DNA of 64,000 bases, taken from IMG/VR virus record IMGVR_UViG_3300045988_180880, positions 32,001-96,000 of that record, one strand, 5' to 3'. Origin of the DNA: a virus. Of the stretch, positions 1 to 64,000 are shown piece after piece. Both the position numbers and the translations under genes were made by a program. The notes under the pieces are model-generated. The model was not told where the DNA came from and did no database searches. It saw only the letters and a program-made list of their open reading frames with translations. Numbering within the stretch: position 1 is the first letter of the stretch; each line of letters begins with the position of its first letter.

Positions 1-39
1 TTAGAATATAAAGAAAATTCCAAGTCACTTTGGTATTTT

Positions 40-330
40 ATGTTAGAATTTTCTAGTAAATCTTATAAATGTACAAGGTTAGTAAAACCCATCGAAGTCT
101 TAGTAACTAATTGGGATGAAAAAAGTGATTATTCTCTTATTTTAAAAAGTAAAAATAAAAATCTAGTTTTCAAAAATTATCACATAAGATTTTTTCTACC
201 ATATCTTTTTGAAACGAGAGAAGAGTGTGTAGAAGCTTATAATGCAGTTGTTCAGGATCAAAAAGACAAACTTCAACATGATTATGAAGAAAGATTGAGA
301 TATTTAAATTCTAAAATAGAAAAATTATGA
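40..330 (+). CDS. hypothetical protein (paralog of 327..707)
   Basis: ORF track; ATGA overlap with next ORF; C-terminal ~35 aa share E-E-x-x-E-x-(Y/W)N..Q.Q.D.L..DYE....YLN.KI pattern with 327..707. Confidence 0.5.
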   Translation: MLEFSSKSYKCTRLVKPIEVLVTNWDEKSDYSLILKSKNKNLVFKNYHIRFFLPYLFETREECVEAYNAVVQDQKDKLQHDYEERLRYLNSKIEKL

Positions 331-707
331 AACAGCCAGAAACATATGAAGAACTTGATAAACTTATAGGACAAATATTCTGGACTTTTGGATTTTATAT
401 TGGTCCATACAGTTATAAATTTGAAAATATAAACTCCCCACAAGAAGTAGTTTTAGGGAAAGAGGAAAGATCTGGATATAGAGGAAACACTACCTGGTAT
501 CCTTTAAGAAACAAAACTACTAATATGATAGTTGGTTACTTTCAATTAATTCCTAATAGATATAATCTAGATAATTATAAATTATATGAATCAGAAGAGG
601 AAGCCATTGAAAGTTGGAATTCTATTATTCAAAATCAACTAGATCGATTAGAATTTGATTATGAGAAGAAAAAGAAATATTTAAATAAAAAGATTATTAA
701 AAAATGA
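327..707 (+). CDS. hypothetical protein (paralog of 40..330)
   Basis: ORF track; translationally coupled on both sides; shared C-terminal pattern with 40..330. Confidence 0.5.
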   Translation: MKQPETYEELDKLIGQIFWTFGFYIGPYSYKFENINSPQEVVLGKEERSGYRGNTTWYPLRNKTTNMIVGYFQLIPNRYNLDNYKLYESEEEAIESWNSIIQNQLDRLEFDYEKKKKYLNKKIIKK

Positions 708-1240
708 ATAAGATAATAATTGATGGATATTATAAAGAAAAGGAACACTTAGGAAAAATTTCAGGTATTATTTTTAAAAACTGGGAAGATAGTGAACCTA
801 TAGATAAAATTTCAATTATTATTAACAATTTCGATTCTTATATTCCTGGAGAATTTTATAAAAGAGAACTTCCTGGGATTGTAAAATTATTAGAAAATAT
901 AGATCTTGATAAATTCGATACAATCATATTAGATTCTCATGTTTGGTTGTGGAATGATGAAGAATCTTTTGAAAAACCTAAACCAGGACTAGGAGCACAT
1001 CTATATGAAAAACTTGGAAGAAAGAATCTTAATATTATTGGAATTGCAAAAAGTTATTACTGTGATAATAATATGCATACTTTTTCATGTTTTCGAGGAA
1101 ATAGTAAAAATCCTTTATATGTAGATTCAATTAATCAAGATAAAGATTATTCTGAAGTTATTAAAAGTATGTATGGAAATTTTAGAATACCATACCTTAT
1201 AAAATTAGCAGATACAGAATCAAAAATAAATTTCAAATGA
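704..1240 (+). CDS. endonuclease V-like protein
   Basis: YIPGEFYKRELP and GLGAHL...NIIGIAKS resemble EndoV blocks YxPGxLxFRExP and GxAxHxG...IGVAK; recalled from memory, no search run. Confidence 0.5.
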   Translation: MNKIIIDGYYKEKEHLGKISGIIFKNWEDSEPIDKISIIINNFDSYIPGEFYKRELPGIVKLLENIDLDKFDTIILDSHVWLWNDEESFEKPKPGLGAHLYEKLGRKNLNIIGIAKSYYCDNNMHTFSCFRGNSKNPLYVDSINQDKDYSEVIKSMYGNFRIPYLIKLADTESKINFK

Positions 1241-2253
1241 AAATGATTTATGCAATAGAACAATTACCCAAGAAAGAAGATACTTGGGTATTTTTGGGAG
1301 GACCTATTCAAGGAGCTCCAGAGTGGCAAGAAACAGTTCCAGATATTCAGGGAGTAACTTGGATAAACCCTAGAAGAAAAGAGAAAATTTCTGGAGGTTT
1401 ATCTGATGCTGAATATAAAAAACAGGTAGATTGGGAAACAATTGGACTTAGAGTATCAGATTTTATATTATTTTGGATCCCTGAAGCTGTTGAAGATATA
1501 CCAGGAAGAGATTATGCACAAACTACTAAAATCGAACTTACCGAAAATTTAGTTAGAAAGAAAAATATAATCTTAGGAATTGCGCCGAAAATACACGGAA
1601 GAAGGTACTTGATCGAAAAAGCTAAAGCATATGGAATAAAAAATGTATATAGCTCTTTAGACGAATGTATATCTGAGTTAAAGAAAGAAATATCTAATAG
1701 AGAGTCCAGTTCAAGAGAGTTTTTTACTTCCGATACACATTTCGGCGCAGAAAGAACTTTGGAATTATCTAAACGTCCTTTCATGAATGTTGAAGATATG
1801 GATTGGACTATGGTAGAGAGATGGAATACTAAAGTTCCTCCTAAAGCTATCGTATGGCATCTTGGAGATTTTGGTGATAGAAGTTACTTGAAATATTTAA
1901 ATGGAGATATTCGATTAGTTTGTGGAAATTATGAGATTAAAGAAAAATCTGAAAGAAATCTAGATATACCTGATTTTATAGGAGAGCTTATAGATTCTGG
2001 TTTTTCAAAAGTATTCCTAACTGAAGCAGAAACAAAACTCCTAGGAAAAGAGATAGCACTTGTACATGAACCTATGAATTCTACAAAAAAGTATAATCTT
2101 TTTGGACATATTCATGGAAGACAAATGATTAAGAGATTTGGATTAGATGTAGGTGTTGATGTTCATGGTTTTGCTCCTATGTCTGCAGAAGAGGTTGAAT
2201 TTTTCTTAAATGCACTAGAAAAAGGCTATTACGACGCTGAAGTATTTTGCTAG
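1237..2253 (+). CDS. fusion protein: nucleoside 2-deoxyribosyltransferase-like N-domain + calcineurin-like metallophosphoesterase
   Basis: C-half has SDTHFG, HLGDFGD, GNYE, VHEP, GHIHG metallophosphoesterase blocks; N-half VFLGGPIQG...ILFWIPE resembles NDT-like fold. Confidence 0.6.
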   Translation: MKMIYAIEQLPKKEDTWVFLGGPIQGAPEWQETVPDIQGVTWINPRRKEKISGGLSDAEYKKQVDWETIGLRVSDFILFWIPEAVEDIPGRDYAQTTKIELTENLVRKKNIILGIAPKIHGRRYLIEKAKAYGIKNVYSSLDECISELKKEISNRESSSREFFTSDTHFGAERTLELSKRPFMNVEDMDWTMVERWNTKVPPKAIVWHLGDFGDRSYLKYLNGDIRLVCGNYEIKEKSERNLDIPDFIGELIDSGFSKVFLTEAETKLLGKEIALVHEPMNSTKKYNLFGHIHGRQMIKRFGLDVGVDVHGFAPMSAEEVEFFLNALEKGYYDAEVFC

Positions 2254-2260
2254 TCTGATA

Positions 2261-2282
2261 TTCCTTGAAAGCCTTATAAGTG
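2261..2282 (+). promoter_or_regulatory. phage promoter-like motif (CTTATWWRTG class)
   Basis: ttccttgaaagccttataagtg, 32 nt upstream of ATG 2314; same motif recurs >20 times in front of genes on both strands. Confidence 0.55.
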
Positions 2283-2313
2283 AGAATAAAAACAAACTTA
2301 AAAGAAAAGGAAT

Positions 2314-2709
2314 ATGATAGAAAAACTTAACACACTAATGACAATATTAAGTGCATTAGGATTATTAAGAGACGGAGTAAAAAATTACATAGATGTCTCA
2401 GTTGAAAATAGTTTATCCAATGGAATAGTAGATAAACTAAAAGATAGTTATGACAACTATACAGCTATCTTAAACAAGTATGCGATTGAAGGAAAGGATT
2501 TTGATGTTCCTTCGATTAATAGAGATTACGTAATAAGAAAACTGCGATTAATAAAAACAATAGTAAACAGATTAGTCGAATATTATATCAATGAGCCAGA
2601 AACATTGAGAGATTATAAACAATCCCTCTATTTGATTGGCGCTGACATAGATAGTATATATCGAAAGTCTGTTGTTGATTATAAAACGTTTTTGCTTGCA
2701 GTTAAGTAA
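2314..2709 (+). CDS. hypothetical protein
   Basis: ORF track; preceded by promoter motif, followed by terminator. Confidence 0.5.
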   Translation: MIEKLNTLMTILSALGLLRDGVKNYIDVSVENSLSNGIVDKLKDSYDNYTAILNKYAIEGKDFDVPSINRDYVIRKLRLIKTIVNRLVEYYINEPETLRDYKQSLYLIGADIDSIYRKSVVDYKTFLLAVK

Positions 2710-2711
2710 GA

Positions 2712-2741
2712 AAAGGGTGGAATTACCCACCCTTTATTTTT
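2712..2741 (+). terminator. rho-independent terminator
   Basis: aaagggtgg / ccacccttt 9-bp stem, 6-nt loop, then T-rich run. Confidence 0.7.
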
Positions 2742-2760
2742 CCACCGTCTAGAAAAGACT

Positions 2761-2776
2761 AAAAACCTTATATATG
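2761..2776 (+). promoter_or_regulatory. phage promoter-like motif, no ORF downstream
   Basis: aaaaaccttatatatg; first of two tandem copies opening an ORF-free 0.9-kb stretch. Confidence 0.45.
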
Positions 2777-2830
2777 AAAGGAAAATAGAGTTCCTAAGAG
2801 GTTAAAATAATACCGTCTAAGAAACCCTAT

Positions 2831-2844
2831 TAGCCTTATATATG
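2831..2844 (+). promoter_or_regulatory. phage promoter-like motif, no ORF downstream
   Basis: tagccttatatatg; both copies preceded by accgtcta(g/a)gaaa. Confidence 0.45.
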
Positions 2845-3700
2845 TAATAAAAGATAGAAATATCTGATATTACCTAAAGACATAGTATATCTAATTTAAA
2901 AGATATATTATGTCTTTTATACTTTAGCGTTATACATAGATATAACTAGAACTTATAATACATACGAAAGGTGTGATGACGGAGTATTATAAGGAGAGAC
3001 TAGGAGTTGCTAACCTAGAAGTCGTCAGAACGACTTTATAAAATTCATCACCTTGATCTAACTTATAATTATGAAATATAATATAAGGACAGGTGGAAGT
3101 TGTTATACCACTTGAGTAGATATTTAAATAGTATTAAAATATCTTTTACAAGGATAAGTTCTGAGCGTAATTAAATAAGTATATTAAGTTACTATATTGA
3201 ATTATACTATTTATCAAAATAGAGAAAATACTTAATATAACTTAATAATTGATAAAGGTTGGACACATAACTTGGCAAGCACTAACAAATTATAATGTGC
3301 ATTTAGCTGAGTTTAACAAAATAAATTAAAATTAAATAAATTCCTTGTAATAGATGATATTATAAGGCCACGATATATTGAGATAAACCTGATAAAGGAT
3401 TATCAAGAGAAATATATCAAAGACATGTAGCCAAATATATGTGGTGAACTATGAAAATAATAAAGGACCTGTATAGTCTAGAGTTATTAGTAATAGGATG
3501 TGAATTTAGAGGGATTTAATATACAGTTAAATTATTATATATAACCTATGATAAATACCGATGAGGAAATTATAAAGATTATATATAATTCTAAGTTAGA
3601 AATCTTTAAGAGAGAAGCTTAGAGTAAAAACAACCATTTCTAAGTAAATTACTTAGAAAATAGAGACAAAAGAATATTAACAACAAAAAATTATAGAATT

Positions 3701-3826
3701 ATGAAAGCAGTTGTAAAAAACGTTGGAATTTTTGTAGCAGGAATAGCAGCAAAAGTAGTATTTGATTATGGTTATAAGAAAACTAAAAAATGTTTAAATA
3801 ACCGGAAAAACAAAAAAGCTGAATAA
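3701..3826 (+). CDS. small membrane protein (41 aa)
   Basis: ATG 3701..TAA 3826, MKAVVKNVGIFVAGIAAKVVF...; below ORF-track cutoff; its last 13 nt begin the 79-bp repeat that is also the 3' end of 3917..4153. Confidence 0.4.
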   Translation: MKAVVKNVGIFVAGIAAKVVFDYGYKKTKKCLNNRKNKKAE

Positions 3827-3892
3827 GCTAAAACAACCAGCCCGAGTTATGGATTAACTTGGGTTTAGAGACAATAATTAACAAAATTAATA
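3814..3892 (+). repeat. 79-bp direct repeat copy 1 (gene 3' end + terminator hairpin + next-gene leader)
   Basis: aaaagctgaataagctaaaacaaccagcccgagttatggattaacttgggtttagagacaataattaacaaaattaata identical at 4141-4219; contains hairpin cccgagtt/aacttggg. Confidence 0.85.
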
Positions 3893-3916
3893 ACTTAAAT
3901 AATAGGAGGAAAAATT

Positions 3917-4153
3917 ATGAAACTAATTAACTCAGCAGTAACGAAATTTGGTGCAACAAAAGTTGTAGCAGTAGCAGCTGGAGCAGGAATGGCATTAGGA
4001 GTAGCAACTACCTTAGGATGTCAAAAAGCCTATAAAAAACTCAAACCGAAAGGTCTTAGAGATGAGGATTTGGAAAAATTGGTAGAAGAAACCGTCAACC
4101 TAAAACCGGATGCAGAAAAAGAAAAACCTGCTGAAGAAGTAAAAGCTGAATAA
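3917..4153 (+). CDS. small membrane protein
   Basis: ORF track; hydrophobic N-half (VVAVAAGAGMALGVATTLG), K/E-rich tail; strong aggagg RBS. Confidence 0.55.
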   Translation: MKLINSAVTKFGATKVVAVAAGAGMALGVATTLGCQKAYKKLKPKGLRDEDLEKLVEETVNLKPDAEKEKPAEEVKAE

Positions 4154-4219
4154 GCTAAAACAACCAGCCCGAGTTATGGATTAACTTGGGTTTAGAGACA
4201 ATAATTAACAAAATTAATA
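4141..4219 (+). repeat. 79-bp direct repeat copy 2
   Basis: identical to 3814-3892. Confidence 0.85.
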
Positions 4220-4223
4220 TATT

Positions 4224-4412
4224 ATGAAAAAGATAACAGAAGTCATTATTTTTATGACAATGATATTAGCAGGAATTGCTTGGATATTAGGATTTGATAT
4301 AATTTATTCAATATCAGCAATAATTATGGGAACTACCGGAATTTATTATTGGTTTAGATATATGATTCCGGAACTATTTAACAGCAATGAAGAAGAATTC
4401 ATTGATGACTAA
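4224..4412 (+). CDS. small membrane protein
   Basis: ORF track; two hydrophobic segments. Confidence 0.5.
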   Translation: MKKITEVIIFMTMILAGIAWILGFDIIYSISAIIMGTTGIYYWFRYMIPELFNSNEEEFIDD

Positions 4413-4414
4413 CC

Positions 4415-4450
4415 GGAGGGATAACAAAATTTCCCTCCATTTTCATTTTT
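4415..4450 (+). terminator. rho-independent terminator
   Basis: ggaggga / tccctcc stem then attttcattttt; the T tract doubles as hammerhead stem III 5' strand. Confidence 0.6.
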
Positions 4451-4515
4451 GTAGTTAGGTGAATTCCTAACCTGATGAGATCACGAGGTTAAACTCAAGA
4501 TCGAAACAGAAATGG
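4443..4515 (+). ncRNA. type III hammerhead ribozyme motif
   Basis: Stem III tcatttttgt(4443-4452)/acagaaatgg(4506-4515); cleavage triplet GUA, cut after A4453; stem I gttagg-tgaatt-cctaac; core CTGATGA 4472-4478; stem II gatc..(gag/ctc)..gatc; core GAA 4503-4505; A15.1-U16.1 and C15.2-G16.2 present. Confidence 0.7.
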
Positions 4516-4581
4516 AAACTAAAGATTTCCTTTTGATTTTATATATCAAGAGACTATAACTAAACAAAAGGAAATTTACAA

Positions 4582-4640
4582 AGAAAAAAAAGAGGTCTTG
4601 ACTTTAATTAGTCAAGTTGATCCTCTTTTTATTTTTTTCT
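4582..4640. terminator. bidirectional terminator between convergent blocks
   Basis: A-run, compound hairpin agagg..cttgact ttaatt agtcaag..cctct, T-run. Confidence 0.6.
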
Positions 4641-4648
4641 TCAGAATG

Positions 4649-5095
4649 CTAAGGAATTTGATTTTGTAGCATATAAAATTCATTTTTTAACATATCAATT
4701 CTACATTTGATATCAGCTATTTCACTTGCTATATCACGTAGTGGAGAATTACAGAAAAATTCTTGATTACTATTCCAATAAATATTATTTCCTGTAATAA
4801 CACTATTAATATTAGTTATAGCTGTTTCTATATTATGTAATCTTTGCATTAAATTAAAATCTCCAAAGATTCTTTTATCTATAGTAGATACTAATCTCTC
4901 TTCATTATTTACTATTATCTCAGGATTATCCATTATTTTCTCTAGATAACCTCGAAGATAATTAATAACTATATCTAAAATCTCATCCGATTGTGCAGAG
5001 GATAGAATTTTTTCAACTACAGCTTTTACTACAGAATCAGAAATTTTGATATCATTACTTAATTCAATATTTGTATTACTCGTTTTCATTGCCAT
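4649..5095 (-). CDS. hypothetical protein
   Basis: ORF track; first gene of - block by coordinate; no motif recognised. Confidence 0.5.
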   Translation of the reverse strand: MAMKTSNTNIELSNDIKISDSVVKAVVEKILSSAQSDEILDIVINYLRGYLEKIMDNPEIIVNNEERLVSTIDKRIFGDFNLMQRLHNIETAITNINSVITGNNIYWNSNQEFFCNSPLRDIASEIADIKCRIDMLKNEFYMLQNQIP

Positions 5096-5537
5096 TTTTC
5101 AGTTCTTTTAAACAAGTTTTCTTAGATTCTAATTGAGCTTCAAGTAACTCTATTTCTCTTTTTAATGAAGCGATTCTTGTACTCTTAAGGGATTTATCTA
5201 GCGCCTCTATAAAAGAATCTTCAAATTGAGAAAATTTTAATTCCATATAGCAATGACAACTACCACCATAACCCCAATGATCTGTATACTCTAAACAAAT
5301 ACTTTTATCATTAATAGCATCCTCATTGTAATCATCATCTAACCAAAGACTTCCTCGAGTAGGATCATATTCATCATACCATGAATTAGTTAATCCATAT
5401 TTTCTATAAACTTCATAGATCTTATCAAATCTTTCCTTACATATCTCAACAATCTTAGGTTTAACTTCTTCTGATTGTTTCTTTGAATCTCCTAGAAAAA
5501 TACCTAAGAGATTAATTAATTCTTCTTTTCTATCCAT
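5076..5537 (-). CDS. hypothetical protein
   Basis: ORF track; coiled-coil-like C-terminus; no motif recognised. Confidence 0.5.
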   Translation of the reverse strand: MDRKEELINLLGIFLGDSKKQSEEVKPKIVEICKERFDKIYEVYRKYGLTNSWYDEYDPTRGSLWLDDDYNEDAINDKSICLEYTDHWGYGGSCHCYMELKFSQFEDSFIEALDKSLKSTRIASLKREIELLEAQLESKKTCLKELKNGNENE

Positions 5538-5664
5538 AATTCATATATTTTATTTTACGGTAGCAGAACACAACTATCTACTACATCATTAAGAGTTTTA
5601 AGGGAAGAAAAATAAAAACTATACCTATTATTTTAAGTATAGTTTTATATAATAACTCTATTTA

Positions 5665-6120
5665 TTATTCTCTGTAACTATTATATCCATTTTCCCAAAG
5701 AATATCAGCTTCTTTAGGTATACCACAATCATCTGCAAATGAATAATATACTTTTCCAATAACCCCGTCTATTAATGGCCAAATAAAATCAATAATCTCT
5801 CTATCGGTTTTACCTGCATCGTTAAGTTCTTTCCATTTATCTCCTTTACCATATTCAGTATACATATCATACCACTCATAAACGAAATTAATAAGATTGA
5901 ATATCTCACTATTTCCGTATCCCCCACTATCCTCTTCTTTCTGATAAAATTCAACAGCACGAATTACATCTTCTTTAGAATTTATAATAATCACTTTATC
6001 AGTTATATTATTTTCATTTAGAAGATTTATTAATTTTTCTTCAATATCTAAGAAGAAAACTTGTGTACTCGAATTAGTAATTACATCTGAATAACTAGTG
6101 ATTAAACGTCTTTTGCTCAT
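5665..6120 (-). CDS. hypothetical protein, ITSxSDVITNSST family (paralog of 6552..7040)
   Basis: N-termini MSKRRLITSYSDVITNSSTQVFFL vs MGKKKRIITSFSDVITNSSTEVFLI. Confidence 0.55.
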   Translation of the reverse strand: MSKRRLITSYSDVITNSSTQVFFLDIEEKLINLLNENNITDKVIIINSKEDVIRAVEFYQKEEDSGGYGNSEIFNLINFVYEWYDMYTEYGKGDKWKELNDAGKTDREIIDFIWPLIDGVIGKVYYSFADDCGIPKEADILWENGYNSYRE

Positions 6121-6571
6121 AATTTTTTATAATATATAGTAATTCTTCTGATAATGTTACTTTTGTCCCTAAGTTACGAATGAAAGTTGCTTTATTAATA
6201 TATTCCTTCGTTGTAATTATCTGATTGAACGTTAGTAATCTCAGGCGCCGTGATATAGTTCCAGCATTACTCTTAAATTCTTCTGGAGTAAGTGCAACTA
6301 TATCAATTATACTTTTGCATACCTTAGATAATGTTAGTTGTTTTAGGATAGGTTGTTTTATTTCGAATCTTAAACAAATAATATGATCTACAGCATAAAT
6401 ATTTTCTTCAGGGTTACCTCCAAATAGGTTCAAAAGTTCATTAGGGAGAGATAGTTTTACCTGACTCCCAAGTCTAAAACAACAAATAGAATATCGAGGG
6501 TTTCTTTCATCTGTATATACATAGAATTTATTTGTTGTTATTCCCGAAGTATCAGTCAAGACTCCATCCAT
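6095..6571 (-). CDS. hypothetical protein
   Basis: ORF track; overlaps both flanking paralogs by ~20 nt (coupled). Confidence 0.5.
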   Translation of the reverse strand: MDGVLTDTSGITTNKFYVYTDERNPRYSICCFRLGSQVKLSLPNELLNLFGGNPEENIYAVDHIICLRFEIKQPILKQLTLSKVCKSIIDIVALTPEEFKSNAGTISRRLRLLTFNQIITTKEYINKATFIRNLGTKVTLSEELLYIIKNYEQKTFNH

Positions 6572-7040
6572 ATCTAAATCCTTTTGTTTCTAAGTTATCT
6601 AACTCATAAGAATAGTCTTTATCATCAGGATACAGTTCATAAAGTCTATTCATAATTTTTTGATTATGTTTAATATCAATATATACAATAGTTCCCTTTA
6701 ATCTCTCCATAATCTTTGGTTTAAACATTTCCCAAATATCATCTTCTTTATCAGGGAATTCATTGTTCATATCAAGGTATAAGTTAAATAGATTTCCTAG
6801 TAGAGGTTTTAAATCCCATATTGAATAATTATGATTAAATCCTTTCTTTCCTTGAAATCTAAAGAAATATTCAACATCTTCCTCAGTTTTTAGAACAAGG
6901 AAATCTTTTTGATATTTTTTATATATTCCAGTACCAATCATCTGTCTTAATGCATCTGGTCCTTGAATTAAAAATACTTCAGTGCTTGAATTTGTAATAA
7001 CATCTGAAAAACTAGTTATTATTCTTTTCTTTTTTCCCAT
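6552..7040 (-). CDS. hypothetical protein, ITSxSDVITNSST family
   Basis: see 5665..6120. Confidence 0.55.
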   Translation of the reverse strand: MGKKKRIITSFSDVITNSSTEVFLIQGPDALRQMIGTGIYKKYQKDFLVLKTEEDVEYFFRFQGKKGFNHNYSIWDLKPLLGNLFNLYLDMNNEFPDKEDDIWEMFKPKIMERLKGTIVYIDIKHNQKIMNRLYELYPDDKDYSYELDNLETKGFRYGWSLD

Positions 7041-7123
7041 AATTTACATAAATAAGAAAATGAGGGCAGCCATAATCTCACGACTTGCCACCCTCTGTCT
7101 TCAAATACTCTATATCTTTATTA

Positions 7124-8290
7124 TCAGAACATTAATCCACCTCGATATAAACTTGGATTACCTTTCTGTCTAATTATCTTAACTAATGTTTCGCCATCCC
7201 CATATATATCCTTAACTAGAATAAATCCGTCTTCATCAGGATCTTCAAGAATGGTTCCAATACTAAGTTCTTGATTTTTCCAGAGACTTGAGAATTGAGA
7301 TGTCATTCTAGTTTTCCAACCATCTAGGATATTACTACAATAATCCTCATTTGTCTTAGTATCTGAATCTTTATCTTCCATCTCACAATCTTTTCCAAGC
7401 CATTCTGGGAAATTAGCTCTTCCTGGACGAAGAATTTCCTTAATCCTTGTTACATCTTCCTCTGTTTCAACAGGGAATTTCATGATATCGAAAACATATT
7501 TAGCCAAAGGAATATTAAGGCAAGTATCTTCAGAAAGTTTTTCATGAATATTTACTTCATCAACAATCGAACCAAGAATATCAATAGTAGATATCTCAAG
7601 AAGATCGATTTTTTGAAGAATATTCTCTCTCTCTTCTGGAATTTTTAAATTATCGTCCAAATATTCGTTTATTGCTTTTTCTGACAAATTTCCGAATTGT
7701 TTGATATATCTAATTCTTCCAGGACGTCCAAGTAAATTCTCATTTACGTTAAGTGTATTTGTTGTTAGAATATATAATTTTCTTGATCTATTATATACCC
7801 CATCAATTAATTTTAGTAATACTTCATCACTCTCTCCTCGCTTAAATGTTTTCTCTGCTTCATCAATCAAAACAATACATTCAAAGTCGAGTTGTTGAAT
7901 AAAACTTACCATTCCCTCTATTTCATTATCAGGAATGATTATGACAGGAATGTCTAATCTATTACATAATAGTTTAGCACCAACACTTTTTCCTGTTCCT
8001 TTATATCCTGTGAAAATAACACCAAGATTCTTATTCCCTTCAACAAATTTATCTGATTCCCAAGTTTTTTGAATTATATCAAATAAATTATCACAACCTA
8101 CATCATATATTTTGTGATTAAATTCAAACTTTTCTGAGAGTTTTTTTAAACCGATTCTCTTATCTTGACCTTTTCCTTGATATAATTCAAAAATTCCTGA
8201 ACCTGGAGTTGGATAAAGTACTGTATTTCCATCAATCGGAAATAAAGTTCCACATTCATCAATCCATTTTTGTGCTACTAAATTTTTCAT
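7124..8290 (-). CDS. AAA+ family ATPase
   Basis: Walker A GYKGTGKSVGAKLL, Walker B CIVLIDEAEK, downstream TTN sensor-like block. Confidence 0.7.
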   Translation of the reverse strand: MKNLVAQKWIDECGTLFPIDGNTVLYPTPGSGIFELYQGKGQDKRIGLKKLSEKFEFNHKIYDVGCDNLFDIIQKTWESDKFVEGNKNLGVIFTGYKGTGKSVGAKLLCNRLDIPVIIIPDNEIEGMVSFIQQLDFECIVLIDEAEKTFKRGESDEVLLKLIDGVYNRSRKLYILTTNTLNVNENLLGRPGRIRYIKQFGNLSEKAINEYLDDNLKIPEERENILQKIDLLEISTIDILGSIVDEVNIHEKLSEDTCLNIPLAKYVFDIMKFPVETEEDVTRIKEILRPGRANFPEWLGKDCEMEDKDSDTKTNEDYCSNILDGWKTRMTSQFSSLWKNQELSIGTILEDPDEDGFILVKDIYGDGETLVKIIRQKGNPSLYRGGLMF

Positions 8291-8313
8291 TTTTCTATTT
8301 GTTATATTTTATA

Positions 8314-8333
8314 CATTTATAAGAATTTCAAGC
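8314..8333 (-). promoter_or_regulatory. phage promoter-like motif
   Basis: sense strand gcttgaaattcttataaatg, ~25 nt upstream of start 8290. Confidence 0.5.
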
Positions 8334-8751
8334 TTTCAGAAGAATTTAGAATATTTATTACAGTTTTTGAATCTCCTACAATTAAATATGTATCTTTCTT
8401 TTTAATTATATCGACTATCGTTTTTAAAGATATTTCTAATGAATTAATCTTTTTCCAATTTTTATCACAAATAATAGGATCATAAGAAGTATTCCCTCGA
8501 TGTTTATCTTCGAGGTTAATAATTCCTAAACTTTCCATACGCTTCATAAGACATTTTAACCCTGTTTTCTTAAAATAATATTCAGGCTCAACTCCTAATT
8601 CTATAACCAATTTATTTTTCTTTCCAGGAACTATACTTGGATTCCTAGTATATTTCTTCGGAGTTAATTCTATTGTAGCAGAATATATAAGAACATGGTC
8701 GATATCAAAGAAATATACGCCCCATTCTCCTTTCTGTTCTAGGTTAATCAT
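8317..8751 (-). CDS. hypothetical protein (possible HAD-like motif I FFDIDHVLI)
   Basis: ORF track; DxDxV-like motif only, weak. Confidence 0.45.
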   Translation of the reverse strand: MINLEQKGEWGVYFFDIDHVLIYSATIELTPKKYTRNPSIVPGKKNKLVIELGVEPEYYFKKTGLKCLMKRMESLGIINLEDKHRGNTSYDPIICDKNWKKINSLEISLKTIVDIIKKKDTYLIVGDSKTVINILNSSESLKFL

Positions 8752-9674
8752 TAGAAATATATGTTAAGAAGTTGTCCAAGATCTATATAATCAATTCCTA
8801 CTTTTTCTGCTGCTAATATATCTCTATTACTTTGACCATATAAACCAGATTCAAGTCCAATTTGTATGGCTGAATTCTTATCAAATCCACGAGTCTTAGA
8901 AATTACAGCATCCATCATTCTATCTTTAGATTGTCCAAAATCATTCTGTACTAAGATTTGACAATGATCATACGGAACTCTTAGATATTCTGATAAAGCA
9001 CAAACAATATATTCTAACATTATTTTCCAAGAATCTGAACCATTACTACTTAAGATTAGATTTCTTGGAACCATAGCATAAACTTTATTTGGGTTAAAAC
9101 ATAAAATCTTATCCCAAACTTCAAAACGGAGTCTAATATCATAAATTCCACGTGGAAGAAGACCTGGTTTTCCATTACTCTGAAAAGTTTCTACTAGACA
9201 ATCTAAGACATCACAAAATATTACTTGTTTCTGTCGATCAATTTCTTTTCTTCCATTATTTGTATTACTACTTCCCCAGGATCCTCCAGTATTACCACTA
9301 CTACCCCAGCCAGAAGATCCACTCCAAGATCCTCCTGAGTTTCCCCAAGAATTTCCTCCTGCCGGTTTTGTTTGCCATGGATACTGTTGATTATTACTTC
9401 CTCCCCACGAAGATCCTCCTCCGTTATTGTTCCAAGATGGAGTTGATGGTTGACCCCAATTACCTCCACCTACACTTTGTCCAAATGGTGTCTGTTGCAT
9501 AATTTTTTCATTCAATTCTTTTTGACCTTTAACTACTTTTTCTATTCTCTCATCCTCCTCTGCTTCATCGATTTCATTGATATCATCATCGTCATCATCT
9601 CCTGAATCATATGGAGGTTCTTCCGAAGAGTAGTCAGGCTTTAGATATTCTTTAAATTTATTATCTTCTTCCAT
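8751..9674 (-). CDS. protein with acidic N-terminus, G/S/N/W-rich low-complexity linker and PNKP/HAD-like C-domain (weak)
   Basis: DDDDDDINEIDEAEEDE; GGNWGQPSTPSWNNNGGGSSWGGS...; C-terminal IGLESGLYGQSNRDILAAEKVGIDYIDLGQLL resembles the end of HAD 3'-phosphatase domains, but motif I is degenerate (FCDVLDCLV). Confidence 0.45.
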   Translation of the reverse strand: MEEDNKFKEYLKPDYSSEEPPYDSGDDDDDDINEIDEAEEDERIEKVVKGQKELNEKIMQQTPFGQSVGGGNWGQPSTPSWNNNGGGSSWGGSNNQQYPWQTKPAGGNSWGNSGGSWSGSSGWGSSGNTGGSWGSSNTNNGRKEIDRQKQVIFCDVLDCLVETFQSNGKPGLLPRGIYDIRLRFEVWDKILCFNPNKVYAMVPRNLILSSNGSDSWKIMLEYIVCALSEYLRVPYDHCQILVQNDFGQSKDRMMDAVISKTRGFDKNSAIQIGLESGLYGQSNRDILAAEKVGIDYIDLGQLLNIYF

Positions 9675-9679
9675 AAGTT

Positions 9680-10054
9680 TTATAGTTTATGTTTATCACT
9701 TATAAGGATTTCCGGATTTAATAAAAGCTCATCAAGTTTAGCTAAATGAGACTTCTCCATATAAAGTCTCCATAATTCTGTTTTACGAGCTTCCTTAAAA
9801 CATTCTATAACTTTTTGAGCATCTAATTCTACGCTTCCGATAATCATATATCTATTATCATTTGTACATTTCGGTTCTATACCAAAACATCCTTCTCTAA
9901 TAAAAGCGTAGATAGTTTCATAAGATGGTCGTTTTAATATAACAGGAACAGTTATATTAATAGAAAGACCTGTACTTGTTGAAAGAATTAAAAATGTATC
10001 TCTAGTAGAATGTAATTTAAAATAATAATTCGATATAACAATATCTGCTATCAT
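9680..10054 (-). CDS. hypothetical protein, tandem paralog 3 of 3
   Basis: LKRPSYETIYAFI..GCFGIE and GSVELDAQKVIECFKEARK align with equivalents in 10051..10410 and 10407..10781. Confidence 0.5.
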   Translation of the reverse strand: MIADIVISNYYFKLHSTRDTFLILSTSTGLSINITVPVILKRPSYETIYAFIREGCFGIEPKCTNDNRYMIIGSVELDAQKVIECFKEARKTELWRLYMEKSHLAKLDELLLNPEILISDKHKL

Positions 10055-10410
10055 AGGAAATATTCTTTTGAATTATTTATCATATCTTTTAATATAGTCA
10101 ATTGAGTGTCATCACCACCCCAAAATTTATCATTAAAAGCTTTCTTCATACCCTGAATTATCTTTTTATAATCTATTCCTTCTACTGTCCCTAAAACTTT
10201 AACAATTGATCTATTTGACATTTTTTCCGGTAACTCAAAATAAAACCTACCAAAACCAATAGATTCATATATATCTTTTCGTCTAGGTCTTTTAAGATAA
10301 TTATAGTGTTGATCATCAATACATATGTAAATATCTAAATTTTTCATAGTTCGAATTATTACTTCTCTTAATTCAATCATATCGTTTGTATCAACTATTA
10401 TCCCTGTCAT
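10051..10410 (-). CDS. hypothetical protein, tandem paralog 2 of 3
   Basis: LKRPRRKDIYESIGFGRFYFELP; GTVEGIDYKKIIQGMKKAFN. Confidence 0.5.
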   Translation of the reverse strand: MTGIIVDTNDMIELREVIIRTMKNLDIYICIDDQHYNYLKRPRRKDIYESIGFGRFYFELPEKMSNRSIVKVLGTVEGIDYKKIIQGMKKAFNDKFWGGDDTQLTILKDMINNSKEYFL

Positions 10411-10781
10411 GTAAATTTTATATTATCTAAGTTTTTTACTAAATGTTTCAAATCATTCGCATAAGGACAATTTTTAGATCCTTGGATAAATGATTTTTTG
10501 AGTTCTTCTAGGTCAACACTAACTTCCTGAATGATTAAGCAATCGATCATATTTCTATATCGAAGATGTTCTAATAAAGAAGTATCATCACAAAATCGAA
10601 ATATACAAAATTTTCCAAGACAAGTTTTTACATAAATTTGTTTAGGAGTTATTCTCTTAGTCGCTAACCCATCTAAATTATATTCTAAAATAAAGTTCTC
10701 TCCAAGAATATTTCCACTAACAATTCCAATATCAGTTGATAATTCTTTTTGAAGTCTTCTGTAAAAACTAATCTTCACCAT
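10407..10781 (-). CDS. hypothetical protein, tandem paralog 1 of 3
   Basis: KRITPKQIYVKTCLGKFCIFRF; QEVSVDLEELKKSFIQGSK. Confidence 0.5.
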   Translation of the reverse strand: MVKISFYRRLQKELSTDIGIVSGNILGENFILEYNLDGLATKRITPKQIYVKTCLGKFCIFRFCDDTSLLEHLRYRNMIDCLIIQEVSVDLEELKKSFIQGSKNCPYANDLKHLVKNLDNIKFT

Positions 10782-11565
10782 CTCCAGTTCCTGCTTTAAT
10801 AGATAAAATAGGTTTAATAATTTCCAAAATTTTCACTGTATCTTGTATTCCAGTTATTATTTCAGAAGGATCTTTATATACCTCGGGCGCTTCATCAATA
10901 CAGGCGAGACATACAGAACTAGAATATACATTGCCCATACTTTCTTTAAATTCTTGGAGACTTAATCGTTCTCTTGCTTCTCGCCTAGACATTAAGCGCC
11001 CAGCACCATGAGGAGCACTATAATTTCTATCAGGATTACCAAGACCTTCACAAATTAAGGTTCCAAAAGCCATGTTCATAGGGATAATTACTTTCTGTCC
11101 GGCGTAAGCTTGAATAGATCCTTTTCTAATTATTCTATCTCTTGGATCTATATAATTATGAATAGACTCAATCCTCTCAAGCTCTTTTCCGAGTCCAAGA
11201 GCTTTTTTAATTCTCTCTGATATCACCATTCGATTATATTCTGCATAAGCTTGAGCAAAAAACATATCCCCGAGATAACCAGATATATCTTCATGTGTTA
11301 CTAAGAATCTACTAGGCGGAATTGTATATCGGCCGGAAGCATGAAGTTTTTCTATTTCTTCTTTGATTTTCTTCCCTTGACCTTTATACTTCTCCTTAAT
11401 TCCTCTCTCGGCCGCTTTCATATCCGCCTCAATTATCCTAGTTTTCCCAATTTGTTTTTTCCAATAAGCAAGTATTTTTATTCCTAAGTTTCTTGATCCT
11501 GTATGAATAGTAACCCAAACAGACTCTTTATCTTCTTCTACCTGTCCAAGTTCTATAAAATGATT
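10768..11565 (-). CDS. rtcB: RNA ligase RtcB, exon 2
   Basis: starts NHFIELGQ..; HTGSRNLG, APHGAGR blocks; the ORF-track Met at 11607 and its first 14 aa lie inside the intron. Confidence 0.85.
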   Translation of the reverse strand, partial: NHFIELGQVEEDKESVWVTIHTGSRNLGIKILAYWKKQIGKTRIIEADMKAAERGIKEKYKGQGKKIKEEIEKLHASGRYTIPPSRFLVTHEDISGYLGDMFFAQAYAEYNRMVISERIKKALGLGKELERIESIHNYIDPRDRIIRKGSIQAYAGQKVIIPMNMAFGTLICEGLGNPDRNYSAPHGAGRLMSRREARERLSLQEFKESMGNVYSSSVCLACIDEAPEVYKDPSEIITGIQDTVKILEIIKPILSIKAGTGDGED

Positions 11566-11815
11566 CAATTTTGTTACTAATACCTTTTCAAGTATTGGAT
11601 AGGTCATTTCTGCCTATCTCTAGTAGTTCTTTTTCCTACTAGTTCGGAGCACACCTTCTGACTTTTATGCCAGGCCAAGTCCCTCTGCTCTCTACGGGGG
11701 TATAAGTTTTAACACTATAACCTTCCCTCGGTGATTAGCATCTCAGCTTCTCCCGATATGGACGACTTTTACAACGAATGACTATTAATCATTCTGGAGG
11801 CAATCAATTTTTCTC
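11566..11815 (-). ncRNA. group I intron in rtcB (250 nt, ORF-less, GC-richer than surroundings)
   Basis: minus-strand P1 ggaggU / Gcctcc with U.G at the splice site; ends ..acaaaattG; splicing joins ..SLGTLGGG|NHFIEL, the RtcB GGGNHF block; exon lengths 1452 and 798 nt, both in frame. Confidence 0.8.
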
Positions 11816-13267
11816 ACCTCCACCAAGAGTTCCAAGAGATTTATAGAAAATTCCCTCAGACATACCAATTCTTTTAAGGGTTTTTGATATAAATTTCTCT
11901 ATCTCTCCAAGACCCTCATAACATACAAATTCAGGCCATAAACTTCTTGCTCTTTCAAGTTTTGTTTTAAAAAATTTCTTGAATTCTTTTTCTTGGATAA
12001 CAGTTTTCTCATTAATCTCCATACCCATTGGAATATCTCTACGAATTCTAGCATCCCAAAGAGCTAATTCTGGATCTCCCGAAGGCATTTTATATTTTAC
12101 ACTTAACATTCCACAATTACCAGTAATAAAAATTCTTCCATTTCTTCTACATACAAAATATCCAGTATCCGTGGTAAAACAATATTTAAATCCATCAATA
12201 GAAGGAACAATACTAGATTTTTTATTATAAGTAACTATTTTATTCCTAGCAGGACTCACATAATAAACTATATTCCATCTCTCTTTTCCTAAAATTTCTG
12301 AAATTCCTGCTCTAGTATTTGTAGCCGAAAATGCAAATTGAATTACATCTATATTATCTTTATTAGTATTTGAATAAGAACTTCTATATCCATTATGTCC
12401 ATCCCAAAGTAAACACTCTTCTTTTACTATTTCAAGTTGCTCTTTAGTAGCCAGATAATACTTTTTAAGATCTTTGTTTATTGAAAAATCTACATTAAAT
12501 CGTATAGAAGTAGATTTATCTTTTAATATTGAAATTTTATACTCAATATTAGCATCCTCTAATAATTTTTTTGCTCTTTCTATTTTTCTTTCTTTTCTAA
12601 AATGTAATTCTATTCTATTATGATCTTTAGCAGGTATTATCTTTCCATCCGCTTGTACCATAATATCTATTCTAATCATTTCATTGGACAAACTAACACC
12701 TGGGTTATTAGATATATTAAAACAAGTTTTAAATCCATAAAAACCTTTAGATAAATTGAGTTTATCTAATTCTATTGGAGTAATTTTTCTATGATTCAAT
12801 TTATGTCCCTTCCAATATCCAGAGTATACTAATAAATTATGTTCTGAACTAATCAATTGATCTAATCCACTTTTCTTATTATAATATTGATGAAATTCAG
12901 TACAAGGAGATTTTATATACTTTATAGGTTTTAAAAATTTTCCCTCATCCGTTTCCGGATCAAATTGCATAATCTCTTCATCAGCATAGTTAGATATTTT
13001 AATCCACCCAGTTGGTGTTAACACTTCTGTATCACAATCTAGACACGATATATCACAGCCAACTACATCAGGATCAAGAGGACCGCCAGAATAAGTTTGA
13101 GTATATCCTACTACGCAACCTTTCCCACAATGAACATCCTCCATAATCCTAACTGTTTCATTCTCAGTCATTTTAGTATTTAAAAGTTCGTAGACTTGAG
13201 AAACTGCTTCTGGTTCAATATTATCAGTAAAGACAATTGCTTTACCATATTTTCCTGTTATTTCCAT
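11816..13267 (-). CDS. rtcB: RNA ligase RtcB, exon 1 (contains intein)
   Basis: DVHCGKG, VGCDIS[intein]CGM, ends ..GTLGGG. Confidence 0.85.
12116..13045 (-). mobile_element. intein (310 aa) in the RtcB DI(G/S)-CGM active-site block
   Basis: starts CLDCDTEVLTPTGW (Cys1, block A), ends ..RIFITGN followed by extein Cys; large enough to hold an endonuclease domain. Confidence 0.75.
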
Positions 13268-13271
13268 ATCC

Positions 13272-13985
13272 CTATAATTTCTTTGATAAACTATAAATCC
13301 AATGACGTCCTTCTTCAGTCCACCTCTTTACATTTCTTGGTTTTCCTGCCTTGTCAAATATAGTAACTATTTTTGTATATCCAAATTTATCAAATGGTTC
13401 CTTTAAGTACCATTTCTTTTTATCATGAGATCTAAAAATTAAATTATTCTTCTCTAATAATCTTAATAATTCTATATTAGATATTCCAAGACCCAAATCT
13501 TTCACTATATCTCTTGTTGAATATAGATTTTCTGAAGTAGTTAGGACTCGATTACAATAATCTACTTGAGGCTGTTGATTTTGAATAGTAATCTGTAGGT
13601 TAGTAATTTCAGAGGTTAATCTTCCAATTTCAGCGTCTCTCAGAGCAAATCCATTATTTATAATTTCGTCTAATTTTCTTAGACACCATACTCCAAATTT
13701 AGGACTACACCACATAGCAAAATGAATAGCTATTAATCTATGCATCCAAGTACCTTGATTCTGAGGAATACCTCCTTTAATAACTACTATTAATTCCGAT
13801 ATCGGAATTCCGATATCGATCGAGACCTCATTGATTAATTCTTTTGTCTGTTGATTACTAAGATAATGACCTAACTGCTTCTTACAAACTTTTGCTATCT
13901 CAGTAGCATTAATCATGACATCATTACTTGTCAATGCAAATGGAATAATACATCCATTATACTCAAAATTTAATAATTCATTCAT
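13272..13985 (-). CDS. KilA-N / antirepressor (KilAC)-like DNA-binding protein
   Basis: N-half INATEIAKV...GTWMHRLIAIHFAMWCSPKF typical of KilA-N; C-half YSTRDIVKDLGLGISNIELLRLLEKNNLIF. Confidence 0.55.
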   Translation of the reverse strand: MNELLNFEYNGCIIPFALTSNDVMINATEIAKVCKKQLGHYLSNQQTKELINEVSIDIGIPISELIVVIKGGIPQNQGTWMHRLIAIHFAMWCSPKFGVWCLRKLDEIINNGFALRDAEIGRLTSEITNLQITIQNQQPQVDYCNRVLTTSENLYSTRDIVKDLGLGISNIELLRLLEKNNLIFRSHDKKKWYLKEPFDKFGYTKIVTIFDKAGKPRNVKRWTEEGRHWIYSLSKKL

Positions 13986-14030
13986 ACTTATATAAAATAA
14001 AGGGAGTAAATCATATTACTCCCCTAAAAC

Positions 14031-14537
14031 TTATTTCTTTTCTTCAACAGCTTCCTGTCCCTGCGTTTCTTCTTTAGAAGGTTTGTCTTCTTTAACTGGA
14101 CCTACAAACAATCCGCGAAGAATACACATCTTATTTTCTAAGGTACACTCTGAATGTTCCTTATTATAATATTCACAGATATCAGGGCAACATTTATCGA
14201 TTACTTTGTCGAGATAAACCAATTTTTTATTTCCGGCGATTTTTTGTAATATATCAGGCTGATCTTTGAAAATTTCCTCAAGAGTGCCTTCTTTTGGAAC
14301 CATTGAAGTTAAATCTGAATCTTCTCCTTCATTAGCTCCAAGATCATTACAAAAATCGATAAATGATAGTTCTTCATTTCCGGGATCTCTAGGATCAGGG
14401 ATAAAAGAACAACATTTTCCATAAGGACATTCTTTATCACAAATTAAATGTGATGTTGGAATTTCCTCAATGGGTCTAAAGACTACCACTTTTTCTCCGT
14501 TAGATGTGGGAACTTTTACTGTTTTTAACTTTTTCAT
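14031..14537 (-). CDS. cysteine-rich hypothetical protein
   Basis: ORF track; multiple CxxC-like pairs; 9-bp leader hairpin gaagcgga../..tccgcttc at 14583-14611. Confidence 0.5.
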   Translation of the reverse strand: MKKLKTVKVPTSNGEKVVVFRPIEEIPTSHLICDKECPYGKCCSFIPDPRDPGNEELSFIDFCNDLGANEGEDSDLTSMVPKEGTLEEIFKDQPDILQKIAGNKKLVYLDKVIDKCCPDICEYYNKEHSECTLENKMCILRGLFVGPVKEDKPSKEETQGQEAVEEKK

Positions 14538-14610
14538 AATTTAATTCATTAATGTTATTTAATTCTTTACGCATTTATTTTCGAAGCGGATTCTGTATTA
14601 ATTTCCGCTT

Positions 14611-14630
14611 CATATATAAGAATTTCAGGG
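14611..14630 (-). promoter_or_regulatory. phage promoter-like motif
   Basis: plus-strand 20-mer catatataagaatttcaggg identical to 55163-55182. Confidence 0.55.
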
Positions 14631-14633
14631 GAG

Positions 14634-14670
14634 AAGAAAATAAAAAGAAGGAAGTATTTCATTCCTTCTT
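14634..14670 (-). terminator. rho-independent terminator
   Basis: aagaaggaa / ttccttctt 9-bp stem; T-run on minus strand. Confidence 0.65.
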
Positions 14671-14685
14671 CTTAAATGTTCTAGT

Positions 14686-15381
14686 TTAGTTAGTTACTGC
14701 ATAAAGAATTGTGTTCCCTTCTCTTCTAAGAGTAAATAGTCTTTCAACCTCATTATCACTTATTATTTTATAGTCCTCTCGTTTTTTAGAAACTAGATAA
14801 TCTTTAATAAGTCCATAATTAAATGACTCTATCACAAGATGACAACCATTTGGAGTATTAATTTTTCCTAGAATATTAGTATATCCTGAGATAAATTTTT
14901 CTATATCATGTTGATAGAATTTATCTTCAGAATCAATATCTAAAATCCACCTAGGTTTATCTACAACTCCTTTTGATTGAACCGTTTCATTACTTAAGGC
15001 TACTTTCTTTGGAAGATTATGTATATTTGTATAATCATTGTTTGCTACTCTCTTAGAATATTCAAACATACATTGCTTTCCAAATTTTTCCAAAGATCTT
15101 GGTGTAATAGATATGTAAGCTCTTGCTTTATAATGTTCACACATCTCCGTTAATCGATTCCAGGATTTTTCAAGAACTCCTAAATCTGTCACCCACCAAG
15201 CATATCTCTGTATTTCTTGAAGAGGTAAATCAGGATTCTCTTTTCTTCTTTGTATAACTTGCACAAAATAATATATCTCCGGTTTACCTTTAGAAGATAT
15301 CTTAAATTTTAGAAGACTTTTTACTGTCTCTAAATTATTTATTACTCTCATGATTTTATAGTATTTAGTAAAAATTTCCAA
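14686..15381 (-). CDS. hypothetical protein
   Basis: ORF track. Confidence 0.5.
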   Translation of the reverse strand: MEIFTKYYKIMRVINNLETVKSLLKFKISSKGKPEIYYFVQVIQRRKENPDLPLQEIQRYAWWVTDLGVLEKSWNRLTEMCEHYKARAYISITPRSLEKFGKQCMFEYSKRVANNDYTNIHNLPKKVALSNETVQSKGVVDKPRWILDIDSEDKFYQHDIEKFISGYTNILGKINTPNGCHLVIESFNYGLIKDYLVSKKREDYKIISDNEVERLFTLRREGNTILYAVTN

Positions 15382-16904
15382 GAAACCGTTGCTGTATGAT
15401 CTGAAGAAAAGATATCAACCGTCTTACTAGTACTCTCAATCAATGGAAAATGTTTATCATTAAATCTCGTTGTTTTTGACATAATGATCTGAAACTTTCT
15501 TCTTCTAAGCTCTTCATTATATTTAGTGAGATTAGTTTTCCATTCTTTTCGAATCTCTTCGATTGGCCTTTTTCCAAAACCAATAGAGTCTAAGAATACT
15601 TTGATTACACTACTTTTTGGTAATGCTCCTCTTTGATATTCTTTATACATAAGTTGTCTTTTTTGTTTTTCTCCAGGGATACCAGAAATAAAACTAACCA
15701 ATTCCATTATCATTTCTGATTTTCTTGTAGCTTCTTTATCAGTTTCCTTCTTAGGGAAGTAATAATCTCCAACTATTCCAAGAGATTTAAGAAACTCTAT
15801 TTTTGGATCTAAAGTTACCTTCTCAGGATAGTACTCTTGAATATATTCATTAGCTATTGCTGCAAGTTTATACTTAACTTCTAATCGAGAAAGGTAATAA
15901 CTACTAATATCTCTAATTGCACACTTAGTTACTACTGGAAGAGATGAGATATCTATTAGATACTCTCCAGAAAACACTAATTCTGATTTTATTATCCCCA
16001 GTCGTTTAAATTTCCCGGCGAGTTTATTGGAAATCATAACTCCTATTAAAGACTGATTAAGAAGACCATCCTTTACTAAACATATAGATTGTCTTGTTTT
16101 ATATGTTTTTTCGCCGGGTTCTATTCCGACTGTATTTTCTGGGATATTAACTACCACATTAGTATCAAAGCAGATTCCTAAGTTAGCTCGTCTTTTATTT
16201 CCAATCGTTCCTGTCACTTTCGCCCATTTATCTTTTTGGTAAGTAACAGCAGTATTACTATCCACTTTTTTAGGAGAAAGTCTTTTATATTCTCCGATCA
16301 ACTCTGGATTAATAAGAATACTTGCATTATCCTCAATTAAATCAGTTATTAACCTACTAATTGAATATTTATTATAATCTGAATAAATTTTTGGATACTT
16401 AGTTTTTCTTTCAATAGGTTTGGGTGTATATTCGGAACGTTTAATAATATCATTAAGATCTTCAATATAATTAGTCATCCCTACACGACCGTACATCTCG
16501 TAAAAACCTTTGATAACTATTTCATCTTTTGTTGCTTGCGCTAAAAGTTCAGCAGTATCTAGGTATTCAAGTTTAATTGTACTTCCTAAAAAAGATAATA
16601 TAATTCTAAGATCCTGGGTTGAATAAGTTTCCCCAGAGTATCTTTCAACTCTTTTTTCTCTTACTATTCCCCATGCAGATGCGTAATTATGAACACTAGG
16701 ACTAACTCTTATTTTATTTTTTCCATAAGAATCCATTATTAACCAAGGATTACCAGAAGAACTAAGTTTATCTGCTAAAAGTACATATTGATACTTTAGA
16801 TTTTTCTTATTTCTCAGGATAATCTCAGTACTTTTCCCATACTCATAATCACAGTACTTTACTAATTTTAATCTTGAACCATTAATTTTAATTTCTTTTT
16901 CCAT
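15348..16904 (-). CDS. hypothetical protein (518 aa)
   Basis: ORF track; no motif recognised. Confidence 0.5.
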   Translation of the reverse strand: MEKEIKINGSRLKLVKYCDYEYGKSTEIILRNKKNLKYQYVLLADKLSSSGNPWLIMDSYGKNKIRVSPSVHNYASAWGIVREKRVERYSGETYSTQDLRIILSFLGSTIKLEYLDTAELLAQATKDEIVIKGFYEMYGRVGMTNYIEDLNDIIKRSEYTPKPIERKTKYPKIYSDYNKYSISRLITDLIEDNASILINPELIGEYKRLSPKKVDSNTAVTYQKDKWAKVTGTIGNKRRANLGICFDTNVVVNIPENTVGIEPGEKTYKTRQSICLVKDGLLNQSLIGVMISNKLAGKFKRLGIIKSELVFSGEYLIDISSLPVVTKCAIRDISSYYLSRLEVKYKLAAIANEYIQEYYPEKVTLDPKIEFLKSLGIVGDYYFPKKETDKEATRKSEMIMELVSFISGIPGEKQKRQLMYKEYQRGALPKSSVIKVFLDSIGFGKRPIEEIRKEWKTNLTKYNEELRRRKFQIIMSKTTRFNDKHFPLIESTSKTVDIFSSDHTATVSWKFLLNTIKS

Positions 16905-16928
16905 AATTCTTATGTTTATTGTTATTTA

Positions 16929-17459
16929 TTATTCATTAGTAAGAGTTTCAAGAGCTTCTAAAAAATCCAAGATATTCATTATAAAATTACGATAACTTTT
17001 ATCGGGTTTATCTGGAAGTCTAAGAGAATACTCAATAAAACCTCGTAATTCTATATCAGAAGGACAAATATTCATTATAATATCTTTGTAAAGATTATTA
17101 TGAACTGTTTCTGAGATTATAAGATTATTCTTAAGCTTTCTAAATAAACTTCGTTTTGTTAATTTTTTATAATTATCCTCAGAATGTAAATAAACAGGTA
17201 ATACCATTACTAAATCTCTAACTTCAGAAGGACTAATCCAGTTCCCTATTGGAGATCTAGCTGCATTTAATTCTTCATAGTTCTTTAGAATATGATAACT
17301 CAAAAGTTTATTTCGAAGAATAGATATATTTTTATCATAAATAAATTTTATAAATTCTTCTCTATTAAATAACTGATTAAATCTGATATAACCAACTATA
17401 ATATTTTTGTTATATCGTAATCTATAAAATTCAATACTTTCTATTTTTATTTTCTTCAT
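16929..17459 (-). CDS. hypothetical protein
   Basis: ORF track. Confidence 0.5.
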   Translation of the reverse strand: MKKIKIESIEFYRLRYNKNIIVGYIRFNQLFNREEFIKFIYDKNISILRNKLLSYHILKNYEELNAARSPIGNWISPSEVRDLVMVLPVYLHSEDNYKKLTKRSLFRKLKNNLIISETVHNNLYKDIIMNICPSDIELRGFIEYSLRLPDKPDKSYRNFIMNILDFLEALETLTNE

Positions 17460-17461
17460 AA

Positions 17462-17482
17462 CACATATAAGGAAAATAAACC
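17462..17482 (-). promoter_or_regulatory. phage promoter-like motif
   Basis: sense ggtttattttccttatatgtg directly upstream of start 17459. Confidence 0.4.
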
Positions 17483-17542
17483 CCGACCTATCACAGGCAG
17501 GGGCTCACACTATAATATGCAATTCAAAGGATTTTCTCTTTT

Positions 17543-17558
17543 CCATTTATAAGGATTT
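17543..17558 (-). promoter_or_regulatory. phage promoter-like motif (divergent pair)
   Basis: sense aaatccttataaatgg; back-to-back with + motif 17556-17573. Confidence 0.45.
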
Positions 17559-17573
17559 AAAGCCTTAAGATTG
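17556..17573 (+). promoter_or_regulatory. phage promoter-like motif (variant)
   Basis: tttaaagccttaagattg, 17 nt before ATG 17590. Confidence 0.4.
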
Positions 17574-17589
17574 ATAAACAATAAGAATT

Positions 17590-18417
17590 ATGAAAAATAT
17601 TAATGAAGAAAAAATTAAAAAATTTAAAAAGATTACAGAATTAATTTTGAATGGACTAAAAGAAATAGGAATAAATCCTATTCTATCCGAAGATGATACT
17701 TCCCCTAATGAAGAGTGGGGAAATAGTATGACAATGTCTTTCAGTTTTTCTAATGGAGGACTTAAATATTGGTATCTCGGAATTTGGGGATGTGGGAGAT
17801 GGTCTGAAACTTACGATTGTGATAATTCTGAGGACTATATATCAGTCTTTCTAATTCACAAATGGACGTATGATAAATTTAGACCTAGTAGTTCAGATAT
17901 AGAATACAGAATTACATTAAACGATAAACCTGTAGAAATATATCATGTAATTCAAGGGTTAGAAGAAATTCATAAAAATCCTATTCAAGAATATTATAAA
18001 ACTTTTTGGGAACATAAAAGTGATCATGATATGCCTTGTCTTGAATATTTTAGAGATTGGTGGTTTCATGAAGTTACTTATCCGATTCAAGAAAAATTGA
18101 GATATAAATGGAGTGTAAAAATATTATATAATTTTCTTAAAGTATTATCATGGATTGACCCTAGAGTCTCACGAAGGAAGTTATTTAAAGAAGAAGGGTG
18201 TATTCCAATCTATACTTCCGGATTTTTAGCGACGGAATGGGCATCAAGTCGTGATTGGGCTTTTAATAGCTTTGCATGGTTATATGAAAAATTTCCATGG
18301 TGGTTATGTAAAATCTGTAAACATAAATTATTTGATGCACACTGGAACGTCGCTGATTTTCCGGAAGAAGTAACAAATACTTTAGAAAAAAGAATGTGGA
18401 AAGGAGTAGTAATATGA
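17590..18417 (+). CDS. hypothetical protein (W/C-rich)
   Basis: ORF track. Confidence 0.5.
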   Translation: MKNINEEKIKKFKKITELILNGLKEIGINPILSEDDTSPNEEWGNSMTMSFSFSNGGLKYWYLGIWGCGRWSETYDCDNSEDYISVFLIHKWTYDKFRPSSSDIEYRITLNDKPVEIYHVIQGLEEIHKNPIQEYYKTFWEHKSDHDMPCLEYFRDWWFHEVTYPIQEKLRYKWSVKILYNFLKVLSWIDPRVSRRKLFKEEGCIPIYTSGFLATEWASSRDWAFNSFAWLYEKFPWWLCKICKHKLFDAHWNVADFPEEVTNTLEKRMWKGVVI

Positions 18418-18632
18418 AAAAGTTTAAATTTGAGGAATGGTTAGATGAGAAAGGTGGAGGTTGTGAACTCATTTTAATATGTCTTTTTTGGAAATTTATA
18501 TTTGATCCTATTATATACCTAACTACCAAAGATATGGATTGGGTAGTAGCATCACAAACTCCATTCATAATATTTATTCTAACTCCATACATATTATTTA
18601 GAACAAGAAAAAGATGGAAAAAGAAAGATTAG
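18396..18632 (+). CDS. small membrane protein
   Basis: ORF track; two hydrophobic segments. Confidence 0.45.
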   Translation: MERSSNMKKFKFEEWLDEKGGGCELILICLFWKFIFDPIIYLTTKDMDWVVASQTPFIIFILTPYILFRTRKRWKKKD

Positions 18633-19153
18633 ATTTATTATTAGTTTATGCAAATGATCTATATAGATATATTGCTAAGAAACTTGGAGAAGATTATGAG
18701 CCAAAAAATTTAATTGGTCTTTTAGGATGGTTAGACGAACATAACGTAATAATACATATCCAACCAGAATTTTATAGTCAAGGTATAAATTGGAATTGGC
18801 AAATTTCATTTTATAATCCAGAAACTTTTGATGATCCAGATCTTATGGATGGAACTGGATTATATGGAGATAATGGAGAATATCCTACTAGAGGAAAAGC
18901 TATGTGTTGTAGTATTGTTAGAGCACTAGAATTATATATCCTTGAGATGATAGATTCTGAAGAAATTCTAGGCGATTACAAACTTCCAATGCCTTCTGGA
19001 ACAACAGTACAAGATCTCTTAATTTACATGATAAGAAATCAATATTCTGTAACAGTAGATGAAAAATGGTCGGAAATGAAAAGAAAATCTATTAATGAAT
19101 ACTTTAATTACTTAAAAGAAAGGATAATAGAATGTTGGGAAAAAGTTGTCTAG
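18614..19153 (+). CDS. hypothetical protein
   Basis: ORF track. Confidence 0.5.
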   Translation: MEKERLDLLLVYANDLYRYIAKKLGEDYEPKNLIGLLGWLDEHNVIIHIQPEFYSQGINWNWQISFYNPETFDDPDLMDGTGLYGDNGEYPTRGKAMCCSIVRALELYILEMIDSEEILGDYKLPMPSGTTVQDLLIYMIRNQYSVTVDEKWSEMKRKSINEYFNYLKERIIECWEKVV

Positions 19154-19326
19154 GATGTTTTATGTTCTTGGTAATAATGTTCTTAGGATGTTTATTCCTA
19201 GGATTTATAACTAAGATTGTATTCGCGCTATCAGTAGGAGTATTTATTCTTACAGCATATATCATTGGAATAATTTTTATGGCTTTCGTGATTTATAATG
19301 CAATTAAATTTTTACTTACATCATGA
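19132..19326 (+). CDS. small membrane protein
   Basis: ORF track; almost entirely hydrophobic. Confidence 0.45.
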   Translation: MLGKSCLGCFMFLVIMFLGCLFLGFITKIVFALSVGVFILTAYIIGIIFMAFVIYNAIKFLLTS

Positions 19327-19490
19327 AATGGAGAAATTTTATACAAGATTTAGTTCTGATAATTATTGGAGTTATTCTTTCAATAATTCCAGAAAAATCA
19401 GAATTTACAGAGATGCTAACTACATTCTTCATAACAGGAGGAGTTATTAAATTAATTTGGGATTTTATAGTAAACAGTGATGAAGATTAA
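19323..19490 (+). CDS. small membrane protein (55 aa)
   Basis: ATG 19323 overlaps previous stop (ATGA); MKWRNFIQDLVLIIIGVILSII..; below ORF-track cutoff. Confidence 0.4.
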   Translation: MKWRNFIQDLVLIIIGVILSIIPEKSEFTEMLTTFFITGGVIKLIWDFIVNSDED

Positions 19491-19492
19491 TT

Positions 19493-19777
19493 ATGGAAAC
19501 TATAGAAATAAATTATAAATATAAACCTGGAACAAGATTATATCGAGTTACTTATGGAGAGCTTAAGTATTATGATGTTGAATGTGTAGATATAAAATTA
19601 TCATTAAATCGAGATGAACCGCTTATAACATATCAACTCAGAGTTAATAATTCATCTGGAAATAGAGATACATCTTGGGATTTTGAAATAGATAAATACT
19701 ATTCATTAACCCCAGAAGAAGCTTTAAAGAAACATTCAGCGGAGTTATTAGAAAAATTTAATTCTAAAGATAAATGA
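19493..19777 (+). CDS. hypothetical protein
   Basis: ORF track. Confidence 0.5.
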   Translation: METIEINYKYKPGTRLYRVTYGELKYYDVECVDIKLSLNRDEPLITYQLRVNNSSGNRDTSWDFEIDKYYSLTPEEALKKHSAELLEKFNSKDK

Positions 19778-20142
19778 CGATTATAGTAATTATATTCTCA
19801 ATAATAATATGTCTAATAGGAGTTTATTTTCTCTTAATTGAGACTAGAAGAATAAGAAAATGGCTAGGAATTGGACTAATTCTTATCACAGCGTGTATTG
19901 TATCTACTATTTATACTGAATGGGTAAATAATAGAGTATTTCAGTATTATACACTTAAGATTACTCTCAAAGATAATACCGAAAAAGTCATAGAGTACGT
20001 TAAAGCCTCTGAGTTATCTATACGATTTGCTGAGGATTCAACTATTATAGTTTGTGATACTATTCCTAGTGTAGTAAAAATAGAATTAATTGAAGTAAAA
20101 CAAAAACGTTATGGAGAAGTACATAAGAACGCTAATTTCTAA
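19774..20142 (+). CDS. membrane protein
   Basis: ORF track; two N-terminal TM segments. Confidence 0.5.
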   Translation: MTIIVIIFSIIICLIGVYFLLIETRRIRKWLGIGLILITACIVSTIYTEWVNNRVFQYYTLKITLKDNTEKVIEYVKASELSIRFAEDSTIIVCDTIPSVVKIELIEVKQKRYGEVHKNANF

Positions 20143-20557
20143 AGGAATGTCCAGAATAGAGGCTGAAATGTTTATAGACGGATTAACAAAAGTTATTCTA
20201 GAAAAAAGAGAACCAGAACCAATTAAAGCAATATTTCCTACATACTATAAAATTAAAACAATAGATTCAAATACTAATGAAGATCTTGGTTTCATAAAGT
20301 TTGATGTAGGATTTGATGCTAAATTTTTTGATTATGATACTGCCAAAAAAATTTGTACATATTTAAATGAACATGATATATACAGACAATTAGATTCAAT
20401 CGATGCTGTAAATTATAATAAAAAACCATGGTTAACTATAACTCGCGATTGGAGATCTTATGTGAAATATATTACAAATGAAGGTAATGTTTTTTATATA
20501 GAAGTGAATTGGAAGATAGGACAAGCAAGTTGGAAAATAGTACCATTTTATGATTAG
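20111..20557 (+). CDS. hypothetical protein (N-terminus paralogous to 20629..21078)
   Basis: MEKYIRTLISKGMSRIEAEMFIDGLTKVILEK vs MEKYLEKLKALGVKDEEAAKNLLREIINDIQEK. Confidence 0.5.
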   Translation: MEKYIRTLISKGMSRIEAEMFIDGLTKVILEKREPEPIKAIFPTYYKIKTIDSNTNEDLGFIKFDVGFDAKFFDYDTAKKICTYLNEHDIYRQLDSIDAVNYNKKPWLTITRDWRSYVKYITNEGNVFYIEVNWKIGQASWKIVPFYD

Positions 20558-20628
20558 AATATTACTCTGTGGGTTAGCAATCCTATTTGTAATTGGAATT
20601 TGGACTATAGAATTTATACAAAGATTAT

Positions 20629-21078
20629 ATGGAAAAATACTTGGAAAAATTAAAAGCGCTTGGAGTAAAAGATGAAGAAGCTGCCAAGAATCTACTTAGA
20701 GAAATAATCAATGATATTCAAGAAAAAGACATCATACATTTGATCATTTATTACCAAACAGGAAGTTCTTTTGAAACGCATAATGATGTAGATATTATTG
20801 ATTATCCTTGGAATAATATATCTATCGCAAAAGAAAATGAAGAAGCAATTCGACAGCATTATAAATTTGCAATGGATTTAGAATATATATGTACTTCTGA
20901 ATCAAGAGAAAAACTTAAAAAAGAAGCTGCTAAGAATTGGTGGTATGTAGAAGGACAATACAGTAGATATTCTCTGAAGTTAAAGAAAAATGATGGAACT
21001 TTCTTTACTTATAGTACTCCATGGATTGGCTACTTTGAACGTTTAAATGACATAGAAATAAAAATTTGTAACAGTTAA
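20629..21078 (+). CDS. hypothetical protein
   Basis: ORF track; see 20111..20557. Confidence 0.5.
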   Translation: MEKYLEKLKALGVKDEEAAKNLLREIINDIQEKDIIHLIIYYQTGSSFETHNDVDIIDYPWNNISIAKENEEAIRQHYKFAMDLEYICTSESREKLKKEAAKNWWYVEGQYSRYSLKLKKNDGTFFTYSTPWIGYFERLNDIEIKICNS

Positions 21079-21143
21079 TAATATTAACTACACTAGTCTA
21101 TTATGGATTGGTGTAGTTATTTATTTTGCTCCTTTAATAGGAT

Positions 21144-21159
21144 GAGAATCTTATATGTG
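21144..21159 (+). promoter_or_regulatory. phage promoter-like motif
   Basis: gagaatcttatatgtg, 37 nt before ATG 21196. Confidence 0.45.
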
Positions 21160-21195
21160 AAAGAAAATATTTTTATTAATTAAAACAATAAAATT

Positions 21196-21927
21196 ATGTT
21201 AGAATTTAAACCAGAAAAAGAATTAACAACATTAGACAAGTACAAAAAGTTATATGGTTTCTATGAGGGAAATCTAAATTATGTCCCTAGAGGGGGAGAT
21301 CTAACAAAACATATTGGATCTTCTTTAGCATTAATTGATTATTCTAGAGATGAAACTGGAAGATGGGACTATTCTCTTAAAGAAGTAAAAGTTGAGGATA
21401 TAACTGATTATGATCCTATGACTACAACTTCGATTATTAAATATAAAATAATTGGAGAAGAGGAAGTCAAAGAAGCTAGAATTATTCCGGAAGGTTTTAG
21501 TTTTGAAAGTCCAGAAGAAACGGGTAAATCATTAAGATTTCTTCCGTTATCAATGCATTTTAAAGTTCAGGAAGAGAAAGCTTTTTATGATAGACTTTTA
21601 GCGAAGTTTGATAATGCTAAAACACTATCCATTGAAGCTCTTGAAAATCTATCAAACTCTAAAGAACAACCAGAACTTCTAGGACGTAATTATAATATTG
21701 CAGCAGTAATTAAAACTGATGAAGAGACTCCAGAAATTCTATACTTTAGAATTGATAAACTAAAATTAAAACACAATAAACAAGATAATTATGCGATTAC
21801 TTTAACTAACGAAGATAAAGATAAAACATATACATTCTTGATTGATTCTAAAGCAGAGTCTTATGAATTCTCTTATGGAAAAGAAAAAATAGGAGATCTT
21901 AAAATCTTAGATCTCCAAAAATTATAA
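21196..21927 (+). CDS. hypothetical protein
   Basis: ORF track. Confidence 0.5.
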   Translation: MLEFKPEKELTTLDKYKKLYGFYEGNLNYVPRGGDLTKHIGSSLALIDYSRDETGRWDYSLKEVKVEDITDYDPMTTTSIIKYKIIGEEEVKEARIIPEGFSFESPEETGKSLRFLPLSMHFKVQEEKAFYDRLLAKFDNAKTLSIEALENLSNSKEQPELLGRNYNIAAVIKTDEETPEILYFRIDKLKLKHNKQDNYAITLTNEDKDKTYTFLIDSKAESYEFSYGKEKIGDLKILDLQKL

Positions 21928-21980
21928 AAAAAAAATAAACCCAGGCCCTATTATATAAAATAAGGCTTGGGATTTTTATT
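21927..21980. terminator. bidirectional terminator
   Basis: A-run, cccaggcc / ggcttggg stem, T-run; between convergent genes. Confidence 0.6.
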
Positions 21981-21981
21981 T

Positions 21982-22569
21982 CTACACAAATAATGCTGGT
22001 TTACATCTACTTCTCCAGTCTAGAAGATAACCAGGCTCAATCTCTTCTAAAAGTGTTGAAGTTTCTTTTAATTGAATAATACAATCTAGACATAAATTTA
22101 TACCAGAATTTTTGCTTCCAAAGGCAAGATATTCTTTTTTCTCTTTTTCTAGCTGATTATATTCAAATCTAGAGCATAAATCAGACCATGCTCCTTCTTC
22201 ATACATATTTTTTCCACAAATTGCACACTCACACTGTCCTAAACCAGCAATAGGAAAAAGTTGTTCAGGATCAGTAAAAGAATGAAATAAATGTCTCATA
22301 AATCTTCTATACTGTTCTGTACGATAAGCCTCCACAAGTAATCCAATCTCTCCAAGATCTGGTTGAAGAGATCCTTGTGGATTTTTATTTTTTCTATAAG
22401 CTATAATTCTCTCTGGAAGTTGTCGATCTAAGAGTGGTCTGGGGAAAAGGTATAAATAAATTAAATTTTTCTCTTCCACGCTTAGTGTCTGATTTACCCT
22501 TAAAGAATTAATAACTTCATGTGCATCACAATCTTTTAGTTTGTCAATGTAAAATTTTAAAGAATTCAT
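21982..22569 (-). CDS. zinc-finger-like hypothetical protein
   Basis: CECAICGK ... CLDCIIQL cysteine pairs. Confidence 0.5.
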   Translation of the reverse strand: MNSLKFYIDKLKDCDAHEVINSLRVNQTLSVEEKNLIYLYLFPRPLLDRQLPERIIAYRKNKNPQGSLQPDLGEIGLLVEAYRTEQYRRFMRHLFHSFTDPEQLFPIAGLGQCECAICGKNMYEEGAWSDLCSRFEYNQLEKEKKEYLAFGSKNSGINLCLDCIIQLKETSTLLEEIEPGYLLDWRSRCKPALFV

Positions 22570-22685
22570 GGTTTTATTGTTTAATGTTAATGATAATACA
22601 TTAATAAGAGTTTGTGGGGAACAAAAAAGAGAACTTAAGATCTTCTCCTAAGTTCTCCCAACAAAACCATTTTCTTTATATTAAA

Positions 22686-22889
22686 CTACCCAAGAAAGTA
22701 TTCAGATTTTTCATAATCCTCTTTTATTTTAGGCTGTGGTGTAGTTTCTTCCAAAATCGTACTCGTAAAGATGACTTTATCTCTCTTCTTTTCACGATAT
22801 TCATCTTTATGGTGTACGTGTTGTTCACTTACAATGTCTTCTCTAACAAAGTAGTTTTCATTCTTTTCCATGTCTTTTAAGTTTTTCAT
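22686..22889 (-). CDS. hypothetical protein (67 aa)
   Basis: ORF track; preferred over the overlapping + ORF 22614..22880 because of strand context and the promoter motif at 22909-22929. Confidence 0.45.
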   Translation of the reverse strand: MKNLKDMEKNENYFVREDIVSEQHVHHKDEYREKKRDKVIFTSTILEETTPQPKIKEDYEKSEYFLG

Positions 22890-22906
22890 TTTTGTTTAAT
22901 TTTATT

Positions 22907-23233
22907 TTACATATATAAGGAAATTGGGGATTCTGAAAATACCTTAATTTCTAGTATTCTTTTAAATCCACTCTTCGGACATGGAAGTCTTGATTCTAGA
23001 ATATCAAAACTTTCCCTAAATCTAGTTCCATAAAATTCTTCAGGACTTGGATCAGGATACACCAAGAAATCTCCGGTTGGATAATATCCTTGATTTTCTC
23101 TTATGTCTAAAAGAAGAGGATTTACTTGATTTAATTCATCTAAAGATATCTCAGTAATTGATATATTTTCCTCACCTTCATCACAATCTACTTCCACAAT
23201 AAATGTATAATTGTTATTCTTCTCCAAAATCAT
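22907..23233 (-). CDS. hypothetical protein
   Basis: ORF track; coupled to Tpt1 gene. Confidence 0.5.
   Translation of the reverse strand: MILEKNNNYTFIVEVDCDEGEENISITEISLDELNQVNPLLLDIRENQGYYPTGDFLVYPDPSPEEFYGTRFRESFDILESRLPCPKSGFKRILEIKVFSESPISLYM
22909..22929 (-). promoter_or_regulatory. phage promoter-like motif
   Basis: sense ccccaatttccttatatatgt, 20 nt upstream of start 22889. Confidence 0.5.
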
Positions 23234-23747
23234 AGTCTACTCTGATTATATGTTCTGGACTAACTTTTTTCACTAGAATAACTCCATTTCCAGATATAAA
23301 CACTTCATCTTCTAATCCTTCTAAGTCTACTCTAAGTATTGCTATCTCAGGACCTCTTCGAAGAGCTACATTTCTTGCTGTCAAAGGATCTGAACTTAGA
23401 TGTACATACTCTCTACTCCCTGGAATTAATCCATCTTTAAATATACTTTCCAGAAACTTTCTTTGTGTTCCGTGGTAGACAATATTGCACCCTGTGTACT
23501 TCTTAAAATCAGCATTAATCCCTTTAACACTGTGACCTTGAAGTGCACGAATCTTTCTTAAGTCGGCCGATAATTCATAGCGCTTTTTATTATCAGTATC
23601 TACTATTTCTTTTAGTTCAGACATAGTCCAGCCATGATCAATTAACTTCTTTGTTTCTAACCAACCTTCTGAATCAAGCGCTCCTTCTACTTCGGCCGGA
23701 TTATGTCTTAGAATATATGCTAACTCTTTTCCTCTATTCTTCTTCAT
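23214..23747 (-). CDS. kptA: RNA 2'-phosphotransferase Tpt1/KptA
   Basis: LAYILRHNP..LDSEGW, IRALQGHS, VYHGT, EYVHLS, NGVILV: full set of Tpt1 blocks. Confidence 0.85.
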   Translation of the reverse strand: MKKNRGKELAYILRHNPAEVEGALDSEGWLETKKLIDHGWTMSELKEIVDTDNKKRYELSADLRKIRALQGHSVKGINADFKKYTGCNIVYHGTQRKFLESIFKDGLIPGSREYVHLSSDPLTARNVALRRGPEIAILRVDLEGLEDEVFISGNGVILVKKVSPEHIIRVDYDFGEE

Positions 23748-24300
23748 ATAATCTTCCTATTTTTATAAATTCTCCTATTAAATTTACAGCTTCAGTTATA
23801 GAGTTTCCGTCATCATATGTTGATGTTGATATTAAAATCTGTTCAGTATACTCAAGATATCCAATATTATTTATCACTCTATTCCGAATAAACCGGAAAT
23901 TTATTTCACATTTATCTAGAATTGAATTTATGTAGTTACTTTCTGGATTAATTTTAATAAGATCTTCTAAAAACCTCATAAATCTACGTTGCGTTCTACT
24001 AGTAAATTTCATTATTTTATCCAAAGGTTCTAAGTAATCTCGAAAAAGTTTTTCTAAGAAGTAGAATGAAAGCTCATCTATCTTCAGAAAATTTCCATTA
24101 CCAGTATAATATTCTACTAAATAGTTAGAGCTATCACTGAGATCTAAGCAAACTTTGAAAGGTTCCATGAGATTTACAAAAGATTCATCCTCCTGAAGAA
24201 GTTTTCTGTGAAAATACGTATCTATATCTCTACATAAACTCAGATATTCTTTATATGTTTCTTTACATATTCTTCTTAGTCTATTCACATGATCTTCCAT
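23734..24300 (-). CDS. hypothetical protein
   Basis: ORF track. Confidence 0.5.
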   Translation of the reverse strand: MEDHVNRLRRICKETYKEYLSLCRDIDTYFHRKLLQEDESFVNLMEPFKVCLDLSDSSNYLVEYYTGNGNFLKIDELSFYFLEKLFRDYLEPLDKIMKFTSRTQRRFMRFLEDLIKINPESNYINSILDKCEINFRFIRNRVINNIGYLEYTEQILISTSTYDDGNSITEAVNLIGEFIKIGRLYEEE

Positions 24301-24820
24301 ACCACCAGATTAAAAATTTTCTTAACTTTTCATCTTTCCAATTAGGTGTAAAACAATTAACAATTCTCCTTCTTATTTCTGTTCCAGAATAAGTTACATG
24401 CACATCATCTTTTTGATCAGGATAAATTTTTATATTATAGAATCCTCCATTTTCTTTATATCTCTCAGCTACAGAATCTCTAGAACCACATATATAAATT
24501 TCAGAATCTTGTGGTATTTCCTCAAGACTTTTTAAATAATTAATTCTATGATCTAGCGTTTCAACCCATTTAGGATAATTACCTAGATCACTAATTTTAA
24601 ATATTTTCATCTTTGGATAGGACTCAAGTACCATTTCTTTCCTTGCTTCAAAAGGGAGAGGATCATGTGCAGTTCTTTCTGAGTTTTTTGTTTCTCCTAT
24701 AAAAATAACTACATTATTATTTCCAAAATCTCCTCTAACTTTATCTAATAAATAGTTATGTCCTCTTGTTAGATTATCTACTTGAAATCTACCAACAATT
24801 ACTCCAATCTTAGTGCTCAT
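24281..24820 (-). CDS. nicotinamide/nicotinate mononucleotide adenylyltransferase-like (NMNAT)
   Basis: GVIVGRFQ..TRGHNYLL matches the GRFQPxHxGH nucleotidyltransferase motif; C-terminal YSGTEIRRRI matches the ISxTxIR motif. Confidence 0.65.
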   Translation of the reverse strand: MSTKIGVIVGRFQVDNLTRGHNYLLDKVRGDFGNNNVVIFIGETKNSERTAHDPLPFEARKEMVLESYPKMKIFKISDLGNYPKWVETLDHRINYLKSLEEIPQDSEIYICGSRDSVAERYKENGGFYNIKIYPDQKDDVHVTYSGTEIRRRIVNCFTPNWKDEKLRKFLIWWYGRSCE

Positions 24821-25572
24821 TTCTTTTTTCTTTTATTATATGTTCTTTTTAATACATTTGTTTTAAGATATTCTTCACAACCTGTAAAAATTCTTCCTAA
24901 TTCTGCTTTATTATCATAAGGCATAACAAATTTCCTATTCACTAAAGCAGTCGGAACCTGGTGAAGAGTATACAGAGCAGTTCCTTTAAAGAATCTAGAT
25001 CTTTCAAGTTGATATCCTACGAACCCTTTAGCCTCTCCTGATGTAGTAATTGATAAGACAAATGATATCTCTCCAACTACTTTAAAAACAATACAATAGT
25101 GAAGTATAGGTCCAATAGGAAGAAATGCTACATCACCTCTTTCAATAGTTTCAGGTCTAAGTCTTTCTATATACATCGGAAGATATTTCTCCCTAAGATC
25201 GGCTGGAATTTTCTCTTCTAACTCCTTTGATCTAGTTACTATCTCTTCTTCCCTTTGTGATATAGATTTTTCTTCAGAGTCTCCAGCCGTAAGTGAGGGA
25301 GTTATAAACTTCCGCTTAATATCTAAAATTTTTTCAATGCAATCCCTATCTTCAGGCTTTTTATACCAAATTTTAATCAAATCCATAACTTTATTACATC
25401 TAGTTCTTGTTGCCTCTGGACTAACTACTCCTGGACCAACCATGAGAAATCTAATCATCTCATCCAAACCTTCAGTAATTGTCTTCTTAATACTATTTTT
25501 GATACTCTTATAGTTATTTATTGATTTTCTAATATCACCTAATTCTGTAACAGCTTCTTTAATAGTTTCCAT
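24817..25572 (-). CDS. hypothetical protein
   Basis: ORF track. Confidence 0.5.
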   Translation of the reverse strand: METIKEAVTELGDIRKSINNYKSIKNSIKKTITEGLDEMIRFLMVGPGVVSPEATRTRCNKVMDLIKIWYKKPEDRDCIEKILDIKRKFITPSLTAGDSEEKSISQREEEIVTRSKELEEKIPADLREKYLPMYIERLRPETIERGDVAFLPIGPILHYCIVFKVVGEISFVLSITTSGEAKGFVGYQLERSRFFKGTALYTLHQVPTALVNRKFVMPYDNKAELGRIFTGCEEYLKTNVLKRTYNKRKKK

Positions 25573-25576
25573 AGAG

Positions 25577-26917
25577 TTAATTTTTCATTACTTTATCTAT
25601 TACTAATTGTTTTATATCATCTTCAGTTAAACCAAAATAATTACTAAGATTTTTAAGAATAAATACTCCTTTATAATGCTGAGTAAGATTAAGAATACTA
25701 TCTAGAGAGGTATCACTATAAATACTTTTATATTGTAAGATTCGTTTATATTCAACATTATCCTTTTCAAGTAATTTCTCTATATAGAATTCTTTTAATT
25801 TCGGATAATTTCCTAAGAAAAATTTAAGATCAATCTCAAGAATACTAAGATAATACCCATCTGTTACGTTTAAATCAACTAATGGTTTACTAGATAATGC
25901 AGAGAAATCTATAGAATCTACATGAGAAAGAGATTCAATAACATCCACAATTACATCTCTTGGGTTATAAGTATCATCTACACCTACCAAAAGTTGCTCA
26001 ATCTCTGTTCCTTTCATAGCAGTTTTCTTAATATCTAAAACTCCTCCAGTTATACCATCCCTTATATTATCTACATTTTCAAGATTTTCGGAGAAATATC
26101 CTTGAATAAAATCCTTTATATTATTATTTTTTCCTGATAATTTTTCTAAAATATTATTTCTCTTATTTATCGGAATACATAAATGTATTTCTCGATCTGA
26201 TTCAATATCTAACCAATATGAATCAAAGAAATTTAAAAATATACTTGATACCTTTTCACGTCCTCCACTATAACTGAACTGTTTGAGCGAAAAAGGTTCA
26301 ATATAACTTCCTAGATAAAGAACTAATTCCATCGGAGATAATGCATATACATATCCAGGTTTCCATTTTGTCGTTTTAGGTTTTGTTGCAATCAATTTCC
26401 CAATCTCCGTAGAATATATAAATGATTTATTTGTTGAATCTTCCTTTACTAATTTTAAACTAGGAAAACATCCAATACCTAAAGAGAAAGTTCCATGTAG
26501 ATTTCCATCAGAAACATATCTAGTATCTTGAAGAATCTTAAAAAATCCTTCAATAGCTACATAAATATAAACGTTTCGCCCTGGGAGTTTTGAATCTAAT
26601 TCATCATTTTGAATCCTTACAGCTACTCTAGGTCCACCCTCTCCATATTTAACATTATACCTTTCATATGAAGAGAAAAGTGAATTCTCTGCTAAAGATA
26701 TATGAAATCCAGAGTTAAGTACAACAACCTCAGAAATATCTTTCTCTTCCACTGTTTTGTTACCATTCAAATTGAAATTAGCTGACTTAACACTATTATA
26801 TACTTTCTTACGTGATGGTTTTGTTAAGTCCTTTTTATTTACAACTTCTGGAAACAAATCTGTTCCATGGTCAAAATAAACTAATGTTATTTCATACGGA
26901 ATATTCAAATTTTTCAT
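25577..26917 (-). CDS. hypothetical protein (446 aa)
   Basis: ORF track. Confidence 0.5.
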   Translation of the reverse strand: MKNLNIPYEITLVYFDHGTDLFPEVVNKKDLTKPSRKKVYNSVKSANFNLNGNKTVEEKDISEVVVLNSGFHISLAENSLFSSYERYNVKYGEGGPRVAVRIQNDELDSKLPGRNVYIYVAIEGFFKILQDTRYVSDGNLHGTFSLGIGCFPSLKLVKEDSTNKSFIYSTEIGKLIATKPKTTKWKPGYVYALSPMELVLYLGSYIEPFSLKQFSYSGGREKVSSIFLNFFDSYWLDIESDREIHLCIPINKRNNILEKLSGKNNNIKDFIQGYFSENLENVDNIRDGITGGVLDIKKTAMKGTEIEQLLVGVDDTYNPRDVIVDVIESLSHVDSIDFSALSSKPLVDLNVTDGYYLSILEIDLKFFLGNYPKLKEFYIEKLLEKDNVEYKRILQYKSIYSDTSLDSILNLTQHYKGVFILKNLSNYFGLTEDDIKQLVIDKVMKN

Positions 26918-26935
26918 ATTTTTTTATTTTATTTT

Positions 26936-26950
26936 ACATTTATAAGGGAC
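26936..26950 (-). promoter_or_regulatory. phage promoter-like motif (divergent pair)
   Basis: sense gtcccttataaatgt. Confidence 0.45.
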
Positions 26951-26967
26951 TTAAAGCTTTATTTATG
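26951..26967 (+). promoter_or_regulatory. phage promoter-like motif (variant)
   Basis: ttaaagctttatttatg, 27 nt before ATG 26994. Confidence 0.35.
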
Positions 26968-26993
26968 TAATAAAATTTTAATAAAGAATAATA

Positions 26994-27380
26994 ATGAAAA
27001 AGAAAATTTATTTTATTTCAGGACATAGAGATATTACTGAAAAAGAATTTAAAGAATGGTATGTTCCTCGTCTTGTAGAAGCAGCGGCCGAAGATTCAGA
27101 ATTCGTAGTAGCTGAATGTATCGGAGTTGATAGATTAGCTCAAGATTGGTTAAGAGATAATCTTAAGAATCATTCAAGAGTTACAGTTTATCATATGCTT
27201 GAAAAACCTAGATATTTAGCTTCTATGTTATTTAAAACGGCCGGAGGTTATCAAGACGATGTTCAAAGAGATTCAGCAATGACAACTATATCAACAGAAG
27301 ATATCGCATTTATTCGAAAAGGTAGATGGACTTCTGGAACCGCACAAAATATATTAAGACGTTATGAAAAAACTAATTAA
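26994..27380 (+). CDS. SLOG/DUF2493-like protein (weak)
   Basis: IYFISGHRD...AECIGVDRLAQDWL loosely resembles GGAxGADxxAxxWA of the DUF2493/YpsA-like fold. Confidence 0.4.
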   Translation: MKKKIYFISGHRDITEKEFKEWYVPRLVEAAAEDSEFVVAECIGVDRLAQDWLRDNLKNHSRVTVYHMLEKPRYLASMLFKTAGGYQDDVQRDSAMTTISTEDIAFIRKGRWTSGTAQNILRRYEKTN

Positions 27381-27642
27381 TTGCTTCTTTAAGGGTATAT
27401 TTGCAACTGTTATGATTGCAATAACTGGGCAACTTTACTGGAATTTTTATATAGTAGAGAAGTTTGGAATAGGAAAAGTAGTAGAAGATAGTTCTGTATT
27501 TATAATTGGAGCAGCTGTATTATACTCTATCTTTGCTCTCTTAACAGGAAGAAAAGATGAAGAAGTATATGAAAAATTTGATTGGATAGAATTAATATGT
27601 CTATTTATAGGAAATATATTTTTAATATATCTATTCAAATAA
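27364..27642 (+). CDS. membrane protein
   Basis: ORF track; three hydrophobic segments. Confidence 0.5.
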   Translation: MKKLINCFFKGIFATVMIAITGQLYWNFYIVEKFGIGKVVEDSSVFIIGAAVLYSIFALLTGRKDEEVYEKFDWIELICLFIGNIFLIYLFK

Positions 27643-27650
27643 AATAATCA

Positions 27651-27680
27651 AAGAGGGAGGAGACAACTTCCTCTTTTTAT
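27651..27680 (+). terminator. rho-independent terminator
   Basis: aagaggga / ttcctctt stem + T-run, abutting the promoter motif. Confidence 0.6.
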
Positions 27681-27701
27681 TCCTTAAAAGCCTTATTAAT
27701 G
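27680..27701 (+). promoter_or_regulatory. phage promoter-like motif
   Basis: ttccttaaaagccttattaatg. Confidence 0.6.
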
Positions 27702-27745
27702 ATGAGATAATAAAATATTAATGAAAAACAATAAACAAAAGTATT

Positions 27746-28231
27746 ATGAATTCAAAACAATTTATAGCAATTACAACCGGAACGGCAATAGTATCTGGTA
27801 TAGTAGGAAAACTTATAGGTAATAAAACCTGTAAGGAAAAAATGAATTATTACAAAGAAACATCTATTAAGCTTTTTCACTCTTTAGAAATCAAAGAAGA
27901 GGAGCTTAATAGATTAAAACAAGCTAATAAAGATCAAACTGAGATTATCAGAGATCTCACAGCAAAAAATGAAGAATTAAAACAAACTTACGAGATCCAA
28001 ACTAAAACTATTAAGGATCTTGTAGAAGAAAACAAAAAACTCGAAAAGAAATTAAAGGTATCAATTTCAGTAAGAGGGAAATTATTGAATAAACTTAGTA
28101 GTCTTCACAGGTTAGTTAAAAACTTAGAACCTACAGGAGACTTAATGAAACAATATCAAGAATTTATCCTTACACTGAAAAGAGAACATGATGCCATAAA
28201 AGACGAGGAAATGATGAAGGAAGGAGTTTGA
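27746..28231 (+). CDS. membrane-anchored coiled-coil protein
   Basis: N-terminal TM, K/E-rich heptad-like remainder. Confidence 0.5.
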   Translation: MNSKQFIAITTGTAIVSGIVGKLIGNKTCKEKMNYYKETSIKLFHSLEIKEEELNRLKQANKDQTEIIRDLTAKNEELKQTYEIQTKTIKDLVEENKKLEKKLKVSISVRGKLLNKLSSLHRLVKNLEPTGDLMKQYQEFILTLKREHDAIKDEEMMKEGV

Positions 28232-28250
28232 TCTCCTTTCTTTTTTTCTT
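28218..28250 (+). terminator. rho-independent terminator
   Basis: aaggag tttgat ctcctt + T-run; overlaps stop codon. Confidence 0.6.
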
Positions 28251-28253
28251 CTC

Positions 28254-28276
28254 ATCCTTTAAAAGCCTTATTAATG
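28254..28276 (+). promoter_or_regulatory. phage promoter-like motif
   Basis: atcctttaaaagccttattaatg. Confidence 0.6.
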
Positions 28277-28302
28277 TAATTAAAACTTAAAAGAAAAGAA
28301 AA

Positions 28303-28620
28303 ATGGAAAAGAATTATGAAAAACAAATATTTCCAGAAGAAGGAAATATCTTAGGGACAGTAAAATTTAAATTCCCGGGAGAAGGAGAATACAGTCTTGC
28401 TTTTAATGGCAGGAGTAGTGTTAAAATTCAAGACATAGTAAATAAAGTATGTCTAGGAAAGAGAATAAAAATAAAATTACAAAAACTCATTAAGAATAAA
28501 TTGATGAGTAGAGTAATAACTATAAAAGATACTTACGAAATGACAAATAACCTATTCGTAAGAGTATTTAATAGTGAAAAGCAATTTATCGGATTTATTC
28601 ATATTAAAAAAGAATTATAA
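28303..28620 (+). CDS. hypothetical protein
   Basis: ORF track. Confidence 0.5.
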   Translation: MEKNYEKQIFPEEGNILGTVKFKFPGEGEYSLAFNGRSSVKIQDIVNKVCLGKRIKIKLQKLIKNKLMSRVITIKDTYEMTNNLFVRVFNSEKQFIGFIHIKKEL

Positions 28621-28622
28621 TC

Positions 28623-28787
28623 ATGAAAAAGAATGAAAAAGTTTTAATTAAAGTATCTCCCAAGAATATATTTAAAGCAGGAATAGGGTTACTAGCTATT
28701 AATGAATACCGCAAGGGTGGATTTCAGGCAGGTCTATCTGTTTTAATTGGAGGAGCAATTTTAGGATGGTTATTTTTCGATGAATAA
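28623..28787 (+). CDS. small membrane protein (54 aa)
   Basis: ATG 28623, 2 nt after previous stop; MKKNEKVLIKV...GLSVLIGGAILGWLFFDE; below ORF-track cutoff. Confidence 0.4.
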   Translation: MKKNEKVLIKVSPKNIFKAGIGLLAINEYRKGGFQAGLSVLIGGAILGWLFFDE

Positions 28788-28795
28788 AACCCATT

Positions 28796-28832
28796 AAGAA
28801 GGAGTGAGAAAGTTCATTCCTTCTTTCTTTAT
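28796..28832 (+). terminator. rho-independent terminator
   Basis: aagaagga / tccttctt stem + T-rich tail. Confidence 0.6.
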
Positions 28833-28845
28833 TTCCTTATAAGTG
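28832..28845 (+). promoter_or_regulatory. phage promoter-like motif
   Basis: tttccttataagtg. Confidence 0.5.
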
Positions 28846-28867
28846 TATAAATAAAAAATAAATAATT

Positions 28868-29281
28868 ATGCTAGAATACTTAAAGAAAACATATAAAGAA
28901 AATCATGAACTTGGATATGAAAAAATCTATATTGCAGTAGATATTCACGGTACCATTCTTGAACCTTCATGGAATAAAACTGAGAACTTTACATACTTAG
29001 GATCCTCAAAAGAAGCACTTCAGGAATTATCAGCTAGAGAAGATACTGTATTAATAATATGGTCATCCAGTTATCCTGAAAAATTAGAAATGTACCAAGA
29101 GAAATTCAGGGAAGATGGAATAAATTTTAAATACCTCAATCAAAATCCAGAAGTAAGATCAGGAAGAATTTCTTGTTTTGAAACTAAACCTTACTATGAT
29201 ATTCTTTTAGATGATAAAGCTGGATTTGAATGGACTGAATGGAAAGATATATTAAATTGGTTAGAAAATGAAAGAAGGTGA
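28868..29281 (+). CDS. HAD-like hydrolase (weak; motif I variant VDIHGTIL)
   Basis: IAVDIHGTILEP..., later LLDDKAG; resembles small phage HAD phosphatases. Confidence 0.4.
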   Translation: MLEYLKKTYKENHELGYEKIYIAVDIHGTILEPSWNKTENFTYLGSSKEALQELSAREDTVLIIWSSSYPEKLEMYQEKFREDGINFKYLNQNPEVRSGRISCFETKPYYDILLDDKAGFEWTEWKDILNWLENERR

Positions 29282-29627
29282 TATTGTAAAAATTAATCCA
29301 CAGAATAATGGATTTATAGATTGGGCTGAATTTCTAGAGATCATTAGAGATTTTGGAAAAAGAGACCCTGAAGAATATTACGTCGTCGATATTTTAGGGC
29401 CGATTTATTCAATTGTTCATTCTGCTCAAGATTCAGGATTTTCGGAGAAGACTATTAATACTTCTAGTCTTCGGCCCATCCCTATCGACGAAGAATTATT
29501 TATAAAATACTGTGCAGAAAGATGTACCATAAGAAAGAATTGTATAAAAGGATGTGCATTAATAAAATACTCACCTAAAAGCCTTATTAATGTAAACAAT
29601 AAAAATATAAACAATAATGAAGAGTGA
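29268..29627 (+). CDS. hypothetical protein
   Basis: ORF track. Confidence 0.5.
   Translation: MKEGDIVKINPQNNGFIDWAEFLEIIRDFGKRDPEEYYVVDILGPIYSIVHSAQDSGFSEKTINTSSLRPIPIDEELFIKYCAERCTIRKNCIKGCALIKYSPKSLINVNNKNINNNEE
29573..29592 (+). promoter_or_regulatory. phage promoter-like motif inside 3' end of 29268..29627
   Basis: acctaaaagccttattaatg, 25 nt before ATG 29617. Confidence 0.5.
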
Positions 29628-29931
29628 AACATTAATTACTGCTTTAATTACAGCAGGAACACTATTTCTAACAAAAATAATGTTAGATGATGTGATATTA
29701 AGAACTAAAAAAGATGAACTAGAAAGAAGACTCGAAGACGCTATGAGAAATTATGAAGGTGATTCGAGAAAGCTTACAGAAAAAGAAAAAGATGAGGTTA
29801 ATAAAGAGTACGATTCTTTATGTGCTAAACTAGTGAAGAGTTCATATAGTAGTCTCTTCTTAAATAAAAAACTAGAACAAGAAATCGATACTTTCTATTA
29901 TAAATCTCGTAAACTTAAAAGTAGGGTGTAA
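29617..29931 (+). CDS. membrane-anchored hypothetical protein
   Basis: ORF track; N-terminal TM. Confidence 0.5.
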   Translation: MKSETLITALITAGTLFLTKIMLDDVILRTKKDELERRLEDAMRNYEGDSRKLTEKEKDEVNKEYDSLCAKLVKSSYSSLFLNKKLEQEIDTFYYKSRKLKSRV

Positions 29932-29950
29932 AATCCCTACTTCTTTTTTT
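29921..29950 (+). terminator. rho-independent terminator
   Basis: gtaggg tgtaaaat ccctac + T9. Confidence 0.65.
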
Positions 29951-29972
29951 ATCCTTGAGAACCTTATTAATG
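29951..29972 (+). promoter_or_regulatory. phage promoter-like motif
   Basis: atccttgagaaccttattaatg. Confidence 0.6.
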
Positions 29973-29995
29973 TTAAATAATAAAAAAAATAAATT

Positions 29996-30724
29996 ATGAT
30001 AGTACTTGGAATGAGCTGTGCAGATATGATAAAAGAGCACAAAAAAGACGAAGAAATAATTGATGAAAAATTAATGGAGATCTTAAATAATAACAAATAT
30101 AAGATCAAGAAAATTTATGATAGAACAAAAAAGCCTGTACCTATAATAGATCGAAAATTGAAAATTAGAGGTACAAATTATAATATTGCAGTAAATGATA
30201 TAAGTTCCCCAAAAGAAAAAATAAAGAAATCATTAATACAATATCATCCATTTATAATAACTAATGATATTTGGTCTGGAAATAAAGTAGCAATGTTCTT
30301 TATAGAGTCATGTGCGAGATACGAATCAAAAACACTGGTAATGTTACTGGAGCCGCACCTTATAAAAAGATATCGTGAGAGATACTTAGAATCAGTGCAA
30401 CCAGAGAAAGTGACATTTGAAGACTTAGTTTCAACCTTTCTGAAAAGAAATCGAATATATTTCAACTTAGAGTATTTTCCCATTTTTGATAAGAAAGATC
30501 CAAAGAAGTTAATAGATATCAGAACAATAAGTAGAATGAAAGATGGAGTAGTGTTTGGAAGAGTTGAACCTACTGGAATTGTTAGATTTATTACATTTAT
30601 AAATAATAGTCAAGTTAGAAAATCAGATCAAGGAAAATATGTAGAGAATGGATATTATGACAAAATGGTAAAATTATTTCAAGATCCGGAACTTAGAAGA
30701 GAAGATATAATTAAATATTTTTAA
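29996..30724 (+). CDS. hypothetical protein
   Basis: ORF track. Confidence 0.5.
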   Translation: MIVLGMSCADMIKEHKKDEEIIDEKLMEILNNNKYKIKKIYDRTKKPVPIIDRKLKIRGTNYNIAVNDISSPKEKIKKSLIQYHPFIITNDIWSGNKVAMFFIESCARYESKTLVMLLEPHLIKRYRERYLESVQPEKVTFEDLVSTFLKRNRIYFNLEYFPIFDKKDPKKLIDIRTISRMKDGVVFGRVEPTGIVRFITFINNSQVRKSDQGKYVENGYYDKMVKLFQDPELRREDIIKYF

Positions 30725-30760
30725 AAGGGAGTGAATATAAAACTCCCTTCTTTTTTTTAT
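30725..30760 (+). terminator. rho-independent terminator
   Basis: aagggagt / actccctt stem + T8. Confidence 0.7.
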
Positions 30761-30784
30761 TTCCGGCCAGTAGATAAAGAAGCC

Positions 30785-30802
30785 CTGAAAACCTTATATG
30801 TG
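30785..30802 (+). promoter_or_regulatory. phage promoter-like motif with no ORF downstream
   Basis: ctgaaaaccttatatgtg; next ATG-ORF only after a second motif at 30894. Confidence 0.45.
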
Positions 30803-30893
30803 GCATATTAAAAAAAAATGTTATGATTTTGACTTATAAGCTCTTGGTTCGTGATGAATAGAGGGCTTTTTAATTTTGGCCGGATGATATAAC

Positions 30894-30911
30894 TTGAAGG
30901 CCTTATATATG
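30894..30911 (+). promoter_or_regulatory. phage promoter-like motif
   Basis: ttgaaggccttatatatg. Confidence 0.55.
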
Positions 30912-30985
30912 AGAAAAATAAGTAAATGATAATACACTCCTTAAGCAATAATAAAAAAGCTTAGGGAGTTTTAAATTTTTATAAT

Positions 30986-31513
30986 ATGAAACTAGAAAAA
31001 TTAATAGAAAAAATTGATCGGTGTTTAGGTACTGTATTAGTTATCGTAGGAATTATATTAGTAATTTCAATAGTAATATCACCTGCACCAAAGCCGAAAG
31101 AAATAATTTGGCAATCAGACGAGGAGTATGAATATGAACAATTCCTCGACTCAATAATGAAAGAGGAAGAAGAACTGAAAGACGAAAAGACAATAAAGGT
31201 AACTGCAACTGTCTATAATCCAGTCGAAAGTCAATGTGATTCTGATCCTCTAGTAACAGCAGATAATTCAAAAATTGACCTTGAAAAACTAAATCAAGGA
31301 AAACTTAAATGGATTGCTGTATCTAGAGATCTTAGAAAACAATTTAAATATGGATCAAAAGTAAGAATTAGATGTAAATCAGATCCAAGTATCGATGGAA
31401 TATATGAAGTTAGAGATACCATGAATAAAAGATATAAATTTTGTATAGATATCTTAAAACCCGTCGGAGAAAGTAAGGGGAAATGGCATGACGTCGAAGT
31501 AAGTTCAATATAA
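30986..31513 (+). CDS. membrane-anchored 3D-domain (MltA/RlpA-like barrel) cell-wall protein
   Basis: N-terminal TM; VTATVYNPVESQCDSDPLVTADNSKI...WIAVSRDL...IYEVRDTMNKRY typical of 3D-domain proteins. Confidence 0.55.
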   Translation: MKLEKLIEKIDRCLGTVLVIVGIILVISIVISPAPKPKEIIWQSDEEYEYEQFLDSIMKEEEELKDEKTIKVTATVYNPVESQCDSDPLVTADNSKIDLEKLNQGKLKWIAVSRDLRKQFKYGSKVRIRCKSDPSIDGIYEVRDTMNKRYKFCIDILKPVGESKGKWHDVEVSSI

Positions 31514-31545
31514 GAAAGGGATTAATTTTCCCTTTCTTTTTTTTA
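31514..31545 (+). terminator. rho-independent terminator
   Basis: gaaaggg attaatttt ccctttc + T8. Confidence 0.7.
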
Positions 31546-31567
31546 TTCCTTAAAAGCCTTATATATG
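31546..31567 (+). promoter_or_regulatory. phage promoter-like motif
   Basis: ttccttaaaagccttatatatg. Confidence 0.6.
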
Positions 31568-31708
31568 TAAAAAAAATAAATGAGCTAGCTCCTAAAGTAT
31601 ATGTGCGAAATATACAAAAGGAACTAGCATTAATTTTTAAGATTAAGAAAAATTCATAGAAAAATACTGGCATTAGAAAAATAACCCAAAATAAACTAGA
31701 CCAGTATT

Positions 31709-31885
31709 ATGAATAAAAATGAAATTATTCAATATGCTATCATTGCTATAATTATAATCGCAGTGATAGTATTTCTAGAGGATTCTGAATTAAAAGATAT
31801 CCTCATAGATATATTCAATGATTCTCTGGCACAAATGAATGTAGACAGAGAAAGACGGAGGTTTAGACGAATGTTTGACGACTGA
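31709..31885 (+). CDS. small membrane protein (58 aa)
   Basis: MNKNEIIQYAIIAIIIIAVIVFLED...RERRRFRRMFDD; below ORF-track cutoff; followed by terminator. Confidence 0.4.
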   Translation: MNKNEIIQYAIIAIIIIAVIVFLEDSELKDILIDIFNDSLAQMNVDRERRRFRRMFDD

Positions 31886-31902
31886 CTCTAAACCCACTAC
31901 AA

Positions 31903-31940
31903 CCCTGAGATAGAAAATATCTTGGGGTTTATTTTTTCTT
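31903..31940 (+). terminator. rho-independent terminator
   Basis: ccctgagata / tatcttgggg 10-bp stem (two G.U) + T-run. Confidence 0.6.
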
Positions 31941-32354
31941 AATCTTCATATATTAGAATCTAAAGGATCCTAAAGAGCAAAATGTAACTTATTTATGAGG
32001 ACAAAGGAGCTTCCCTTATATTACACCCCTTTTCGCTACCGCTAGGGGTGTCTAAGGAAGAAACTTTGAATAGATATATAGAAAATAAACCCAGAAAATG
32101 AAGATGTTATAAAGATTTTATATTATTGATTTTCGCCTCTCCAAGGAGGCGAATCTAATCTAAATATTACAACTTTTTTTTAGGATAACATATTCTTTCA
32201 TTATTTGTATTTTTACTCCAATCTAAGTTGTTATTTTGCTCTTCTAATAACTTTAAACTCTAATTAATGAAAAAGGGAGACTCCTATGTCTTCATTTTTA
32301 TGTAACTGGATTCTGTATTGAATTAAAAAATAACAATTAAAATATTAAATATTT

Positions 32355-34397
32355 ATGATCAATAAATTACCTGATATCATAGTACCTAGAGGTATTAGAT
32401 ATATTTCAGAAATGGATAGTTTATTTAGATTTTATAAACTACCTGTAAAGTGTATAATTAATAAACAATTACCTGGATGTGGATTTACAGAATATTGTTT
32501 AAGAGGACCTGAAAATGTAATACTTTGTTCTCCTAGAAAGATGTTACTTAAAAATAAAAAGGATCAACATGGTAGAGACGTTTATTTAGTTATAAACGAG
32601 TTGGAAAAAGAAGTACCAATTGATAAAGATCTTTCTAAAATTGATAAATCTATTAATAGAGGAGATCAATTTATGGAGAAATTAGATGAGATGGTTAATG
32701 GGAAAAATACTGTCTATAACCGATTAATGAATGAAATTAAAGATTACCTAAATGAGAGAAAATACTTAGGAGATAAACCGTGTAAAATTCTAGTTACTTA
32801 CGATTCATATAGAATAGTAAAAGATATATTAACATCTTTAGGTATATTTCAAAGTTTTTACACTATAATAGATGAATTTCAAACTATCTTACATGATGCT
32901 AAATTTAAATCAGATACTGAATTAGATTTCTTATATCACTTACATCAATCCCATTCAGCTCTATTTGTTAGTGCAACTCCAATGTTAGAGGAATATTTAA
33001 ACATGCTGGATGAATTTGATGGTTTACCTTATATAGATATGAATTGGGGGAAAGAGGACCCATCTAGAATTCTTAAACCTGCTTTAAAAGTGTTATCTAT
33101 GATGAGTGTAGGAACTAAATTACCAGAAATTATTCAATCCTATAAATCTGGTAACTTTGAAAGTGCTATAAGGATGATTAACGGTTATCCTACTAAAATA
33201 ATTAGCGATGAAGCTGTATTTTATGTAAACTCTGTTAATCATATAGTCAGTATTATAAAGAAATGTGATCTTCAATCAGAGGAGGTTAATATATTATGTA
33301 GTAATACACCAGATAATCTCAAAAAAATTCAAAAAAGATTAGGGAAGAAATTTGTGATAGGAGAGGTACCATTGAAAGGGGTTAAACCTAAGATGTTTAC
33401 ATTTTGTACTAGGACAGTTTACCTAGGGGCAGACTTTTATAGTTTATGCGCTAGATCGTTTATCTTTAGTGATAGTAATATAGACTCTTTAGCTGTTGAT
33501 ATTTCTGAAGATTTACCTCAAATTCTGGGAAGGCAAAGATTGTTTGAAAATCCATGGAAAAACGAAGCTACTTTTTATTATAGATCTACCTGTGATTATA
33601 GAAAGGTTAGTCAGGAGGAGTTTAATAAGGAAATAGAAAGAAAAAAGAAAGCTACTAGTGACTTATTATCTGCATTTAGTACAGCTTTAGATGATGTTAA
33701 GTATAATTTAGCTAAGAAGTATCAAAGTGATGTAAAAAGTAATAATTATAAGAATGATTATATAGCTGTAAACGAACATCAGGGTGGAACTTTAGTACCT
33801 GCTCTTAATAATTTAGTATTGGTTAACGAGATTAGAGCTTTTAAGATACAGCAAATAGATTATAAAGATAGATTTACTGTATTCTCAACAGTTCATAATA
33901 CTTTATCTCCGGATGATATAGTTAATAGAAAGATATCAGATTTTTTAAAGGAATATCAAGAATTAGGTACTTTTAAAGCCAAACTTAAACTTCTTTGTGA
34001 ATATAGTTTTAATGATCAAATTATAGGAGTAGTATTAGATCAGATTGGAGAACATGATAATATTAAGTCTTACTATTTAGCACTCGGACCTCAAAAACTC
34101 AGAGCTTTAGGATATGATAAATATAAGATTGAGAAAGAACTTGGAGTAGTAACATTTAGTCAAGAACTTTTAGTTAATACTATTTATTCAGAATTTAAAG
34201 TTGGAGATAAATTGACATTAGCTAATATAAAATCTAGACTAGAGTATCTTTATCCATCAATTTCCTATACAGCTACTCCTAAGGCAAAAGATTTAGAAAA
34301 TTATTTTGAAGTTAAATTGATATATGTTACAATTTTAGATGAAACTACAGGAAAGAAGAAACAAACAAAGGGTTATGAATTATTAAAAAGAAAATAA
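32355..34397 (+). CDS. SF2 (DEAD/DExH-like) helicase
   Basis: PGCGFTE (motif I-like), IIDEFQ (motif II), VSATP (motif III), QILGRQRL (motif VI). Confidence 0.55.
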   Translation: MINKLPDIIVPRGIRYISEMDSLFRFYKLPVKCIINKQLPGCGFTEYCLRGPENVILCSPRKMLLKNKKDQHGRDVYLVINELEKEVPIDKDLSKIDKSINRGDQFMEKLDEMVNGKNTVYNRLMNEIKDYLNERKYLGDKPCKILVTYDSYRIVKDILTSLGIFQSFYTIIDEFQTILHDAKFKSDTELDFLYHLHQSHSALFVSATPMLEEYLNMLDEFDGLPYIDMNWGKEDPSRILKPALKVLSMMSVGTKLPEIIQSYKSGNFESAIRMINGYPTKIISDEAVFYVNSVNHIVSIIKKCDLQSEEVNILCSNTPDNLKKIQKRLGKKFVIGEVPLKGVKPKMFTFCTRTVYLGADFYSLCARSFIFSDSNIDSLAVDISEDLPQILGRQRLFENPWKNEATFYYRSTCDYRKVSQEEFNKEIERKKKATSDLLSAFSTALDDVKYNLAKKYQSDVKSNNYKNDYIAVNEHQGGTLVPALNNLVLVNEIRAFKIQQIDYKDRFTVFSTVHNTLSPDDIVNRKISDFLKEYQELGTFKAKLKLLCEYSFNDQIIGVVLDQIGEHDNIKSYYLALGPQKLRALGYDKYKIEKELGVVTFSQELLVNTIYSEFKVGDKLTLANIKSRLEYLYPSISYTATPKAKDLENYFEVKLIYVTILDETTGKKKQTKGYELLKRK

Positions 34398-34406
34398 ATA
34401 TAGAAA

Positions 34407-34440
34407 AAGAGGGAAATAACAAATCCCTCTTTATTTTTCT
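34407..34440 (+). terminator. rho-independent terminator
   Basis: agaggga aataacaaa tccctct + T-run. Confidence 0.65.
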
Positions 34441-34556
34441 TCCTCTAAACCTCTAAAACACGTATCCCAGAAGGTGTTACCCTAATAATTGAGAGAAAAT
34501 TTCAGGTTCTCTCAAGGTTTATACTAATTAATTAAAAATAATAATGCTAATAAAGA

Positions 34557-35669
34557 ATGGAAGACGATTATTTGTTAGATGAAGAAGAAGAAGACCTAGA
34601 AAATCAAGGATATCTAGGTCCAGACGAAACAGGAGATGATTCTGACGACGATGACTCTGAAGGTTCTGATGAGAGTATTATTGGAGATGACGAGGATGAG
34701 AAGAAAATTAAAGTAGATGAGTCTCAGTATGAAGGTAAGATGACTAAGGACGAACTTTGGTTATCTACAGCATACGATGACATAATAGCAGCAGGAAAAT
34801 TGGATAAAGATAATGCAATTGAAGATGCTGTTACTACTATAGTTTGGGCTAATCCTAAACATACTTCAGTTAATACAGTCGGAAATATTATTAAAGATTT
34901 GTTTCATAAGCAAGGTCACTCTCGTATGGTTAATAGCCTCTATACACCTGATACTCCTTTACGCGGAGAAGATGTTGATATAGACTTTAAAGATGAGGAT
35001 GACTCTGGATTTAATAAGAGATATGCTGAAGAAGCGAGAAACCAAATAGCAAGATTCATAGAATTTTTGGCTACTCGTGATATTAGCAAAGACTCTATTA
35101 TATCAAAGCGAAGAAAACAAAGACAAATTCCAGCTTTTATTATTTTCTTATTCTCTTCTGGTATGTATGACTTAATTGTTGAATGTCCTACTATGCCCGA
35201 AGAATATGCAACTCAGATAAAAGAAGCAATGAGAAAAATCCTAAAAGCTAAGTATGATATCGTCGAAGAATTAGCAAAGAAGTACGAAGAAATGGGTAGA
35301 CAGGCTGTGGCAGATCGAGTTAGAAAGTTACAGTTATCATGGTTTAATAAAGAACCAGCCGAAATTAGATCATCAGCCGAATACTCTGATCTCGAACTTA
35401 CTTATGACGACGTATTGGTTTATCGTGAATATAGATCCAGATTTACTAATACATCAAGAGCTATTACTCAAGATATTATTTCAGATATGATTGAGGTAGT
35501 TATAGATAAAGAAGCAGGAGTTTATGAAAGATTAAAAGACAAGACCAGATCAGATGCAATATCAGATGTAAAACAAGTATATAAAGATTGGTCAAAAAAT
35601 AATCCTGACGATTCTGAACTAGCTACTAAGATAATTTGGAAAGATGTCGAAGGAATGGTTAAACAGTAA
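34557..35669 (+). CDS. hypothetical protein with hyper-acidic N-terminus, directly upstream of RNAP beta'
   Basis: ORF track; DDSDDDDSEGSDE; no motif recognised. Confidence 0.5.
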   Translation: MEDDYLLDEEEEDLENQGYLGPDETGDDSDDDDSEGSDESIIGDDEDEKKIKVDESQYEGKMTKDELWLSTAYDDIIAAGKLDKDNAIEDAVTTIVWANPKHTSVNTVGNIIKDLFHKQGHSRMVNSLYTPDTPLRGEDVDIDFKDEDDSGFNKRYAEEARNQIARFIEFLATRDISKDSIISKRRKQRQIPAFIIFLFSSGMYDLIVECPTMPEEYATQIKEAMRKILKAKYDIVEELAKKYEEMGRQAVADRVRKLQLSWFNKEPAEIRSSAEYSDLELTYDDVLVYREYRSRFTNTSRAITQDIISDMIEVVIDKEAGVYERLKDKTRSDAISDVKQVYKDWSKNNPDDSELATKIIWKDVEGMVKQ

Positions 35670-35685
35670 AAAATATTAAAATTTT

Positions 35686-36818
35686 ATGTCAGTATCTCTT
35701 GAGTTACTAACCGATGAAGCTATCATCGATTATACTAAAAGTGATGGAAAAGATCAAGTTCTATTTAATCATAGAGACTTGGACCTGAAGTACAATGGAA
35801 TACAACCTATCGCCGGTGGAGTCTATGATGTCGATATTTTTGGCTCACCCATGGAAGATAGATGTATTTGTGGAAAAATTCGACAACCCTCTGCTGAACC
35901 TTGTCCTCATTGCGGGGCGAGAGTATTTACAAGAGAAGAGGGATTGAGAAGATTTGCTAGAATTGAACTTCCTTTCTATTACTTGAATGATTTACGTTTT
36001 GATATCTTTAAAGAACTTTTCGAAGATATTTTTAAAGATAGTAAAATTGTATTAGATTTCTTTGGAGACGATCTTCGAAGAAATGGTTATAGTGCAAGAG
36101 GAGCGAAGAAATTAGGTATTAAAGTTTTTGATACCTGCCAGTTCGAATATAATCCAACAACAAAAGAACTAAAAATATCAGAATTTATTACTGATGAAGC
36201 TCTATGTTCTTACGAAGGATTAATTAAAATTATTGAAGAACATTTTCCCGCTCGTCTTACAGAATTTAAAAAATTAATTAATCGGTATTACCTAGTACAA
36301 CCTGCTATGATGAGACCTTTTACTCTCGGAATTAAAAACGGGAAAAAAGTAATGGGATCTCATAAACTTAGTATTTGGTACTCTATTATTATCAGACTTT
36401 GTTGCGTAGAAGATAAAAAATCTAATGACTTGAACTATGAGGAAGTTACATCTAAATTTAATACCCCTGGAGAAAGAGTTAGATATACAGCCCTTCTACG
36501 TGCTCTCCTAAATGCTGGAAAAAAAGAAGCTACAGCACTACTTAATACATCTAAAGAAAATCTAGCACGTGACTTGTATTCTGTCCGTACTAAAAATTCT
36601 GCTAGATGCCCAATTATACCTAGTACTACATTAGCTATCGATGAAATCTCTGTTCCAATACATATCGCTTATGAAATGTGTCGGGAAGGTTTCTTAGATT
36701 ACTTAATGAAAGAGCTGAATTTTACCAAAAACGAAGCACTCAAAGCAACAAAAGAAGAATATAATAATCCGGAAACTCTGAAAATGTTTAAAGAGTATGC
36801 GGAAAAACAAATCGTACT
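35686..36818 (+). CDS. rpoC: RNAP beta'-like subunit, exon 1
   Basis: zinc-ribbon CICGK..CPHCG near N-terminus; ends ..AEKQIVL(ct-); the ORF-track tail MVS* is intron. Confidence 0.8.
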
Positions 36819-36976
36819 AATGGTTTCCTAATTGGTACGTTAGGTGTGAATCCTAGAATATATAATGTGAATTATGTATTAAATTTTGTGTATTGCTGGG
36901 AGGATCTAAATATCTAATCAGCAGTTGAAGATAATTTATTTATACGAATTTATAATAATTAAAATACTAGAATATT

Positions 36977-37582
36977 ATGAAGGTACTTAGAATTAAACAC
37001 TTCTCTTCTCTAGTATCTACACAACCAATTTTTAATAGATCTGAACATATGAAGCAACTACATGCTCAAGGAAGATATCAAGGTACTTCTAAAATTGGTA
37101 TATGGAATTCTAGTGAAGAGAAGAGACAAAGAATGGCATTACTTGGAGCTAAAAATGCTTTAGATAAAAATTCTAAAGGTTATGGATCTGAGTATGCAAT
37201 GAGAGTAAATAATAGAATATTACTTGGAAATAAATTTCAAGGAGAAACTGGTTATTTATATTTTGTAAGATATCCGAAATCAATAAAAATTGGATTTTCA
37301 AAGAATTGGGAACGTAGAATTAATACCCAATTGATGAATCAATTTCAAATACTTGGTGGAAAAGTTGTAGCAATTATATCAGGACCTACCAATGAACTAG
37401 CTGATCTCGAGTTTGATACTTTTATTAAATTTCAAAAATATACTAAACTGTCTAAAGACGAAACAAGGTATACTGAATTTTTAGATGATAAAATTAGAAA
37501 AGACGTATATAACTTTTTGGATGATAAAGTAAAAAATAATAGTAATTTGAAATTTATTATACAAAATAAAATAAACCTTTGA
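36977..37582 (+). CDS. T5orf172/GIY-YIG-superfamily-like putative homing endonuclease (intron ORF 1)
   Basis: GYLYFVRYPKSIKIGFSKNWERRI core. Confidence 0.5.
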   Translation: MKVLRIKHFSSLVSTQPIFNRSEHMKQLHAQGRYQGTSKIGIWNSSEEKRQRMALLGAKNALDKNSKGYGSEYAMRVNNRILLGNKFQGETGYLYFVRYPKSIKIGFSKNWERRINTQLMNQFQILGGKVVAIISGPTNELADLEFDTFIKFQKYTKLSKDETRYTEFLDDKIRKDVYNFLDDKVKNNSNLKFIIQNKINL

Positions 37583-38364
37583 AATTTATGACACAAGAAG
37601 AAATTAAATACCATAATCAACTATGGTATTATAAAACATATAATCAACTTATAGATAAATGTATACAATTGGAGTCTGATGGTTATCCAGAAGATATGTA
37701 TACAGAGGTTCACCATATATTACCTAAATGTATGGGTGGAACAAATAAGGAAGATAATTTAGTAAGAATGCCTGTTAGATATCATATAATGGCTCATTTA
37801 TTACTTGTAAAAATATATCCAAATATAGGAAAAATAATATATGCAGCTAATATAATGATTGTCGGAAATAAAAATACAAGAGCTGAACGAAATCTAGCTT
37901 TAAATCAATTCTCTACAAAAACTATTAGTCAATTAAGGGAAACTATGGCAAATTATCAGAAAGGAAAACCTTTATCAGAAGAACATAAGCAGAAAATTTC
38001 TTTTGCATTAAAAGGAAAAGTACATTCTGAGGATCATAATAGAAAAGTTTCTGAATCTAAAAAAGGAAAACATTTATCAAAAGAAACGAAAGATAAGTTA
38101 AAGTTGTCCCATTTAGGTAAAAGTCTTTCTGAAAGTCATAAAAAAGCTATTGGAAACGCTCTTCGTGGAAGAAAAGGAAAACCTCTCTCTGAGGAAGTAA
38201 GAGAGAAAATTTCTAAAAATAATAAAATGTCAAAAGCTGTTCAGGATTATAATGGTGTAATTTATAATAGTATCTCTGATTGTTCTAGAAAATTAAATAT
38301 TCCAGATAGTACTATTAGTTATTGGATCAAAAAACATCCTGAAAAAGGTTTTAAATTCGTATAA
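37579..38364 (+). CDS. HNH homing endonuclease with NUMOD3-like repeats (intron ORF 2)
   Basis: EVHHILPKCMGGTN..N HNH motif; repeated S-E-E-H-K-x-K-I-S-x-x-x-K-G-K units; close paralog of 45778..46629. Confidence 0.75.
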   Translation: MKFMTQEEIKYHNQLWYYKTYNQLIDKCIQLESDGYPEDMYTEVHHILPKCMGGTNKEDNLVRMPVRYHIMAHLLLVKIYPNIGKIIYAANIMIVGNKNTRAERNLALNQFSTKTISQLRETMANYQKGKPLSEEHKQKISFALKGKVHSEDHNRKVSESKKGKHLSKETKDKLKLSHLGKSLSESHKKAIGNALRGRKGKPLSEEVREKISKNNKMSKAVQDYNGVIYNSISDCSRKLNIPDSTISYWIKKHPEKGFKFV

Positions 38365-38511
38365 ATAAATTAATCACAATTCAACGACTATGGACAAAAC
38401 CAGGCTAGTGTTGTGATAACCTAGTTTTAACCATGGAAAATATAGTCTTTGCAAGATAGAATTATATCTTGGGTAATCAATATAAGTTGGCTAAAGTATT
38501 GATTATCACAG

Positions 38512-39163
38512 AGTTAATCGCCAACCCTCTTTGCACGAGTACAGTATGTTTAGCATGAAGCTCAAGCTTAATGATTCATATGCAATTGAATTTCCCATCG
38601 CTGTTTGTGAGCCTTTAAATGCTGACTTCGATGGCGATACGTGCTCCATACAACTCGTCCCTCCAGAGGCAGCAGAAGAAACATATCTTAGGATGTCGCC
38701 AAGATATGTGAATGTTTATAAGAAAAATAATGAACCTATATTTAAATTTAACCACGAAACTTTGAATGGTCTTGCAGTTGCATCAGAATACGTATTTGAT
38801 GATCAGGATGAATTAGAAAATCCTAGACACTTTTATACGGATTATGTGCAACTTCTTAAAGATGTTGAAGTAGAGAAAAAAATTAAAGTAGGTACTCCAA
38901 TTACATTCACTGGAAAAATTGGAAATGTTGAATATACCGCTAAAACAACAAGTTATGGTAGACTTCGAATTTCTAAGATTCTAGACGCAGATATGGATGA
39001 AATTGGGATTTTATCTAATAAATATGAACGTATCAGTGCTAAAGCTGCTTCGAAATTATCTTTATATCTTAATCAATTTCCTGATGGAGTTGAGAAAAGA
39101 AAAGCATTACAGAAGCTTGCCCTCAGAATTGTTACATTAGCAGGAGTAGTTACGTTTGACTAT
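38512..39163 (+). CDS. rpoC: RNAP beta'-like subunit, exon 2 (catalytic NADFDGD)
   Basis: junction gives IVL|VNRQPSLH; NADFDGDT at ~38620-38643; ends ..VVTFDY. Confidence 0.8.
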
Positions 39164-39350
39164 AAAATTGTAGCTTAAGAAATAAATTATCTTGAGAAAA
39201 TTCTATTAAAATGCTAGAACTATTAGAATAAAGTAGAATTAGCATCTCTATCTCTTAGATAAAATAGAGTTCAACGACTAAATATAGAACTGTATGAAGT
39301 TATATACAGATGATATAGTCTATCTAAATTAAGAAGATTTAGAATTAATG
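39164..39350 (+). ncRNA. group I intron, family A (187 nt)
   Basis: P1 ctaU / Gtag (short); P aatgctagaac, Q aattagcatc, R gttcaacgactaaa, S gatgatatagtct; ends attaatG. Confidence 0.7.
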
Positions 39351-39464
39351 AAAACGTTATATGCTGATTGTGATACTGAGACGTATAAAAGAATATGTAA
39401 TGTTGCAGATTCAAAAGATCTTACTGATAAACAAAAACTTCTTATAATGACTGAAGAATTTCGT
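39351..39464 (+). CDS. rpoC: RNAP beta'-like subunit, exon 3 (114 nt)
   Basis: KTLYADCDTETYKRICNVADSKDLTDKQKLLIMTEEFR; in frame with exons 2 and 4. Confidence 0.7.
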
Positions 39465-39637
39465 TAATTATTTTTAGCGACTTAATAATTTTAATTATTA
39501 AGAAAAATAAGAGAATTGCTAGAACTATATATAAAATACTGAACTAGCATCAAGTAGTATTAACTATTTGTTCAACGACTATGTACTTATTATAAAATGA
39601 TATAGTCTACCTTTATTGATTGAATAAAGAGTTAGTG
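39465..39637 (+). ncRNA. group I intron, family A (173 nt)
   Basis: P1 tcgU|t / aGcga; P/Q/R/S present; ends agttagtG. Confidence 0.7.
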
Positions 39638-39742
39638 AAATATGAAAAAGAAGTTTCTGAAAGTTTTAGTACAGATCTTAAAAATGAATTAGCACGTGCA
39701 AATCGTGTAAAACTAAACTCGATTGTAGCAATGTCAATGCCT
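39638..39742 (+). CDS. rpoC: RNAP beta'-like subunit, exon 4 (105 nt)
   Basis: KYEKEVSESFSTDLKNELARANRVKLNSIVAMSMP. Confidence 0.7.
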
Positions 39743-39923
39743 AAAGAAAAAATTGGGCAATATAATGAAAATTAACTCATTATATTAAAATTATGTTAAT
39801 TGCTGGAACTGTAAGAATTATAGAATTAGCATCAAGTAAAAGCTTAAATTATTTGTTCAACGACTATATACATAATATTAAAGATATAGTCTAAACTTAT
39901 ATAAAGTAATATAAGTATCATTG
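39743..39923 (+). ncRNA. group I intron, family A (181 nt)
   Basis: P1 tgccU|aa / ttGggca; P/Q/R/S present; ends atcattG. Confidence 0.75.
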
Positions 39924-40042
39924 CAATTTATTGTTAGTGGAGTTGATGAAAAACCTGTTATTACACGAGGAACACTTTTGTCAGGATATACAGAAAAAGA
40001 CTATCAGCTTCATTCAATCGAGAATAGATCACTACAGTCAAT
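39924..40042 (+). CDS. rpoC: RNAP beta'-like subunit, exon 5 (119 nt)
   Basis: QFIVSGVDEKPVITRGTLLSGYTEKDYQLHSIENRSLQS(at-); DYQLHSIENRSL aligns with E. coli QYFISTHGARKGL. Confidence 0.7.
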
Positions 40043-41332
40043 TTTAGTTTACCTTTAGTTGACTATAAATTCTACTAAATGCTGGAATTCTGTGAAGAGA
40101 ATCAGCAGTTAATACAAAACTAAGTCATAAAGTTGTGAAATTATTATGGCAGGGAAATTGGAAAAATTTATATTAACAGATAAAGAAGAAATAGATTCTT
40201 TTAATAAATTAATTAGTTTAAATCCGCAACCTGGAAAATCTTTTGATAATTATTTAAAAGTTATCAATCGCGGTCATTATAAAATATGTTTATATAAATG
40301 GTTTACTGGATTAGATGAAGATATTTATGTAACTCAATCTCATTTATATAAACATTTGAATGATAATAGCAAATTTGTTAAAATAACACCTCAAATTTAT
40401 TATGATGTTATAGTATTAGGTTTGACTAATATTAATGATCGTCCTAAATGTGAAATATGTGGAAAAATATCTAGATGGGATGGATTTAAAAGAGGTTATT
40501 TAAAAACATGTTCAGAAAAGTGTTCTGAACTATTAAGAGATAGTAGAATGTCTGAACAAGGATTAAAAAATTTTCACAAATTACAGACAAAAGAGTCTAG
40601 AGAAAAGCAGAGGGAATCACATAAAGGATGGAGTCCTTCAGAAAAACAAAGAAAACAAATTTCTCAACGAATGAAAGATTTCTATAAGACACCAAAAGGA
40701 TTAGAAATGAGAAAGAATTCTAGTAGGTTATTATCTGAAAGAAATATTGAAATGATGAAAGATAAGTCTTATTATAACAAACGAACAGGAGGTAAATATA
40801 AAACAGGTATATATCATTCTAAAGTTTGGAATAAAGATTTTAATTATGATTCATCTTGGGAAATTAATTTTATAAAATTTTTTGAAAAGCAGAAATGGCA
40901 AAGTGAGATAAAAATATTTGATAGGTGTTTAGATTCTATTATTTATAAATGGGATGATGGAACTGAACATAGATATCTACCTGATTTTTACATCAAATTT
41001 AAATCAGGTCTTCAAGTTGTTATTGAGTTAAAACCAGCAAATCTAATAGAAAAAGATCCGGTGATTTTAGCCAAAAGAATAGCAGCGAAGAAATACTTTG
41101 CAAAAAGAAATATAAAATATATTATATTATCTGAAAATGAACTATTCACAACTAGATATATAAAGTATACTAAATTATCTGAAAGTTTAGGAATAGTTAA
41201 TTCATTTAATATTTATGATTACATAGTTTAATTAAGATTTAGTTTTGTATTAATTCAACGACTATATGTAGAAACTTATGTGAATAAGAAAGGTATAGTC
41301 TAAGTCTTTATGAATAAATAAAGATATCACTG
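40043..41332 (+). mobile_element. group I intron, family A, with endonuclease ORF
   Basis: P1 agtcaaU|t / aGttgact; P aaatgctggaattc, Q gaatcagcagt, R attcaacgactat, S aaggtatagtct; ends tatcactG. Confidence 0.75.
40146..41231 (+). CDS. putative homing endonuclease (NUMOD3-like repeats + PD-(D/E)XK-like C-domain)
   Basis: SEKQRKQISQRMK repeats; YLPDFYIKFKSGLQVVIELKP resembles a PD..(E/D)xK nuclease core. Confidence 0.5.
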   Translation: MAGKLEKFILTDKEEIDSFNKLISLNPQPGKSFDNYLKVINRGHYKICLYKWFTGLDEDIYVTQSHLYKHLNDNSKFVKITPQIYYDVIVLGLTNINDRPKCEICGKISRWDGFKRGYLKTCSEKCSELLRDSRMSEQGLKNFHKLQTKESREKQRESHKGWSPSEKQRKQISQRMKDFYKTPKGLEMRKNSSRLLSERNIEMMKDKSYYNKRTGGKYKTGIYHSKVWNKDFNYDSSWEINFIKFFEKQKWQSEIKIFDRCLDSIIYKWDDGTEHRYLPDFYIKFKSGLQVVIELKPANLIEKDPVILAKRIAAKKYFAKRNIKYIILSENELFTTRYIKYTKLSESLGIVNSFNIYDYIV

Positions 41333-41347
41333 AAAAGTTAGTGGAGT
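41333..41347 (+). CDS. rpoC: RNAP beta'-like subunit, exon 6 (15-nt micro-exon)
   Basis: aaaagttagtggagt; supplies (I)KVSG(V). Downstream P1 agtgg(a)gU|t / aGcccact is homologous to the intron-5 P1. Restores E. coli-like spacing before SGYLTR. Confidence 0.55.
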
Positions 41348-41816
41348 TAGAAATAAAACCTGAACTTTATGGTAGCCCACTATAAATAACAAAGAAATGC
41401 TGGAAATAATAATAGACAGACGAAGTCAAAGTTTTTTAAAATCAGCAACTTATCAACGAGAAAAAGATGAATTATTAGTACTTTTTAAAACTTAATGTGT
41501 AGATTTGAAAAATTCTTAGAAACTCTAAGGCTTGTTGGAAGTATAGCAAGAACTATACTCTCTGGAATTGAAGAATATAGAAAAATTCAAGAAACAAAAG
41601 CTTATCGAGAGAATAAGAAAAATAATGTAAAATATCTACCAAGACCAAAAAGGTATAATAGTAGAAGAAAACAAAGATAAGATCAACGACTATGTATTGT
41701 TAGATTAAGGAAACTCTTTAATCATGATATAGTCTAATCTTACGTGAATAAGCGTAAGCAGGATAAGAGATTAGAAGACGTCTTTTAAAAATTATAATAT
41801 CTAATCTCTTTGAATG
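41348..41816 (+). mobile_element. group I intron, family A, with 61-aa basic ORF remnant
   Basis: P aaatgctggaaat, Q aaatcagcaac, R gatcaacgactat, S atgatatagtct, P9 cttacg../..cgtaag, extra 9-bp hairpin agagattag/ctaatctct; ends ttgaatG. Confidence 0.6.
41495..41680 (+). CDS. small basic intron ORF (61 aa), function unknown
   Basis: ORF track; sits in the loop position used by endonuclease ORFs in sibling introns. Confidence 0.35.
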   Translation: MCRFEKFLETLRLVGSIARTILSGIEEYRKIQETKAYRENKKNNVKYLPRPKRYNSRRKQR

Positions 41817-42106
41817 GCCTAGTTCAGGATATTTAACACGACAAATTTCATTCCTTTTAAATAGTTTTATATATCATGAAGGAGAAGATCCAGAAAACAC
41901 AGGATTACTCATTCCACGATATAAAGCATTAGGAAGAACAGCACCGAACGGAAAGGTATACCCAGACAAACCAATAGTAAATGGTTCTGAGGATGATCTT
42001 GTTCCAGTACGTTCGATTGTTACAAAAAGAACTGGAGATTTAAGCACAATTACACCAGACCTGATTGGAAAGAAATTTAGTTTTACTGATGGAGCAGCAA
42101 TAGGAT
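41817..42106 (+). CDS. rpoC: RNAP beta'-like subunit, exon 7
   Basis: (V)PSSGYLTRQISFLLN...VRSIVT...GAAIG(t--); SGYLTR is a universal beta' block. Confidence 0.7.
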
Positions 42107-42344
42107 AAGTTTAGAATTGTCCATAAAAGTTTGTTATAGACTTTTATTAAACTTCAAGAATTGCTGGGAGTATTATCGCTATTTATTCTTCGCCTTGTAA
42201 AATAAAAAACTTAAGGCGAAAATTATATAGCGAGAGATAATCAGCAAAAGATATAGAAAATATATCTTCTTAACGACTATGTGTGAAGGAGAGATTAAAA
42301 CACTCTTAAGATATAGTCTAGTAATCTATATAAAGTTTGTATAG
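42107..42344 (+). ncRNA. group I intron, family A (238 nt)
   Basis: P1 ggaU|aa / ttGtcc; P aattgctgggag, Q taatcagcaaa, R cttaacgactat, S aagatatagtct; ends gtatagG. Confidence 0.7.
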
Positions 42345-42392
42345 GTTTAATCGTATCATTTGCTACATCATTAACTGAAGGTACTACTCAAT
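42345..42392 (+). CDS. rpoC: RNAP beta'-like subunit, exon 8 (48 nt)
   Basis: (C)[15 protein letters not shown](t--), equivalent of the trigger-loop block IAAQSIGEPGTQLT. Confidence 0.7.
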
Positions 42393-42573
42393 TAAAATTG
42401 GTTGCTATATAAAATAGTATTATATAGAAAATCTTTGTAAAATGCTGGAAATTAAAAAAAAATAATCAGCATCAAGGAATATATTAATAACTTGTTCAAC
42501 GACTATAAAAAAAGATCTTATTAATTTAAGAATGGTATAGTCTAAATTCATTCTAAAAGGATGAATAATCTTG
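42393..42573 (+). ncRNA. group I intron, family A (181 nt)
   Basis: P1 caaU|t / gGttg; P/Q/R/S present; ends aatcttG. Confidence 0.65.
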
Positions 42574-42602
42574 CAGCATTAGGTCTGAAACATGGTGGCC
42601 AT
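42574..42602 (+). CDS. rpoC: RNAP beta'-like subunit, exon 9 (29 nt)
   Basis: (S)ALGLKHGGH, equivalent of E. coli MRTFHIGG. Confidence 0.7.
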
Positions 42603-42762
42603 AGATTATATTTGTGGCGTATAATTTCAATAATTGCTGGAAATATTTGTAATAAAATAAATCAGCAGGGGAAAATAAAATCCCTTCAACGACTATAAAT
42701 GAAACTAGATGAATTTCTGGATGATATAGTCTAACTTATAAATTATATTATAAGAGTAATTG
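42603..42762 (+). ncRNA. group I intron, family A (160 nt)
   Basis: P1 gccaU|a / tGtggc; P aattgctggaaat, Q aaatcagcagg, R cttcaacgactat, S gatgatatagtct; ends agtaattG. Confidence 0.75.
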
Positions 42763-43002
42763 GAACGTGTGCTTAATACAGAAGGAAATCTTAAAGCACC
42801 AAAACAATGTGAGTTTAGAGAGGAAGGCAGATGGATTTACCTAAAAGTTAGAGGAGGAGAATTAAAATATCCGAGACCTAATAATTGGGTAGGAGTAGGT
42901 AAGACAAAATTTGAGAAAGGTGACTTAATAGGGTCAGCTTATAATACTACCTCGCCTATTTACAAGTTGAACGCTCTCATAAAACTTATGCGTGCCAAAG
43001 GT
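42763..43002 (+). CDS. rpoC: RNAP beta'-like subunit, exon 10
   Basis: ERVLNTEGNLKAP...LIKLMRAKG; the ORF-track tail EYKIAV* is intron. Confidence 0.7.
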
Positions 43003-43195
43003 GAATATAAAATTGCCGTCTAAGGAAGTAATTCTCTAGATAATTAGTAAGTAAATTTGGTGAAGCTAGTAACTAGTAATACCAAGCCTTGGATTAATAA
43101 TTAGAATCTTAAGGTATAACGAATAAAGACTTACCAACTTTTTTATAAGTTGAATTTATATTCTAAACTATAATAAGAAAATTATAGATAAATTG
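43003..43195 (+). ncRNA. group I intron, family B copy 1 (193 nt)
   Basis: P1 ggU|ga / ttGcc; P3 agtaagt/acttacc, P4 tttggt/accaag, P7 gaata/tattc; ends ataaattG. Confidence 0.75.
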
Positions 43196-43804
43196 AGTGA
43201 TGGCACAAGATATTTTGAGAAGGATAATGTTATTGTATCTGATTGTTATGCTTTGAATGATGGGGTTATTCATTACAAAGAGACCAAGGAAGGTGATACT
43301 GAAGTTTGGATTGGTGATACTCAGTATGACTATAATCCAGAGTGTATGTATTATTTTCCTGATGGTACAGAGATTAAGAAATTTCAAAGAATTTCCAGCG
43401 GAGTTTGCAATATGAATCATGTTATTGCAGAGTTGGGTTCTAATATTAATGATATTTACTTAATCTTTAGAAAACAATTTTATACTTTAACAGATGGAGG
43501 ATTTGTATCAACTGGTTTATCAGATCTTCATGCTACACAGGAAGAACTTATTGAACTTTTATTCACAGGTTTAACTGATGTAGGTGTAGATCCAGAAACA
43601 CAGAAGATTGAAGACATCCAATATCTAGGTACTCAAAGTGGTGTTTTAAATAAGAAGTCATTCTATACTGTTTTGTCTTACGGTTATAGCTCTAGAGTTG
43701 TGTCTAAAGCTCTCAAAGGGGAATTAAATCTTTCTGGTGACGTAATGACAGAAACTATATTAGGATTACTTTTAAATAATAAACTTGACGAAAAACAAAA
43801 GTAA
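43196..43804 (+). CDS. rpoC: RNAP beta'-like subunit, exon 11 (C-terminus)
   Basis: SDGTRYFEKDN...; total spliced frame 3351 nt + stop. Confidence 0.75.
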   Translation, partial: SDGTRYFEKDNVIVSDCYALNDGVIHYKETKEGDTEVWIGDTQYDYNPECMYYFPDGTEIKKFQRISSGVCNMNHVIAELGSNINDIYLIFRKQFYTLTDGGFVSTGLSDLHATQEELIELLFTGLTDVGVDPETQKIEDIQYLGTQSGVLNKKSFYTVLSYGYSSRVVSKALKGELNLSGDVMTETILGLLLNNKLDEKQK

Positions 43805-43813
43805 AAACAAATT

Positions 43814-44092
43814 ATGGGAACTATTAAATTTGAAATAGATCTTCCAGAATTTGAAAAAGAGTTGAGTATTAATGTAACTATTCATAGAGACGGTGAGGTG
43901 GTTTATACTACTACTACCTCATCTTCCTCTGTGGATAAATCTAATAATACTAATCTTTTATCGAGCCTTGGAAGTAAACCCGAGCAAGAAAAATGTATCT
44001 CTGTGGATGGAGATAAACAAAAAGAAGAAAAACCCAAGAAAGCATCAACTACATCTCGAAGGGGAGGAAATTTGATGAACTTGGATATATGA
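43814..44092 (+). CDS. hypothetical protein between beta' and beta genes
   Basis: ORF track; S/T/K-rich C-half. Confidence 0.45.
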   Translation: MGTIKFEIDLPEFEKELSINVTIHRDGEVVYTTTTSSSSVDKSNNTNLLSSLGSKPEQEKCISVDGDKQKEEKPKKASTTSRRGGNLMNLDI

Positions 44093-44123
44093 TGATTAAA
44101 ACCAGAGAAGAGAATTTTTTGTT

Positions 44124-44474
44124 ATGAACGATAATTATTATAAAATTATACTATCATATGAAATTCCATATAACATTTTAGACAGTCAAGATCCGAATAT
44201 TATACAGGCGAGAGAAATATTATATGAAAAACTTAGAGATGATATTTTTCCGAAGTATGAAAGATTTTCGGTAAAGCTTACATTACATCAACTTAAAGAT
44301 AACTTCAATTATCTTGTTACTTATGAAGCTTTTTTTAGATCTCTTGATGGTAAACCTATGGGAGAATATGTAGAGGCTCGTAGCTTAAAAGATAGTATTA
44401 AATCAGAATTAGAAACATTTTTTAATTCAGTAGATTGCGAATATAAGCAATTAAATATAAAACCATTAGTATAA
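44124..44474 (+). CDS. hypothetical protein between beta' and beta genes
   Basis: ORF track; stop overlaps the beta start (TAATG). Confidence 0.5.
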   Translation: MNDNYYKIILSYEIPYNILDSQDPNIIQAREILYEKLRDDIFPKYERFSVKLTLHQLKDNFNYLVTYEAFFRSLDGKPMGEYVEARSLKDSIKSELETFFNSVDCEYKQLNIKPLV

Positions 44475-45336
44475 TGAGTAATTTTAATCAATATTTCAGA
44501 AACACTGGAGCAAAAATTATAGTAGATCGATTTTTTAATAAAGTTGATGCATATAATCCTAAAGTAAAAGTTGGAAAAATTGGATATTCATTTATAGAAG
44601 AACCTCCTCAACCAGCTTCTTACTATATTGAAAATGGATTAACTGCTACACATAAAGTAAGAATTGAATATACAACTATAACGGATGGGAAAGAAGATCC
44701 TGAAATGAAGTATGCAGAGTTCGAAGTTCCTAAAGAAATTGATGGTGCATTTATTATAGAAGGCGCTTATCGTATTTCAACTAATCGAATGGGATCTGAT
44801 TATGACTGTCGTATTAAAATGTCTGGTACAGGAGATTATAAAGTTAATTTCGACTATGATAGAGTTTACGATATTCAAAAACAGATTCTGAAGATAAAAA
44901 GAATTAATCCGGAACTTGGAATTGCAGATAAACCAATTGATATAAAGTTTGAAGACATTGATAAATACTTGGAAACTGATAAAAAGGAGATCTTGAAGTT
45001 AACTGAAAGACAAACCAAGAAATTAATGATCAAACTTGACTTGGATTATAAACCTGAATATATTACACAAAAACTAATACAGGAATGTTTGGCCTTTGGA
45101 GATGATAGACTAAAAGACTTAATCATTGATAAAACATTAGAATCAGTTCCTAACAGTTTTATGCAATATATTTTTAGGAATAATAATGGACGTAACTATT
45201 TTGCAGCTAGACGAAGAATTACATCATATTTTACAAAGTATGGTAAAATTCAAGATCAAGTTACTGCAATTAGTACTTTGTGTTTTAGATTTTTTAAAGG
45301 AAGTAGCGATAACAAAGGAGATTCAGGAGTACAGGT
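44474..45336 (+). CDS. rpoB: RNAP beta-like subunit, exon 1
   Basis: ends ..GDSGVQ(gt-); the ORF-track tail is intron. Confidence 0.75.
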
Positions 45337-45544
45337 ACAAAATATAAAGGTGCCGTTTTATGGAGAAATCTATAAAATTATTAGTAAGTAAATTCGGTGA
45401 AGGGTAAAACCTAATACCGAACTAAGGATAATGAAAATTTTTAGTGTAACGAATAAAGACTTACTAACTTATAATTAAAATATAAGTTAAATTTATATTC
45501 TGTTCTATATAAGTAGAACTTTATTTATATAGTTAACAATAAAG
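45337..45544 (+). ncRNA. group I intron, family B copy 2 (208 nt)
   Basis: P1 ggU|ac / gtGcc; P3 agtaagt/acttact, P4 ttcggt/accgaa, P7 gaata/tattc; ends caataaaG. Confidence 0.75.
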
Positions 45545-45635
45545 CCCCCCTGGAGTAAATTCCATTAACTTAGAGGCAATCTCCCAAAAAATTGTTATTC
45601 CTGCGAGTGTAGCCTTTAATTCGACTTTTACAGAT
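45545..45635 (+). CDS. rpoB: RNAP beta-like subunit, exon 2 (91 nt)
   Basis: (V)PPGVNSINLEAISQKIVIPASVAFNSTFTD. Confidence 0.7.
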
Positions 45636-46763
45636 TTAGATTAAGTCTGATTATAGAATATTTTTTATAATAAAAACTTTGAGAATTGCTAGAAAACTAG
45701 TGATAGTTAATTAGCAGTATAAAATAAGTATAATTATTTATGCGTTGAGAGGAAAAATTTTTGAAAGGAATTTAAGAATGACGCATGTAAAAGAAATTAA
45801 ATACCACAATCAATTATGGTATTATAAAACGTACAATCAGTTAATAGATAAGTGTATACAGATGGAGTCTGAAGGTTATCCTGAAGATATGTATACAGAG
45901 GTTCACCACATACTACCTAAATGTATGGGTGGGACAAATGATGAGTCTAACTTAGTAAGAATGCCAGTTAGGTATCATATAATGGCACATTTATTGTTAG
46001 CACAAGTATATCCAGAAATAAATGGATTAGTTTATGCAGCACATGTTCTAGTCTCAGTGAATAATTCAGTTGTATCTACGAATACAGCTGCATTAATTAG
46101 AGAAGATTTTAAAAAGTCTAGAATAGGATCTCATCATTCAGAAGAGACAAGGAGAAAAATTTCTGAATCTAACAAAGGAAAAGTTATCCCTAGAGAACTA
46201 GTAGAGAAGTTAAGATCTATTAATTTAGGGAAGAAACATTCACTTGAAACGAGAAAGAAGATGTCAGAAGCTAGAAAAAGAGAGAATTTATCCGAGGAAA
46301 CACTAAGAAAAAGATCTCTAGCGTCCTCTGGAAGAAAACATTCTGAAGAAGTCAAGAAGAAGATTTCTATAGCTAATACTGGAAAAATTTTTAGCGAAGA
46401 ACACAGACAAAACATATCTAAAAGTAAGATGGGAAAAGGACATCCACATACTGAAAAAACAAAGAAAATGATGTCTGATACTAGCGTTAAGAGAAAAAGA
46501 GTTCAAGGCCCTGATGGAATAATTTACGAATCTATGAAACTTTGTTGTGAGAAATTTAATATTCATAGAGATACCCTTCGAAGCTGGATTAAAAATCACC
46601 CAGAAAAAGGCTTTAAATTTATTGATTAAAAAATTTATCATTACTATAAATTCCTTTCAATGTAATGAAATTTAATACTTATTTTATATTCAACGACTAT
46701 GTACAAAGAGGGAAATTCCTTAAGATATAGTCTAGTGATAAAGTAAAAAACTTTATCTATTCG
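45636..46763 (+). mobile_element. group I intron, family A, with HNH endonuclease ORF
   Basis: P1 cagaU|tta / taaGtctg; P aattgctagaaa, Q aattagcagt, R attcaacgactat, S aagatatagtct; ends ctattcG. Confidence 0.8.
45778..46629 (+). CDS. HNH homing endonuclease with NUMOD3-like repeats
   Basis: start moved to ATG 45778 (the track starts at an upstream TTG); first ~80 aa are near-identical to 37579..38364. Confidence 0.75.
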   Translation: MTHVKEIKYHNQLWYYKTYNQLIDKCIQMESEGYPEDMYTEVHHILPKCMGGTNDESNLVRMPVRYHIMAHLLLAQVYPEINGLVYAAHVLVSVNNSVVSTNTAALIREDFKKSRIGSHHSEETRRKISESNKGKVIPRELVEKLRSINLGKKHSLETRKKMSEARKRENLSEETLRKRSLASSGRKHSEEVKKKISIANTGKIFSEEHRQNISKSKMGKGHPHTEKTKKMMSDTSVKRKRVQGPDGIIYESMKLCCEKFNIHRDTLRSWIKNHPEKGFKFID

Positions 46764-47132
46764 TTAGTCGATATTGCCGACACTCCTATAAATAATAATA
46801 CTAACCTCCAGAACTCACTTACAGTTTCATGTCATATTACAGACGATGATGTACTATTTGATGTATATGATACAAATTTCGTAAAAATAACAATAAAATA
46901 TATAGACTATCTTAATAAAAAAGTAGCTGCCAGTGAGTATGTAGATTATGAAACTAACACTTTAAAGCCAGATAAAGATGGTCAAGTGGAGGTTAAGTAT
47001 AGGATGAAAAGAAAGATGGTTCCAGTCGAAGAAGTGGAATTGATCGATTTACATCCTGATTACAGATTGTCTAGCACAACTCGAAGAATCCCATTTGTGA
47101 ATTATACAGATAGTGTCAGAATAAGCATGGGT
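46764..47132 (+). CDS. rpoB: RNAP beta-like subunit, exon 3
   Basis: LVDIADTPINNNTNLQNSL (E. coli CPIETPEGPNIGLINSL) ... RRIPFVNYTDSVRISMG. Confidence 0.8.
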
Positions 47133-47326
47133 ACTAATTTATGTGCCGCTTAAAGTAGTAATATTTTAAGTAACCAGTAAGTAAATTCGGTGAAAGAGTG
47201 ACTGAGCTTTAATACCGAGCTAAAGATAATAGATTTCTTTAGTGTAACGAATAAAGACTTACTAACCAAAATAAAGGTTAAATTTATATTCTAAACTATA
47301 ATTAAAAGTATATTATAGAAGATTTG
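47133..47326 (+). ncRNA. group I intron, family B copy 3 (194 nt)
   Basis: P1 ggU|ac / gtGcc; core as in other B copies; ends aagatttG. Confidence 0.8.
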
Positions 47327-48266
47327 ACATCAATGCTTAAACAGAGTATACCTCTGATTAATGCGGAGCGTGCACTTGTTGACACTGGAAGGAATGAAGA
47401 GTTGAAAGATAATATATTAAATGAAAAGTTCAGTTATCCAGAGGGTAAGGTAAAGGATATAACAGAGGATGAAGTTATAATTGAATTGCCTGATGGAACT
47501 GAGACAAATATTTTACGAAGAACAGCGATTCAGAGTATAAATGACGTGGCGGTATTTACAGAGCCTAAAGTAAAAATCGGCCAAAAAGTAAAACAGGGAG
47601 ATATTATAACTGGTGCAGTTGGACATACTCCTGAAACATATAAGGCCGGCGTTAATGCTCTGGTACTTTTCCACGCCTATTATGGTTTAGTAAATGAGGA
47701 TGCTTTGGTGATATCAGAATCATTTGCAAATCGTATAGCATCTTATAGTATAATTGACTTAATGATTAATGTTAAGAGTACTAGTGCTATTAAGTGGATC
47801 GCCCCTATTGGAACAAAGGTTAAATCAAAAGATGCAGTAGTGACATTATATAAAGCTGTTCGTCTTGATGCTATAAATCAGGCACTACAAGAAAAACTCG
47901 GAGGACTTTTCGGAGAAGGACATGATCTCTCCGAATATACTATCGAGGATCATTTAGTTGTGCCTAATAATATAGACGAGGCAATAGTTTCTGATGTAAT
48001 GATACAGGAAATGAAGAAACCTAAAATTCCTAAATCAGTAAAATCACCTGACTATTCATTTACACATACCTCTCAGGATGTTATAGATGAATATGAAAAA
48101 ACAAAATCTCGAAAAATTATCTACGAGAAATACCCAGAGTATATTGCAGCTGATACATTAGATCCTATTAATATGGATCCAGAAGCGTATAAGATTGTGT
48201 ATACTGTTCGCGTGAGACTCATCAAAAGAACTGTGGGAATGATCGGAAGTAAAATTACCTCTAGAT
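47327..48266 (+). CDS. rpoB: RNAP beta-like subunit, exon 4
   Basis: junction SMG|TSMLKQSIPL aligns residue-for-residue with E. coli LMGANMQRQAVPT; ends ..GSKITSR(t--). Confidence 0.8.
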
Positions 48267-49666
48267 TTAATATAAGTCTAGTTAATTTTCAATAAAAGTT
48301 AACTAAATTTTGTGAATTGCTGGAAAAATCTAAATAAAATAGATGGATAGATAAATCAGCAGTATATTTATGTTTAATTATGAGTAAAATATGAGCGATA
48401 TTAATTTTTAATAATAAATTGAACAATGAGCGAAGAAGAAATATTAATACATAATCAAAATTGGTATCGCAAAGTATATTTCCAAATAATTGATCGCGCT
48501 AGATTAAGAGGTTTGGATAAAAATAAAATTGATTTTTATGTAGAAATTCATCATATACTACCTAAATGCCTAGGAGGAACTGATGAAAATGATAACTTAG
48601 TTGCATTAACTTATAGAGAACATATAGTTTGTCATAAATTATTGTGTAAATTATACCCAGATAATTACTACTTACATTCTTCTATATATTTAATGCTACA
48701 TATTAAAATAGAAAATGGGAAGAAGGTAAAAACATTTTCTAATTCTAAAGAGGCAGAAGAATATAAGCTTTTCTTGAAAACTCATAAAAAGCCTCTTTCT
48801 GAGGAATCTAGAAAAAAGATGTCAGAATCGCATAAAGGTTGGAGTCCATCTGAGGAACATAGAAGAAGAGTTTCAGAAGTACATACTGGAAAAATCGTTT
48901 CAAAAGAAACCAGAGAAAAATTAAGAAAGGTTAATCTGGGAAGACATCATACAGAAGAATCCAAAAGAAAGATATCAGAGTCACGTAGAGGAAAGAAATT
49001 ATCTTCAGAACAAAAAGAAAAAATTTCAAAATCACTAAAAGGAAAAAGATTAGGAATCTCTCCAACTAAGGAACAAGTAGAAAAAGCAAAACAAACTCGG
49101 ATACTCCATGGAGGGTGGGTACATACAGATGAAAGTAAAAGAAAAATTTCAGAATCTTTAAAGAAGACGAATTCTGTCTCTGAACATATATCAGAAGATA
49201 TAAGAAATTCTTTAAGGAAAAAGTTTGGGTTCGCTGTAAGATATACTGATATTAATACTGGTGAAATTTACGAATTTGATTCAATTACAAAAGCTGTTAG
49301 TGAACTTAAAGAGTTAAGTATTATGAATAAAAGCTTTCATTTTATAAAGCGTTCTTGTACATTAAATATTAATGGATTTGAATTTATCAATGAAACAAAT
49401 GAAATGATTCAAAAGAAAGTTCAGGGGCCTGATGGAATTATTTACAATAGTATATCTGAATGTGCTAGACAATTGAATACAGTTAGATCTGTAATTATTG
49501 ATTGGATTACTAATCATCCAGAAAAAGGATTTAAATACATTTAAAAAATCAATCGCTCATTGATATAAAAATAATTAAATAAAATATATTCAACGACTAT
49601 GTACAAAGAAGGAGTATTTCCTTAAGATATAGTCTAGACTTTACTTAATTAAGTAAAGTATTATCG
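48267..49666 (+). mobile_element. group I intron, family A, with HNH endonuclease ORF
   Basis: P1 ctagaU / Gtctag; P aattgctggaaaa, Q aaatcagcagt, R attcaacgactat, S aagatatagtct; ends tattatcG. Confidence 0.8.
48426..49544 (+). CDS. HNH homing endonuclease with NUMOD3-like repeats
   Basis: EIHHILPKCLGGTDENDN; many SEExRxKxSExxKG repeats; C-terminal WITNHPEKGFKYI as in the two paralogs. Confidence 0.75.
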   Translation: MSEEEILIHNQNWYRKVYFQIIDRARLRGLDKNKIDFYVEIHHILPKCLGGTDENDNLVALTYREHIVCHKLLCKLYPDNYYLHSSIYLMLHIKIENGKKVKTFSNSKEAEEYKLFLKTHKKPLSEESRKKMSESHKGWSPSEEHRRRVSEVHTGKIVSKETREKLRKVNLGRHHTEESKRKISESRRGKKLSSEQKEKISKSLKGKRLGISPTKEQVEKAKQTRILHGGWVHTDESKRKISESLKKTNSVSEHISEDIRNSLRKKFGFAVRYTDINTGEIYEFDSITKAVSELKELSIMNKSFHFIKRSCTLNINGFEFINETNEMIQKKVQGPDGIIYNSISECARQLNTVRSVIIDWITNHPEKGFKYI

Positions 49667-49680
49667 ATGGAGGCAAAGGT
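49667..49680 (+). CDS. rpoB: RNAP beta-like subunit, exon 5 (14-nt micro-exon)
   Basis: atggaggcaaaggt gives (Y)GGKG; the join ITSR-YGGKG-VVSAVKPDDMMP matches E. coli GRHGNKGVISKINPIEDMP. Confidence 0.75.
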
Positions 49681-49871
49681 CAAATTACAAGGCCGTTTAA
49701 GGTAGTAATATCTTAAATAATCAGTAAGTAAATTTGGTGAAGGAAGTAAAATTCTAATACCAAGCTAATAAAATATAATAATTTATTAGTATAACGAATA
49801 AAGACTTACTAGGTTGAAATAATACCTAAATTTATATTCTAATTTACTAGGATAATCTAGTAATAGTAATG
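49681..49871 (+). ncRNA. group I intron, family B copy 4 (191 nt)
   Basis: P1 ggU|c / gGcc; P3 agtaagt/acttact, P4 tttggt/accaag, P7 gaata/tattc; ends agtaatG. Confidence 0.75.
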
Positions 49872-50645
49872 GTTGTAAGTGCTGTGAAACCCGACGATAT
49901 GATGCCAATAATGGTAGATAAGGATGGGAAACAAAGACGTTGCGAAGTAGTGATGAATCCATACAGCACAATAAATCGTAAAATTCCGAGTGTCCTTATG
50001 GAATTACAACTCGGAAATATCGCTCACAAATTACACGATCTTGTAGATAATTATAAGAAAACAAAAACAGGGCAAAAGAAGATTAAGCCCCTTCTTGAAA
50101 CATATTACCCCGGACGTTTTACTAGTATGGATGTAGAAGAAATTATAGAACGTCATAATACTAGTAAAATCGAGGATATGTATTATTTCAATGTTGGCTG
50201 CTTCTCTACTAAATTTACTCCAGAACTTGTAAATCAATGGGCTGAAGATTTAGGTGTAGAAAGTCAGAGTAAAATTCTTATGCCTGAGACTGAATTAACA
50301 GATCTCGATGAATTAAAAGAAAATCTAGAACCAGAAGAATATGATAAATTAGTTTCTGGAATGTCTGGTAAGTTTAGAGAAGTAGATAAACCTTTGCAGG
50401 CGGGATTCATGACCCTTGAAGAGTTATACCATATACCATCATATAGTAATAAGGTTACATCAAGTCTATATGGCGTAGATATTAATGCTAAACGAGATGA
50501 ACCTATACTTGGAAAGGGACGCTATAGACAGACAGGACAGAAAATTGGTGAGATGGAATTGGCCGTATTACTTTCTAGAAATGCGGATCAATTTATCAGC
50601 GGTGCTAGAAAAGACACTGCGAAGGAAGATAATCAAATGTTCCTT
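49872..50645 (+). CDS. rpoB: RNAP beta-like subunit, exon 6
   Basis: VVSAVKPDDMMP..VVMNPYS...GQKIGEMELAVLL (E. coli GGQRFGEMEVWALE)...NQMFL. Confidence 0.8.
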
Positions 50646-50833
50646 AAATTATTGAGGCTAGTATCAATACAAACTGATACTAGAAAATATCTTAAATTGC
50701 TGGAACAAAGTAGAAAATCAGCATCAAGCTGTTGTTTTATAATTAACAGCTTGTTCAACGACTATAGTAGATACTAAAGAATACTTATTTTAGATAATAT
50801 AGTCTTACTTTAAATAAAATTAAAGATGAATAG
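50646..50833 (+). ncRNA. group I intron, family A (188 nt)
   Basis: P1 cctU|a / tGagg; P aaattgctggaac, Q aaatcagcatc, R gttcaacgactat, S gataatatagtct; ends atgaataG. Confidence 0.7.
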
Positions 50834-50862
50834 AATAACTTATTAGGTCTAGGATTAACCGT
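50834..50862 (+). CDS. rpoB: RNAP beta-like subunit, exon 7 (29 nt)
   Basis: NNLLGLGLT(gt-), equivalent of E. coli NVLLKEIRSLGI. Confidence 0.65.
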
Positions 50863-51067
50863 AAACTATTTGCGGTTTTAAATTATATTAAAATGCTAGA
50901 ATATTTATAATAAATATATTAGCAAAATATCTTACCTTAGATTATATCTAAGAAAAAGATATTCTCAACGACTAAATATATAACTAAGTTTGAAATATAA
51001 TTTAGATGATATAGTCTGAACATAGATTAATAATAATCTAGTAACGTAATTGAGTAGATGATAAAGG
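50863..51067 (+). ncRNA. group I intron, family A (205 nt)
   Basis: P1 aaccgU / Gcggtt; P aaaatgctagaat, Q atattagcaaa, R ctcaacgactaaa, S gatgatatagtct. 3' end placed at the only G (51067) that keeps the frame open. Confidence 0.6.
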
Positions 51068-51164
51068 ATTTAACCAAGGTGGATCAAGTCTGAAAAAGGA
51101 ATTGAATGACTTAAAGATTAAATTCCGTCGTAAAAATAACCTATTAAACATGGGAGGTAATTGA
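51068..51164 (+). CDS. rpoB: RNAP beta-like subunit, exon 8 (C-terminus)
   Basis: (V)FNQGGSSLKKELNDLKIKFRRKNNLLNMGGN*; total spliced frame 3177 nt including stop. Confidence 0.6.
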
Positions 51165-51165
51165 T

Positions 51166-51795
51166 ATGGAAAATAATAGCTGTTTAATGCTAAATTGCTC
51201 GCTTTATCTTCCAGTATCCTTATCTGCTATATTTAGTAGAGAAGATCTTAAAGATACTGGAATTGAAAATGAATCGCATATAACATTATTATATGCTCAA
51301 GGAAAAGAAATCCCTAAGATGAATATTCTTGGAGATATTGAAACTATTTTAGGGGAATCTGAATTTGATGATTTTATTGAATATATAAAATCTGAGAATA
51401 CTGAAAGAATCTTAGATAATTTTGAGATCGGATCTTTTGAGAATGATAGTGACTATATAGTGTTGAAAATGAAACAAACCAGTGAATTATACAAAACACT
51501 TGGATTAATTAATAAAGGATTAAGAACAAAATATGAAGTTGTTTCTGAGTATTCCTATACGCCTCATATATCCCTCGCTGAACTTCAACCAGGAACAGCA
51601 AGGAAATATCTCGAGGATCCTAAGATTAAATTAATTCTAGAAGAAAGTTTTGTATCATTCGAAGATCTTGTTATTTCCTATGGACCTAGTAATACGCCTG
51701 TAGATAGATTGAGATATAATCTAACTACATTTAATGCAATTGATTACTTCTTTCATACAGAAAATATGAGAAAAGAAAATTCAGAATTAGATTAA
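51166..51795 (+). CDS. 2H phosphoesterase (LigT / 2',3'-cyclic phosphodiesterase-like)
   Basis: two HxT/Sx motifs: ESHITLLY and TPHISLAE, at the spacing typical of the 2H superfamily. Confidence 0.65.
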   Translation: MENNSCLMLNCSLYLPVSLSAIFSREDLKDTGIENESHITLLYAQGKEIPKMNILGDIETILGESEFDDFIEYIKSENTERILDNFEIGSFENDSDYIVLKMKQTSELYKTLGLINKGLRTKYEVVSEYSYTPHISLAELQPGTARKYLEDPKIKLILEESFVSFEDLVISYGPSNTPVDRLRYNLTTFNAIDYFFHTENMRKENSELD

Positions 51796-51800
51796 ATTAA

Positions 51801-51865
51801 AATTCCTCAGTAAATAAATATTTTCTTCTACTTGGAGAATAATTTTGCTGAGGAATTGTTTTTAT
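51801..51865 (+). terminator. long-loop hairpin / possible terminator
   Basis: aattcctcag ... ctgaggaatt 10-bp stem, 37-nt loop, then gttttt. Confidence 0.4.
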
Positions 51866-51875
51866 AAAATTAACT

Positions 51876-52883
51876 ATGTCAAAAAAGTCAAAATGGTCAG
51901 AGTATAGTAGTATTGAAAAAGTTCAAGAATTCATAAATTCCAATAATATTAGCAGTAAAATAGATTTTAAAAATAAATATCAATCTTTATATACTAGAGC
52001 TAGACTAAATAATTGGTTAGATAATTTAAAATTTAAGATAATAAAAAGAAATGATCTATCTAAATTTGATAATATAGATTCAATAAGAGTATTTATAAAT
52101 AATAATATAAAAAGTAGAACAGAGTTTAAGAAAAAATATAATGGATTATATTGGAAATCTGTAAGAAGTGGTTGGATACATGATATAAAATTTGAAAAAG
52201 ATATGAAAGATTGGAGTTACTATGATAGTATAGTTAAGGTTCAAAATTTTATCTATTCAAATAATATTTTAAATCATGATCAATTTTCAAAAGAATATCC
52301 AGGATTATTAAGTAAATGTGATAGAAATAGATGGAGTATTTACTTAAATTATATAAATGGTAAGATTAATAACTGGAATAATATTAATTCTATTATAGAT
52401 GCACAAAATTTTATAAATATTAATAATATAAATAATAGAGAATTATTTACAAAAAACTTTAGTGGTTTATCTGATAAATGTTATAGAAATAATTGGATGA
52501 AGGATTTAATTTTCAAAGAAGATGGAATTAAATCTTGTTGGGAAATTAATCTTAAGATATTTCTAAAAAAGAATAATTATACTATAGAATCTGAAATAGT
52601 ATCATATTCAAATTATTCTAAGATTGATATTTTTATACCAGATCTAAACATAGCTATTGAAATTCAGGGTCCATACCATTTCCCAGTAATGGGAAAATTA
52701 GAGCAATATCTATTTCAAAGAAAATCTGATATAAAGAAAAATAGATGGTGTAGAGAGCAAGGAATTACTTTGTTATACTTTAGCTATGATAAACTATTAG
52801 TAGAAAAATATGGATATCCCTGGTATATTTACACATCAGAGAAAGAATTGTTGGCAGAAATAGAACGAATCAAATCCTTATAA
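51876..52883 (+). CDS. free-standing nuclease: four ~55-aa tandem repeats + Vsr/DUF559-like PD-(D/E)XK C-domain
   Basis: repeat unit W-x-x-(Y/F)-(S/D/N)-(S/N)-I-x-x-(V/A)-(Q/R)-x-F-I-N-x-N-N-I ... W four times; C-terminal KIDIFIPDLNIAIEIQGPYHF. Confidence 0.5.
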   Translation: MSKKSKWSEYSSIEKVQEFINSNNISSKIDFKNKYQSLYTRARLNNWLDNLKFKIIKRNDLSKFDNIDSIRVFINNNIKSRTEFKKKYNGLYWKSVRSGWIHDIKFEKDMKDWSYYDSIVKVQNFIYSNNILNHDQFSKEYPGLLSKCDRNRWSIYLNYINGKINNWNNINSIIDAQNFININNINNRELFTKNFSGLSDKCYRNNWMKDLIFKEDGIKSCWEINLKIFLKKNNYTIESEIVSYSNYSKIDIFIPDLNIAIEIQGPYHFPVMGKLEQYLFQRKSDIKKNRWCREQGITLLYFSYDKLLVEKYGYPWYIYTSEKELLAEIERIKSL

Positions 52884-52885
52884 GT
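52872..52885 (+). promoter_or_regulatory. phage promoter-like motif
   Basis: aaatccttataagtg overlapping the stop of 51876..52883, 27 nt before ATG 52912. Confidence 0.45.
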
Positions 52886-52911
52886 GTAGTAATAAACAAA
52901 ATATTAATATT

Positions 52912-53205
52912 ATGGAATCAGAAATTAAATTACCAAAGAAAGGAATTGTTGTTGGAGTTGAGTTAGAAAATCTTAATGAGTTTTTTAACCGAACTCAGCA
53001 TTCGATAGGAACTACAGGAAAGTTTGAGATTTTGAGTGAACTTGAAAAGAAAGTAAAGGGAGAAAAAATACGACACTTAACTGAATATGTTCTTATGAAA
53101 TATAAACCATTAGAAAGTATTGTATTTAGAATTTCTCGCTATATAAAAGGAGAAAATCAAGAGGAATACATAGTTTATTACAAATTCGAGGGATTTATTT
53201 CTTGA
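52912..53205 (+). CDS. hypothetical protein
   Basis: ORF track. Confidence 0.5.
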   Translation: MESEIKLPKKGIVVGVELENLNEFFNRTQHSIGTTGKFEILSELEKKVKGEKIRHLTEYVLMKYKPLESIVFRISRYIKGENQEEYIVYYKFEGFIS

Positions 53206-53216
53206 AAATAAAATTA

Positions 53217-53252
53217 GAAGAAGGGATAATAATTAAATCCCTTCTTTTTTCA
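53217..53252 (+). terminator. rho-independent terminator
   Basis: gaagaaggga / tcccttcttt stem + T-run. Confidence 0.65.
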
Positions 53253-53253
53253 T

Positions 53254-53271
53254 GTCAAAGCCTTATATGTG
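53254..53271 (+). promoter_or_regulatory. phage promoter-like motif
   Basis: gtcaaagccttatatgtg. Confidence 0.55.
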
Positions 53272-53298
53272 AATAAAAAACTTAAATATAGAAAATTT

Positions 53299-53616
53299 AT
53301 GAAAGCAGGAGGAGTAATAGCAACTATGATTGCTAGTTATTTAGCTGGAAAAGTTCTTTATGGAACAGGAAAAGCTATAAGTAGAGCTTTAGGTGGTTAT
53401 CCTAGTAAAGAAGTAGAAAAGAAAATTGATGCTCTTCAACCAAAACTAAATGTAATGTTTAAATTCTATGAATCAAAAAATAATACTTCTAAAGTATCAG
53501 ATCTTGAGAATCTTAATAAAAGACTCTCTAATGTTATTACTGAAGAGGATTATTTAGAAGTAGAGATTGAAGTGGAAAAGTTTTGGAATATTTATAAAAA
53601 AGAGCAGAAAAATTAA
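53299..53616 (+). CDS. membrane-anchored hypothetical protein
   Basis: ORF track 53269..53616, but its GTG start lies inside the promoter motif; ATG 53299 (MKAGGVIATMIAS..) preferred. Confidence 0.5.
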   Translation: MKAGGVIATMIASYLAGKVLYGTGKAISRALGGYPSKEVEKKIDALQPKLNVMFKFYESKNNTSKVSDLENLNKRLSNVITEEDYLEVEIEVEKFWNIYKKEQKN

Positions 53617-53652
53617 AAAAGAGAGGATTAATTTCCTCTCTTAATTTTTTAT
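53615..53652. terminator. bidirectional terminator
   Basis: A-run, gagagga ttaatt tcctctc, T-run; between convergent genes. Confidence 0.65.
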
Positions 53653-54776
53653 TTGTTTTCTATTAATTCTTTTGTTGCCTTTCTATGATAACCTTTCTTC
53701 TCAAATGCTTCAATAAAAATTCTTTTATGTATTGGATTTCCGGCCGCATCTTTTCCGTAGTATTGATTTCTCCAATGACCTCTTACACCAAAGGGACAAT
53801 CTATATTTATTTCAGTATCGTATAGTTTATCTACTATAATTACTCCTTGATTTCTTCGGCCAGTATTAGGATCTTCAAATTGTGTAGGTGGATTTTTTAC
53901 TTTTCCAGATAACACAGATTCAAATGTTTCAGTTTTTATTTCAGAAGTCATCAAAAATATAAAACTTTTAAATGATTCATAGATAAATCTGTATTTTATG
54001 CTAAATGATTCCTTAGCTTCAACCGAATATAAAGTTTGATTATAATTATTTTTAAAATATTTAATAAGATCATCTATAGTTTTATTATTTGATAATAAAT
54101 CTTCTTGACTATCTATTACCTCTTTATAGTAATCTTCTAATGTATCTGACCATCCTAATGAAGTAAACTCATTCATCATTTTTGAAGGAATACTTTTAAA
54201 AAATTTATCCAAACAATTAAACTGTTTACAAAGTTTGTATGAGTTAACAAATTCATCCATGCTATATAAACAACCTTCTAAGTTTAATTCAGAAAAATTT
54301 AATAAATCACTCTTTTTTATTACTACACTTCCTAATGAATTAAATGTTTTTTTATCATTGCCCATAATACACTTTCCAATAAATGCATATAGTATAATAT
54401 ATTCATTTGTTATACAAAAAATAGAGTGGGCATTATAGTCTGTTTCCTGTTTATCTTTCGTACTAGAATTATATATCAATCCAAATTTAGCTTTCTTTTC
54501 TGAATTTCTAAATAAGTCTTCTAAGTTCTTTTTACTGACTATATCTCTTAATTTGCTAGAAAATAGCCGTTCTTTATTAAGTGAATAAAATCGAATATAG
54601 TTTTGTATATTACTTGAAATTTTATATTTTCTTATAGGTCTGGGTTCTTTACTTACAACTTCAAAAAATACATTTTCAAATTCAGTAATATGTTTACGGT
54701 TCCTTCTAAAATTTTCTAAGCCTTCTTTTTGTAAAACATATTTTACTGCAAATAATTTCTCGTAATCTTTTTCCAT
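53649..54776 (-). CDS. hypothetical protein (375 aa)
   Basis: ORF track; C-terminal GVRGHWRNQYYGK..KRIFIEAFEKKGY block not assigned. Confidence 0.5.
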   Translation of the reverse strand: MEKDYEKLFAVKYVLQKEGLENFRRNRKHITEFENVFFEVVSKEPRPIRKYKISSNIQNYIRFYSLNKERLFSSKLRDIVSKKNLEDLFRNSEKKAKFGLIYNSSTKDKQETDYNAHSIFCITNEYIILYAFIGKCIMGNDKKTFNSLGSVVIKKSDLLNFSELNLEGCLYSMDEFVNSYKLCKQFNCLDKFFKSIPSKMMNEFTSLGWSDTLEDYYKEVIDSQEDLLSNNKTIDDLIKYFKNNYNQTLYSVEAKESFSIKYRFIYESFKSFIFLMTSEIKTETFESVLSGKVKNPPTQFEDPNTGRRNQGVIIVDKLYDTEINIDCPFGVRGHWRNQYYGKDAAGNPIHKRIFIEAFEKKGYHRKATKELIENK

Positions 54777-54803
54777 AATTTTTCTTTCTTTTAGTTTTTA
54801 TTA

Positions 54804-54823
54804 CATTAATAAGGATTTTGGGG
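54804..54823 (-). promoter_or_regulatory. phage promoter-like motif
   Basis: sense ccccaaaatccttattaatg, 28 nt upstream of start 54776. Confidence 0.55.
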
Positions 54824-54860
54824 AAATAAAAAAAGAATATCCAAATTAATGAATATTCTT
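54824..54860 (-). terminator. terminator after tRNA pair
   Basis: aagaatat / atattctt stem; T-run on minus strand. Confidence 0.55.
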
Positions 54861-54867
54861 TAAATAG

Positions 54868-54941
54868 TGGGCCCAGCCAGGCTTGAACTGACGACCTTCT
54901 GATTATGAGTCAGCTTCTCTAACCAACTGAGATATGGGCCC
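54868..54941 (-). tRNA. tRNA with CAU anticodon (Met, or Ile if lysidine-modified)
   Basis: minus strand gggcccatatctcagttggttagagaagctgactCATaatcagaaggtcgtcagttcaagcctggctgggccca; 7-bp acceptor, GTTCAAG T-loop. Confidence 0.85.
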
Positions 54942-54959
54942 TGTTATAATTATGTCTAG

Positions 54960-55050
54960 TATCGGGAGGGGAGCTCGAATCCCCACGGGTCTTATTTTTC
55001 TGCCCAAAACATTTTAAGTGTTTCTTGTCTACCTATTCCAACATCCCGAC
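54960..55050 (-). tRNA. class II tRNA-Leu (UAA anticodon) with long variable arm
   Basis: minus strand gtcgggatgttggaataggtagac..aaacaCTTAAAAtgttt..long variable region..ggggattcgagctcccctcccgata; Leu-type D-loop GGAAUAGGUAGAC. Confidence 0.75.
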
Positions 55051-55162
55051 ATCCTTTTTAGTTGTTATTGTGTCTTGATAGATTTTTTATTTTATTTCAG
55101 AATTTCTTCCTCCATAAAATTGATTTCCAGATTCTATAAATAATATCTTTCAATCTTTTCTA

Positions 55163-55182
55163 TCATATATAAGAATTTCAGG
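55163..55182 (-). promoter_or_regulatory. phage promoter-like motif upstream of tRNAs
   Basis: 20-mer catatataagaatttcaggg identical to 14611-14630; overlaps the 3' end of the HNH gene. Confidence 0.55.
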
Positions 55183-56566
55183 GTTTCTGAGATTCCTCTT
55201 TTTCCTCAAGTTTAAAATTTCCTGCAGTACCATGTCCTAACGATAGTACTAACTTTACTGCCTCAGGACCTCTCATGTAGTAATATCCGTCTGGCGCAGG
55301 TTTTTCAGAATTTAAATTTTTACTAATACTTTTAGTAGAAATAACTGATTCCTTCTTTGCAGATGTAATTGAATTATATGCTCCAAGAACTCTTAATTTA
55401 TCTTTAGAAAATTTATATATTATATTCTCCATCTTTTTATGTAATTTCTCTTTGTCTCCAAGTTTAATACAAATATATTTTGTAGAAATTACATTACTAC
55501 TTAATAACCTATCTACTCTGGATCTTTTAATATTGTCTTTTCCAACTAGTTTCTGGATATCTCTCGAAAAACCAAAATTTAAAAAGTCTCCATATAGATC
55601 TGCTAATACTATTTTTTCTGATAATTTTTCCAGAGTATTTACATTATTCATATTTCCTTTTTGATCAGTAACTCTAAGATTAGAAAAACTATTATCTGTT
55701 TTTATTGTATTAATGTGATCAATTATTTCTCCCTTTTTTAAATTTCTTCTTAAGAGATATTCCATAATAACTGTATGCGCTTTAGTACTATTACTATCAA
55801 CTATAATATATCCTTTATTATTAAGTGTTCCTATTAATTTATTAAATCTATTTGATTTAATAAATCCTTCACTACACACAGACCATTGAGGATATTTCCA
55901 GTGTTCATACCAAGTATAGTCATCTAAGTTTCCAGAAAATCCTATAAGATCAAAAAACTTTTGATTATTTAATGATTCTTGTCGTTTCCAATAATATCCT
56001 TTATAGCTATATTGACTTTTTTTAGCAATCGAAGAAATGTAACGTATATCATATCCTTTACTATCTAAAGAATCTATTGTAAATAATTCATTTCCCTTTT
56101 TATCCATTGCAGTATATTTAATTCGTTTATCTTTATGAACTGGTAAGCGTCTATCTGGACTATTATTTTCACTTTTAGTAACCCATTCTAAGTTAGATAG
56201 GTTATTATTTCTTGGATTATGATCTATATGATTAACTATATTATATATTTTTGGTTCTGAATTATTATAGAAAATGGTAGCCATTATTATATGAATAGAT
56301 TTTGCTTTTCTTTTATGCTTTTCTATATATTGTGGAGAGATTGTAGTATATCCAAATTCATCTTGTTGTTGTTTTAATAGTTGTTTAGTGTATTTATTTC
56401 TAACTTCAGATTTTTTATTAATCTCATATATATCCTTAATACCTGGATATACTAATGGAATAAATTCATAGTCAGGGAGATCTGGATATTTTTGATCTTG
56501 GCGATTAAATGGTTTTTCTTTACACATAACAAAAATAGTTTCTAAATTAAACATCTTTTTCATCAC
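55178..56566 (-). CDS. free-standing HNH endonuclease (two HNH_3-like modules)
   Basis: NHIDHNPRNNNLSNLEWVTKSEN and IDHINTIKTDNSFSNLRVTDQKGN. Confidence 0.6.
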   Translation of the reverse strand: MMKKMFNLETIFVMCKEKPFNRQDQKYPDLPDYEFIPLVYPGIKDIYEINKKSEVRNKYTKQLLKQQQDEFGYTTISPQYIEKHKRKAKSIHIIMATIFYNNSEPKIYNIVNHIDHNPRNNNLSNLEWVTKSENNSPDRRLPVHKDKRIKYTAMDKKGNELFTIDSLDSKGYDIRYISSIAKKSQYSYKGYYWKRQESLNNQKFFDLIGFSGNLDDYTWYEHWKYPQWSVCSEGFIKSNRFNKLIGTLNNKGYIIVDSNSTKAHTVIMEYLLRRNLKKGEIIDHINTIKTDNSFSNLRVTDQKGNMNNVNTLEKLSEKIVLADLYGDFLNFGFSRDIQKLVGKDNIKRSRVDRLLSSNVISTKYICIKLGDKEKLHKKMENIIYKFSKDKLRVLGAYNSITSAKKESVISTKSISKNLNSEKPAPDGYYYMRGPEAVKLVLSLGHGTAGNFKLEEKEESQKP

Positions 56567-56639
56567 ACATATAAGAGAAAAAACTTAAATTTTACGTGTT
56601 TTGTAAGTTTCAAGTTTTAATAATATAAAATTCAAGTAT

Positions 56640-56678
56640 ATAAAAATAAGAGAGGTAGAAAATGTATCTAACCTCTCT
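56640..56678 (-). terminator. rho-independent terminator
   Basis: agagaggt / acctctct 8-bp stem; T-run on minus strand. Confidence 0.6.
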
Positions 56679-56686
56679 ATGTTATT

Positions 56687-56866
56687 TTACATAAAAATAT
56701 CTTGACCATTGATCTGTATTCTTATGTTTCCGAAGGGATTGCCTCCGATTATGCCGCTAGTTCCAGGGATTTCTTCAGGGATCACCTCTTCTATGACATT
56801 TTCATCATTAGTAATGATAGTTGGTAATTTTTCTTCGTCGACTGATTCTATTATTTCCTCTTCCAT
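56687..56866 (-). CDS. acidic hypothetical protein (59 aa)
   Basis: MEEEIIESVDEEKLPTIITNDENVIEEV...; co-oriented with neighbours; preferred over + ORF 56709..56897. Confidence 0.45.
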   Translation of the reverse strand: MEEEIIESVDEEKLPTIITNDENVIEEVIPEEIPGTSGIIGGNPFGNIRIQINGQDIFM

Positions 56867-56879
56867 AATTTATTCTCTA

Positions 56880-57383
56880 TTAAAACAATCCAAGTAAGTT
56901 AGTAATATCTCCTATATCTGTATTACTAATTTTTGTTCCTTCTACTTCTACTACTTCACCTTCTTGATTTACATATCTAGTGCCAGGGAAGACTATTTCT
57001 TTTTTCTGAATAGCTGCCTTGTACTCATAATTTTCAGTAGATTCTTTAAGTTTTTTTACCCAGTATTTAGCATAATCACCTTCTACTGCATCAGGATCAT
57101 ATGGTTCTTCAAATAATCCTTCTTTTGGTTGAGGGCATTCCATTTTTACTTTAATAACTGAGTCTTCATTTTCAGTATCAGTCATTTCATATTCCCAATA
57201 AAAGTAGTTTTTCTTTTTATTACTTTTATATGTACCTTCTGTCTTAAGGTCATCCCATATATTTTTAATAAGCTCCACAATATTAGTAGTACTTGCTTGT
57301 CCTGGAGTTAATAAAATCTGTTCTTGAACTAAAGCATTTTCAATAATAAATGCTTGTCCTTTAATTATTTTTGATTTACTCAT
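56880..57383 (-). CDS. hypothetical protein
   Basis: ORF track. Confidence 0.5.
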   Translation of the reverse strand: MSKSKIIKGQAFIIENALVQEQILLTPGQASTTNIVELIKNIWDDLKTEGTYKSNKKKNYFYWEYEMTDTENEDSVIKVKMECPQPKEGLFEEPYDPDAVEGDYAKYWVKKLKESTENYEYKAAIQKKEIVFPGTRYVNQEGEVVEVEGTKISNTDIGDITNLLGLF

Positions 57384-57401
57384 TGTTTATCAATTTTTTA
57401 T

Positions 57402-57506
57402 TTATTTATTTTCAGGTTCAAATTCCCAAGCTCTTCCATGACCTTGAGATAATATTAATTCAACTGCTTTATCTCCCCTATAACTTTTATGAAACAATAA
57501 AAGAAC
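57402..57506 (-). pseudogene. remnant of an HNH-endonuclease C-terminus
   Basis: stop-bounded frame VLLLFHKSYRGDKAVELILSQGHGRAWEFEPENK* aligns with YYYMRGPEAVKLVLSLGHGTAGNFKLEEK at the end of 55178..56566 (~13/24 identical); no start codon. Confidence 0.5.
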
Positions 57507-57595
57507 ACTAGATCGATCTATAAATATTTCTTTTATAAATTTTTCTAATGTTCTTTCATATATTAGGTTTTAACCTTTCTCTAAGTGCATTTTTA

Positions 57596-58633
57596 TCATT
57601 TCATATTATCACTAGCTACTTTTTCAGCTAATCTTAAGTATGATATGCAATTATAGTATTCCGAGTCTTCCTCTGGATATACTATTTCAGATACACTAAA
57701 TATTTTATCTACTTCTTTTTCTACTTCAGGATCATGGAGATATTTTTTCATAAAATAACTTAATCCTCCTAAAACAATAATACCATCATCTAAAGCATCA
57801 AGTACCTCTCCATAATTTTTATCTAAATATTGAAAAACTTCGATAATATATTTTTTTGAAAACTCTTCAACTTGTCTAGATAAATCTATTGTTTTTCCTC
57901 TGCGTTTTAAAACTCCAGTATCTAAAATTACTTGGCCTTCTTTAATTGAAATTGATATCGAATAATTTTTATATAGATAATCAACGAGATCGTAAACTAT
58001 TCTAATTACGCCAGAATCTTTTACTCCTACAGCAGCACCTGCTGAAGAAGTACCGTTGATAATACTACAGAAATCTAAAGTTTCAAATCCTCCATCAAGT
58101 ATTAATGCATTTCTTAACTTAACATCATTACGTCTAGAAGCTTCACGAACATTTAACCCATATTCATTATAGGTATATTTACATGATAAGCCTTGGCAAA
58201 AACAATATATATAATCTTCTTTATTTATATTTAATGTTTCATATAAATAATCTAATAATTCATCTACGTTATCATTGGTATTAAAAGCCATTGATAAACC
58301 AATAGCTAATTTATCAAATGCATTTATTCCTTCATCTCCGCCATATTTTTTTATTAAATATGACAACCATGGGGCATAAACTGCTTTTAAATCTTCAAAA
58401 GTTTCGAGTTTAAGTAAATAAGATCTAGGTACTTTTAATGCTGCAGGTCCTAATACATAATAATCCCCTCCTAATGGAAATACCATATCATCATCACTTT
58501 CAAGTGGTTTTTCAGGGAGTTTTGCTGTTGCACTAATAAACTTTTCAAATTTTATTAAACCGTTGGAATCCTTAAAAGAACACTTAATAGCAGAGAAACC
58601 AACATCAACACTTAAAATTCTCAAATTGCTCAT
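57596..58633 (-). CDS. actin-like (ParM/Alp family) ATPase
   Basis: LSVDVGFSAIK (phosphate-1) and LILDGGFETLDF (phosphate-2) at ASKHA-fold spacing; VLGG near the C-terminus. Confidence 0.55.
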   Translation of the reverse strand: MSNLRILSVDVGFSAIKCSFKDSNGLIKFEKFISATAKLPEKPLESDDDMVFPLGGDYYVLGPAALKVPRSYLLKLETFEDLKAVYAPWLSYLIKKYGGDEGINAFDKLAIGLSMAFNTNDNVDELLDYLYETLNINKEDYIYCFCQGLSCKYTYNEYGLNVREASRRNDVKLRNALILDGGFETLDFCSIINGTSSAGAAVGVKDSGVIRIVYDLVDYLYKNYSISISIKEGQVILDTGVLKRRGKTIDLSRQVEEFSKKYIIEVFQYLDKNYGEVLDALDDGIIVLGGLSYFMKKYLHDPEVEKEVDKIFSVSEIVYPEEDSEYYNCISYLRLAEKVASDNMK

Positions 58634-59037
58634 CTTTTATAATTTTCTAAAATTTGTTCGTAAGCCTTTATTATATTCTTATCAACTTTATACTTTTTAA
58701 GATCTCCTAGAACAGTATTAGTTAGGTAATCAAATGGTACATGTGGGAGAAGTGCAGTATATCCAGATGTAACCATACCAACTGAAAAGTGTTCTGTTGG
58801 TTGATTAAGTGCTACTATAACAATCTGAGTTAATCCTGACTCTCCCGTAGTATCTTTATAAGCAAATACTAAATCTCCAGCGAGTAATGAACTATGAATA
58901 CTAGCCCATAAATCATTTGCTACAGACATTGCATTATCCCATCCCCATACTCTTCTTTTCTCTAGAAATTCATAATCTTTTTCCGACATTTTTTCACTCT
59001 CCATCGGATTCGAGTTTTTCTTTGTCTTTTCCATCAC
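58630..59037 (-). CDS. hypothetical protein
   Basis: ORF track; coupled to the actin-like gene. Confidence 0.5.
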   Translation of the reverse strand: MMEKTKKNSNPMESEKMSEKDYEFLEKRRVWGWDNAMSVANDLWASIHSSLLAGDLVFAYKDTTGESGLTQIVIVALNQPTEHFSVGMVTSGYTALLPHVPFDYLTNTVLGDLKKYKVDKNIIKAYEQILENYKR

Positions 59038-59437
59038 TTAAAATATAAATTAGTATATAATAATAATCTGCTTCTTCACAATCAACTTCTTGAATTCCAA
59101 CTACATCAATATTAGAATAATCTCCCCAGATCTTTACTACTTTTGACAATGACCCTAGAATATGTGCTAAATATTCAGGAGTATCTTGATATTTTCTGGC
59201 TTCGAATAGAATATTATAATAAATCCATTCACCAGCTTCTCGATTTCTTTTCTTTGTTTCTAAAAATCTCAATCCTATTCCTGGAGTTTTATCTATATAA
59301 TCATATTCTAAGATTCGTTGGGTTAATTGATTTTGAATTTCTAATCTAGTATTTCCTTTTAATCCAAGAAGTCGTTTTATATCGTTATTGTATTCCGGAA
59401 CTGCCATAACCTGATCCTCCTCGTTCTGTTTCATCAA
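58994..59437 (-). CDS. hypothetical protein
   Basis: ORF track; true start may be the internal Met (MAVPEY). Confidence 0.45.
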   Translation of the reverse strand: MMKQNEEDQVMAVPEYNNDIKRLLGLKGNTRLEIQNQLTQRILEYDYIDKTPGIGLRFLETKKRNREAGEWIYYNILFEARKYQDTPEYLAHILGSLSKVVKIWGDYSNIDVVGIQEVDCEEADYYYILIYILSDGKDKEKLESDGE

Positions 59438-59816
59438 GTTTACTAACTTCCTCTAATTCCATATGAGTTACTTCTGCACAAACCATCTGAGCAATTCTTT
59501 CTCCATGTTCTACAGTTACCTCTACAGGACTAAGATTAACTAAAATTACTCCAATTTCTCCTCTATAGTTTGAATCTATAGTGGCTGGTCCATTTAAAAC
59601 TCCTAATCCTTTTTTTAAGGCTTCTCCAGATCTAGCTCTAACTTGGATTTCAGTTCTAGGGGGAAGTTGAACATATATGCCTGTAGGAACTAATTTTCTT
59701 TCTAACGGTTTTAATGTAAATTCTTCACCGATATTTCTAAGGTCCATTCCAGAATCTCCAGGCTTTGCATAACTTGGAAGTGGAAATTTTGATTTATTAA
59801 TAATTTTTACAACCAT
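59385..59816 (-). CDS. dut: dUTP diphosphatase
   Basis: GDSGMDLR, ARSGEALK, GPATIDSNYRGEIGVILVN, GERIAQMV, ERGGSGYGSSG: all five dUTPase motifs. Confidence 0.9.
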   Translation of the reverse strand: MVVKIINKSKFPLPSYAKPGDSGMDLRNIGEEFTLKPLERKLVPTGIYVQLPPRTEIQVRARSGEALKKGLGVLNGPATIDSNYRGEIGVILVNLSPVEVTVEHGERIAQMVCAEVTHMELEEVSKLDETERGGSGYGSSGIQ

Positions 59817-60337
59817 GATACTGTATTACTATAAAATGTTTTATTACCTATACCTAAAAAATGTTTTTGTTCACGAGAATCAGTATATACATTTACATCC
59901 CCAATAAAGTCTTTAATAATTGTATAACACCAATCTCCATGTTCTACTAAAAAATCTGGCTTATATTTTAAAACTTCGTCAAGATAAAATACTCCAAAAG
60001 TCCCAGAATCTACACAATATCTTCCAATAGTTTCCCTCTGATTAACTAATTTTTCAAGATTAATCTGATTTTCAATTGAAGGATTATCGTAAAGATTATA
60101 GTAAGCTTCTTCAATATCATCTATGAATTTTTCAAGCTCAAGTAAGCCAAGAATATTTTTTAGTTTTGATACTTTCCATCTTCCATCTCCAACTCCAGTA
60201 TCTTCCCAAATATAATTATCAGAGAATCCTACTTCTTCCGAGATAGTCATATTATTATAATTAAATCCGTTTCCCCAATCCTTATTTTCTGCAATATAGC
60301 AGGGATCTGTGATAATAATCGTTCCGTTAAAATTCAT
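59807..60337 (-). CDS. hypothetical protein
   Basis: ORF track. Confidence 0.5.
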   Translation of the reverse strand: MNFNGTIIITDPCYIAENKDWGNGFNYNNMTISEEVGFSDNYIWEDTGVGDGRWKVSKLKNILGLLELEKFIDDIEEAYYNLYDNPSIENQINLEKLVNQRETIGRYCVDSGTFGVFYLDEVLKYKPDFLVEHGDWCYTIIKDFIGDVNVYTDSREQKHFLGIGNKTFYSNTVSWL

Positions 60338-60777
60338 AATTTATACTTTTTTCTTGTTCTAAACTTAAATAACCAAGATGTTCCAGAAATAAACTTTACT
60401 TGTCCAATTACATCAGGTCCTTTATACATTTCATTAATATTAGTTGAATAAACATTAAATCCATAGTTTTCAGGGCCAAGACAAGTTCTAGGTTTTATCA
60501 ATTCTCCAGATGCTATTAAAGATTGAAGAGTTGACATTAGATAATCATAATCTTCTGGTAATAGATAAGTCGGTTTTTCTAAGTCCTCCAGTGCTAAACA
60601 ATAATAAACTGGGAGACCTAGATATACCGTTTTTCCTTTCTGTTCAAATATAAGTAATCTAGTTTCTTTTTCATATCTTACTTTAATTGGAATCGGAAAG
60701 TTTGTTTTTACTGTATTATCAGAAAACTCTACTAAGGAATTATATATTTCTAGAATATCATTTTGTAGAGTAGTCAT
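60334..60777 (-). CDS. hypothetical protein
   Basis: ORF track. Confidence 0.5.
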   Translation of the reverse strand: MTTLQNDILEIYNSLVEFSDNTVKTNFPIPIKVRYEKETRLLIFEQKGKTVYLGLPVYYCLALEDLEKPTYLLPEDYDYLMSTLQSLIASGELIKPRTCLGPENYGFNVYSTNINEMYKGPDVIGQVKFISGTSWLFKFRTRKKYKL

Positions 60778-60782
60778 TGTAA

Positions 60783-61406
60783 TTAATCTTCAGAAGTTGC
60801 ACAAAATACTTTAATACCCATCTGATCTAAAAGATTATAGATCTGAGTAGTAATAGCTGGTGATACAGATCCAGTAGTATTCTTAATTTTATCCATATTA
60901 TTTAACAATAATGTAAATGGATTTTTAACACCACTTAATTTATTAGGATCAAACAAACCAGACTGTTCTACAATCTGCCTAAGGATAGCTGGAATTTCAA
61001 GACCTTCACCAGGAATAATTTTAGTTGCAGTTGGGTAATCATATTGCATAAAGTTGTAATCGATTACATTCCACTCTACTACATCACCTGTCGGGATACC
61101 GGTTGCATTTTCTTCATCATCAGCTACATTTTGAATCTGAACAAGATAACCAACTTGAGCTAACCAATAATTAATGCAAGAAAAATCCTTAGTACTCATT
61201 GTAGTTTCTGAATTAATAAAGCTTACTAATTCAGCGTTACCAATACTATTTTCGAAATTTGCTAAATTATTCTTTAAAAAACCCTTAACAAATTCCATAA
61301 CACTTACGCCCATACCTTCTTTATCAAAACGGCTACGAGCAACACAACGGCCTACCATAGAATTCATTTCTTGGGCCGGAATAGAATACAAATTTACTTC
61401 AATCAT
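60783..61406 (-). CDS. hypothetical protein
   Basis: ORF track. Confidence 0.5.
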   Translation of the reverse strand: MIEVNLYSIPAQEMNSMVGRCVARSRFDKEGMGVSVMEFVKGFLKNNLANFENSIGNAELVSFINSETTMSTKDFSCINYWLAQVGYLVQIQNVADDEENATGIPTGDVVEWNVIDYNFMQYDYPTATKIIPGEGLEIPAILRQIVEQSGLFDPNKLSGVKNPFTLLLNNMDKIKNTTGSVSPAITTQIYNLLDQMGIKVFCATSED

Positions 61407-61418
61407 TTTAATGTTATT

Positions 61419-61820
61419 TTATATAATATTTAATTCGGGGCTATCAACTAATAAGAAAATAGCCCATAAACGCTCTTCAATCAGACCTGACTCAAACAAT
61501 TCTTTTTCAGATGTAGTAAAATCTCCAACAGTTAAGATAGCTTTATATATTTCTATAAAATCTATCTCCTTACCATTTTTCCAAGATATATACTGATCAA
61601 CTAACCAAGATTCGAAGGGTGCATTATTCATTTGCTGATAATCAAGAATAATAAATTCATTAATTCCAAATGCATCCTTAAGGAGTTGAAAAATATCTGA
61701 AATTCTTGCTCGGTAGGAATATTTAGATACTAAGATTTTATATACTGCTTTCACTGTATCAGTATAATCTGTATCATTTCTTGTTTTTATATAATTTTTT
61801 CTTTGCTCTAAATCAAACAT
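61419..61820 (-). CDS. hypothetical protein
   Basis: ORF track. Confidence 0.5.
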   Translation of the reverse strand: MFDLEQRKNYIKTRNDTDYTDTVKAVYKILVSKYSYRARISDIFQLLKDAFGINEFIILDYQQMNNAPFESWLVDQYISWKNGKEIDFIEIYKAILTVGDFTTSEKELFESGLIEERLWAIFLLVDSPELNII

Positions 61821-62310
61821 TTTCTATCTCTACTTCTAATGGAAATAATCTCTTAATTTCAAACAGTTTTAAATATTTATCATTATATTGATCCATAAAA
61901 TCTTTCACTTCTTTATAATGATCAAATACCCAATTTCCATTAAGACTATTTAATACCTTTGATTTATCTTCAAGTTGAAATAGGTAAGTTTCAATAGTAA
62001 TATCATTTCCTGAACCGTGATAGGATTTAGGAGTACTACTTATCCTTTCAATATCAAATATATCTCCCCAAATTGGATCTCTCCAATCTATATCGAGTAC
62101 GTAAAATATTAATTCTCGAAGAAAAGATAATTCGAATAATTTATTAAATGAGTTTCCTGATCCTTTCCATTCATACTTAAAAGAGTTAACTTTATCTTCC
62201 AAGCCCCAAGATTTTATTAAGTCTAAGAGTTCAAGATAAAGTCTATTCCATTCTTCTTTTGGTTTTTCTACAATTATTGCTTCTTGTTTAAATTCCAATA
62301 GACTTTTCAT
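61813..62310 (-). CDS. hypothetical protein
   Basis: ORF track. Confidence 0.5.
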   Translation of the reverse strand: MKSLLEFKQEAIIVEKPKEEWNRLYLELLDLIKSWGLEDKVNSFKYEWKGSGNSFNKLFELSFLRELIFYVLDIDWRDPIWGDIFDIERISSTPKSYHGSGNDITIETYLFQLEDKSKVLNSLNGNWVFDHYKEVKDFMDQYNDKYLKLFEIKRLFPLEVEIENV

Positions 62311-63811
62311 AATAACTTCTTAAGATTGTATAACTTGCTTTCCAAACTAAATCTAAATTTCTCACTTGTAAATCTGTTTTAAGGTAAGATCTTAATTGAT
62401 TATAGTAACTATTAGGATCATTTCTTTCAACACTTCCCAACAATTGATCTATATTAATCCCAGTACTTTCCCACTTAAATCGATCTATAACAAGTAATTT
62501 ATTAAGATCTAGTTGTTGTTTAATATTACTAAGAGATCCTATATAATTATTCATTCGATCTAGTCTTTCAGTACACATAGGATTTCCACATTTCAAAAGA
62601 CTTCCATAAACATCTTTTTCTGACAAATTATAACCACAGCTACAAGTTGGCCACATAAAATCTCCATTACCTTCAGTAAAAGAATCCCCTACCATTGGAA
62701 TAGTTGAATTAGCCATAATAATACTTACTATTGCTCCAGGGGTAATTTTCTTTTTTACCATTTTTCCCACACTTCCAGCACTTGGTTTTCTTACTGTACA
62801 TCCTTTTACTTGAATTGGATCGATTAGAATATTAGCTGACCAAGAATCTTTTCCTTTAGCTACTTGAGAATTCCATTGTATACCTCTTACTGTAGTTTTT
62901 AAAGCTTCAGTTCCTGATCCAGCACCAGCAAATTTTAAGGCGCCGAGACATATTCCAAATTCATCATATACTACCCAACCATCATTTAAGAAGTAACCAG
63001 TTGAAGTAACTGTTTTATCTGTTTCTGTATATTCTTTATTTCCGGCGCTCATAAGTTCTTCTATAGTCCATACATCGGCAGGGGAAAATAAGATATGTCC
63101 ATCAGTTTTTGAACATACAGTTTCAAACATTTTTAAAACTTCACGATAGTCTGTTTTTCTTAGTATTTGTCCTTCTATTGAATCATCAGTATAATATCTA
63201 TAAGCTCTAAGAGTTAATAAATTATTTACCTCAGATTCACAATACTTAGAATTTATTAGTCCATTGGCTCTTTGTCTAGCAGTTTCAGGATCAGTATCAG
63301 AAAGTCGATTAATGTCAACTAATGCCTCTGCCTGAATTGCTACTATACCTTTCGGAAATCTTTTTGGAAGGAAGTTTATTAATTTCCAAGTTTGATCTAC
63401 CCCATAGTTATCCAAATTTAAATTTCCGACTGTAACTATTCTTTTTGGAATACCAGTTGAAGAATCTAAATAAATTGCTATACTAGATCCATCATACTTT
63501 AGATCACAGTATTTTCCAGAGTTTTCATTCATAAACTCTGAAAGAGCACTTAACATAGTTTTTTCTTCAACTTTTTTCTTTTTAATTTTTTCTATATAAG
63601 AATTTTTTGTCTTAGTTCCTTTTAAGTATGTTTGATAAACATAATCTCTGACAAAAAATCCATCTTCTTGCGCTGCTCTAGCTTCTAACATATCATATAC
63701 AGCATCATCCATTCCGGTAGGTACTGAATCAATATAATAGTTTTTACATGCAAGAATAAGGTCTTTCCATTTTTCTAATGATTTTTCTGTAATATTATTT
63801 GTAACGCACAT
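62288..63811 (-). CDS. ligA: NAD+-dependent-type DNA ligase (compact)
   Basis: LigA-like N-terminus (YY.D.P..DD.YD.L), adenylation KxDG as DLKYDGSS, C-terminal Cys4 cluster CSCG...CGNPMC. Confidence 0.6.
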   Translation of the reverse strand: MCVTNNITEKSLEKWKDLILACKNYYIDSVPTGMDDAVYDMLEARAAQEDGFFVRDYVYQTYLKGTKTKNSYIEKIKKKKVEEKTMLSALSEFMNENSGKYCDLKYDGSSIAIYLDSSTGIPKRIVTVGNLNLDNYGVDQTWKLINFLPKRFPKGIVAIQAEALVDINRLSDTDPETARQRANGLINSKYCESEVNNLLTLRAYRYYTDDSIEGQILRKTDYREVLKMFETVCSKTDGHILFSPADVWTIEELMSAGNKEYTETDKTVTSTGYFLNDGWVVYDEFGICLGALKFAGAGSGTEALKTTVRGIQWNSQVAKGKDSWSANILIDPIQVKGCTVRKPSAGSVGKMVKKKITPGAIVSIIMANSTIPMVGDSFTEGNGDFMWPTCSCGYNLSEKDVYGSLLKCGNPMCTERLDRMNNYIGSLSNIKQQLDLNKLLVIDRFKWESTGINIDQLLGSVERNDPNSYYNQLRSYLKTDLQVRNLDLVWKASYTILRSYYEKSIGI

Positions 63812-63815
63812 AAGT

Positions 63816-64000
63816 TTATTTATTTTTTAATAGCCATCCAATCATTATATCTTGGACTTCTGAGTCAAACATTTCTTTAATATTACTAAAGTCATCTTCT
63901 GGTATAAAAGATGAATTAGGTTTTATTGCAACTTCATATTCAACTTCTCGACGATCAGAATATCTAGTAATTATCTTATATCCAAGTTTTACTAAAAATT
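63816..64000 (-). CDS. hypothetical protein, C-terminal part (5' end beyond window)
   Basis: open minus frame ..YEVAIKPNSSFIPEDDFSNIKEMFDSEVQDIMIGWLLKNK*, stop 63816-63818, 4 nt before the ligase start. Confidence 0.4.
   Translation of the reverse strand, partial: FLVKLGYKIITRYSDRREVEYEVAIKPNSSFIPEDDFSNIKEMFDSEVQDIMIGWLLKNK

Follow-up and report, generated by a model that had tools for sequence, protein, structure and literature searches.

The stretch that we analysed (the window; 64,000 nucleotides of an IMG/VR virus record) derives from a roughly 375-kb, 29% GC jumbo phage, which probably belongs to the 'Jug' phages of Bacteroides/Phocaeicola. On its plus strand, which bears all the features described here, it carries an RNA polymerase beta' gene in which exon 1 (35686..36818) is separated from exon 2 (38512..39165, the end being approximate) by a single group I intron of 1693 nt (intron 1; 36819..38511), whose splice limits as we derived them are the same as those in the initial annotation of this DNA. 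Exon 2 contains the VNRQPSLH...NADFDGD stretch, and the ligated exons would read ...EKQIVL-VNRQPSLHEYS.... The two intronic ORFs, 36977..37582 (201 aa; henceforth ORF A) and 37579..38364 (261 aa when read from a TTG; henceforth HNH1), are present as that annotation described them. Its view that a single intron houses two ORFs, each from a different nuclease family, also holds, in that one core is present and one stem, P6a, brackets both genes. The 4-nt overlap that it reported between the ORFs stands with the TTG at 37579, the start of the mechanical ORF, and disappears with the likelier ATG at 37588, which aligns with the start of HNH2, a related gene elsewhere in the window, and of the ortholog at a locus from a diverged phage (L059). 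By these alignments HNH1 most likely starts at ATG 37588 and codes for 258 aa (37588..38364); the gap between ORF A and HNH1 is then 5 nt, and the overlap is probably an artefact of the choice of TTG.

A search with the Rfam group I model gave no match for intron 1, either at gathering scores or at E <= 10, a likely cause being the 1.4-kb insert in loop L6. Following this miss we built the structure by hand and backed it with covariation counts and with intron-less alleles among relatives drawn from IMG/VR, all on contigs 230-400 kb long. In the GenBank phage collection neither a DNA megablast nor a tblastn with the exon 1 protein recovered anything. In the resulting model P1 (36813..36839) forms between CGTACU|AA (36813-20) and UUGGUACG (36832-39), such that U36818, the last base of exon 1, is paired with G36834 in the expected U.G pair, and the final base of the intron is G38511, as is characteristic of group I introns. 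The reading frame of exon 1 is terminated by a TAA (36829-31) within the P1 loop. P2 (36840-44/36852-56) and P2.1 (36858-66/36871-79) follow within 36840..36879, and the segment 36884..36929 provides the 5' strand of P3 (36884-89), P4 (36894-99/36918-23), which corresponds to the classical P and Q elements AUUGCUGG and AAUCAGCAG, P5 (36902-05/36912-15) and the 5' strand of P6 (36924-29). P6a is a 15-bp stem that pairs 36932..36946 (UAAUUUAUUUAUACG) with 38358..38372 (CGUAUAAAUAAAUUA); its 3' strand overlaps with the end of HNH1 (final codon and stop codon), and the stem closes L6 with both ORFs enclosed. The 3' core (38380..38511) then supplies P6' (38380-85), P7 (38386-92/38441-47), corresponding to the R and S elements, the pseudoknot-forming P3' (38394-99), P8 (38402-08/38421-27), P9 (38452-58/38465-71) and P9.1 (38476-82/38497-503) up to the terminal G38511. 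The motifs AUUGCUGG, AAUCAGCAG, UUCAACGACUAUG and AAAAUAUAGUC fit the classical P/Q/R/S consensus.

The core helices from P1 to P9.1, together with the P3/P7 pseudoknot, have covariation support. In the structural alignment 87.9% of the cells are paired, as against 35-45% in slid controls, 25 pairs are altered on both sides, and the observed values were reached by none of 500 shuffles. P1 of two loci (L021 and L023) was misplaced by MAFFT in this alignment (A2), and their P1 cells were hence scored as gaps. Individual stems illustrate the pattern: P1 shows a compensatory change in one locus (GTGAT/GTCAC in L024), P2.1 occurs in four sequence variants with full compensation, and P6a differs in sequence yet stays complementary in the other alleles of the L6 cassette. 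RNAalifold independently finds P1, P2, P4, P6 and P7, and the ORF-deleted intron (309 nt) folds at -88 kcal/mol (MFE z = -6.4). Moreover, the intron is polymorphic for presence and absence among the relatives: in two related phages (L044 and L046) the allele is intron-less, reads uninterruptedly through the end of exon 1 and agrees in sequence with the predicted exon junction. From this comparative evidence we conclude that 36819..38511 is a genuine group I intron, the splicing of which we infer.

Split beta' genes occur in other jumbo phages, and an arrangement without any intron, wherein beta' is made as two polypeptides with two free-standing endonuclease genes between the gene pieces, would accord both with the Rfam result and with the Jug phage study, which counted most such endonuclease genes as stand-alone (PMC12880540). 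However, the flanks of the ORFs form the covariation-supported core with its 5' U.G and 3' G, and the uninterrupted alleles join at exactly the predicted junction. Further, the stretch that leads from the in-frame stop upstream to the invariant VNRQPSLH contains neither ATG nor GTG nor TTG, so that a separate second gene would lose this motif, and metatranscriptome reads from three Jug genomes back the splicing of 37 of their 76 predicted introns (PMC12880540). We accordingly regard a split gene as very improbable and reject it in view of the group I core, the missing start codon and the uninterrupted alleles. A twintron, or two adjacent introns each with its own endonuclease gene, might be suggested by the second intron that lies within 24 to about 230 nt of intron 1 at L012, L009 and L017, among other loci, and fungal mitochondrial twintrons are known (PMC4964425). 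Against this, each of the P, Q, R and S elements occurs just once within 36819..38511, the 5 nt between ORF A and HNH1 leave no room for an inner core, and P6a joins sequence upstream of ORF A to the stop codon of HNH1. These three features lead us to reject the twintron too, which has even less to commend it than the split gene.

We have moderate support for ORF A being a divergent protein of the T5orf172/GIY-YIG type, as had been proposed from its sequence. Its Pfam T5orf172 score is 15 bits, under the cut-off of 20, and at E <= 0.1 only 3 of 25 members of its family match this model; there is also a weak match to a PHROG family whose annotation is homing endonuclease. A profile search of PDB sequences returned only noise and no GIY-YIG protein, and a PDB fold search likewise returned no GIY-YIG protein and nothing at E < 0.3. 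By contrast, fold searches of BFVD with a structure model of moderate confidence (pLDDT 75) recovered T5orf172, MUG113 and GIY-YIG proteins at E-values of 1e-4 to 1e-2 and a probability of about 1.0, but with TM-scores of just 0.3-0.45; Hef-like and CapR-homology proteins are also among the matches. The link is strengthened by a distant relative of ORF A, P0137, which scores above the cut-off for both T5orf172 (22.6) and MUG113 (23.4) and aligns to the ORF A profile with a probability of 98.4%. Thus, the assignment stands on the BFVD, PHROG and P0137 matches, and falls short at the Pfam cut-off and in the search for a PDB fold. Several motifs of ORF A are invariant or nearly so, namely G92-Y-L-Y95, I103-K-I-G106, R113-R114 and E145, and these align with YIYLV, YIKLG, RR and ELE of P0137. 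E145 is hence the putative catalytic glutamate; E167 is also invariant and is a further candidate catalytic residue. The family comprises 291 proteins, is narrow (28 clusters at 50% identity) and shows 58 invariant columns in an alignment of 25 sequences.

All 29 intron-bearing loci examined have ORF A, across exon-1 identities ranging from 100% down to 61%, and both intron-less loci (L044 and L046) lack it. It is kept even where the intron is stripped down and devoid of P2 and P8, as in L021 and L023, and it is under purifying selection (dN/dS 0.14-0.20). Being fixed wherever its intron occurs, ORF A could serve another role. This constancy and tight conservation, along with the weak Pfam score and the lack of a GIY-YIG match in the PDB searches, would suit a protein that lacks, or has lost, the function of a homing nuclease and that has been domesticated, for example as a maturase that assists splicing, as a regulator that binds DNA or as a factor directed against competitors, leaving HNH1 as the only mobile endonuclease; ORF A would then never be missing on account of its domesticated role. 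Domesticated T5orf172 proteins are indeed known from the ICP1/PLE system (PMC8096241). Conversely, the candidate catalytic residues (GYLY, RR, E145 and E167) are invariant, the intron and ORF A are either both there or both missing, as expected of an endonuclease-driven intron, and ORF A alleles have been exchanged horizontally between otherwise identical genomes. As for a maturase, 8 of the 13 introns of the same family in the window carry no ORF at all, from which it follows that such a factor is not generally needed for their splicing. We therefore consider domestication unlikely.

HNH1 brings together a putative HNH catalytic module, NUMOD3 repeats and, at its C-terminus, a helix-turn-helix. 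It matches phrog_655, a family with the annotation homing endonuclease, with an e-value of 1.5e-39, and scores 39.9 bits for NUMOD3 (cut-off 20.4) and 16.3 bits for the Pfam HNH domain against a cut-off of 21.4. Its EVHHILPKCMGGTNKEDNLV...H segment aligns to the HNH domain of PDB 6ME0 (E = 0.0012), and weak Pfam matches to the I-TevI DNA-binding domain and HTH_28 were also recovered. HNH1 is confined to one lineage of the loop cassette, in which intact and decayed copies occur. The diverged L059 phage has an intact ortholog at the same position, 65% identical to HNH1, and comparison of the two (dN/dS 0.24 at a dS of about 1) reveals purifying selection. Decay is also seen, in the form of a frameshift in L014, which could be an assembly error, an in-frame deletion of a 34-aa repeat in L058 and a remnant with an internal deletion in L057. 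These three alleles and the absence of HNH1 from most cassette alleles might indicate an inert passenger heading for deletion, with ORF A alone being of consequence. Yet 9 of the 10 HNH1-bearing loci have an intact copy, the 90% cluster of HNH1 has 228 member sequences, and the maintenance of an intact ortholog over the divergence from L059, as well as the dN/dS of 0.10 for the catalytic module in comparison with HNH2, speak against inertness, which we judge to be improbable.

As had been noted, HNH genes are found in three separate introns of the window (introns 1, 10 and 11), and all three end in WIxxHPEKGFK(F/Y). HNH2 (45778..46629) occupies L6 of intron 10, with Q at 45709 and R at 46690, and HNH3 (48426..49544) occupies L6 of intron 11, with Q at 48354 and R at 49590; each thus lies between the Q and R core elements of its own group I intron. 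Outside the window HNH2 was found in one related locus only (L022). HNH3 shows a Pfam match to the I-HmuI NUMOD-like domain. HNH1 and HNH2 are identical at 196 of 228 nt (86%; 37600..37827 against 45793..46020), in agreement with the 85-90% estimated by eye near their starts. Elsewhere they are only about 45-50% identical in DNA, with an overall amino acid identity of 47%, and HNH3 is about 41% identical over the alignable N-terminal region. The proposal that this family was recently duplicated is not borne out by these values, nor by the catalytic module common to HNH1 and HNH2, for which the computed dN/dS of 0.10 comes with a dS of 0.72. As read from these alignments, HNH1 and HNH2 are alike because they share a conserved catalytic module, to which divergent NUMOD3 DNA-binding arrays are attached, and not because one is a recent copy of the other.

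Comparisons between loci also shed light on the age of the cassette. In the comparison of the window with L059, exon 1 has a dS of 1.03 and a dN/dS of 0.046, ORF A one of 0.83 and 0.16, and the HNH gene one of 1.06 and 0.24. Between the window and L008, the intron of which has ORF A but no HNH gene, exon 1 shows a dS of 0.008, whereas that of ORF A is 1.7. Breakpoints of the mosaic alleles lie within the core of the intron and in exon 2, 15 nt from its start, and like the L008 values they point to a mobile cassette. The locus offers a natural series for the entry, persistence and decay of an endonuclease gene in an already occupied intron: alleles with no intron, with ORF A only, with ORF A and an intact HNH gene, with an HNH frameshift, with a repeat deletion and with a remnant.

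Taken together, we consider it likely that the locus houses a mobile group I intron in the phage beta' gene with two endonuclease genes in one L6 loop. P6a holds the two halves of the core together across the 1.4-kb loop. Ribosomes arriving from exon 1 would meet a stop in the P1 loop, 11 nt after the start of the intron, and would thereby leave the core free to fold. Guanosine-initiated splicing is predicted to join U36818 to A38512 and to restore ...QIVL-VNRQPSLH..., just upstream of the catalytic NADFDGD motif. ORF A and HNH1 would be translated from unspliced or excised intron RNA, probably in a coupled manner given their spacing of only 5 nt, and since the stop codon of HNH1 lies inside P6a, translation of the ORFs and folding of the ribozyme would be mutually exclusive. 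ORF A would be the resident endonuclease, which upon co-infection may cut intron-less beta' alleles like those of L044 and L046 and thus drive homing. The distribution of alleles indicates that HNH1, the second endonuclease, came into a loop that was already occupied, in a single lineage of the cassette, that it has been inherited together with ORF A since, and that it undergoes both gain and decay whereas ORF A persists. HNH1 may spread L6 as a complete cassette, with homology arms provided by the conserved sequences of core and exons; the recipients would be intron alleles without an HNH gene, or exon sequence nearby. By analogy with gp210 of phage PhiPA3, either protein may also act as a weapon against co-infecting relatives.

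In the T4 td intron the GIY-YIG enzyme I-TevI is encoded in the P6 loop, and the introns of SPO1 and SP82 encode the HNH enzymes I-HmuI and I-HmuII. Like these, intron 1 is a predicted self-splicing intron in an essential phage gene, with an early stop of the exon frame and an ORF looped out of P6; HNH1 further has a putative arrangement of HNH with NUMOD3 as in such enzymes, and Pfam matches it weakly to the I-TevI-type DNA-binding domain and HNH3 to the I-HmuI NUMOD-like domain. Unlike them, it has two ORFs of different nuclease families in one loop, and the putative nuclease domain of ORF A is at the C-terminus, the reverse of the order in I-TevI. Two-endonuclease introns of fungal mitochondria involve the LAGLIDADG and/or GIY-YIG families, and nad1-i4 of Podospora is one such group I intron. 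Another is cox2-i1 of Hypomyces aurantius, a fungal mitochondrial group I intron with two endonuclease genes (PMC4964425), and a search of PMC7487136 for introns of this kind found none. Intron 1 resembles cox2-i1 in having two (here predicted) homing endonucleases in one group I intron, and differs from the fungal cases in being from a phage rather than an organelle, in pairing a T5orf172-like gene with an HNH gene, and in having them 5 nt apart in the same loop.

Closer parallels come from other large phages. In PhiPA3, gp210 is an HNH endonuclease from a group I intron of a jumbo-phage RNA polymerase gene and is reported to contribute to competition between co-infecting phages (PMC11620839). 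HNH1 is likewise an HNH gene in an RNA polymerase intron of a jumbo phage; PhiPA3, however, belongs to another clade, the Pseudomonas chimalliviruses, with one endonuclease per intron, and for our phage such competition is an analogy. Its location beside the catalytic centre of the phage polymerase nevertheless makes intron 1 a candidate for comparable phage-against-phage interference. Jug (jumbo gut) phages have genomes of 360-402 kb and a GC content of about 30%, with some 18.5 group I introns in each and many HNH, PDDEXK_5 and GIY-YIG endonuclease genes (PMC12880540; bioRxiv 2025.08.10.669567). The phage of the window resembles them in size, GC content, richness in introns and endonuclease genes, and probably belongs to their clade. 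The main text of that study stresses terL, nrdD and DNA polymerase rather than RNA polymerase genes, and makes no mention of a two-gene loop or of the ORF A family (PMC12880540). The two-endonuclease layout is unusual, though not unprecedented, in a phage group known to be rich in introns, and with intron- and endonuclease-rich gut jumbo phages already published, what the locus adds is specific rather than broad. In work on ICP1, T5orf172 is presented as a GIY-YIG subfamily that has a catalytic glutamate, the ICP1 nucleases of this type (Odn and CapR-related genes) being situated at boundaries of genetic exchange between phages (PMC8263062, PMC10448857). ORF A is akin to them in that its BFVD matches include CapR-homology and Hef-like proteins. 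It differs in scoring under the Pfam cut-off and forming a narrow family of its own; and the one ICP1 T5orf172 gene for which a position is quoted adjoins an intron, unlike ORF A, which lies inside one.

The locus also bears on the question of whether an intron endonuclease that is 'fixed' owes its retention to something other than homing. A more speculative extension, to which we give less credence than to the mobile intron described above though slightly more than to outright domestication, is a layered selfish system, in which ORF A would be a permanent, selected partner of the intron, an HNH endonuclease would parasitise the occupied intron, and L6 would be an exchangeable cassette. ORF A might then be kept as a weapon in competition with other phages, or for a role in splicing or regulation, the homing target of the HNH enzyme would be the HNH-less intron or cassette instead of the intron-less gene, and L6 would be swapped between intron copies by recombination in the core common to the 13 introns of the locus.

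Two further introns of the window carry ORFs in L6. The ORF at 40146..41231 (intron 5; Q at 40100, R at 41255), which had been described as PD-(D/E)XK-like, is TnsA-like, matching Pfam Tn7_TnsA-like_N with 37.9 bits against a cut-off of 26.5 (E = 2.7e-9); a PDB sequence search with it gave no match. With it, of the three or four nuclease classes claimed for this region of about 13 kb, three are confirmed, namely T5orf172-like, HNH and TnsA-like PD-(D/E)XK. The 61-aa ORF at 41495..41680 (intron 6) had been interpreted as a remnant, which is unproven: it is conserved in both length and sequence, being of equal length and 77-100% identical across 21 loci, and a search for endonuclease homology in it found none. 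Finally, the 'GTAAGTAAATT' elements, which were first suspected to be unrelated to group I introns, look upon inspection like mini group I introns of a second and divergent family.

The RNA polymerase beta' gene is interrupted at 36819..38511 by intron 1, a group I intron. Exon 1 ends in ...CAAATCGTACT, with its last base at 36818, and the sequence from 38512 (A GTT AAT CGC CAA CCC...) encodes VNRQPSLH, then NADFDGD; ligating the two exons in silico yields ...EKQIVL-VNRQPSLHEYS.... In two related phages, L044 and L046, the sequence runs uninterrupted through this point (...NQVVLANRQPSLHEYS... and ...TQVVLVNRQPTLHEYS..., respectively), which confirms the junction and reveals a presence/absence polymorphism of the intron. 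Despite the lack of any match in an Rfam search of the region, comparison of the flanks across 25 loci uncovered a structured RNA. Its P1 pairs exon CGUACU|AA with UUGGUACG, placing a U.G at the splice site, and has both strands changed in L024 (GUGAU/GUCAC); P2.1 keeps its pairing in four different sequence versions; and P3 (UUUUGU/ACAAAA) forms a pseudoknot with P7 (GACUAUG/UAUAGUC). The strands of P4 (UGCUGG/UCAGCA) sit in sequences that fit the consensus of the classical P and Q elements, and UUCAACGACUAUG and AAAAUAUAGUC fit that of R and S. In an alignment of 11 ORF-deleted variants, scored for covariation against a structure derived from the window's own sequence, 87.9% of cells are paired as against 35-45% with the partners slid, 25 pairs show changes on both sides, and none of 500 shuffles reaches the observed values. 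RNAalifold independently finds P1, P2, P4, P6 and P7, and the intron without its ORFs folds at -88 kcal/mol (z = -6.4) with all nested helices reproduced. The exon 1 reading frame ends at a TAA (36829-31) within the P1 loop. Such an RNA would be expected to self-splice.

Both ORFs that the initial annotation had placed in this intron are present: ORF A (36977..37582; 201 aa) and an HNH endonuclease gene, HNH1. Their supposed 4-nt overlap holds only if HNH1 starts at TTG 37579; from the ATG at 37588 (37588..38364; 258 aa) there is instead a 5-nt gap. Since this ATG aligns with that of HNH2 (45778..46629), a related gene in intron 10, and with the start of the ortholog in the related locus L059, a 5-nt separation appears more likely from these alignments. 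The stem P6a (UAAUUUAUUUAUACG, 36932-46), immediately 3' of P6 (36924-29), pairs with CGUAUAAAUAAAUUA (38358-72), which overlaps the HNH1 stop codon (38362-64) and is followed by P6' and the R element. Because the strands of this 15-bp stem flank both ORFs, they lie together in the loop L6 that it closes; in other alleles of this cassette the P6a sequence differs and complementarity is kept. Two nested introns, i.e. a twintron, might also bring two ORFs together, but 36819..38511 contains a single set of P, Q, R and S elements and both ORFs fall within one P6a-closed loop, which excludes the twintron and bears out the reading of one intron with two genes. In this arrangement translation of ORF A and HNH1 may be coupled, and translation and P6a folding would compete.

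ORF A is found in all 29 intron-bearing loci and in neither of the two intron-less ones. Its family numbers 291 proteins in a large database and is narrow, given that it forms only 28 clusters at 50% identity; the best-scoring 120 of the 291 share 58-99% identity with ORF A and have lengths of about 176-250 aa (mostly 190-205), and an alignment of 25 family sequences has 58 invariant columns. The Pfam T5orf172 model scores 15 bits against ORF A, below its cut-off of 20, 3 of 25 members scanned against Pfam match at E <= 0.1, and profile and fold searches of the PDB returned nothing. ORF A is matched by phrog_18411, annotated as a homing endonuclease (E = 9e-4), and a BFVD fold search with an AlphaFold model (pLDDT 75) recovered a coherent list of T5orf172, MUG113, GIY-YIG, Hef-like and CapR-homology structures (E 1e-4 to 1e-2). 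Moreover P0137, a distant member, exceeds the cut-offs of both T5orf172 and MUG113 and matches the ORF A profile with 98.4% probability, the GYLY, IKIG, RR and LADLE motifs being aligned. T5orf172 is a GIY-YIG subfamily whose cleavage needs a conserved glutamate (PMC10448857); E145 is invariant throughout the aligned ORF A family. We therefore assign ORF A, with moderate confidence, as T5orf172-like, and predict that it has nuclease activity. Another member, P0002, is a chimera with a middle identical to the window allele and L008-type N- and C-terminal ends, which points to recombination within ORF A itself.

HNH1 matches phrog_655 (1.5e-39) and NUMOD3 (39.9 bits), and the HNH motif of PDB entry 6ME0 can be aligned with its own. 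Ten of the 25 close loci carry HNH1, every time beside an ORF A allele identical to that of the window. Loci with a window-identical exon 1 (dS 0.008) can hold another cassette, with an ORF A 69% identical in protein (dS 1.7), a different P6a and no HNH gene. Breakpoints of recombination map to P2.1, P5 and P9 and to a point 15 nt inside exon 2, and cassette type and exon-2 allele occur in all four combinations; the L6 cassette therefore moves horizontally between genomes. The exon 2 alleles (window 38512..38530; L002, L005, L009 and others) are identical over the 15 nt that follow the splice site and then diverge abruptly and mostly synonymously (CCCTCTTTGCACGAGTACAGT versus CCGAGTCTCCATGAATATTCG, both PSLHEYS), a sharp recombination boundary adjoining the intron insertion site that might mark the limit of co-conversion or of an endonuclease target. 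Even so, the two genes have long been paired: L059, 92.6% identical to the window in exon 1 and 80% in ORF A at the protein level, has an intact, 65% identical HNH ortholog at the same position, and exon 1 (dS 1.03, dN/dS 0.046), ORF A (dS 0.83, dN/dS 0.16) and the HNH gene (dS 1.06, dN/dS 0.24) have co-diverged, with both intron ORFs under purifying selection. Relatives also display a decay series of HNH1, from a 1-nt frameshift in L014, possibly an assembly error, through an in-frame 34-aa deletion between NUMOD3 repeats in L058, to L057, where roughly the first 33 and last 13 codons are left.

HNH genes do occupy three introns, with HNH2 and HNH3 (48426..49544; intron 11) each between the Q and R elements of its own intron; outside the window HNH2 is found in a single related locus, L022. 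The 85-90% DNA identity noted near the starts of HNH1 and HNH2 amounts to 86% over a shared N-terminal catalytic module (68/76 in protein). The proposal of a recent duplication fails: the module has a dS of 0.72 (dN/dS 0.10) and recurs in the L059 ortholog, and 3' of it DNA identity drops to about 45-50%. Overall protein identity is 47%, and HNH1 is about 41% identical to HNH3 within the alignable N-terminal region. The likeness is thus that of a conserved catalytic domain joined to divergent DNA-binding arrays. A TnsA-like PD-(D/E)XK ORF in intron 5 (40146..41231) and HNH3 carry an almost identical NUMOD3-type segment (...ESHKGWSPSE...; 40560..40640 and 48800..48860), which suggests, from sequence likeness, shuffling of DNA-binding modules among endonuclease genes that belong to different nuclease classes.

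Core elements P, Q, R and S recur in order along the + strand at 36819..51020 and mark about 13 group I introns, members of one sequence family, in the beta' and beta genes, with R elements at 38380, 39270, 39571, 39856, 41254, 41682, 42269, 42495, 42685, 46689, 49589, 50754 and 50964, a density exceptional for any gene pair; comparison with L044 and L046, whose beta' genes are intron-less, confirms introns 1 to 4. Several, including those at ~39455..39630 and ~39770..39920, are about 150-200 nt long with an R-to-S gap of 13-14 nt, and so have room for P3' and none for a P8 hairpin; in L021 and L023, intron 1 also lacks P2 and P2.1. We know of no natural group I introns without P8. A second family of four + strand intervening sequences of about 170-190 nt (43003..43195, ~45338..45540, 47154..47323 and ~49698..49868) shares AGTAAGTAAATTYGGTGAAGG...TAATACCRAGC...TAACGAATAAAGACTTACTA. 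The first copy is precisely absent from the near-identical L002 and L015 and from many others, and the third from L019 to L024. By eye these look like divergent mini group I introns, with covarying candidate helices P3 (GTAAGT/ACTTAC) and P4 (TTYGGTG/TACCRAA). Further beta' introns with HNH or TnsA-like ORFs, in L012 (12038..13266) and in exon 2 of L009, L017 and L024, lie 8 to about 75 codons 3' of intron 1 around NRQPSLH...NADFDGD, a stretch that is an insertion hot spot. The 61-aa ORF in L6 of intron 6 (41495..41680), without a match in family searches, is constant in length and 77-100% identical across 21 loci; rather than being the decayed relic of an endonuclease gene, it may encode a small conserved protein or form an RNA domain. 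Just 3' of the polymerase genes, a 335-aa ORF (51876..52883, + strand) matches PHROG homing or HNH endonuclease families (1e-7, 8e-7); repeats occur within it, and its C-terminal ...DIFIPDLNIAIEIQG... motif resembles PD-(D/E)XK/Vsr-like nucleases. The gene probably encodes a free-standing endonuclease, which might represent a fourth nuclease class.

Published precedents comprise intron-rich gut jumbo phages with HNH, PD-(D/E)XK and GIY-YIG endonuclease genes (PMC12880540), a fungal mitochondrial group I intron carrying two endonuclease genes (PMC4964425) and an HNH endonuclease encoded by an intron within the RNA polymerase gene of a jumbo phage (PMC11620839). Our literature search found no description of the ORF A family, of a phage intron with T5orf172-like and HNH genes back to back in one loop, or of a long-lived pair whose HNH gene cycles through gain and decay. 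The two gene products would be expected to cleave specific targets and drive homing, and by analogy with PhiPA3 gp210 (PMC11620839) might play a role in phage-phage competition. The window, with a GC content of 26-36% and multisubunit RNA polymerase fragments on the + strand at about 35.7 to 50.8 kb, had no DNA or protein match in the GenBank phage collection; its IMG/VR relatives comprise 25 close and 6 more distant ones, on contigs of up to 400 kb. In genome size, GC content, intron load and endonuclease repertoire the phage resembles, and is consistent with, the Jug phages, a recently described group from the gut with Bacteroides/Phocaeicola hosts (PMC12880540). The window also encodes a tRNA gene on the - strand (54868..54941; Rfam 62.9 bits).

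What the first reader, a model, noticed from the sequence alone, without database searches (positions are those of the whole stretch)
43003..49871. A compact ORF-less group I intron family (B) present in four copies, all inserted after GGT
Copies lie at 43003-43195, 45337-45544, 47133-47326 and 49681-49871. They share this order of elements:
- P1, exon ..GGU| paired with the IGS ..G(C/Y)C.
- P2 hairpin.
- AGTAAGT (P3).
- AAATTYGGTGAA (P4).
- ATACCRAG (P4').
- P6 hairpin.
- GTRTAACGAATAAAG (J6/7-P7).
- ACTTACT (P3').
- P8 hairpin.
- AAATTTATATTCT (P7').
- P9 hairpin, ending ..G.
They are 191-208 nt, around the size of the smallest well-studied self-splicing group I intron (Azoarcus tRNA-Ile, 205 nt). 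They have no endonuclease gene yet occupy four different sites in two genes. That suggests intragenomic spread by reverse splicing, or in trans by the neighbouring HNH enzymes. Several family A members are smaller still (160-188 nt).
Basis: seen in the sequence. Interest (0 to 1): 0.85.

Follow-up and report, generated by a model that had tools for sequence, protein, structure and literature searches.

The report
Compact GGU-targeting group I introns
Four copies of one tiny (191-208 nt), protein-less self-splicing group I intron interrupt the RNA polymerase genes of a human-gut jumbo phage, always right after GGT; such introns were recently reported in bulk for these phages, but this family's fixed 3-letter guide and its 15 or more insertion sites are useful natural evidence on how introns without an endonuclease spread.

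Summary
The four copies lie at 43003-43195, 45337-45544, 47133-47326 and 49681-49871. They are one family, with identical cores and variable hairpins, and each follows GGT.

They are real group I introns.
- P2, P4, P5, P6 and P8 covary within the family. P3 and P7 covary once bacterial relatives are added.
- P1 is exon GGU paired to an invariant GCC guide. Each copy has a P10 matching its own 3' exon and ends in G.
- Removing the introns gives an in-frame 1062-aa RNA polymerase beta.
- Near-identical phage contigs carry intron-less alleles joined exactly at the predicted junctions of B1, B2 and B4.

Rfam misses them. A model built from them hits Rfam-positive bacterial tRNA introns of the Azoarcus type, plus one intron in a putative prophage tape-measure-like gene.

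Related human-gut contigs of up to 378 kb hold at least 70 copies at 15 sites, all after GGT. Fourteen are glycine codons, several in recognisable catalytic or nucleotide-binding motifs.

The window very likely comes from a 'Jug' jumbo gut phage. A 2025/2026 paper counted 2513 group I introns of about 206 nt in those phages, so their existence is published. The family anatomy and the GGU rule appear not to be. The way the family spreads (reverse splicing or DNA-level routes) is unresolved.

The parts
43003..43195 (+). Family B copy B1 (193 nt), in the ORF upstream of beta (probable beta' C-terminal part), between codons ...MRAKG | SDGTRYFE...
   Evidence: CM R1 scores it at 172.5 bits. The site is empty in L001, which reads GCAAAAGGT|TCCGACGGG = AKG|SDG.
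45337..45544 (+). Family B copy B2 (208 nt), in the beta gene. It is the only phase-2 copy (CAG GT|C).
   Evidence: CM R1 scores it at 175.8 bits. The site is empty in L003 and L040 (CAGGT|CCCCCC) and in seven loci that read CAAGTTCCCCCC.
47133..47326 (+). Family B copy B3 (194 nt), in the beta gene at ISMG | TSMLKQSIPL.
   Evidence: CM R1 scores it at 175.9 bits. The spliced protein aligns without a gap to Thermus beta 'alMGsnMqtQavPL'. The copy is present in all 14 related loci that cover the site.
49681..49871 (+). Family B copy B4 (191 nt), in the beta gene at SRYGGKG | VVSAVKPDDMMP.
   Evidence: CM R1 scores it at 152.9 bits. The spliced protein aligns to Thermus 'nRhGnKGVVakilPvedMP'. 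The site is empty in L003, L006 and L034, which read AAGGGT|GTTGTATC.
43000..43002 (+). 5' exon GGT of B1, the exon strand of P1. The equivalents are 45334-45336, 47130-47132 and 49678-49680.
   Evidence: All 15 distinct sites have GGT at this position.
43015..43017 (+). Internal guide GCC of B1, which pairs with exon GGU (U.G at the splice site). The equivalents are 45352-45354, 47145-47147 and 49692-49694. The bases just 5' of it form the P1 extension and P10.
   Evidence: Single-sequence minimum-energy folds recover P1 in B2, B3 and B4.
43018..43041 (+). P2 hairpin of B1, capped by a GNRA tetraloop (GUAA). The equivalents are 45355-45378, 47148-47171 and 49695-49718.
   Evidence: Six of 10 pairs are compensatory within the family. 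The loop is GUAA, GAAA or GCAA in all 20 distinct copies.
43047..43085 (+). B1: P3 5' strand GTAAGT, J3/4 AAA, P4 TTYGGTG, J4/5 AA, P5 hairpin, J5/4 AA, P4' TACCRA. The equivalents are 45384-45420, 47177-47218 and 49724-49763.
   Evidence: The P4 pair Y65-R115 covaries (CG in 12 copies, UA in 8).
43087..43114 (+). P6 hairpin of B1. The equivalents are 45422-45444, 47220-47242 and 49765-49789.
   Evidence: Six of 6 pairs are compensatory.
43118..43134 (+). B1: P7 5' strand A[C]GAATA, with a bulged C before the G of the G-binding G-C pair, then P3' ACTTAC. The equivalents are 45448-45464, 47246-47262 and 49793-49809.
   Evidence: This stretch is invariant in the family. It covaries against the bacterial relatives, while the G-C pair stays invariant.
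43135..43164 (+). B1: P8 hairpin, J8/7 and P7' TATTCT. The equivalents are 45465-45501, 47263-47292 and 49810-49840.
   Evidence: Five of 6 P8 pairs are compensatory. P7 is 100% paired.
43165..43195 (+). B1: P9 hairpin and 3' tail ending in the terminal G (43195). The equivalents are 45502-45544, 47293-47326 and 49841-49871.
   Evidence: Minimum-energy folds recover P9. The junctions are fixed by intron-less alleles.
44474..50777 (+). Host gene, RNA polymerase beta. Exons used: 44474-45336, 45545-45641, 46764-47132, 47327-48266, 49667-49680 and 49872-50777. The true 3' end probably lies further on, because two more family A introns start near 50640.
   Evidence: The spliced CDS is 3189 nt and 1062 aa with no internal stop. 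phmmer against PDB gives E = 2.8e-24 to bacterial beta. The family A introns are seen.
49667..49680 (+). A 14-nt micro-exon, ATGGAGGCAAAGGT, between the HNH-bearing intron A2 and B4.
   Evidence: L003 has the uninterrupted TCTAGATATGGTGGTAAGGGTGTTGTA.
45642..46763 (+). Family A intron A1 (1122 nt), carrying an HNH/NUMOD3 ORF at 45745-46629. It is context, not part of family B.
48267..49666 (+). Family A intron A2 (1400 nt), carrying an HNH/NUMOD ORF at 48426-49544. It is context. In the sampled loci it is present wherever B4 is present.

Best explanation
These are four copies of one family of minimal, ORF-less group I introns, carried by a human-gut jumbo phage that is very probably a 'Jug' phage.

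Each copy is transcribed as part of the RNA polymerase mRNA. It folds into the canonical core: P1-P2, the P3-P8 domain and the P4-P5-P6 domain, the P3/P7 pseudoknot, and P9.

Each copy defines its 5' splice site by pairing the last three exon bases, GGU, with a fixed guide, GCC (U.G wobble at the cut). It aligns the 3' exon through a short P10 specific to that copy. It is then removed by the usual two guanosine-dependent transesterifications, ending at its terminal G. This restores conserved motifs such as MG|TSMLKQ and RYGGKG|VV.

What is shown here: the architecture, the covariation, the guide pairings, the in-frame ligation product and the intron-less alleles.

What is inferred: that splicing occurs in vivo (supported for Jug-phage introns in general by published metatranscriptome reads) and that it needs no protein.

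Because only GGU plus a few adaptable bases are needed, the family can sit at many sites. At least 15 are seen, sometimes 12-14 nt from another intron. How copies reach new sites is not established.
For: Family and copy number
- Four copies share exact cores far beyond chance.

Secondary structure
- On 20 distinct copies, 96.1% of cells are paired, against 33-47% when the 3' partners are slid. Twenty-one of 45 pairs show compensatory changes, in P2, P4, P5, P6 and P8.
- With 7 bacterial relatives added, P3 has 6 of 6 compensatory pairs and P7 has 4 of 7, and P7 is 100% paired. P7 was not part of the model that made the alignment. The G-binding G-C pair is invariant.
- Single-sequence folds recover P2-P6 and P9 in all four copies, P1 in three and P8 in three, with z from -4.1 to -5.7.

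Splice-site definition
- GGU|...GCC is present at 15 of 15 distinct sites.
- P10 to each copy's own 3' exon has a mean run of 3.2 bp, against 1.08 for mismatched intron-exon pairs. None of 20000 permutations reached the observed value.

Exon ligation
- The spliced beta CDS is in frame, 1062 aa, and aligns across the junctions to solved beta subunits.
- Exact intron-less alleles exist for B1, B2 and B4 in contigs 95-99.8% identical to the window.

Link to recognised group I introns
- The family model gives full-length hits of 36-64 bits on bacterial loci. At most of those places Rfam calls RF00028 above its threshold.
- Most of these sit in tRNA anticodon loops.

Literature
- Jug phages carry 2513 group I introns of about 206 nt, and RNA reads support splicing for 37 of 76 tested (PMC12880540).
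Against: - Rfam 15 gives no Intron_gpI hit on any copy, even at E <= 10 on a 231-nt slice.
- Within the family itself P3 and P7 never vary, so their support depends on distant relatives in a model-fitted alignment.
- The copies are only 23-27% G+C and have little periphery: no 11-nt tetraloop receptors, and L9 is not GNRA. Protein-independent folding is therefore not assured.
- No RNA data for these particular four junctions were available.
- Membership of the window in the published Jug group could not be checked directly, because the supplementary tables are truncated.
Confidence: 0.93

Rival explanations
1. Spread by RNA-level reverse splicing. The excised intron inserts into any accessible mRNA at GGU, guided by GCC and helped by P10. 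The product is then reverse-transcribed and recombined into the genome.
For: - Fifteen of 15 sites share nothing but GGU.
- Insertions are exact to the nucleotide.
- No endonuclease gene lies in any copy.
- The guide is only 3 nt, so targets are plentiful: 356 GGT in 41 kb of window ORFs.
- P10 matches each copy's own 3' exon.
- Two alternative sites 6 nt apart (RYGG| and RYGGKG|) are used in different genomes.
- A review states that the best circumstantial case so far is related rDNA introns at two sites (PMC3984707).
Against: - No reverse transcriptase was looked for or found.
- Fourteen of 15 sites are in-frame glycine codons, whereas only 57% of GGT trinucleotides in window ORFs are in-frame codons (203 of 356). 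By my own binomial arithmetic this has a probability of about 0.003. Several of the sites lie in recognisable catalytic or nucleotide-binding motifs. Both facts point to selection after insertion or to DNA-level homing at conserved sites.
- A fixed guide makes GGU obligatory for any surviving copy, whatever the insertion route, so the GGU rule alone does not discriminate.
- Many GGT sites stay empty.
Confidence: 0.3
2. Spread at the DNA level: homing or hitch-hiking driven by endonucleases encoded elsewhere. The candidates are the HNH/NUMOD enzymes in neighbouring family A introns, or free-standing ones ('collaborative homing'). A break or nick near the site would be repaired from an intron-bearing genome during co-infection, and recombination among copies would follow.
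For: - HNH/NUMOD3 ORFs lie 14 nt from B4 (intron A2) and 97 nt from B2 (intron A1).
- A2 and B4 are both present in 5 of 5 loci that cover both sites, and both absent in L003 and L005.
- Sites are conserved motifs, as is typical of endonuclease targets.
- Presence/absence polymorphism occurs among genomes 95-99.8% identical.
- Peripheral hairpins are shared in a mosaic pattern among copies at different sites, which indicates recombination between copies.
- Jug phages encode hundreds of HNH and other homing endonuclease genes across the 139 curated genomes (PMC12880540).
Against: - This explains homing into an already used site, but not how one intron reached at least 15 unrelated sites with nucleotide precision. 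Each new site would need its own endonuclease specificity or an illegitimate event.
- B2 is not linked to A1: L003 and L035 have A1 without B2.
- The A2-B4 linkage is based on few, related genomes.
Confidence: 0.4
3. They are not splicing introns but small internal group-I-like (GIR1-type) ribozymes. The Jug-phage paper suggested this from the ~206-nt size.
For: - Small size.
- The statement in PMC12880540.
Against: - They have P1 with a U.G splice site, P10 and a terminal G.
- They interrupt ORFs whose exons join exactly in intron-less alleles.
- They are not nested in a larger intron upstream of an endonuclease gene.
- Their closest recognised relatives are ordinary splicing tRNA introns.
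Confidence: 0.02
4. They are non-intron repeats (intergenic repeat elements or terminators) that separate independently translated gene fragments.
For: - Gene callers see fragmented ORFs.
- Rfam is silent.
Against: - Some exons have no start codon and are as short as 14 nt.
- Motifs are split in mid-sequence: RYGGKG|VV here, and NADFDG|D in L003.
- The group I covariation pattern is present.
- Intron-less alleles exist.
Confidence: 0.01

Closest known systems
Bacterial tRNA anticodon-loop group I introns of the Azoarcus/Anabaena type (subgroup IC3)
   Same: - About 200 nt, with P2 but without P2.1, P5abc or P7.1/7.2.
- Near-identical J3/4-P4-J4/5 (AAAUUCGGYGAA) and P4' (AAUACCGAG).
- P7 has a bulged base before the G-C pair.
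- L2 is a GNRA tetraloop.
- The guide is only 3 nt (Azoarcus CAU/GUG, from general knowledge).
- The family model hits such introns in tRNA-Leu(UAA), tRNA-Leu(CAA), tRNA-Arg(CCU) and tRNA-Met/Ile(CAU) genes at 26-47 bits. Rfam calls most of them RF00028.
   Different: - Family B sits in phage protein-coding genes, not tRNAs.
- It is present in many copies per genome.
- It is 23-27% G+C.
- L9 is not GNRA, and there is no CCUAAG...UAUGG receptor in P5 or P8.
- Rfam does not detect it.
- Formal subgroup assignment was not possible with the tools at hand.
Group I introns of Jug (jumbo gut) phages (PMC12880540; preprint PMC12363816)
   Same: - Same kind of genome: related contigs of up to 378 kb (the two found in the paper's collection table are 362.7 and 377.8 kb), about 30% G+C, from the human gut.
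- Two of the related IMG/VR contigs are in that paper's huge-phage collection.
- Same size class (~206 nt) and the same heavy fragmentation of essential genes.
- Published metatranscriptome support for splicing (37 of 76 tested).
   Different: - The main text of the paper counts introns with subtype models. It does not describe families, guide sequences, the GGU rule, P10 or site polymorphism.
- It interprets the small size as GIR1-like, which the anatomy here contradicts.
- It reports 18.5 introns per genome, whereas this window alone has about 17 in 14 kb.
Classical phage group I introns (T4 td/nrdB/nrdD; SPO1/SP82; Twort orf142; PhiPA3 RNA polymerase intron with HNH gp210)
   Same: - Self-splicing introns at conserved sites of essential phage genes.
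- Several introns in one gene (Twort).
- Introns in jumbo-phage RNA polymerase genes with HNH endonucleases (PMC11620839).
- ORF-less introns paired with free-standing endonucleases ('collaborative homing', PMC3984707).
   Different: - Those are mostly IA-type, with P7.1/7.2, and are larger (from general knowledge).
- They are single-site elements with longer guides specific to that site.
- None is known as one ORF-less family at 15 or more sites sharing a 3-nt target.
Prophage and phage relatives with the same P4-P6 core and P7 AACGACUA (L138; L177-L244)
   Same: - The best non-Jug hit (63.6 bits) is in a putative prophage tape-measure-like gene of a Peptococcaceae MAG, after ...AMMG| (ATGGGT|), with guide GCCC.
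- Fourteen of 49 distinct IMG/VR relatives also use GGT...GCC, for example at DPSGRG| and DPAGCG|.
   Different: - Different P3 and P7 sequences and higher G+C.
- One copy per contig as a rule.
- Many use other guides, for example GACGAU/AUGUCGUC.

Membership tests
Group I intron | The 5' splice site follows a U that forms a U.G wobble in P1 with an internal guide sequence. | tested here: met
   Exon GGU pairs with the guide GCC in 4 of 4 window copies and at 15 of 15 distinct sites. P1 is recovered by single-sequence folding in B2, B3 and B4.
Group I intron | Canonical order P3-P4-P5-P5'-P4'-P6-P6'-P7-P3'-P8-P8'-P7' with a P3/P7 pseudoknot, supported by covariation. | tested here: met
   family only: 96.1% of cells paired and 21 compensatory pairs. 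One search, with relatives: P3 6 of 6 and P7 4 of 7 pairs compensatory, against 33-44% paired in slid controls.
Group I intron | A guanosine-binding G-C pair in P7, next to a bulged nucleotide. | tested here: met
   A[C]G...C is invariant in all 22 sequences with letters at that pair (G186-C305). The bulge is C in family B and in L138, and A in the tRNA introns L087 and L139. Function was not testable.
Group I intron | A terminal (omega) G, and P10 pairing of the guide with the 3' exon. | tested here: met
   All copies end in G at junctions fixed by intron-less alleles. P10 is significant by permutation, with 0 of 20000 reaching the observed value.
Group I intron | Precise removal restores a functional gene. 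| tested here: met
   The spliced product is an in-frame 1062-aa beta that aligns across the junctions to solved beta subunits. Intron-less alleles exist for B1, B2 and B4.
Group I intron | A match to the Rfam RF00028 covariance model at its gathering score. | tested here: not met
   There is no hit at gathering or at E <= 10. An indirect link exists: the family's own model hits loci that Rfam does call RF00028.
Group I intron | Self-splicing with exogenous guanosine, in vitro or in vivo. | not testable with these tools
   The only evidence is the published metatranscriptome support for Jug-phage introns in general (PMC12880540).
Subgroup IC3 (Azoarcus/Anabaena tRNA introns) | Minimal periphery: P2 present, but no P2.1, P5abc, P7.1/7.2 or P9.1. 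| tested here: met
   Anatomy.
Subgroup IC3 (Azoarcus/Anabaena tRNA introns) | Sequence and structure similarity to tRNA anticodon-loop introns. | tested here: met
   R1 gives full-length hits of 26-47 bits on introns that aragorn places in tRNA anticodon loops and most of which Rfam calls RF00028.
Subgroup IC3 (Azoarcus/Anabaena tRNA introns) | GNRA loops L2 and L9 docking into 11-nt receptors in P8 and P5. | tested here: not met
   L2 is GNRA in 20 of 20 copies. L9 is A-rich and not GNRA. No CCUAAG...UAUGG receptor is present in P5 or P8.
Subgroup IC3 (Azoarcus/Anabaena tRNA introns) | Assignment by curated subgroup models (GISSD / Selles Vidal 2025). | not testable with these tools
Homing-endonuclease-encoding mobile intron | An endonuclease ORF inside the intron. 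| tested here: not met
   The copies are 191-208 nt with no ORF. The HNH ORFs lie in neighbouring family A introns.
GIR1-type group-I-like ribozyme | No P1 or splice sites, nested inside a twin-ribozyme intron upstream of an endonuclease gene, and a branching reaction. | tested here: not met
   P1, P10 and the terminal G are present. The copies are stand-alone in ORFs and their exons join exactly.
Jug phage introns (PMC12880540) | The host genome belongs to the Jug clade (360-402 kb, about 30% G+C, gut, Bacteroides/Phocaeicola). | tested here: inconclusive
   The window is 29% G+C and 95-99.8% identical to human-gut IMG/VR contigs of up to 378 kb. Two of these are in the paper's huge-phage collection table. 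The Jug membership table is truncated in the held copy.

The most novel reading that the evidence does not exclude
Family B is an endonuclease-independent, RNA-guided mobile element. It colonises new sites by reverse splicing into any exposed GGU. The variable bases next to its fixed GCC guide then adapt to, or are selected for, P10 pairing with the new 3' exon.

With at least 15 sites in one phage lineage and occupied and empty alleles side by side, it would be the strongest natural case yet for reverse-splicing transposition of group I introns. It could also serve as a compact, retargetable ribozyme scaffold.
Probability: 0.3. Interest if true: 0.8.

Novelty: new member of a known kind. Interest (0 to 1): 0.55.

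Why it matters
Whether group I introns without an endonuclease can move to new sites by reverse splicing has been open for decades and still lacks direct evidence (PMC3984707). This family offers many natural insertion events, at least 15 sites. They come with a fixed 3-nt target, a site-specific P10, and occupied and empty alleles in nearly identical genomes. That makes the question testable by sequence analysis and by simple ribozyme assays.

There are three practical points:
- Rfam 15 does not detect any of the roughly 17 introns in this RNA polymerase cluster. Gene calls and intron counts for such phages are therefore probably too low.
- The published reading of these ~206-nt elements as GIR1-like is probably wrong.
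- A natural ~190-nt, AT-rich ribozyme that tolerates 12-14-nt micro-exons is of interest for minimal-ribozyme and RNA-circularisation work.

Tried and rejected
- Rfam at gathering threshold, at E <= 10 on 34 kb, and on a 231-nt slice around B4: no Intron_gpI hit. This reflects a blind spot of the model, not evidence against the interpretation.
- Megablast of 42000-51000 and tblastn of beta exon 4 against 50,697 GenBank phage records: no match. My first guess, an AR9/PBS1-like Bacillus jumbo phage, was dropped.
- PDB phmmer and Pfam on the ORF that holds B1 (joined exons): no hit. Its beta' identity rests on synteny and on motifs seen by eye.
- The partial B-like motif at 3937-3955: the family model with filters off gives only noise there, and there is no tandem array.
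- Direct confirmation of Jug membership and of the paper's intron tables: the supplementary tables are truncated or not held.
- aragorn without the intron option missed the bacterial tRNA hosts. With -i it found them.
- A 200-shuffle folding script timed out. It was rerun with 40 mononucleotide shuffles.
- An extended P7 pair (192-298) was dropped, because it breaks in the bacterial relatives.
- Literature searches for earlier descriptions of a GGU-targeting or multi-site ORF-less phage intron family found none.

Full report
**1. The observation**

Reading 42800-50100 and aligning the four stretches confirms one repeated element at 43003-43195, 45337-45544, 47133-47326 and 49681-49871. The lengths are 193, 208, 194 and 191 nt.

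The cores are identical. They are AGTAAGTAAATTYGGTGAA, ATACCRA, TAACGAATAAAGACTTAC and AAATTTATATTCT. The hairpins between them differ in sequence and length.

- The 18-mer TAACGAATAAAGACTTAC occurs exactly four times, against 0.18 expected.
- The 19-mer occurs exactly at the same four places.
- Each element starts right after GGT and ends in G.

**2. They interrupt genes, and removal restores them**

Joining 44474-45336, 45545-45641, 46764-47132, 47327-48266, 49667-49680 and 49872-50777 gives a 3189-nt frame of 1062 aa with no internal stop.

This protein matches solved bacterial RNA polymerase beta subunits (E = 2.8e-24). The alignment runs straight across two junctions: rISMG|TSMLKQSIPL against alMGsnMqtQavPL, and SKITSR|YGGKG|VVSAVKPDDMMP against dKlanRhGnKGVVakilPvedMP.

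So B2, B3 and B4 lie in the beta gene, together with two longer introns that carry HNH/NUMOD ORFs (45642-46763 and 48267-49666). Only a 14-nt exon (49667-49680) separates the second of these from B4.

B1 lies in the ORF just upstream. That ORF follows a fragment with an Rpb1 domain and the NADFDGD motif (38531-39178), and it has a trigger-loop-like motif by eye. PDB and Pfam searches of it found nothing, so 'beta' C-terminal part' is an inference.

**3. Relatives and intron-less alleles**

The exact 17-mer AACGAATAAAGACTTAC finds at least 56 stretches of IMG/VR contigs of up to 378 kb. The stretches hold 70 copies, almost all with the full family architecture.

The window is 95-99.8% identical to several of these contigs. 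They provide empty sites joined exactly where predicted:
- B1: L001 reads GCAAAAGGT|TCCGACGGG (AKG|SDG).
- B2: L003 and L040 read CAGGT|CCCCCC. Seven loci read CAAGTTCCCCCC.
- A2 and B4 together: L003, L006 and L034 read TCTAGATATGGTGGTAAGGGTGTTGTA (SRYGGKGVV).
- B3 is present in every locus that covers its site.

This fixes the boundaries and shows gain or loss among near-identical genomes.

**4. Structure**

On 20 distinct copies (A3), my hand-drawn structure has 96.1% of cells paired, against 33-47% when the 3' partners are slid by 1-3 columns. Twenty-one of 45 pairs show compensatory changes: P2 has 6, P4/P5 has 4, P6 has 6 and P8 has 5. P3 and P7 never vary within the family.

A covariance model (R1) finds only the four copies in the window (153-176 bits).

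A scan of bacterial genomes with the P4-P5-P4' pattern, followed by R1, gave full-length hits of 36-64 bits.
- At most of these places Rfam calls RF00028 above threshold (53-71 bits).
- aragorn with the intron option places most of them in tRNA anticodon loops: Leu(UAA), Leu(CAA), Arg(CCU) and Met/Ile(CAU).

With seven of these relatives added (A4), all 6 pairs of P3 and 4 of 7 pairs of P7 show compensatory changes, and P7 is 100% paired. P7 was not part of the model that made the alignment. The G-C pair next to the bulged base is invariant.

Single-sequence folds recover P2-P6 and P9 in all four copies, P1 in three and P8 in three (z from -4.1 to -5.7). L2 is a GNRA tetraloop in all 20 copies.

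**5. Splice-site definition**

In all 15 distinct insertion sites found (window plus loci), the exon ends in GGT. A GCC lies 7-18 nt downstream, just before P2.

P1 is therefore three exon pairs (G-C, G-C, U.G) plus 1-4 pairs made by the first intron bases.

The bases just 5' of GCC are complementary, in register, to each copy's own 3' exon. The mean run is 3.2 bp, against 1.08 for mismatched intron-exon pairs, and none of 20000 permutations reached the observed value. This is P10, and it is specific to each site.

I chose some of the 3' splice sites in relatives by reading frame and terminal G, which is a possible source of bias.

**6. Where the copies sit**

Sites include:
- NADFDG|D (the beta' catalytic loop; occupied in L003, empty in the window, which has GGC there)
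- MG|TSMLKQ
- RYGG| and RYGGKG| (two alternative sites 6 nt apart, used in different genomes)
- GPAG|SGKS (Walker A)
- RRRPG|MYIGG (type II topoisomerase-like)
- LDNG|HGNN (amidase-like)
- ENG|TEDG|TD, where two B copies flank a 12-nt exon

The motif names are from my own knowledge.

Fourteen of 15 sites are in-frame Gly codons. GGT is 26% of Gly codons in window ORFs, and only 57% of GGT trinucleotides there are in-frame codons.

**7. What it is and how it works**

These are minimal group I introns of the Azoarcus-like (IC3-type) build. They are excised from RNA polymerase (and other) mRNAs by the standard mechanism.

The architecture and the ligation product are shown here. Catalysis and independence from proteins are inferred.

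The three-base guide explains two things. It explains why every copy follows GGU, and why copies can sit 12-14 nt from another intron.

The route of spread is open:
- Reverse splicing fits the shared GGU, the nucleotide precision and the absence of an ORF.
- The bias towards conserved in-frame glycines, the neighbouring HNH genes, the A2-B4 linkage (both present in 5 of 5 loci, both absent in 2) and the mosaic sharing of hairpins among copies fit DNA-level homing, hitch-hiking and recombination.
- A fixed guide would also filter any insertion route down to GGU sites.

**8. What is known**

Literature search found the Jug (jumbo gut) phages: 360-402 kb, about 30% G+C, hosts Bacteroides/Phocaeicola. 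The paper reports 2513 group I introns in 136 of 139 genomes, with a mean length of about 206 nt. Metatranscriptome reads support splicing for 37 of 76 tested.

Two of the related IMG/VR contigs are in that paper's huge-phage collection table. The Jug membership table is truncated in the held copy. The existence of such introns in these phages is therefore published.

The main text of the paper does not describe families, guides, the GGU rule or P10. It suggests the elements are GIR1-like, which the anatomy contradicts.

A review states that reverse splicing has no direct evidence, and that the best circumstantial case is related rDNA introns at two sites. Searches for an earlier description of a multi-site, GGU-targeting ORF-less phage intron family found none.

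**9. Broader lineage**

A pattern combining the same P4-P6 core with P7 AACGACTA finds 68 further IMG/VR loci, in phage contigs of 4-166 kb.
- Fourteen of 49 distinct copies also have GGT...GCC, against 4% in shuffles. Examples are DPSGRG| and DPAGCG|.
- Others use different guides.

The best non-Jug relative sits in a putative prophage tape-measure-like gene after ATGGGT|, with guide GCCC.

**10. Verdict**

I file it as a new, well-characterised member family of a known kind, inside a phenomenon that was recently published.

Interest is moderate (0.55). The existence of these introns would not surprise a specialist who knows the Jug paper. The family does make the reverse-splicing question directly testable.

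Noticed in passing
window 38383-51011: Thirteen further cores of a second intron family ('A') lie here. Each has AACGACTA, a hairpin, then ATAGTCT, which is the same P7 as in the bacterial and prophage relatives. With the 4 B copies, that makes about 17 group-I-like introns in about 14 kb of the RNA polymerase beta'/beta cluster. Rfam 15 calls none of them. The published mean for Jug phages is 18.5 per whole genome, so counts may be too low.
   Followed up: partly
window 49667-49680; L018 about 8089-8100: There are micro-exons of 14 nt (between HNH intron A2 and B4) and of 12 nt (ACTGAAGATGGT, between two family B copies in a related phage). A 3-nt guide makes such tight stacking workable.
   Followed up: partly
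window 38633-38650 (GCTGACTTCGATGGCGAT, the ADFDGD part of the NADFDGD motif; approximate) and 49670-49675 (GGAGGC); L005 about 8732-8737 (AAAGGC): Empty alleles of sites that carry a B copy in other genomes have the rare Gly codon GGC in 3 of about 10 haplotype cases. GGC is 4.5% of Gly codons in window ORFs. In the RYGG/RYGGKG pair, the unoccupied neighbour is GGC in each intron-bearing haplotype. This could reflect avoidance of a competing GGU splice site or resistance to invasion. The sample is small and the test is post hoc.
   Followed up: partly
window 50640-50830 and 50860-51046: Two ORF-less family A introns appear to interrupt the 3' end of the beta gene. The ORF end at 50777 used here is therefore probably not the true C-terminus. 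The first gives a weak hit to the family B model (23 bits).
   Followed up: partly
window 40146-41231, 37579-38364, 45745-46629, 48426-49544: Endonuclease-type ORFs lie between beta'/beta gene fragments. The last two are inside introns A1 and A2; for the first two, placement inside introns is assumed. One is TnsA-like (PF08722). Three have NUMOD3 motifs, two of which also have weak HNH matches, and one has an I-TevI-type DNA-binding domain.
   Followed up: no
L001 11055-11200 (contig IMGVR_UViG_3300035283_000157): In this relative the B1 site is empty. A family A intron sits 9 nt upstream instead, after ATGCGT|. Different introns thus occupy neighbouring positions of the same motif in different genomes.
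   Followed up: partly
alignment A3 (L007, L008, L009, L011, L014, L017, L018, L036, L051): Peripheral modules are shared in different combinations among copies at different sites. Examples are a P5 extension CCTTAGA...TCTAAG, a P6 extension GATCTTAGATAAATCTAAG and the P8 variant CAAGATAATA...TATCTTG. This suggests recombination or gene conversion between intron copies.
   Followed up: no
L138 2982-3192 (Peptococcaceae MAG DDXI01000148.1): The closest non-Jug relative is a group I intron (Rfam 70.7 bits) in a putative prophage tape-measure-like gene, after ...AINDAMMG|. It has guide GCCC paired to GGGU.
   Followed up: partly
window 54867-55050 (- strand): The phage encodes tRNA-Met(CAU) and tRNA-Leu(UAA). 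The latter is the classical host of IC3 introns in bacteria, but it is intron-less here.
   Followed up: no

What the first reader, a model, noticed from the sequence alone, without database searches (positions are those of the whole stretch)
44474..51164. RNAP beta gene split into 8 exons by 7 group I introns of two families
Exons 44474-45336, 45545-45635, 46764-47132, 47327-48266, 49667-49680, 49872-50645, 50834-50862 and 51068-51164 give a stop-free 3177-nt frame (1058 aa). Rebuilt motifs:
- LVDIADTPINNNTNLQNSL (E. coli CPIETPEGPNIGLINSL).
- SMG|TSMLKQSIPL (LMGANMQRQAVPT, residue for residue).
- ITSR|YGGKG|VVSAVKPDDMMP (GRHGNKGVISKINPIEDMP).
- GQKIGEMELAVLL (GGQRFGEMEVWALE).
The introns sit inside the most conserved active-site segments, as expected for homing elements. 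52.5% of the locus is intron. Family A and family B introns alternate along most of the gene.
Basis: partly seen in the sequence, partly recalled or inferred. Interest (0 to 1): 0.9.

Follow-up and report, generated by a model that had tools for sequence, protein, structure and literature searches.

The report
Phage RNA polymerase gene with seven introns
The gene for the beta subunit of a huge gut phage's own RNA polymerase is cut into eight pieces by seven small self-splicing (group I) introns. This is a real and unusually dense case of a known phenomenon, and close relatives of the phage carry different sets of these introns.

Summary
More than 100 uninterrupted homologues (up to 82% identical, full length) match it residue for residue across junctions 1-6.

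One correction: intron 7 ends at 51052, not 51067. Exon 8 is therefore 51053-51164 and the protein is 1063 aa. A relative has an uninterrupted stretch that is 80/80 nt identical to the predicted ligated exons across introns 6 and 7.

All seven inserts behave as group I introns:
- The exon ends in a U that pairs with a G in a site-specific P1 helix.
- The last intron base is G.
- The P2-P9 core, with the P3/P7 pseudoknot, is strongly supported by covariation in both families (A: introns 1, 3, 5; B: introns 2, 4, 6, 7).
- Introns 2 and 4 carry HNH/NUMOD3 endonuclease genes in the P6 loop.

Rfam's group I model does not reach its threshold for any of them.

Relatives with 92-100% identical exons carry different intron sets, about 15 insertion sites in all. 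The neighbouring beta' gene holds at least ten more intron cores.

Group I introns are already reported in huge gut "Jug" phages and in a jumbo-phage RNA polymerase gene. This is a new, extreme member of a known kind. Splicing itself is inferred, not shown.

The parts
44474..45336 (+). beta exon 1 (aa 1-287, plus 2 nt of codon 288)
   Evidence: The start ATG directly follows the stop of the upstream 116-aa gene, as in relatives L002 and L003. Junction 1 is continuous with the homologues. An empty-site allele is present in 14 related loci.
45337..45544 (+). intron 1, family A group I intron, 208 nt, no ORF
   Evidence: R1 match of 153.9 bits. P1 is GGU|AC / GU[G]CC with the U.G wobble at the splice site, and the intron ends in G. 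RF00028 gives only 9.4 bits. The intron is also present in L026 and absent from 14 other loci.
45545..45635 (+). beta exon 2 (91 nt)
   Evidence: Continuous with the homologues on both sides.
45636..46763 (+). intron 2, family B group I intron, 1128 nt, with an endonuclease ORF in the P6 loop
   Evidence: P1 is CAGAU|UUA / UAA[G]UCUG, 8 bp, and the intron ends in G. The 3' half matches R2 (window 46649-46734). The P6 stem UAUAAAAUAAGUAU / AUACUUAUUUUAUA flanks the ORF (read; checked in alignment A5).
45745..46629 (+). intron-2 ORF: HNH/NUMOD3 homing-endonuclease-like protein (294 aa from TTG 45745; a likelier ATG start is at 45778)
   Evidence: Pfam NUMOD3 E=1.3e-17, four repeats. HNH scores 18.0 bits, below its cutoff of 21.4.
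46764..47132 (+). beta exon 3 (369 nt)
   Evidence: Continuous with the homologues.
47133..47326 (+). intron 3, family A group I intron, 194 nt, no ORF
   Evidence: R1 match of 173 bits, with identical copies in 6 related loci. RF00028 gives 21.4 bits, E=0.0012, full model length. The unconstrained minimum-energy fold reproduces P1, P2, P3, P4, P5, P6, P8 and P9, z=-3.7.
47327..48266 (+). beta exon 4 (940 nt)
   Evidence: Continuous with the homologues. A single tblastn alignment to the rpoB of Staphylococcus phages S6 and PALS_2 spans aa 427-818 and so crosses junctions 3, 4 and 5.
48267..49666 (+). intron 4, family B group I intron, 1400 nt, with an endonuclease ORF in the P6 loop
   Evidence: P1 is CUAGAU|UUA / UAA[G]UCUAG, 9 bp, and the intron ends in G. 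The 3' half matches R2 (window 49537-49636). The site is empty in 8 loci.
48426..49544 (+). intron-4 ORF: HNH/NUMOD3, I-HmuI-like endonuclease (372 aa)
   Evidence: Pfam NUMOD3 E=2.4e-15. I-HmuI_NUMOD-like scores 27.5 bits (cutoff 27). NUMOD1 and HNH are weak.
49667..49680 (+). beta exon 5, a 14-nt micro-exon (ATGGAGGCAAAGGT, part of the conserved YGGKG motif)
   Evidence: It restores ..ITSRYGGKGVVS.., which is near-invariant in the homologues. Relatives with an uninterrupted site read TCTAGATATGGAGGTAAGGGTGTTGTA.
49681..49871 (+). intron 5, family A group I intron, 191 nt, no ORF
   Evidence: R1 match of 152.8 bits, with identical copies in 7 related loci. P1 is GGU|C / G[G]CC, and the intron ends in G. 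RF00028 gives no match.
49872..50645 (+). beta exon 6 (774 nt)
   Evidence: Continuous with the homologues.
50646..50833 (+). intron 6, family B group I intron, 188 nt, no ORF
   Evidence: R2 match of 96.3 bits. RF00028 gives 18.6 bits, E=0.018, full model length. P1 is CCUU|AA / UU[G]AGG. Fold z=-4.1. The same 5' junction string occurs in 9 IMG/VR contigs. An empty-site allele is 100% identical in L030.
50834..50862 (+). beta exon 7, a 29-nt micro-exon
   Evidence: It restores ..FLNNLLGLGLTV... It lies within the 80/80 nt identity to the uninterrupted L030 sequence.
50863..51052 (+). intron 7, family B group I intron, 190 nt, no ORF (3' end corrected from 51067)
   Evidence: R2 match of 64.4 bits. 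RF00028 gives 11.6 bits. P1 is AACCGU|AAA / UUU[G]CGGUU, 9 bp, and the intron ends in G at 51052. The corrected junction gives LTVVDDKGFNQGG as in P0001 and matches the L030 DNA exactly. The 5' junction string occurs in 8 IMG/VR contigs.
51053..51164 (+). beta exon 8, including the TGA stop (start corrected from 51068)
   Evidence: The next gene starts at 51166, the same synteny as in L002 and L003.

Best explanation
The stretch 44474-51164 is one gene for the beta subunit (1063 aa) of the phage's multisubunit RNA polymerase. It is interrupted by seven group I introns.

Mechanism (inferred). The gene is transcribed as one precursor. Each intron folds into the group I core:
- P1 holds the 5' exon against an internal guide sequence.
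- The P3-P8 and P4-P6 domains and the P3/P7 pseudoknot form the guanosine-binding site.
A free guanosine then attacks after the exon's last U, and the freed exon attacks after the intron's last G. This ligates the exons exactly, including the 14-nt and 29-nt micro-exons. Only the fully spliced mRNA encodes a working beta subunit.

The introns. Five are ORF-less minimal ribozymes of 188-208 nt. Introns 2 and 4 carry HNH/NUMOD3 (I-HmuI-type) endonuclease genes in the P6 loop. These enzymes are presumed to cut or nick intron-less alleles of co-infecting relatives, so that repair copies the intron in (homing). That would account for the patchwork of occupied and empty sites among near-identical phage genomes.

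Shown here: the gene identity, the exact junctions, the ribozyme anatomy with covariation, the endonuclease domains, and presence/absence polymorphism.
Inferred: splicing in vivo, autocatalysis, and the route of mobility.
For: Gene and junctions:
- The spliced product matches more than 100 uninterrupted homologues over 99-100% of its length, up to 82% identity.
- Junctions 1-6 are exact and junction 7 is corrected.
- Uninterrupted empty-site alleles exist in close relatives for sites 1, 4, 5, 6 and 7. One is an 80/80 nt match across introns 6 and 7.

Ribozyme anatomy:
- P1 has a U.G wobble at every 5' splice site and every intron ends in G. The guide sequences differ from site to site.
- Family A: 18 distinct copies, 96.2% of cells paired against 79% when shuffled, 27 of 41 pairs with compensatory change, slid controls 29-45%.
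- Family B core: 57 distinct copies, 97.6% paired against 73% shuffled, 351 compensatory cells, slid controls 32-44%.
- The unconstrained minimum-energy fold recovers the modelled helices, with z=-3.7 and -4.1.
- RF00028 gives full-length sub-threshold alignments, and in small slices it is the best hit for introns 3 and 6.
- The two best family-B model hits in a 14-kb T4 locus both fall in the nrdB group IA intron.

Endonucleases and independence of assemblies:
- HNH/NUMOD3 ORFs are present in introns 2 and 4.
- The same intron junctions occur in 8-9 independent IMG/VR contigs.

Precedents:
- Group I introns averaging 206 nt, 18.5 per genome, occur in 360-402 kb gut Jug phages. Metatranscriptome reads supported splicing for 37 of 76 (PMC12880540).
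- An HNH-bearing group I intron sits in the RNA polymerase beta gene of phage PhiPA3 (PMC11620839).
Against: - No RNA or protein data exist for this locus.
- Rfam RF00028 never reaches its gathering score (50 bits). The best score is 21.4 bits and intron 5 gives no match.
- The introns are only 19-30% G+C with short helices, so some may not self-splice without protein help. In Bastillevirinae, four of eight validated introns spliced only in infected cells (PMC11878797).
- P7 is invariant, so it gains no support from covariation.
- The covariation alignments were fitted to the proposed structures by the covariance models, which biases pair counts towards them.
- HNH itself is below Pfam's cutoff in both ORFs.
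Confidence: 0.9

Rival explanations
1. The inserts are removed from the RNA, but not autonomously. Some or all of the minimal AU-rich introns would be degenerate ribozymes that need a phage or host protein, for instance a maturase activity of the HNH proteins, or help from a sister intron.
For: - Intron G+C is only 19-26% in the ORF-less copies and the helices are short.
- RF00028 scores are far below threshold.
- Two family-B copies in the neighbouring beta' gene seem to lack a P8 hairpin (hand reading).
- In Bastillevirinae, four of eight spliced introns worked only in infected cells (PMC11878797).
Against: - All core helices, the U.G wobble and the terminal G are intact in all seven beta introns.
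- Azoarcus-size group I introns of about 200 nt are known to self-splice (my knowledge, not checked here).
- This is a refinement of the main explanation rather than a true alternative to it.
Confidence: 0.3
2. The gene is a decaying pseudogene, or a polymerase expressed as separate polypeptides. Split beta genes exist in phiKZ- and AR9-type phages. On this view the inserts are simply intergenic spacers or insertions that are never removed.
For: - Split beta and beta' genes exist in jumbo phages (my knowledge). The nearest cultured relatives are such phages (AR9 polymerase chain 7S00_C).
Against: - Exons of 14 nt and 29 nt cannot be genes.
- Three junctions split codons, at phases 2, 1 and 2.
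- The exon fragments keep one frame-consistent ORF that is 92-100% identical to relatives, which carry different or no interruptions.
- More than 100 homologues are single uninterrupted ORFs.
- The inserts carry conserved ribozyme cores with compensatory substitutions.
Confidence: 0.03
3. The interruptions are assembly chimeras or misjoins in a metagenomic contig.
For: The window seems to be metagenomic: it has no GenBank phage match. The intron families are repeated, and repeats can confuse assemblers.
Against: - Identical copies of introns 3 and 5 at the same positions occur in 6-7 other loci.
- The intron 6 and 7 junction strings, with the same 216-nt spacing, occur in 8-9 IMG/VR contigs from several datasets.
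- The paralogous introns are only about 74-78% identical to each other by mean column identity, too divergent to collapse in assembly.
Confidence: 0.01

Closest known systems
Group I introns of 'Jug' huge gut phages (Sci Adv 2026, PMC12880540)
   Same: - Huge phage contigs (relatives up to about 404 kb) of about 29% G+C, very prevalent in metagenomes.
- Many small ORF-less group I introns (paper mean 206 nt; here 188-208 nt), together with HNH and PD-(D/E)XK endonuclease genes.
- Essential genes are fragmented.
- Splicing of such introns was confirmed by metatranscriptome reads for 37 of 76.
   Different: - I could not show that the window belongs to a Jug phage, because no sequences or supplementary tables were available.
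- The paper's main text describes terL, nrdD and DNA polymerase as split, not the RNA polymerase genes. It uses RpoC only as a marker.
- It reports 18.5 introns per genome. Here 17 intron cores lie in about 15 kb.
PhiPA3 gp210 intron in an RNA polymerase beta gene (Science 2024, PMC11620839)
   Same: - A group I intron with an HNH endonuclease interrupts a conserved segment of a jumbo-phage RNA polymerase beta-type gene.
- Its endonuclease targets the intron-less allele of a co-infecting relative.
   Different: - That case has one intron. Here there are seven in one gene, five without any endonuclease gene.
- The phage lineage and the polymerase are different: this beta is a single 1063-aa chain.
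T4 td, nrdB and nrdD group IA introns
   Same: - Family B shares the J3/4-P4 string AAUUGCUGGAAA and the P7 strings UUCAACGACUA and GAUAUAGUCU with the T4 nrdB and td introns.
- The ORF is looped out of a peripheral stem.
- The two best family-B model hits in a 14-kb T4 locus fall in the nrdB intron.
   Different: - Those scores are weak (18.4 and 17.3 bits, E 0.18-0.29).
- The ORF-less family-B copies are much smaller than the T4 ribozyme cores.
- The subgroup was not formally assigned, because no subgroup models were on hand.
I-HmuI / I-BasI type HNH nicking endonucleases of the SPO1 and Bastille introns
   Same: The intron-4 ORF passes the Pfam I-HmuI_NUMOD-like cutoff. Both ORFs have NUMOD3 repeats and an N-terminal HNH-like motif.
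   Different: - The HNH domain is below Pfam's cutoff in both ORFs.
- Activity and target are untested.
Intron-rich genes of crAss-like Zeta-group phages (PMC7886860). Also Twort orf142 with three introns and AR9 with introns in several genes (both from my knowledge)
   Same: Several self-splicing introns occur in single essential phage genes. [quoted passage not shown]
   Different: - Here a single 3.2-kb coding sequence has seven introns and its neighbour has at least ten.
- Micro-exons of 14 and 29 nt separate adjacent introns.

Membership tests
Group I self-splicing intron | The 5' splice site follows a U that forms a U.G wobble in P1 with an internal guide sequence. | tested here: met
   Met for 7 of 7 introns at the splice sites fixed independently by protein homology. 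P1 is 4-9 bp and the guide sequence is specific to each exon context. In family A, P1 columns 8-32 are U.G in 16 of 18 distinct copies.
Group I self-splicing intron | The last intron nucleotide is G (omega-G). | tested here: met
   Met for 7 of 7. For intron 7 the homology-corrected end at 51052 is a G. The U/G rule also resolves the sliding ambiguities at junctions 2, 3, 6 and 7 (read).
Group I self-splicing intron | Conserved core of paired regions P3-P8 and P4-P6 with the P3/P7 pseudoknot, supported by covariation. | tested here: met
   - Family A: P1-P8 are 96.2% paired, 27 of 41 pairs show compensatory change, and 0 of 500 shuffles reach the observed values.
- Family B: P3, P4, P6, P7 and P8 are 97.6% paired with 351 compensatory cells.
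- P7 pairs in 98-100% of copies but is invariant, so it has no covariation support.
- Caveat: the alignments were fitted by the covariance models.
Group I self-splicing intron | A match to Rfam RF00028 at the curated gathering score (50 bits). | tested here: not met
   There is no hit at the gathering score or at E<=10 over 7.8 kb. In slices of 221-441 nt the scores are: intron 3 21.4 bits, intron 6 18.6, intron 7 11.6, intron 1 9.4, intron 5 none. The matches that appear span the whole model and align P1, J3/4-P4, P7 and P9 correctly.
Group I self-splicing intron | Guanosine-dependent two-step transesterification, in vitro or in vivo. | not testable with these tools
   This needs RNA work. 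The only indirect support is published splicing of similar small introns in Jug phages (PMC12880540).
Mobile (homing) intron | An intron-encoded homing endonuclease. | tested here: inconclusive
   Introns 2 and 4 have HNH/NUMOD3 ORFs. NUMOD3 and I-HmuI_NUMOD-like are above their cutoffs and HNH is below. Introns 1, 3, 5, 6 and 7 have no ORF.
Mobile (homing) intron | Presence/absence polymorphism at the same site among close relatives, with intact empty sites. | tested here: met
   - Sites 1, 4, 5, 6 and 7 are empty in 2-14 related loci with near-identical flanks.
- Relatives with 92-100% identical exons show breaks at about aa 288, 319, 323-328, 432, 441, 746, 754, 759, 787, 790, 802, 985, 1017, 1027 and 1040.
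- L002 and L003 have no beta intron and L001 has one.
Bacterial-type multisubunit RNA polymerase beta subunit | Homology to Rpb2 domain 6, with the conserved beta motifs restored by splicing. | tested here: met
   - Pfam PF00562 E=2.2e-14.
- PDB RNA polymerase beta chains E about 1e-24, and AR9 polymerase chain 7S00_C 2e-14.
- tblastn alignments to annotated rpoB genes of phages S6, PALS_2 and AR9 run across junctions 3-5.

The most novel reading that the evidence does not exclude
The RNA polymerase genes of this huge gut phage lineage may be a standing battleground of mobile ribozymes. They would then be the most intron-dense protein-coding locus known outside organelles, with 17 intron cores in about 15 kb and about 15 alternative sites in beta across the population.

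On this reading:
- The endonuclease-bearing introns act as weapons between co-infecting strains, as shown for PhiPA3 gp210.
- The ORF-less 190-nt introns spread on their own or in trans.
- Family A, always found after 5'-GGU with an invariant GCC in its guide sequence at about a dozen different sites, colonises new sites by reverse splicing rather than by endonuclease homing.
Probability: 0.25. Interest if true: 0.8.

Novelty: new member of a known kind. Interest (0 to 1): 0.58.

Why it matters
- **Annotation.** Gene callers report this essential gene as six or more 'hypothetical' fragments. Exact exon maps are needed to annotate these very common gut phages and to use RpoB and RpoC as phylogenetic markers.
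- **Density.** Seven introns in one 3.2-kb coding sequence, with ten or more next door, is well above the densities that the papers I could read called unprecedented. Those were crAss Zeta with 14 introns per genome and Jug phages with about 18 per genome.
- **A natural experiment.** Adjacent introns are separated by 14-nt and 29-nt exons, and near-identical genomes carry different intron sets. This allows tests of splicing order and fidelity, of how ORF-less introns move, and of whether intron endonucleases mediate competition between phage strains.
- **Detection.** Rfam's group I model misses these minimal AU-rich introns at its curated threshold, and intron 5 at any threshold tried.

Tried and rejected
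- **Rfam at gathering threshold** on the whole window found only a tRNA. At E<=10 over 7.8 kb there was no group I hit. RF00028 appeared only in slices of 221-441 nt, and below threshold.
- **GenBank phages.** Megablast of the locus and blastn of introns 3 and 6 found no match.
- **MAFFT alignment of whole family-B introns** (A4) misaligned P1 and P2, so I dropped it. I modelled only the B core (A5 and R2) and checked P1 of each intron separately.
- **Inteins** are rejected. Every insert has 2 to 56 stop codons in each of the three reading frames.
- **Group II introns** are rejected on size (188-208 nt) and anatomy.
- **My dinucleotide-shuffle script** timed out and was replaced by strand folding.
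- **Papers.** The AR9 genome paper could not be read and the Jug paper's supplements are not held. I therefore could not check whether the Jug intron tables already list these RNA polymerase introns.
- **Cluster look-up** gave no organism names.
- **The beta' exon map** was not resolved.

Full report
**Setting.** The window has 25-33% G+C, about 29% overall, and no nucleotide match in GenBank phages. The region 35.7-51.2 kb lies on the + strand and encodes the two large subunits of a bacterial-type RNA polymerase. The finding concerns the second gene, 44474-51164.

**The observation.**
It matches Pfam RNA_pol_Rpb2_6 (E=2e-14) and RNA polymerase beta chains in the PDB (E about 1e-24), as well as the AR9 phage polymerase chain 7S00_C (2e-14).
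- The decisive test was a protein search with the spliced product. It returned more than 100 uninterrupted ORFs of 1040-1066 aa that cover 99-100% of the query. The best was 82% identical, on contigs of up to 404 kb.
- In a MAFFT alignment, junctions 1-6 are continuous residue for residue..GVQV|PPGVN....FTD|LVDIADTP....SMG|TSMLKQ....ITSR|YGGKG|VVS....MFL|NNLLGLG...
Moving the 3' splice site to G 51052 (..GTAATTG|AGTAGATGATAAAGGA..) gives LTVVDDKGFNQGG, exactly as in the closest homologue. The CDS becomes 3192 nt and the protein 1063 aa.
- Related locus L030 has an uninterrupted sequence that is 80/80 nt identical to the predicted ligation product across introns 6 and 7. Empty-site alleles also exist for sites 1, 4 and 5.
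- Introns make up 3499 of 6691 nt, 52.3%.

**Are they group I introns?** The splice sites were fixed by homology alone, so the ribozyme rules can be tested independently.
- All seven 5' exons end in U and all seven introns end in G.
- In each intron, a G lying 9 to 16 nt into it forms a wobble pair with that U. This sits within a P1 helix of 4-9 bp whose guide sequence is complementary to the local exon. Examples are CAGAU|UUA / UAAGUCUG for intron 2 and AACCGU|AAA / UUUGCGGUU for intron 7.
- Two sequence families are present. Family A (introns 1, 3, 5) has AAAUUYGGUGAA ... AACGAAUAAAGACUUACUA ... UUUAUAUUCU. Family B (introns 2, 4, 6, 7) has AAUUGCURGAA ... UUCAACGACUAU ... GAUAUAGUCU.
- I wrote a P1-P8 model for family A by hand, built covariance model R1 and aligned 69 copies (18 distinct) from the window and related contigs. 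In that alignment 96.2% of cells pair, against 79% after shuffling and 29-45% with slid partners. Twenty-seven of 41 pairs show compensatory changes.
- For family B I modelled the core P3, P4, P6 and P8, with P7 as a pseudoknot. Among 57 distinct copies, 97.6% of cells pair, against 73% shuffled and 32-44% slid, with 351 compensatory cells.
- P7 (GAAUA/UAUUC in A, GACUA/UAGUC in B) pairs in 98-100% of copies but is invariant.
- An unconstrained energy fold of intron 3 reproduces P1, P2, P3, P4, P5, P6, P8 and P9 (z=-3.7). Intron 6 folds with z=-4.1.
- In introns 2 and 4 a long P6 stem brackets the ORF. The ORFs are HNH/NUMOD3 proteins and one passes the I-HmuI_NUMOD-like cutoff.

It fails at the curated threshold.
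- Nothing is found at gathering score or at E<=10 over 7.8 kb.
- In small slices the model aligns end to end to intron 3 (21.4 bits), intron 6 (18.6), intron 7 (11.6) and intron 1 (9.4), but not to intron 5.
- I therefore rest the group I assignment on the defining structural features, not on the Rfam score.

**Relation to known introns.**
- Family B shares its J3/4-P4 and P7 strings with the T4 nrdB and td introns.
- With filters off, the two best R2 hits in a 14-kb T4 locus are the two halves of the nrdB intron, and the fourth-best hit is the td intron. The scores are weak.
- No subgroup models were available, so the subgroup is not assigned.

**Population picture.** A tblastn of the spliced beta against related contigs shows exons at 92-100% identity but different interruption patterns.
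- Breaks occur near aa 288, 319, 323-328, 432, 441, 746, 754, 759, 787, 790, 802, 985, 1017, 1027 and 1040.
- L035 and L020 are 99% identical over aa 760-1063 and lack introns 6 and 7.
- L006 lacks introns 4 and 5 but has others.
- Among more distant relatives, L002 and L003 have none and L001 has one.
- The window's own arrangement is not an assembly artefact. Identical copies of introns 3 and 5 occur in 6-7 other loci. The intron 6 and 7 junction strings, 216 nt apart, occur in 8-9 IMG/VR contigs.
- About a dozen distinct family-A insertion contexts all end in GGU, and the guide-sequence columns that pair with the two G's are an invariant CC in all 18 distinct copies. Family B guide sequences vary with the site.
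- The sites lie in better-than-average conserved protein segments (mean percentile 74%, P about 0.012). Introns 3, 6 and 7 are in the top decile and intron 1 is not.

**Mechanism.**
- *Shown:* the gene identity, the exact junctions, the ribozyme anatomy, the endonuclease domains, and site polymorphism with intact empty sites.
- *Inferred:* the precursor is spliced by the standard guanosine-initiated two-step reaction at all seven introns. This includes correct retention of the 14-nt and 29-nt micro-exons; skipping the 14-nt exon would shift the frame. It is also inferred that the HNH proteins drive homing.
- *Open:* whether the 19-26% G+C ORF-less introns splice without protein help.

**What is known already.**
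- Group I introns in phage genes are classical.
- An HNH intron in a jumbo-phage RNA polymerase beta gene is described for PhiPA3 (PMC11620839).
- High intron densities are reported for crAss-like Zeta phages, with up to 14 introns per genome and an MCP gene in five fragments (PMC7886860).
- For 360-402 kb gut Jug phages, 2513 introns are reported, 18.5 per genome, with a mean of 206 nt and splicing confirmed for 37 of 76 (PMC12880540).
- The window fits a Jug-like phage in G+C, in the contig sizes of its relatives and in prevalence (a 737-member protein cluster). I could not prove this.
- The Jug paper's main text does not describe split RNA polymerase genes and its tables were not available.

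**Verdict.** It is a new and extreme member of a known kind, not a new kind.

Noticed in passing
window 35686-43804 (+): The neighbouring beta' gene carries at least ten intron cores. Its exon-1 ORF is 35686-36831 and the NADFDGD catalytic motif lies in ORF 38531-39178.
- Family B cores sit at 38383, 39273, 39574, 39859, 41257, 41685, 42272, 42498 and 42688. One family A intron is at 43003-43195 (..MRAKG|SDGTRYF..).
- Intron ORFs: 36977-37582 (no Pfam match), 37579-38364 (NUMOD3 plus the I-TevI DNA-binding domain) and 40146-41231 (TnsA-like PD-(D/E)XK).
- Together with beta this makes 17 intron cores in about 15 kb. The two models found no others in the 64-kb window at E<=0.001.
- The exon map is not resolved.
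   Followed up: partly
window 35686-36831, and proteins P0121-P0240: All 120 best homologues of beta' exon 1 are 359-435 aa long. So the first interruption of beta' seems to be nearly universal in this phage clade, unlike the patchy beta introns. The exact window ORF is a 737-member cluster found on contigs of up to about 382 kb.
   Followed up: partly
window 39504-39609 and 39788-39893: Two family-B introns in beta' have only 8-9 nt between the P3 3' strand and the P7 3' strand. That leaves no room for a P8 hairpin, which is normally part of the group I core (hand reading). Whether they still splice unaided is unexplained.
   Followed up: no
L005 (IMGVR_UViG_3300035283_000119) 4833-6700: In a related contig, a small gene just downstream of a 784-aa ORF is cut by one family A core and five family B cores within about 1.7 kb. 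That is an even higher local intron density than in the polymerase genes. The gene was not identified.
   Followed up: no
L008 7183-7540; L006 9163-9521; L015, L018 and L046 likewise: Close relatives have a family B intron at about aa 432 directly followed by the family A intron at aa 441. The two sit in a gap of about 357 nt with a micro-exon of about 27 nt between them. The window lacks that B intron.
   Followed up: partly
alignment A3 (18 distinct family A copies from the window and loci L004-L047): Every family A copy sits after 5'-GGU. The exon part of P1 is only 3 bp, and the guide-sequence columns that pair with the two G's are an invariant CC in all 18 copies. About a dozen different exon contexts are involved. 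This is compatible with spread by reverse splicing or with selection after insertion. The two were not distinguished.
   Followed up: partly
window 54867-54941 (-) and 54959-55050 (-): Two adjacent tRNA genes, tRNA-Met (CAT) and tRNA-Leu (TAA).
   Followed up: no
L039:1372-1534, L009:1475-1637, L024:1678-1840: The family A model cross-detects a family B intron at 38 bits. The two families therefore share one overall architecture, differing mainly in the P7, J3/4 and P4 sequences.
   Followed up: no
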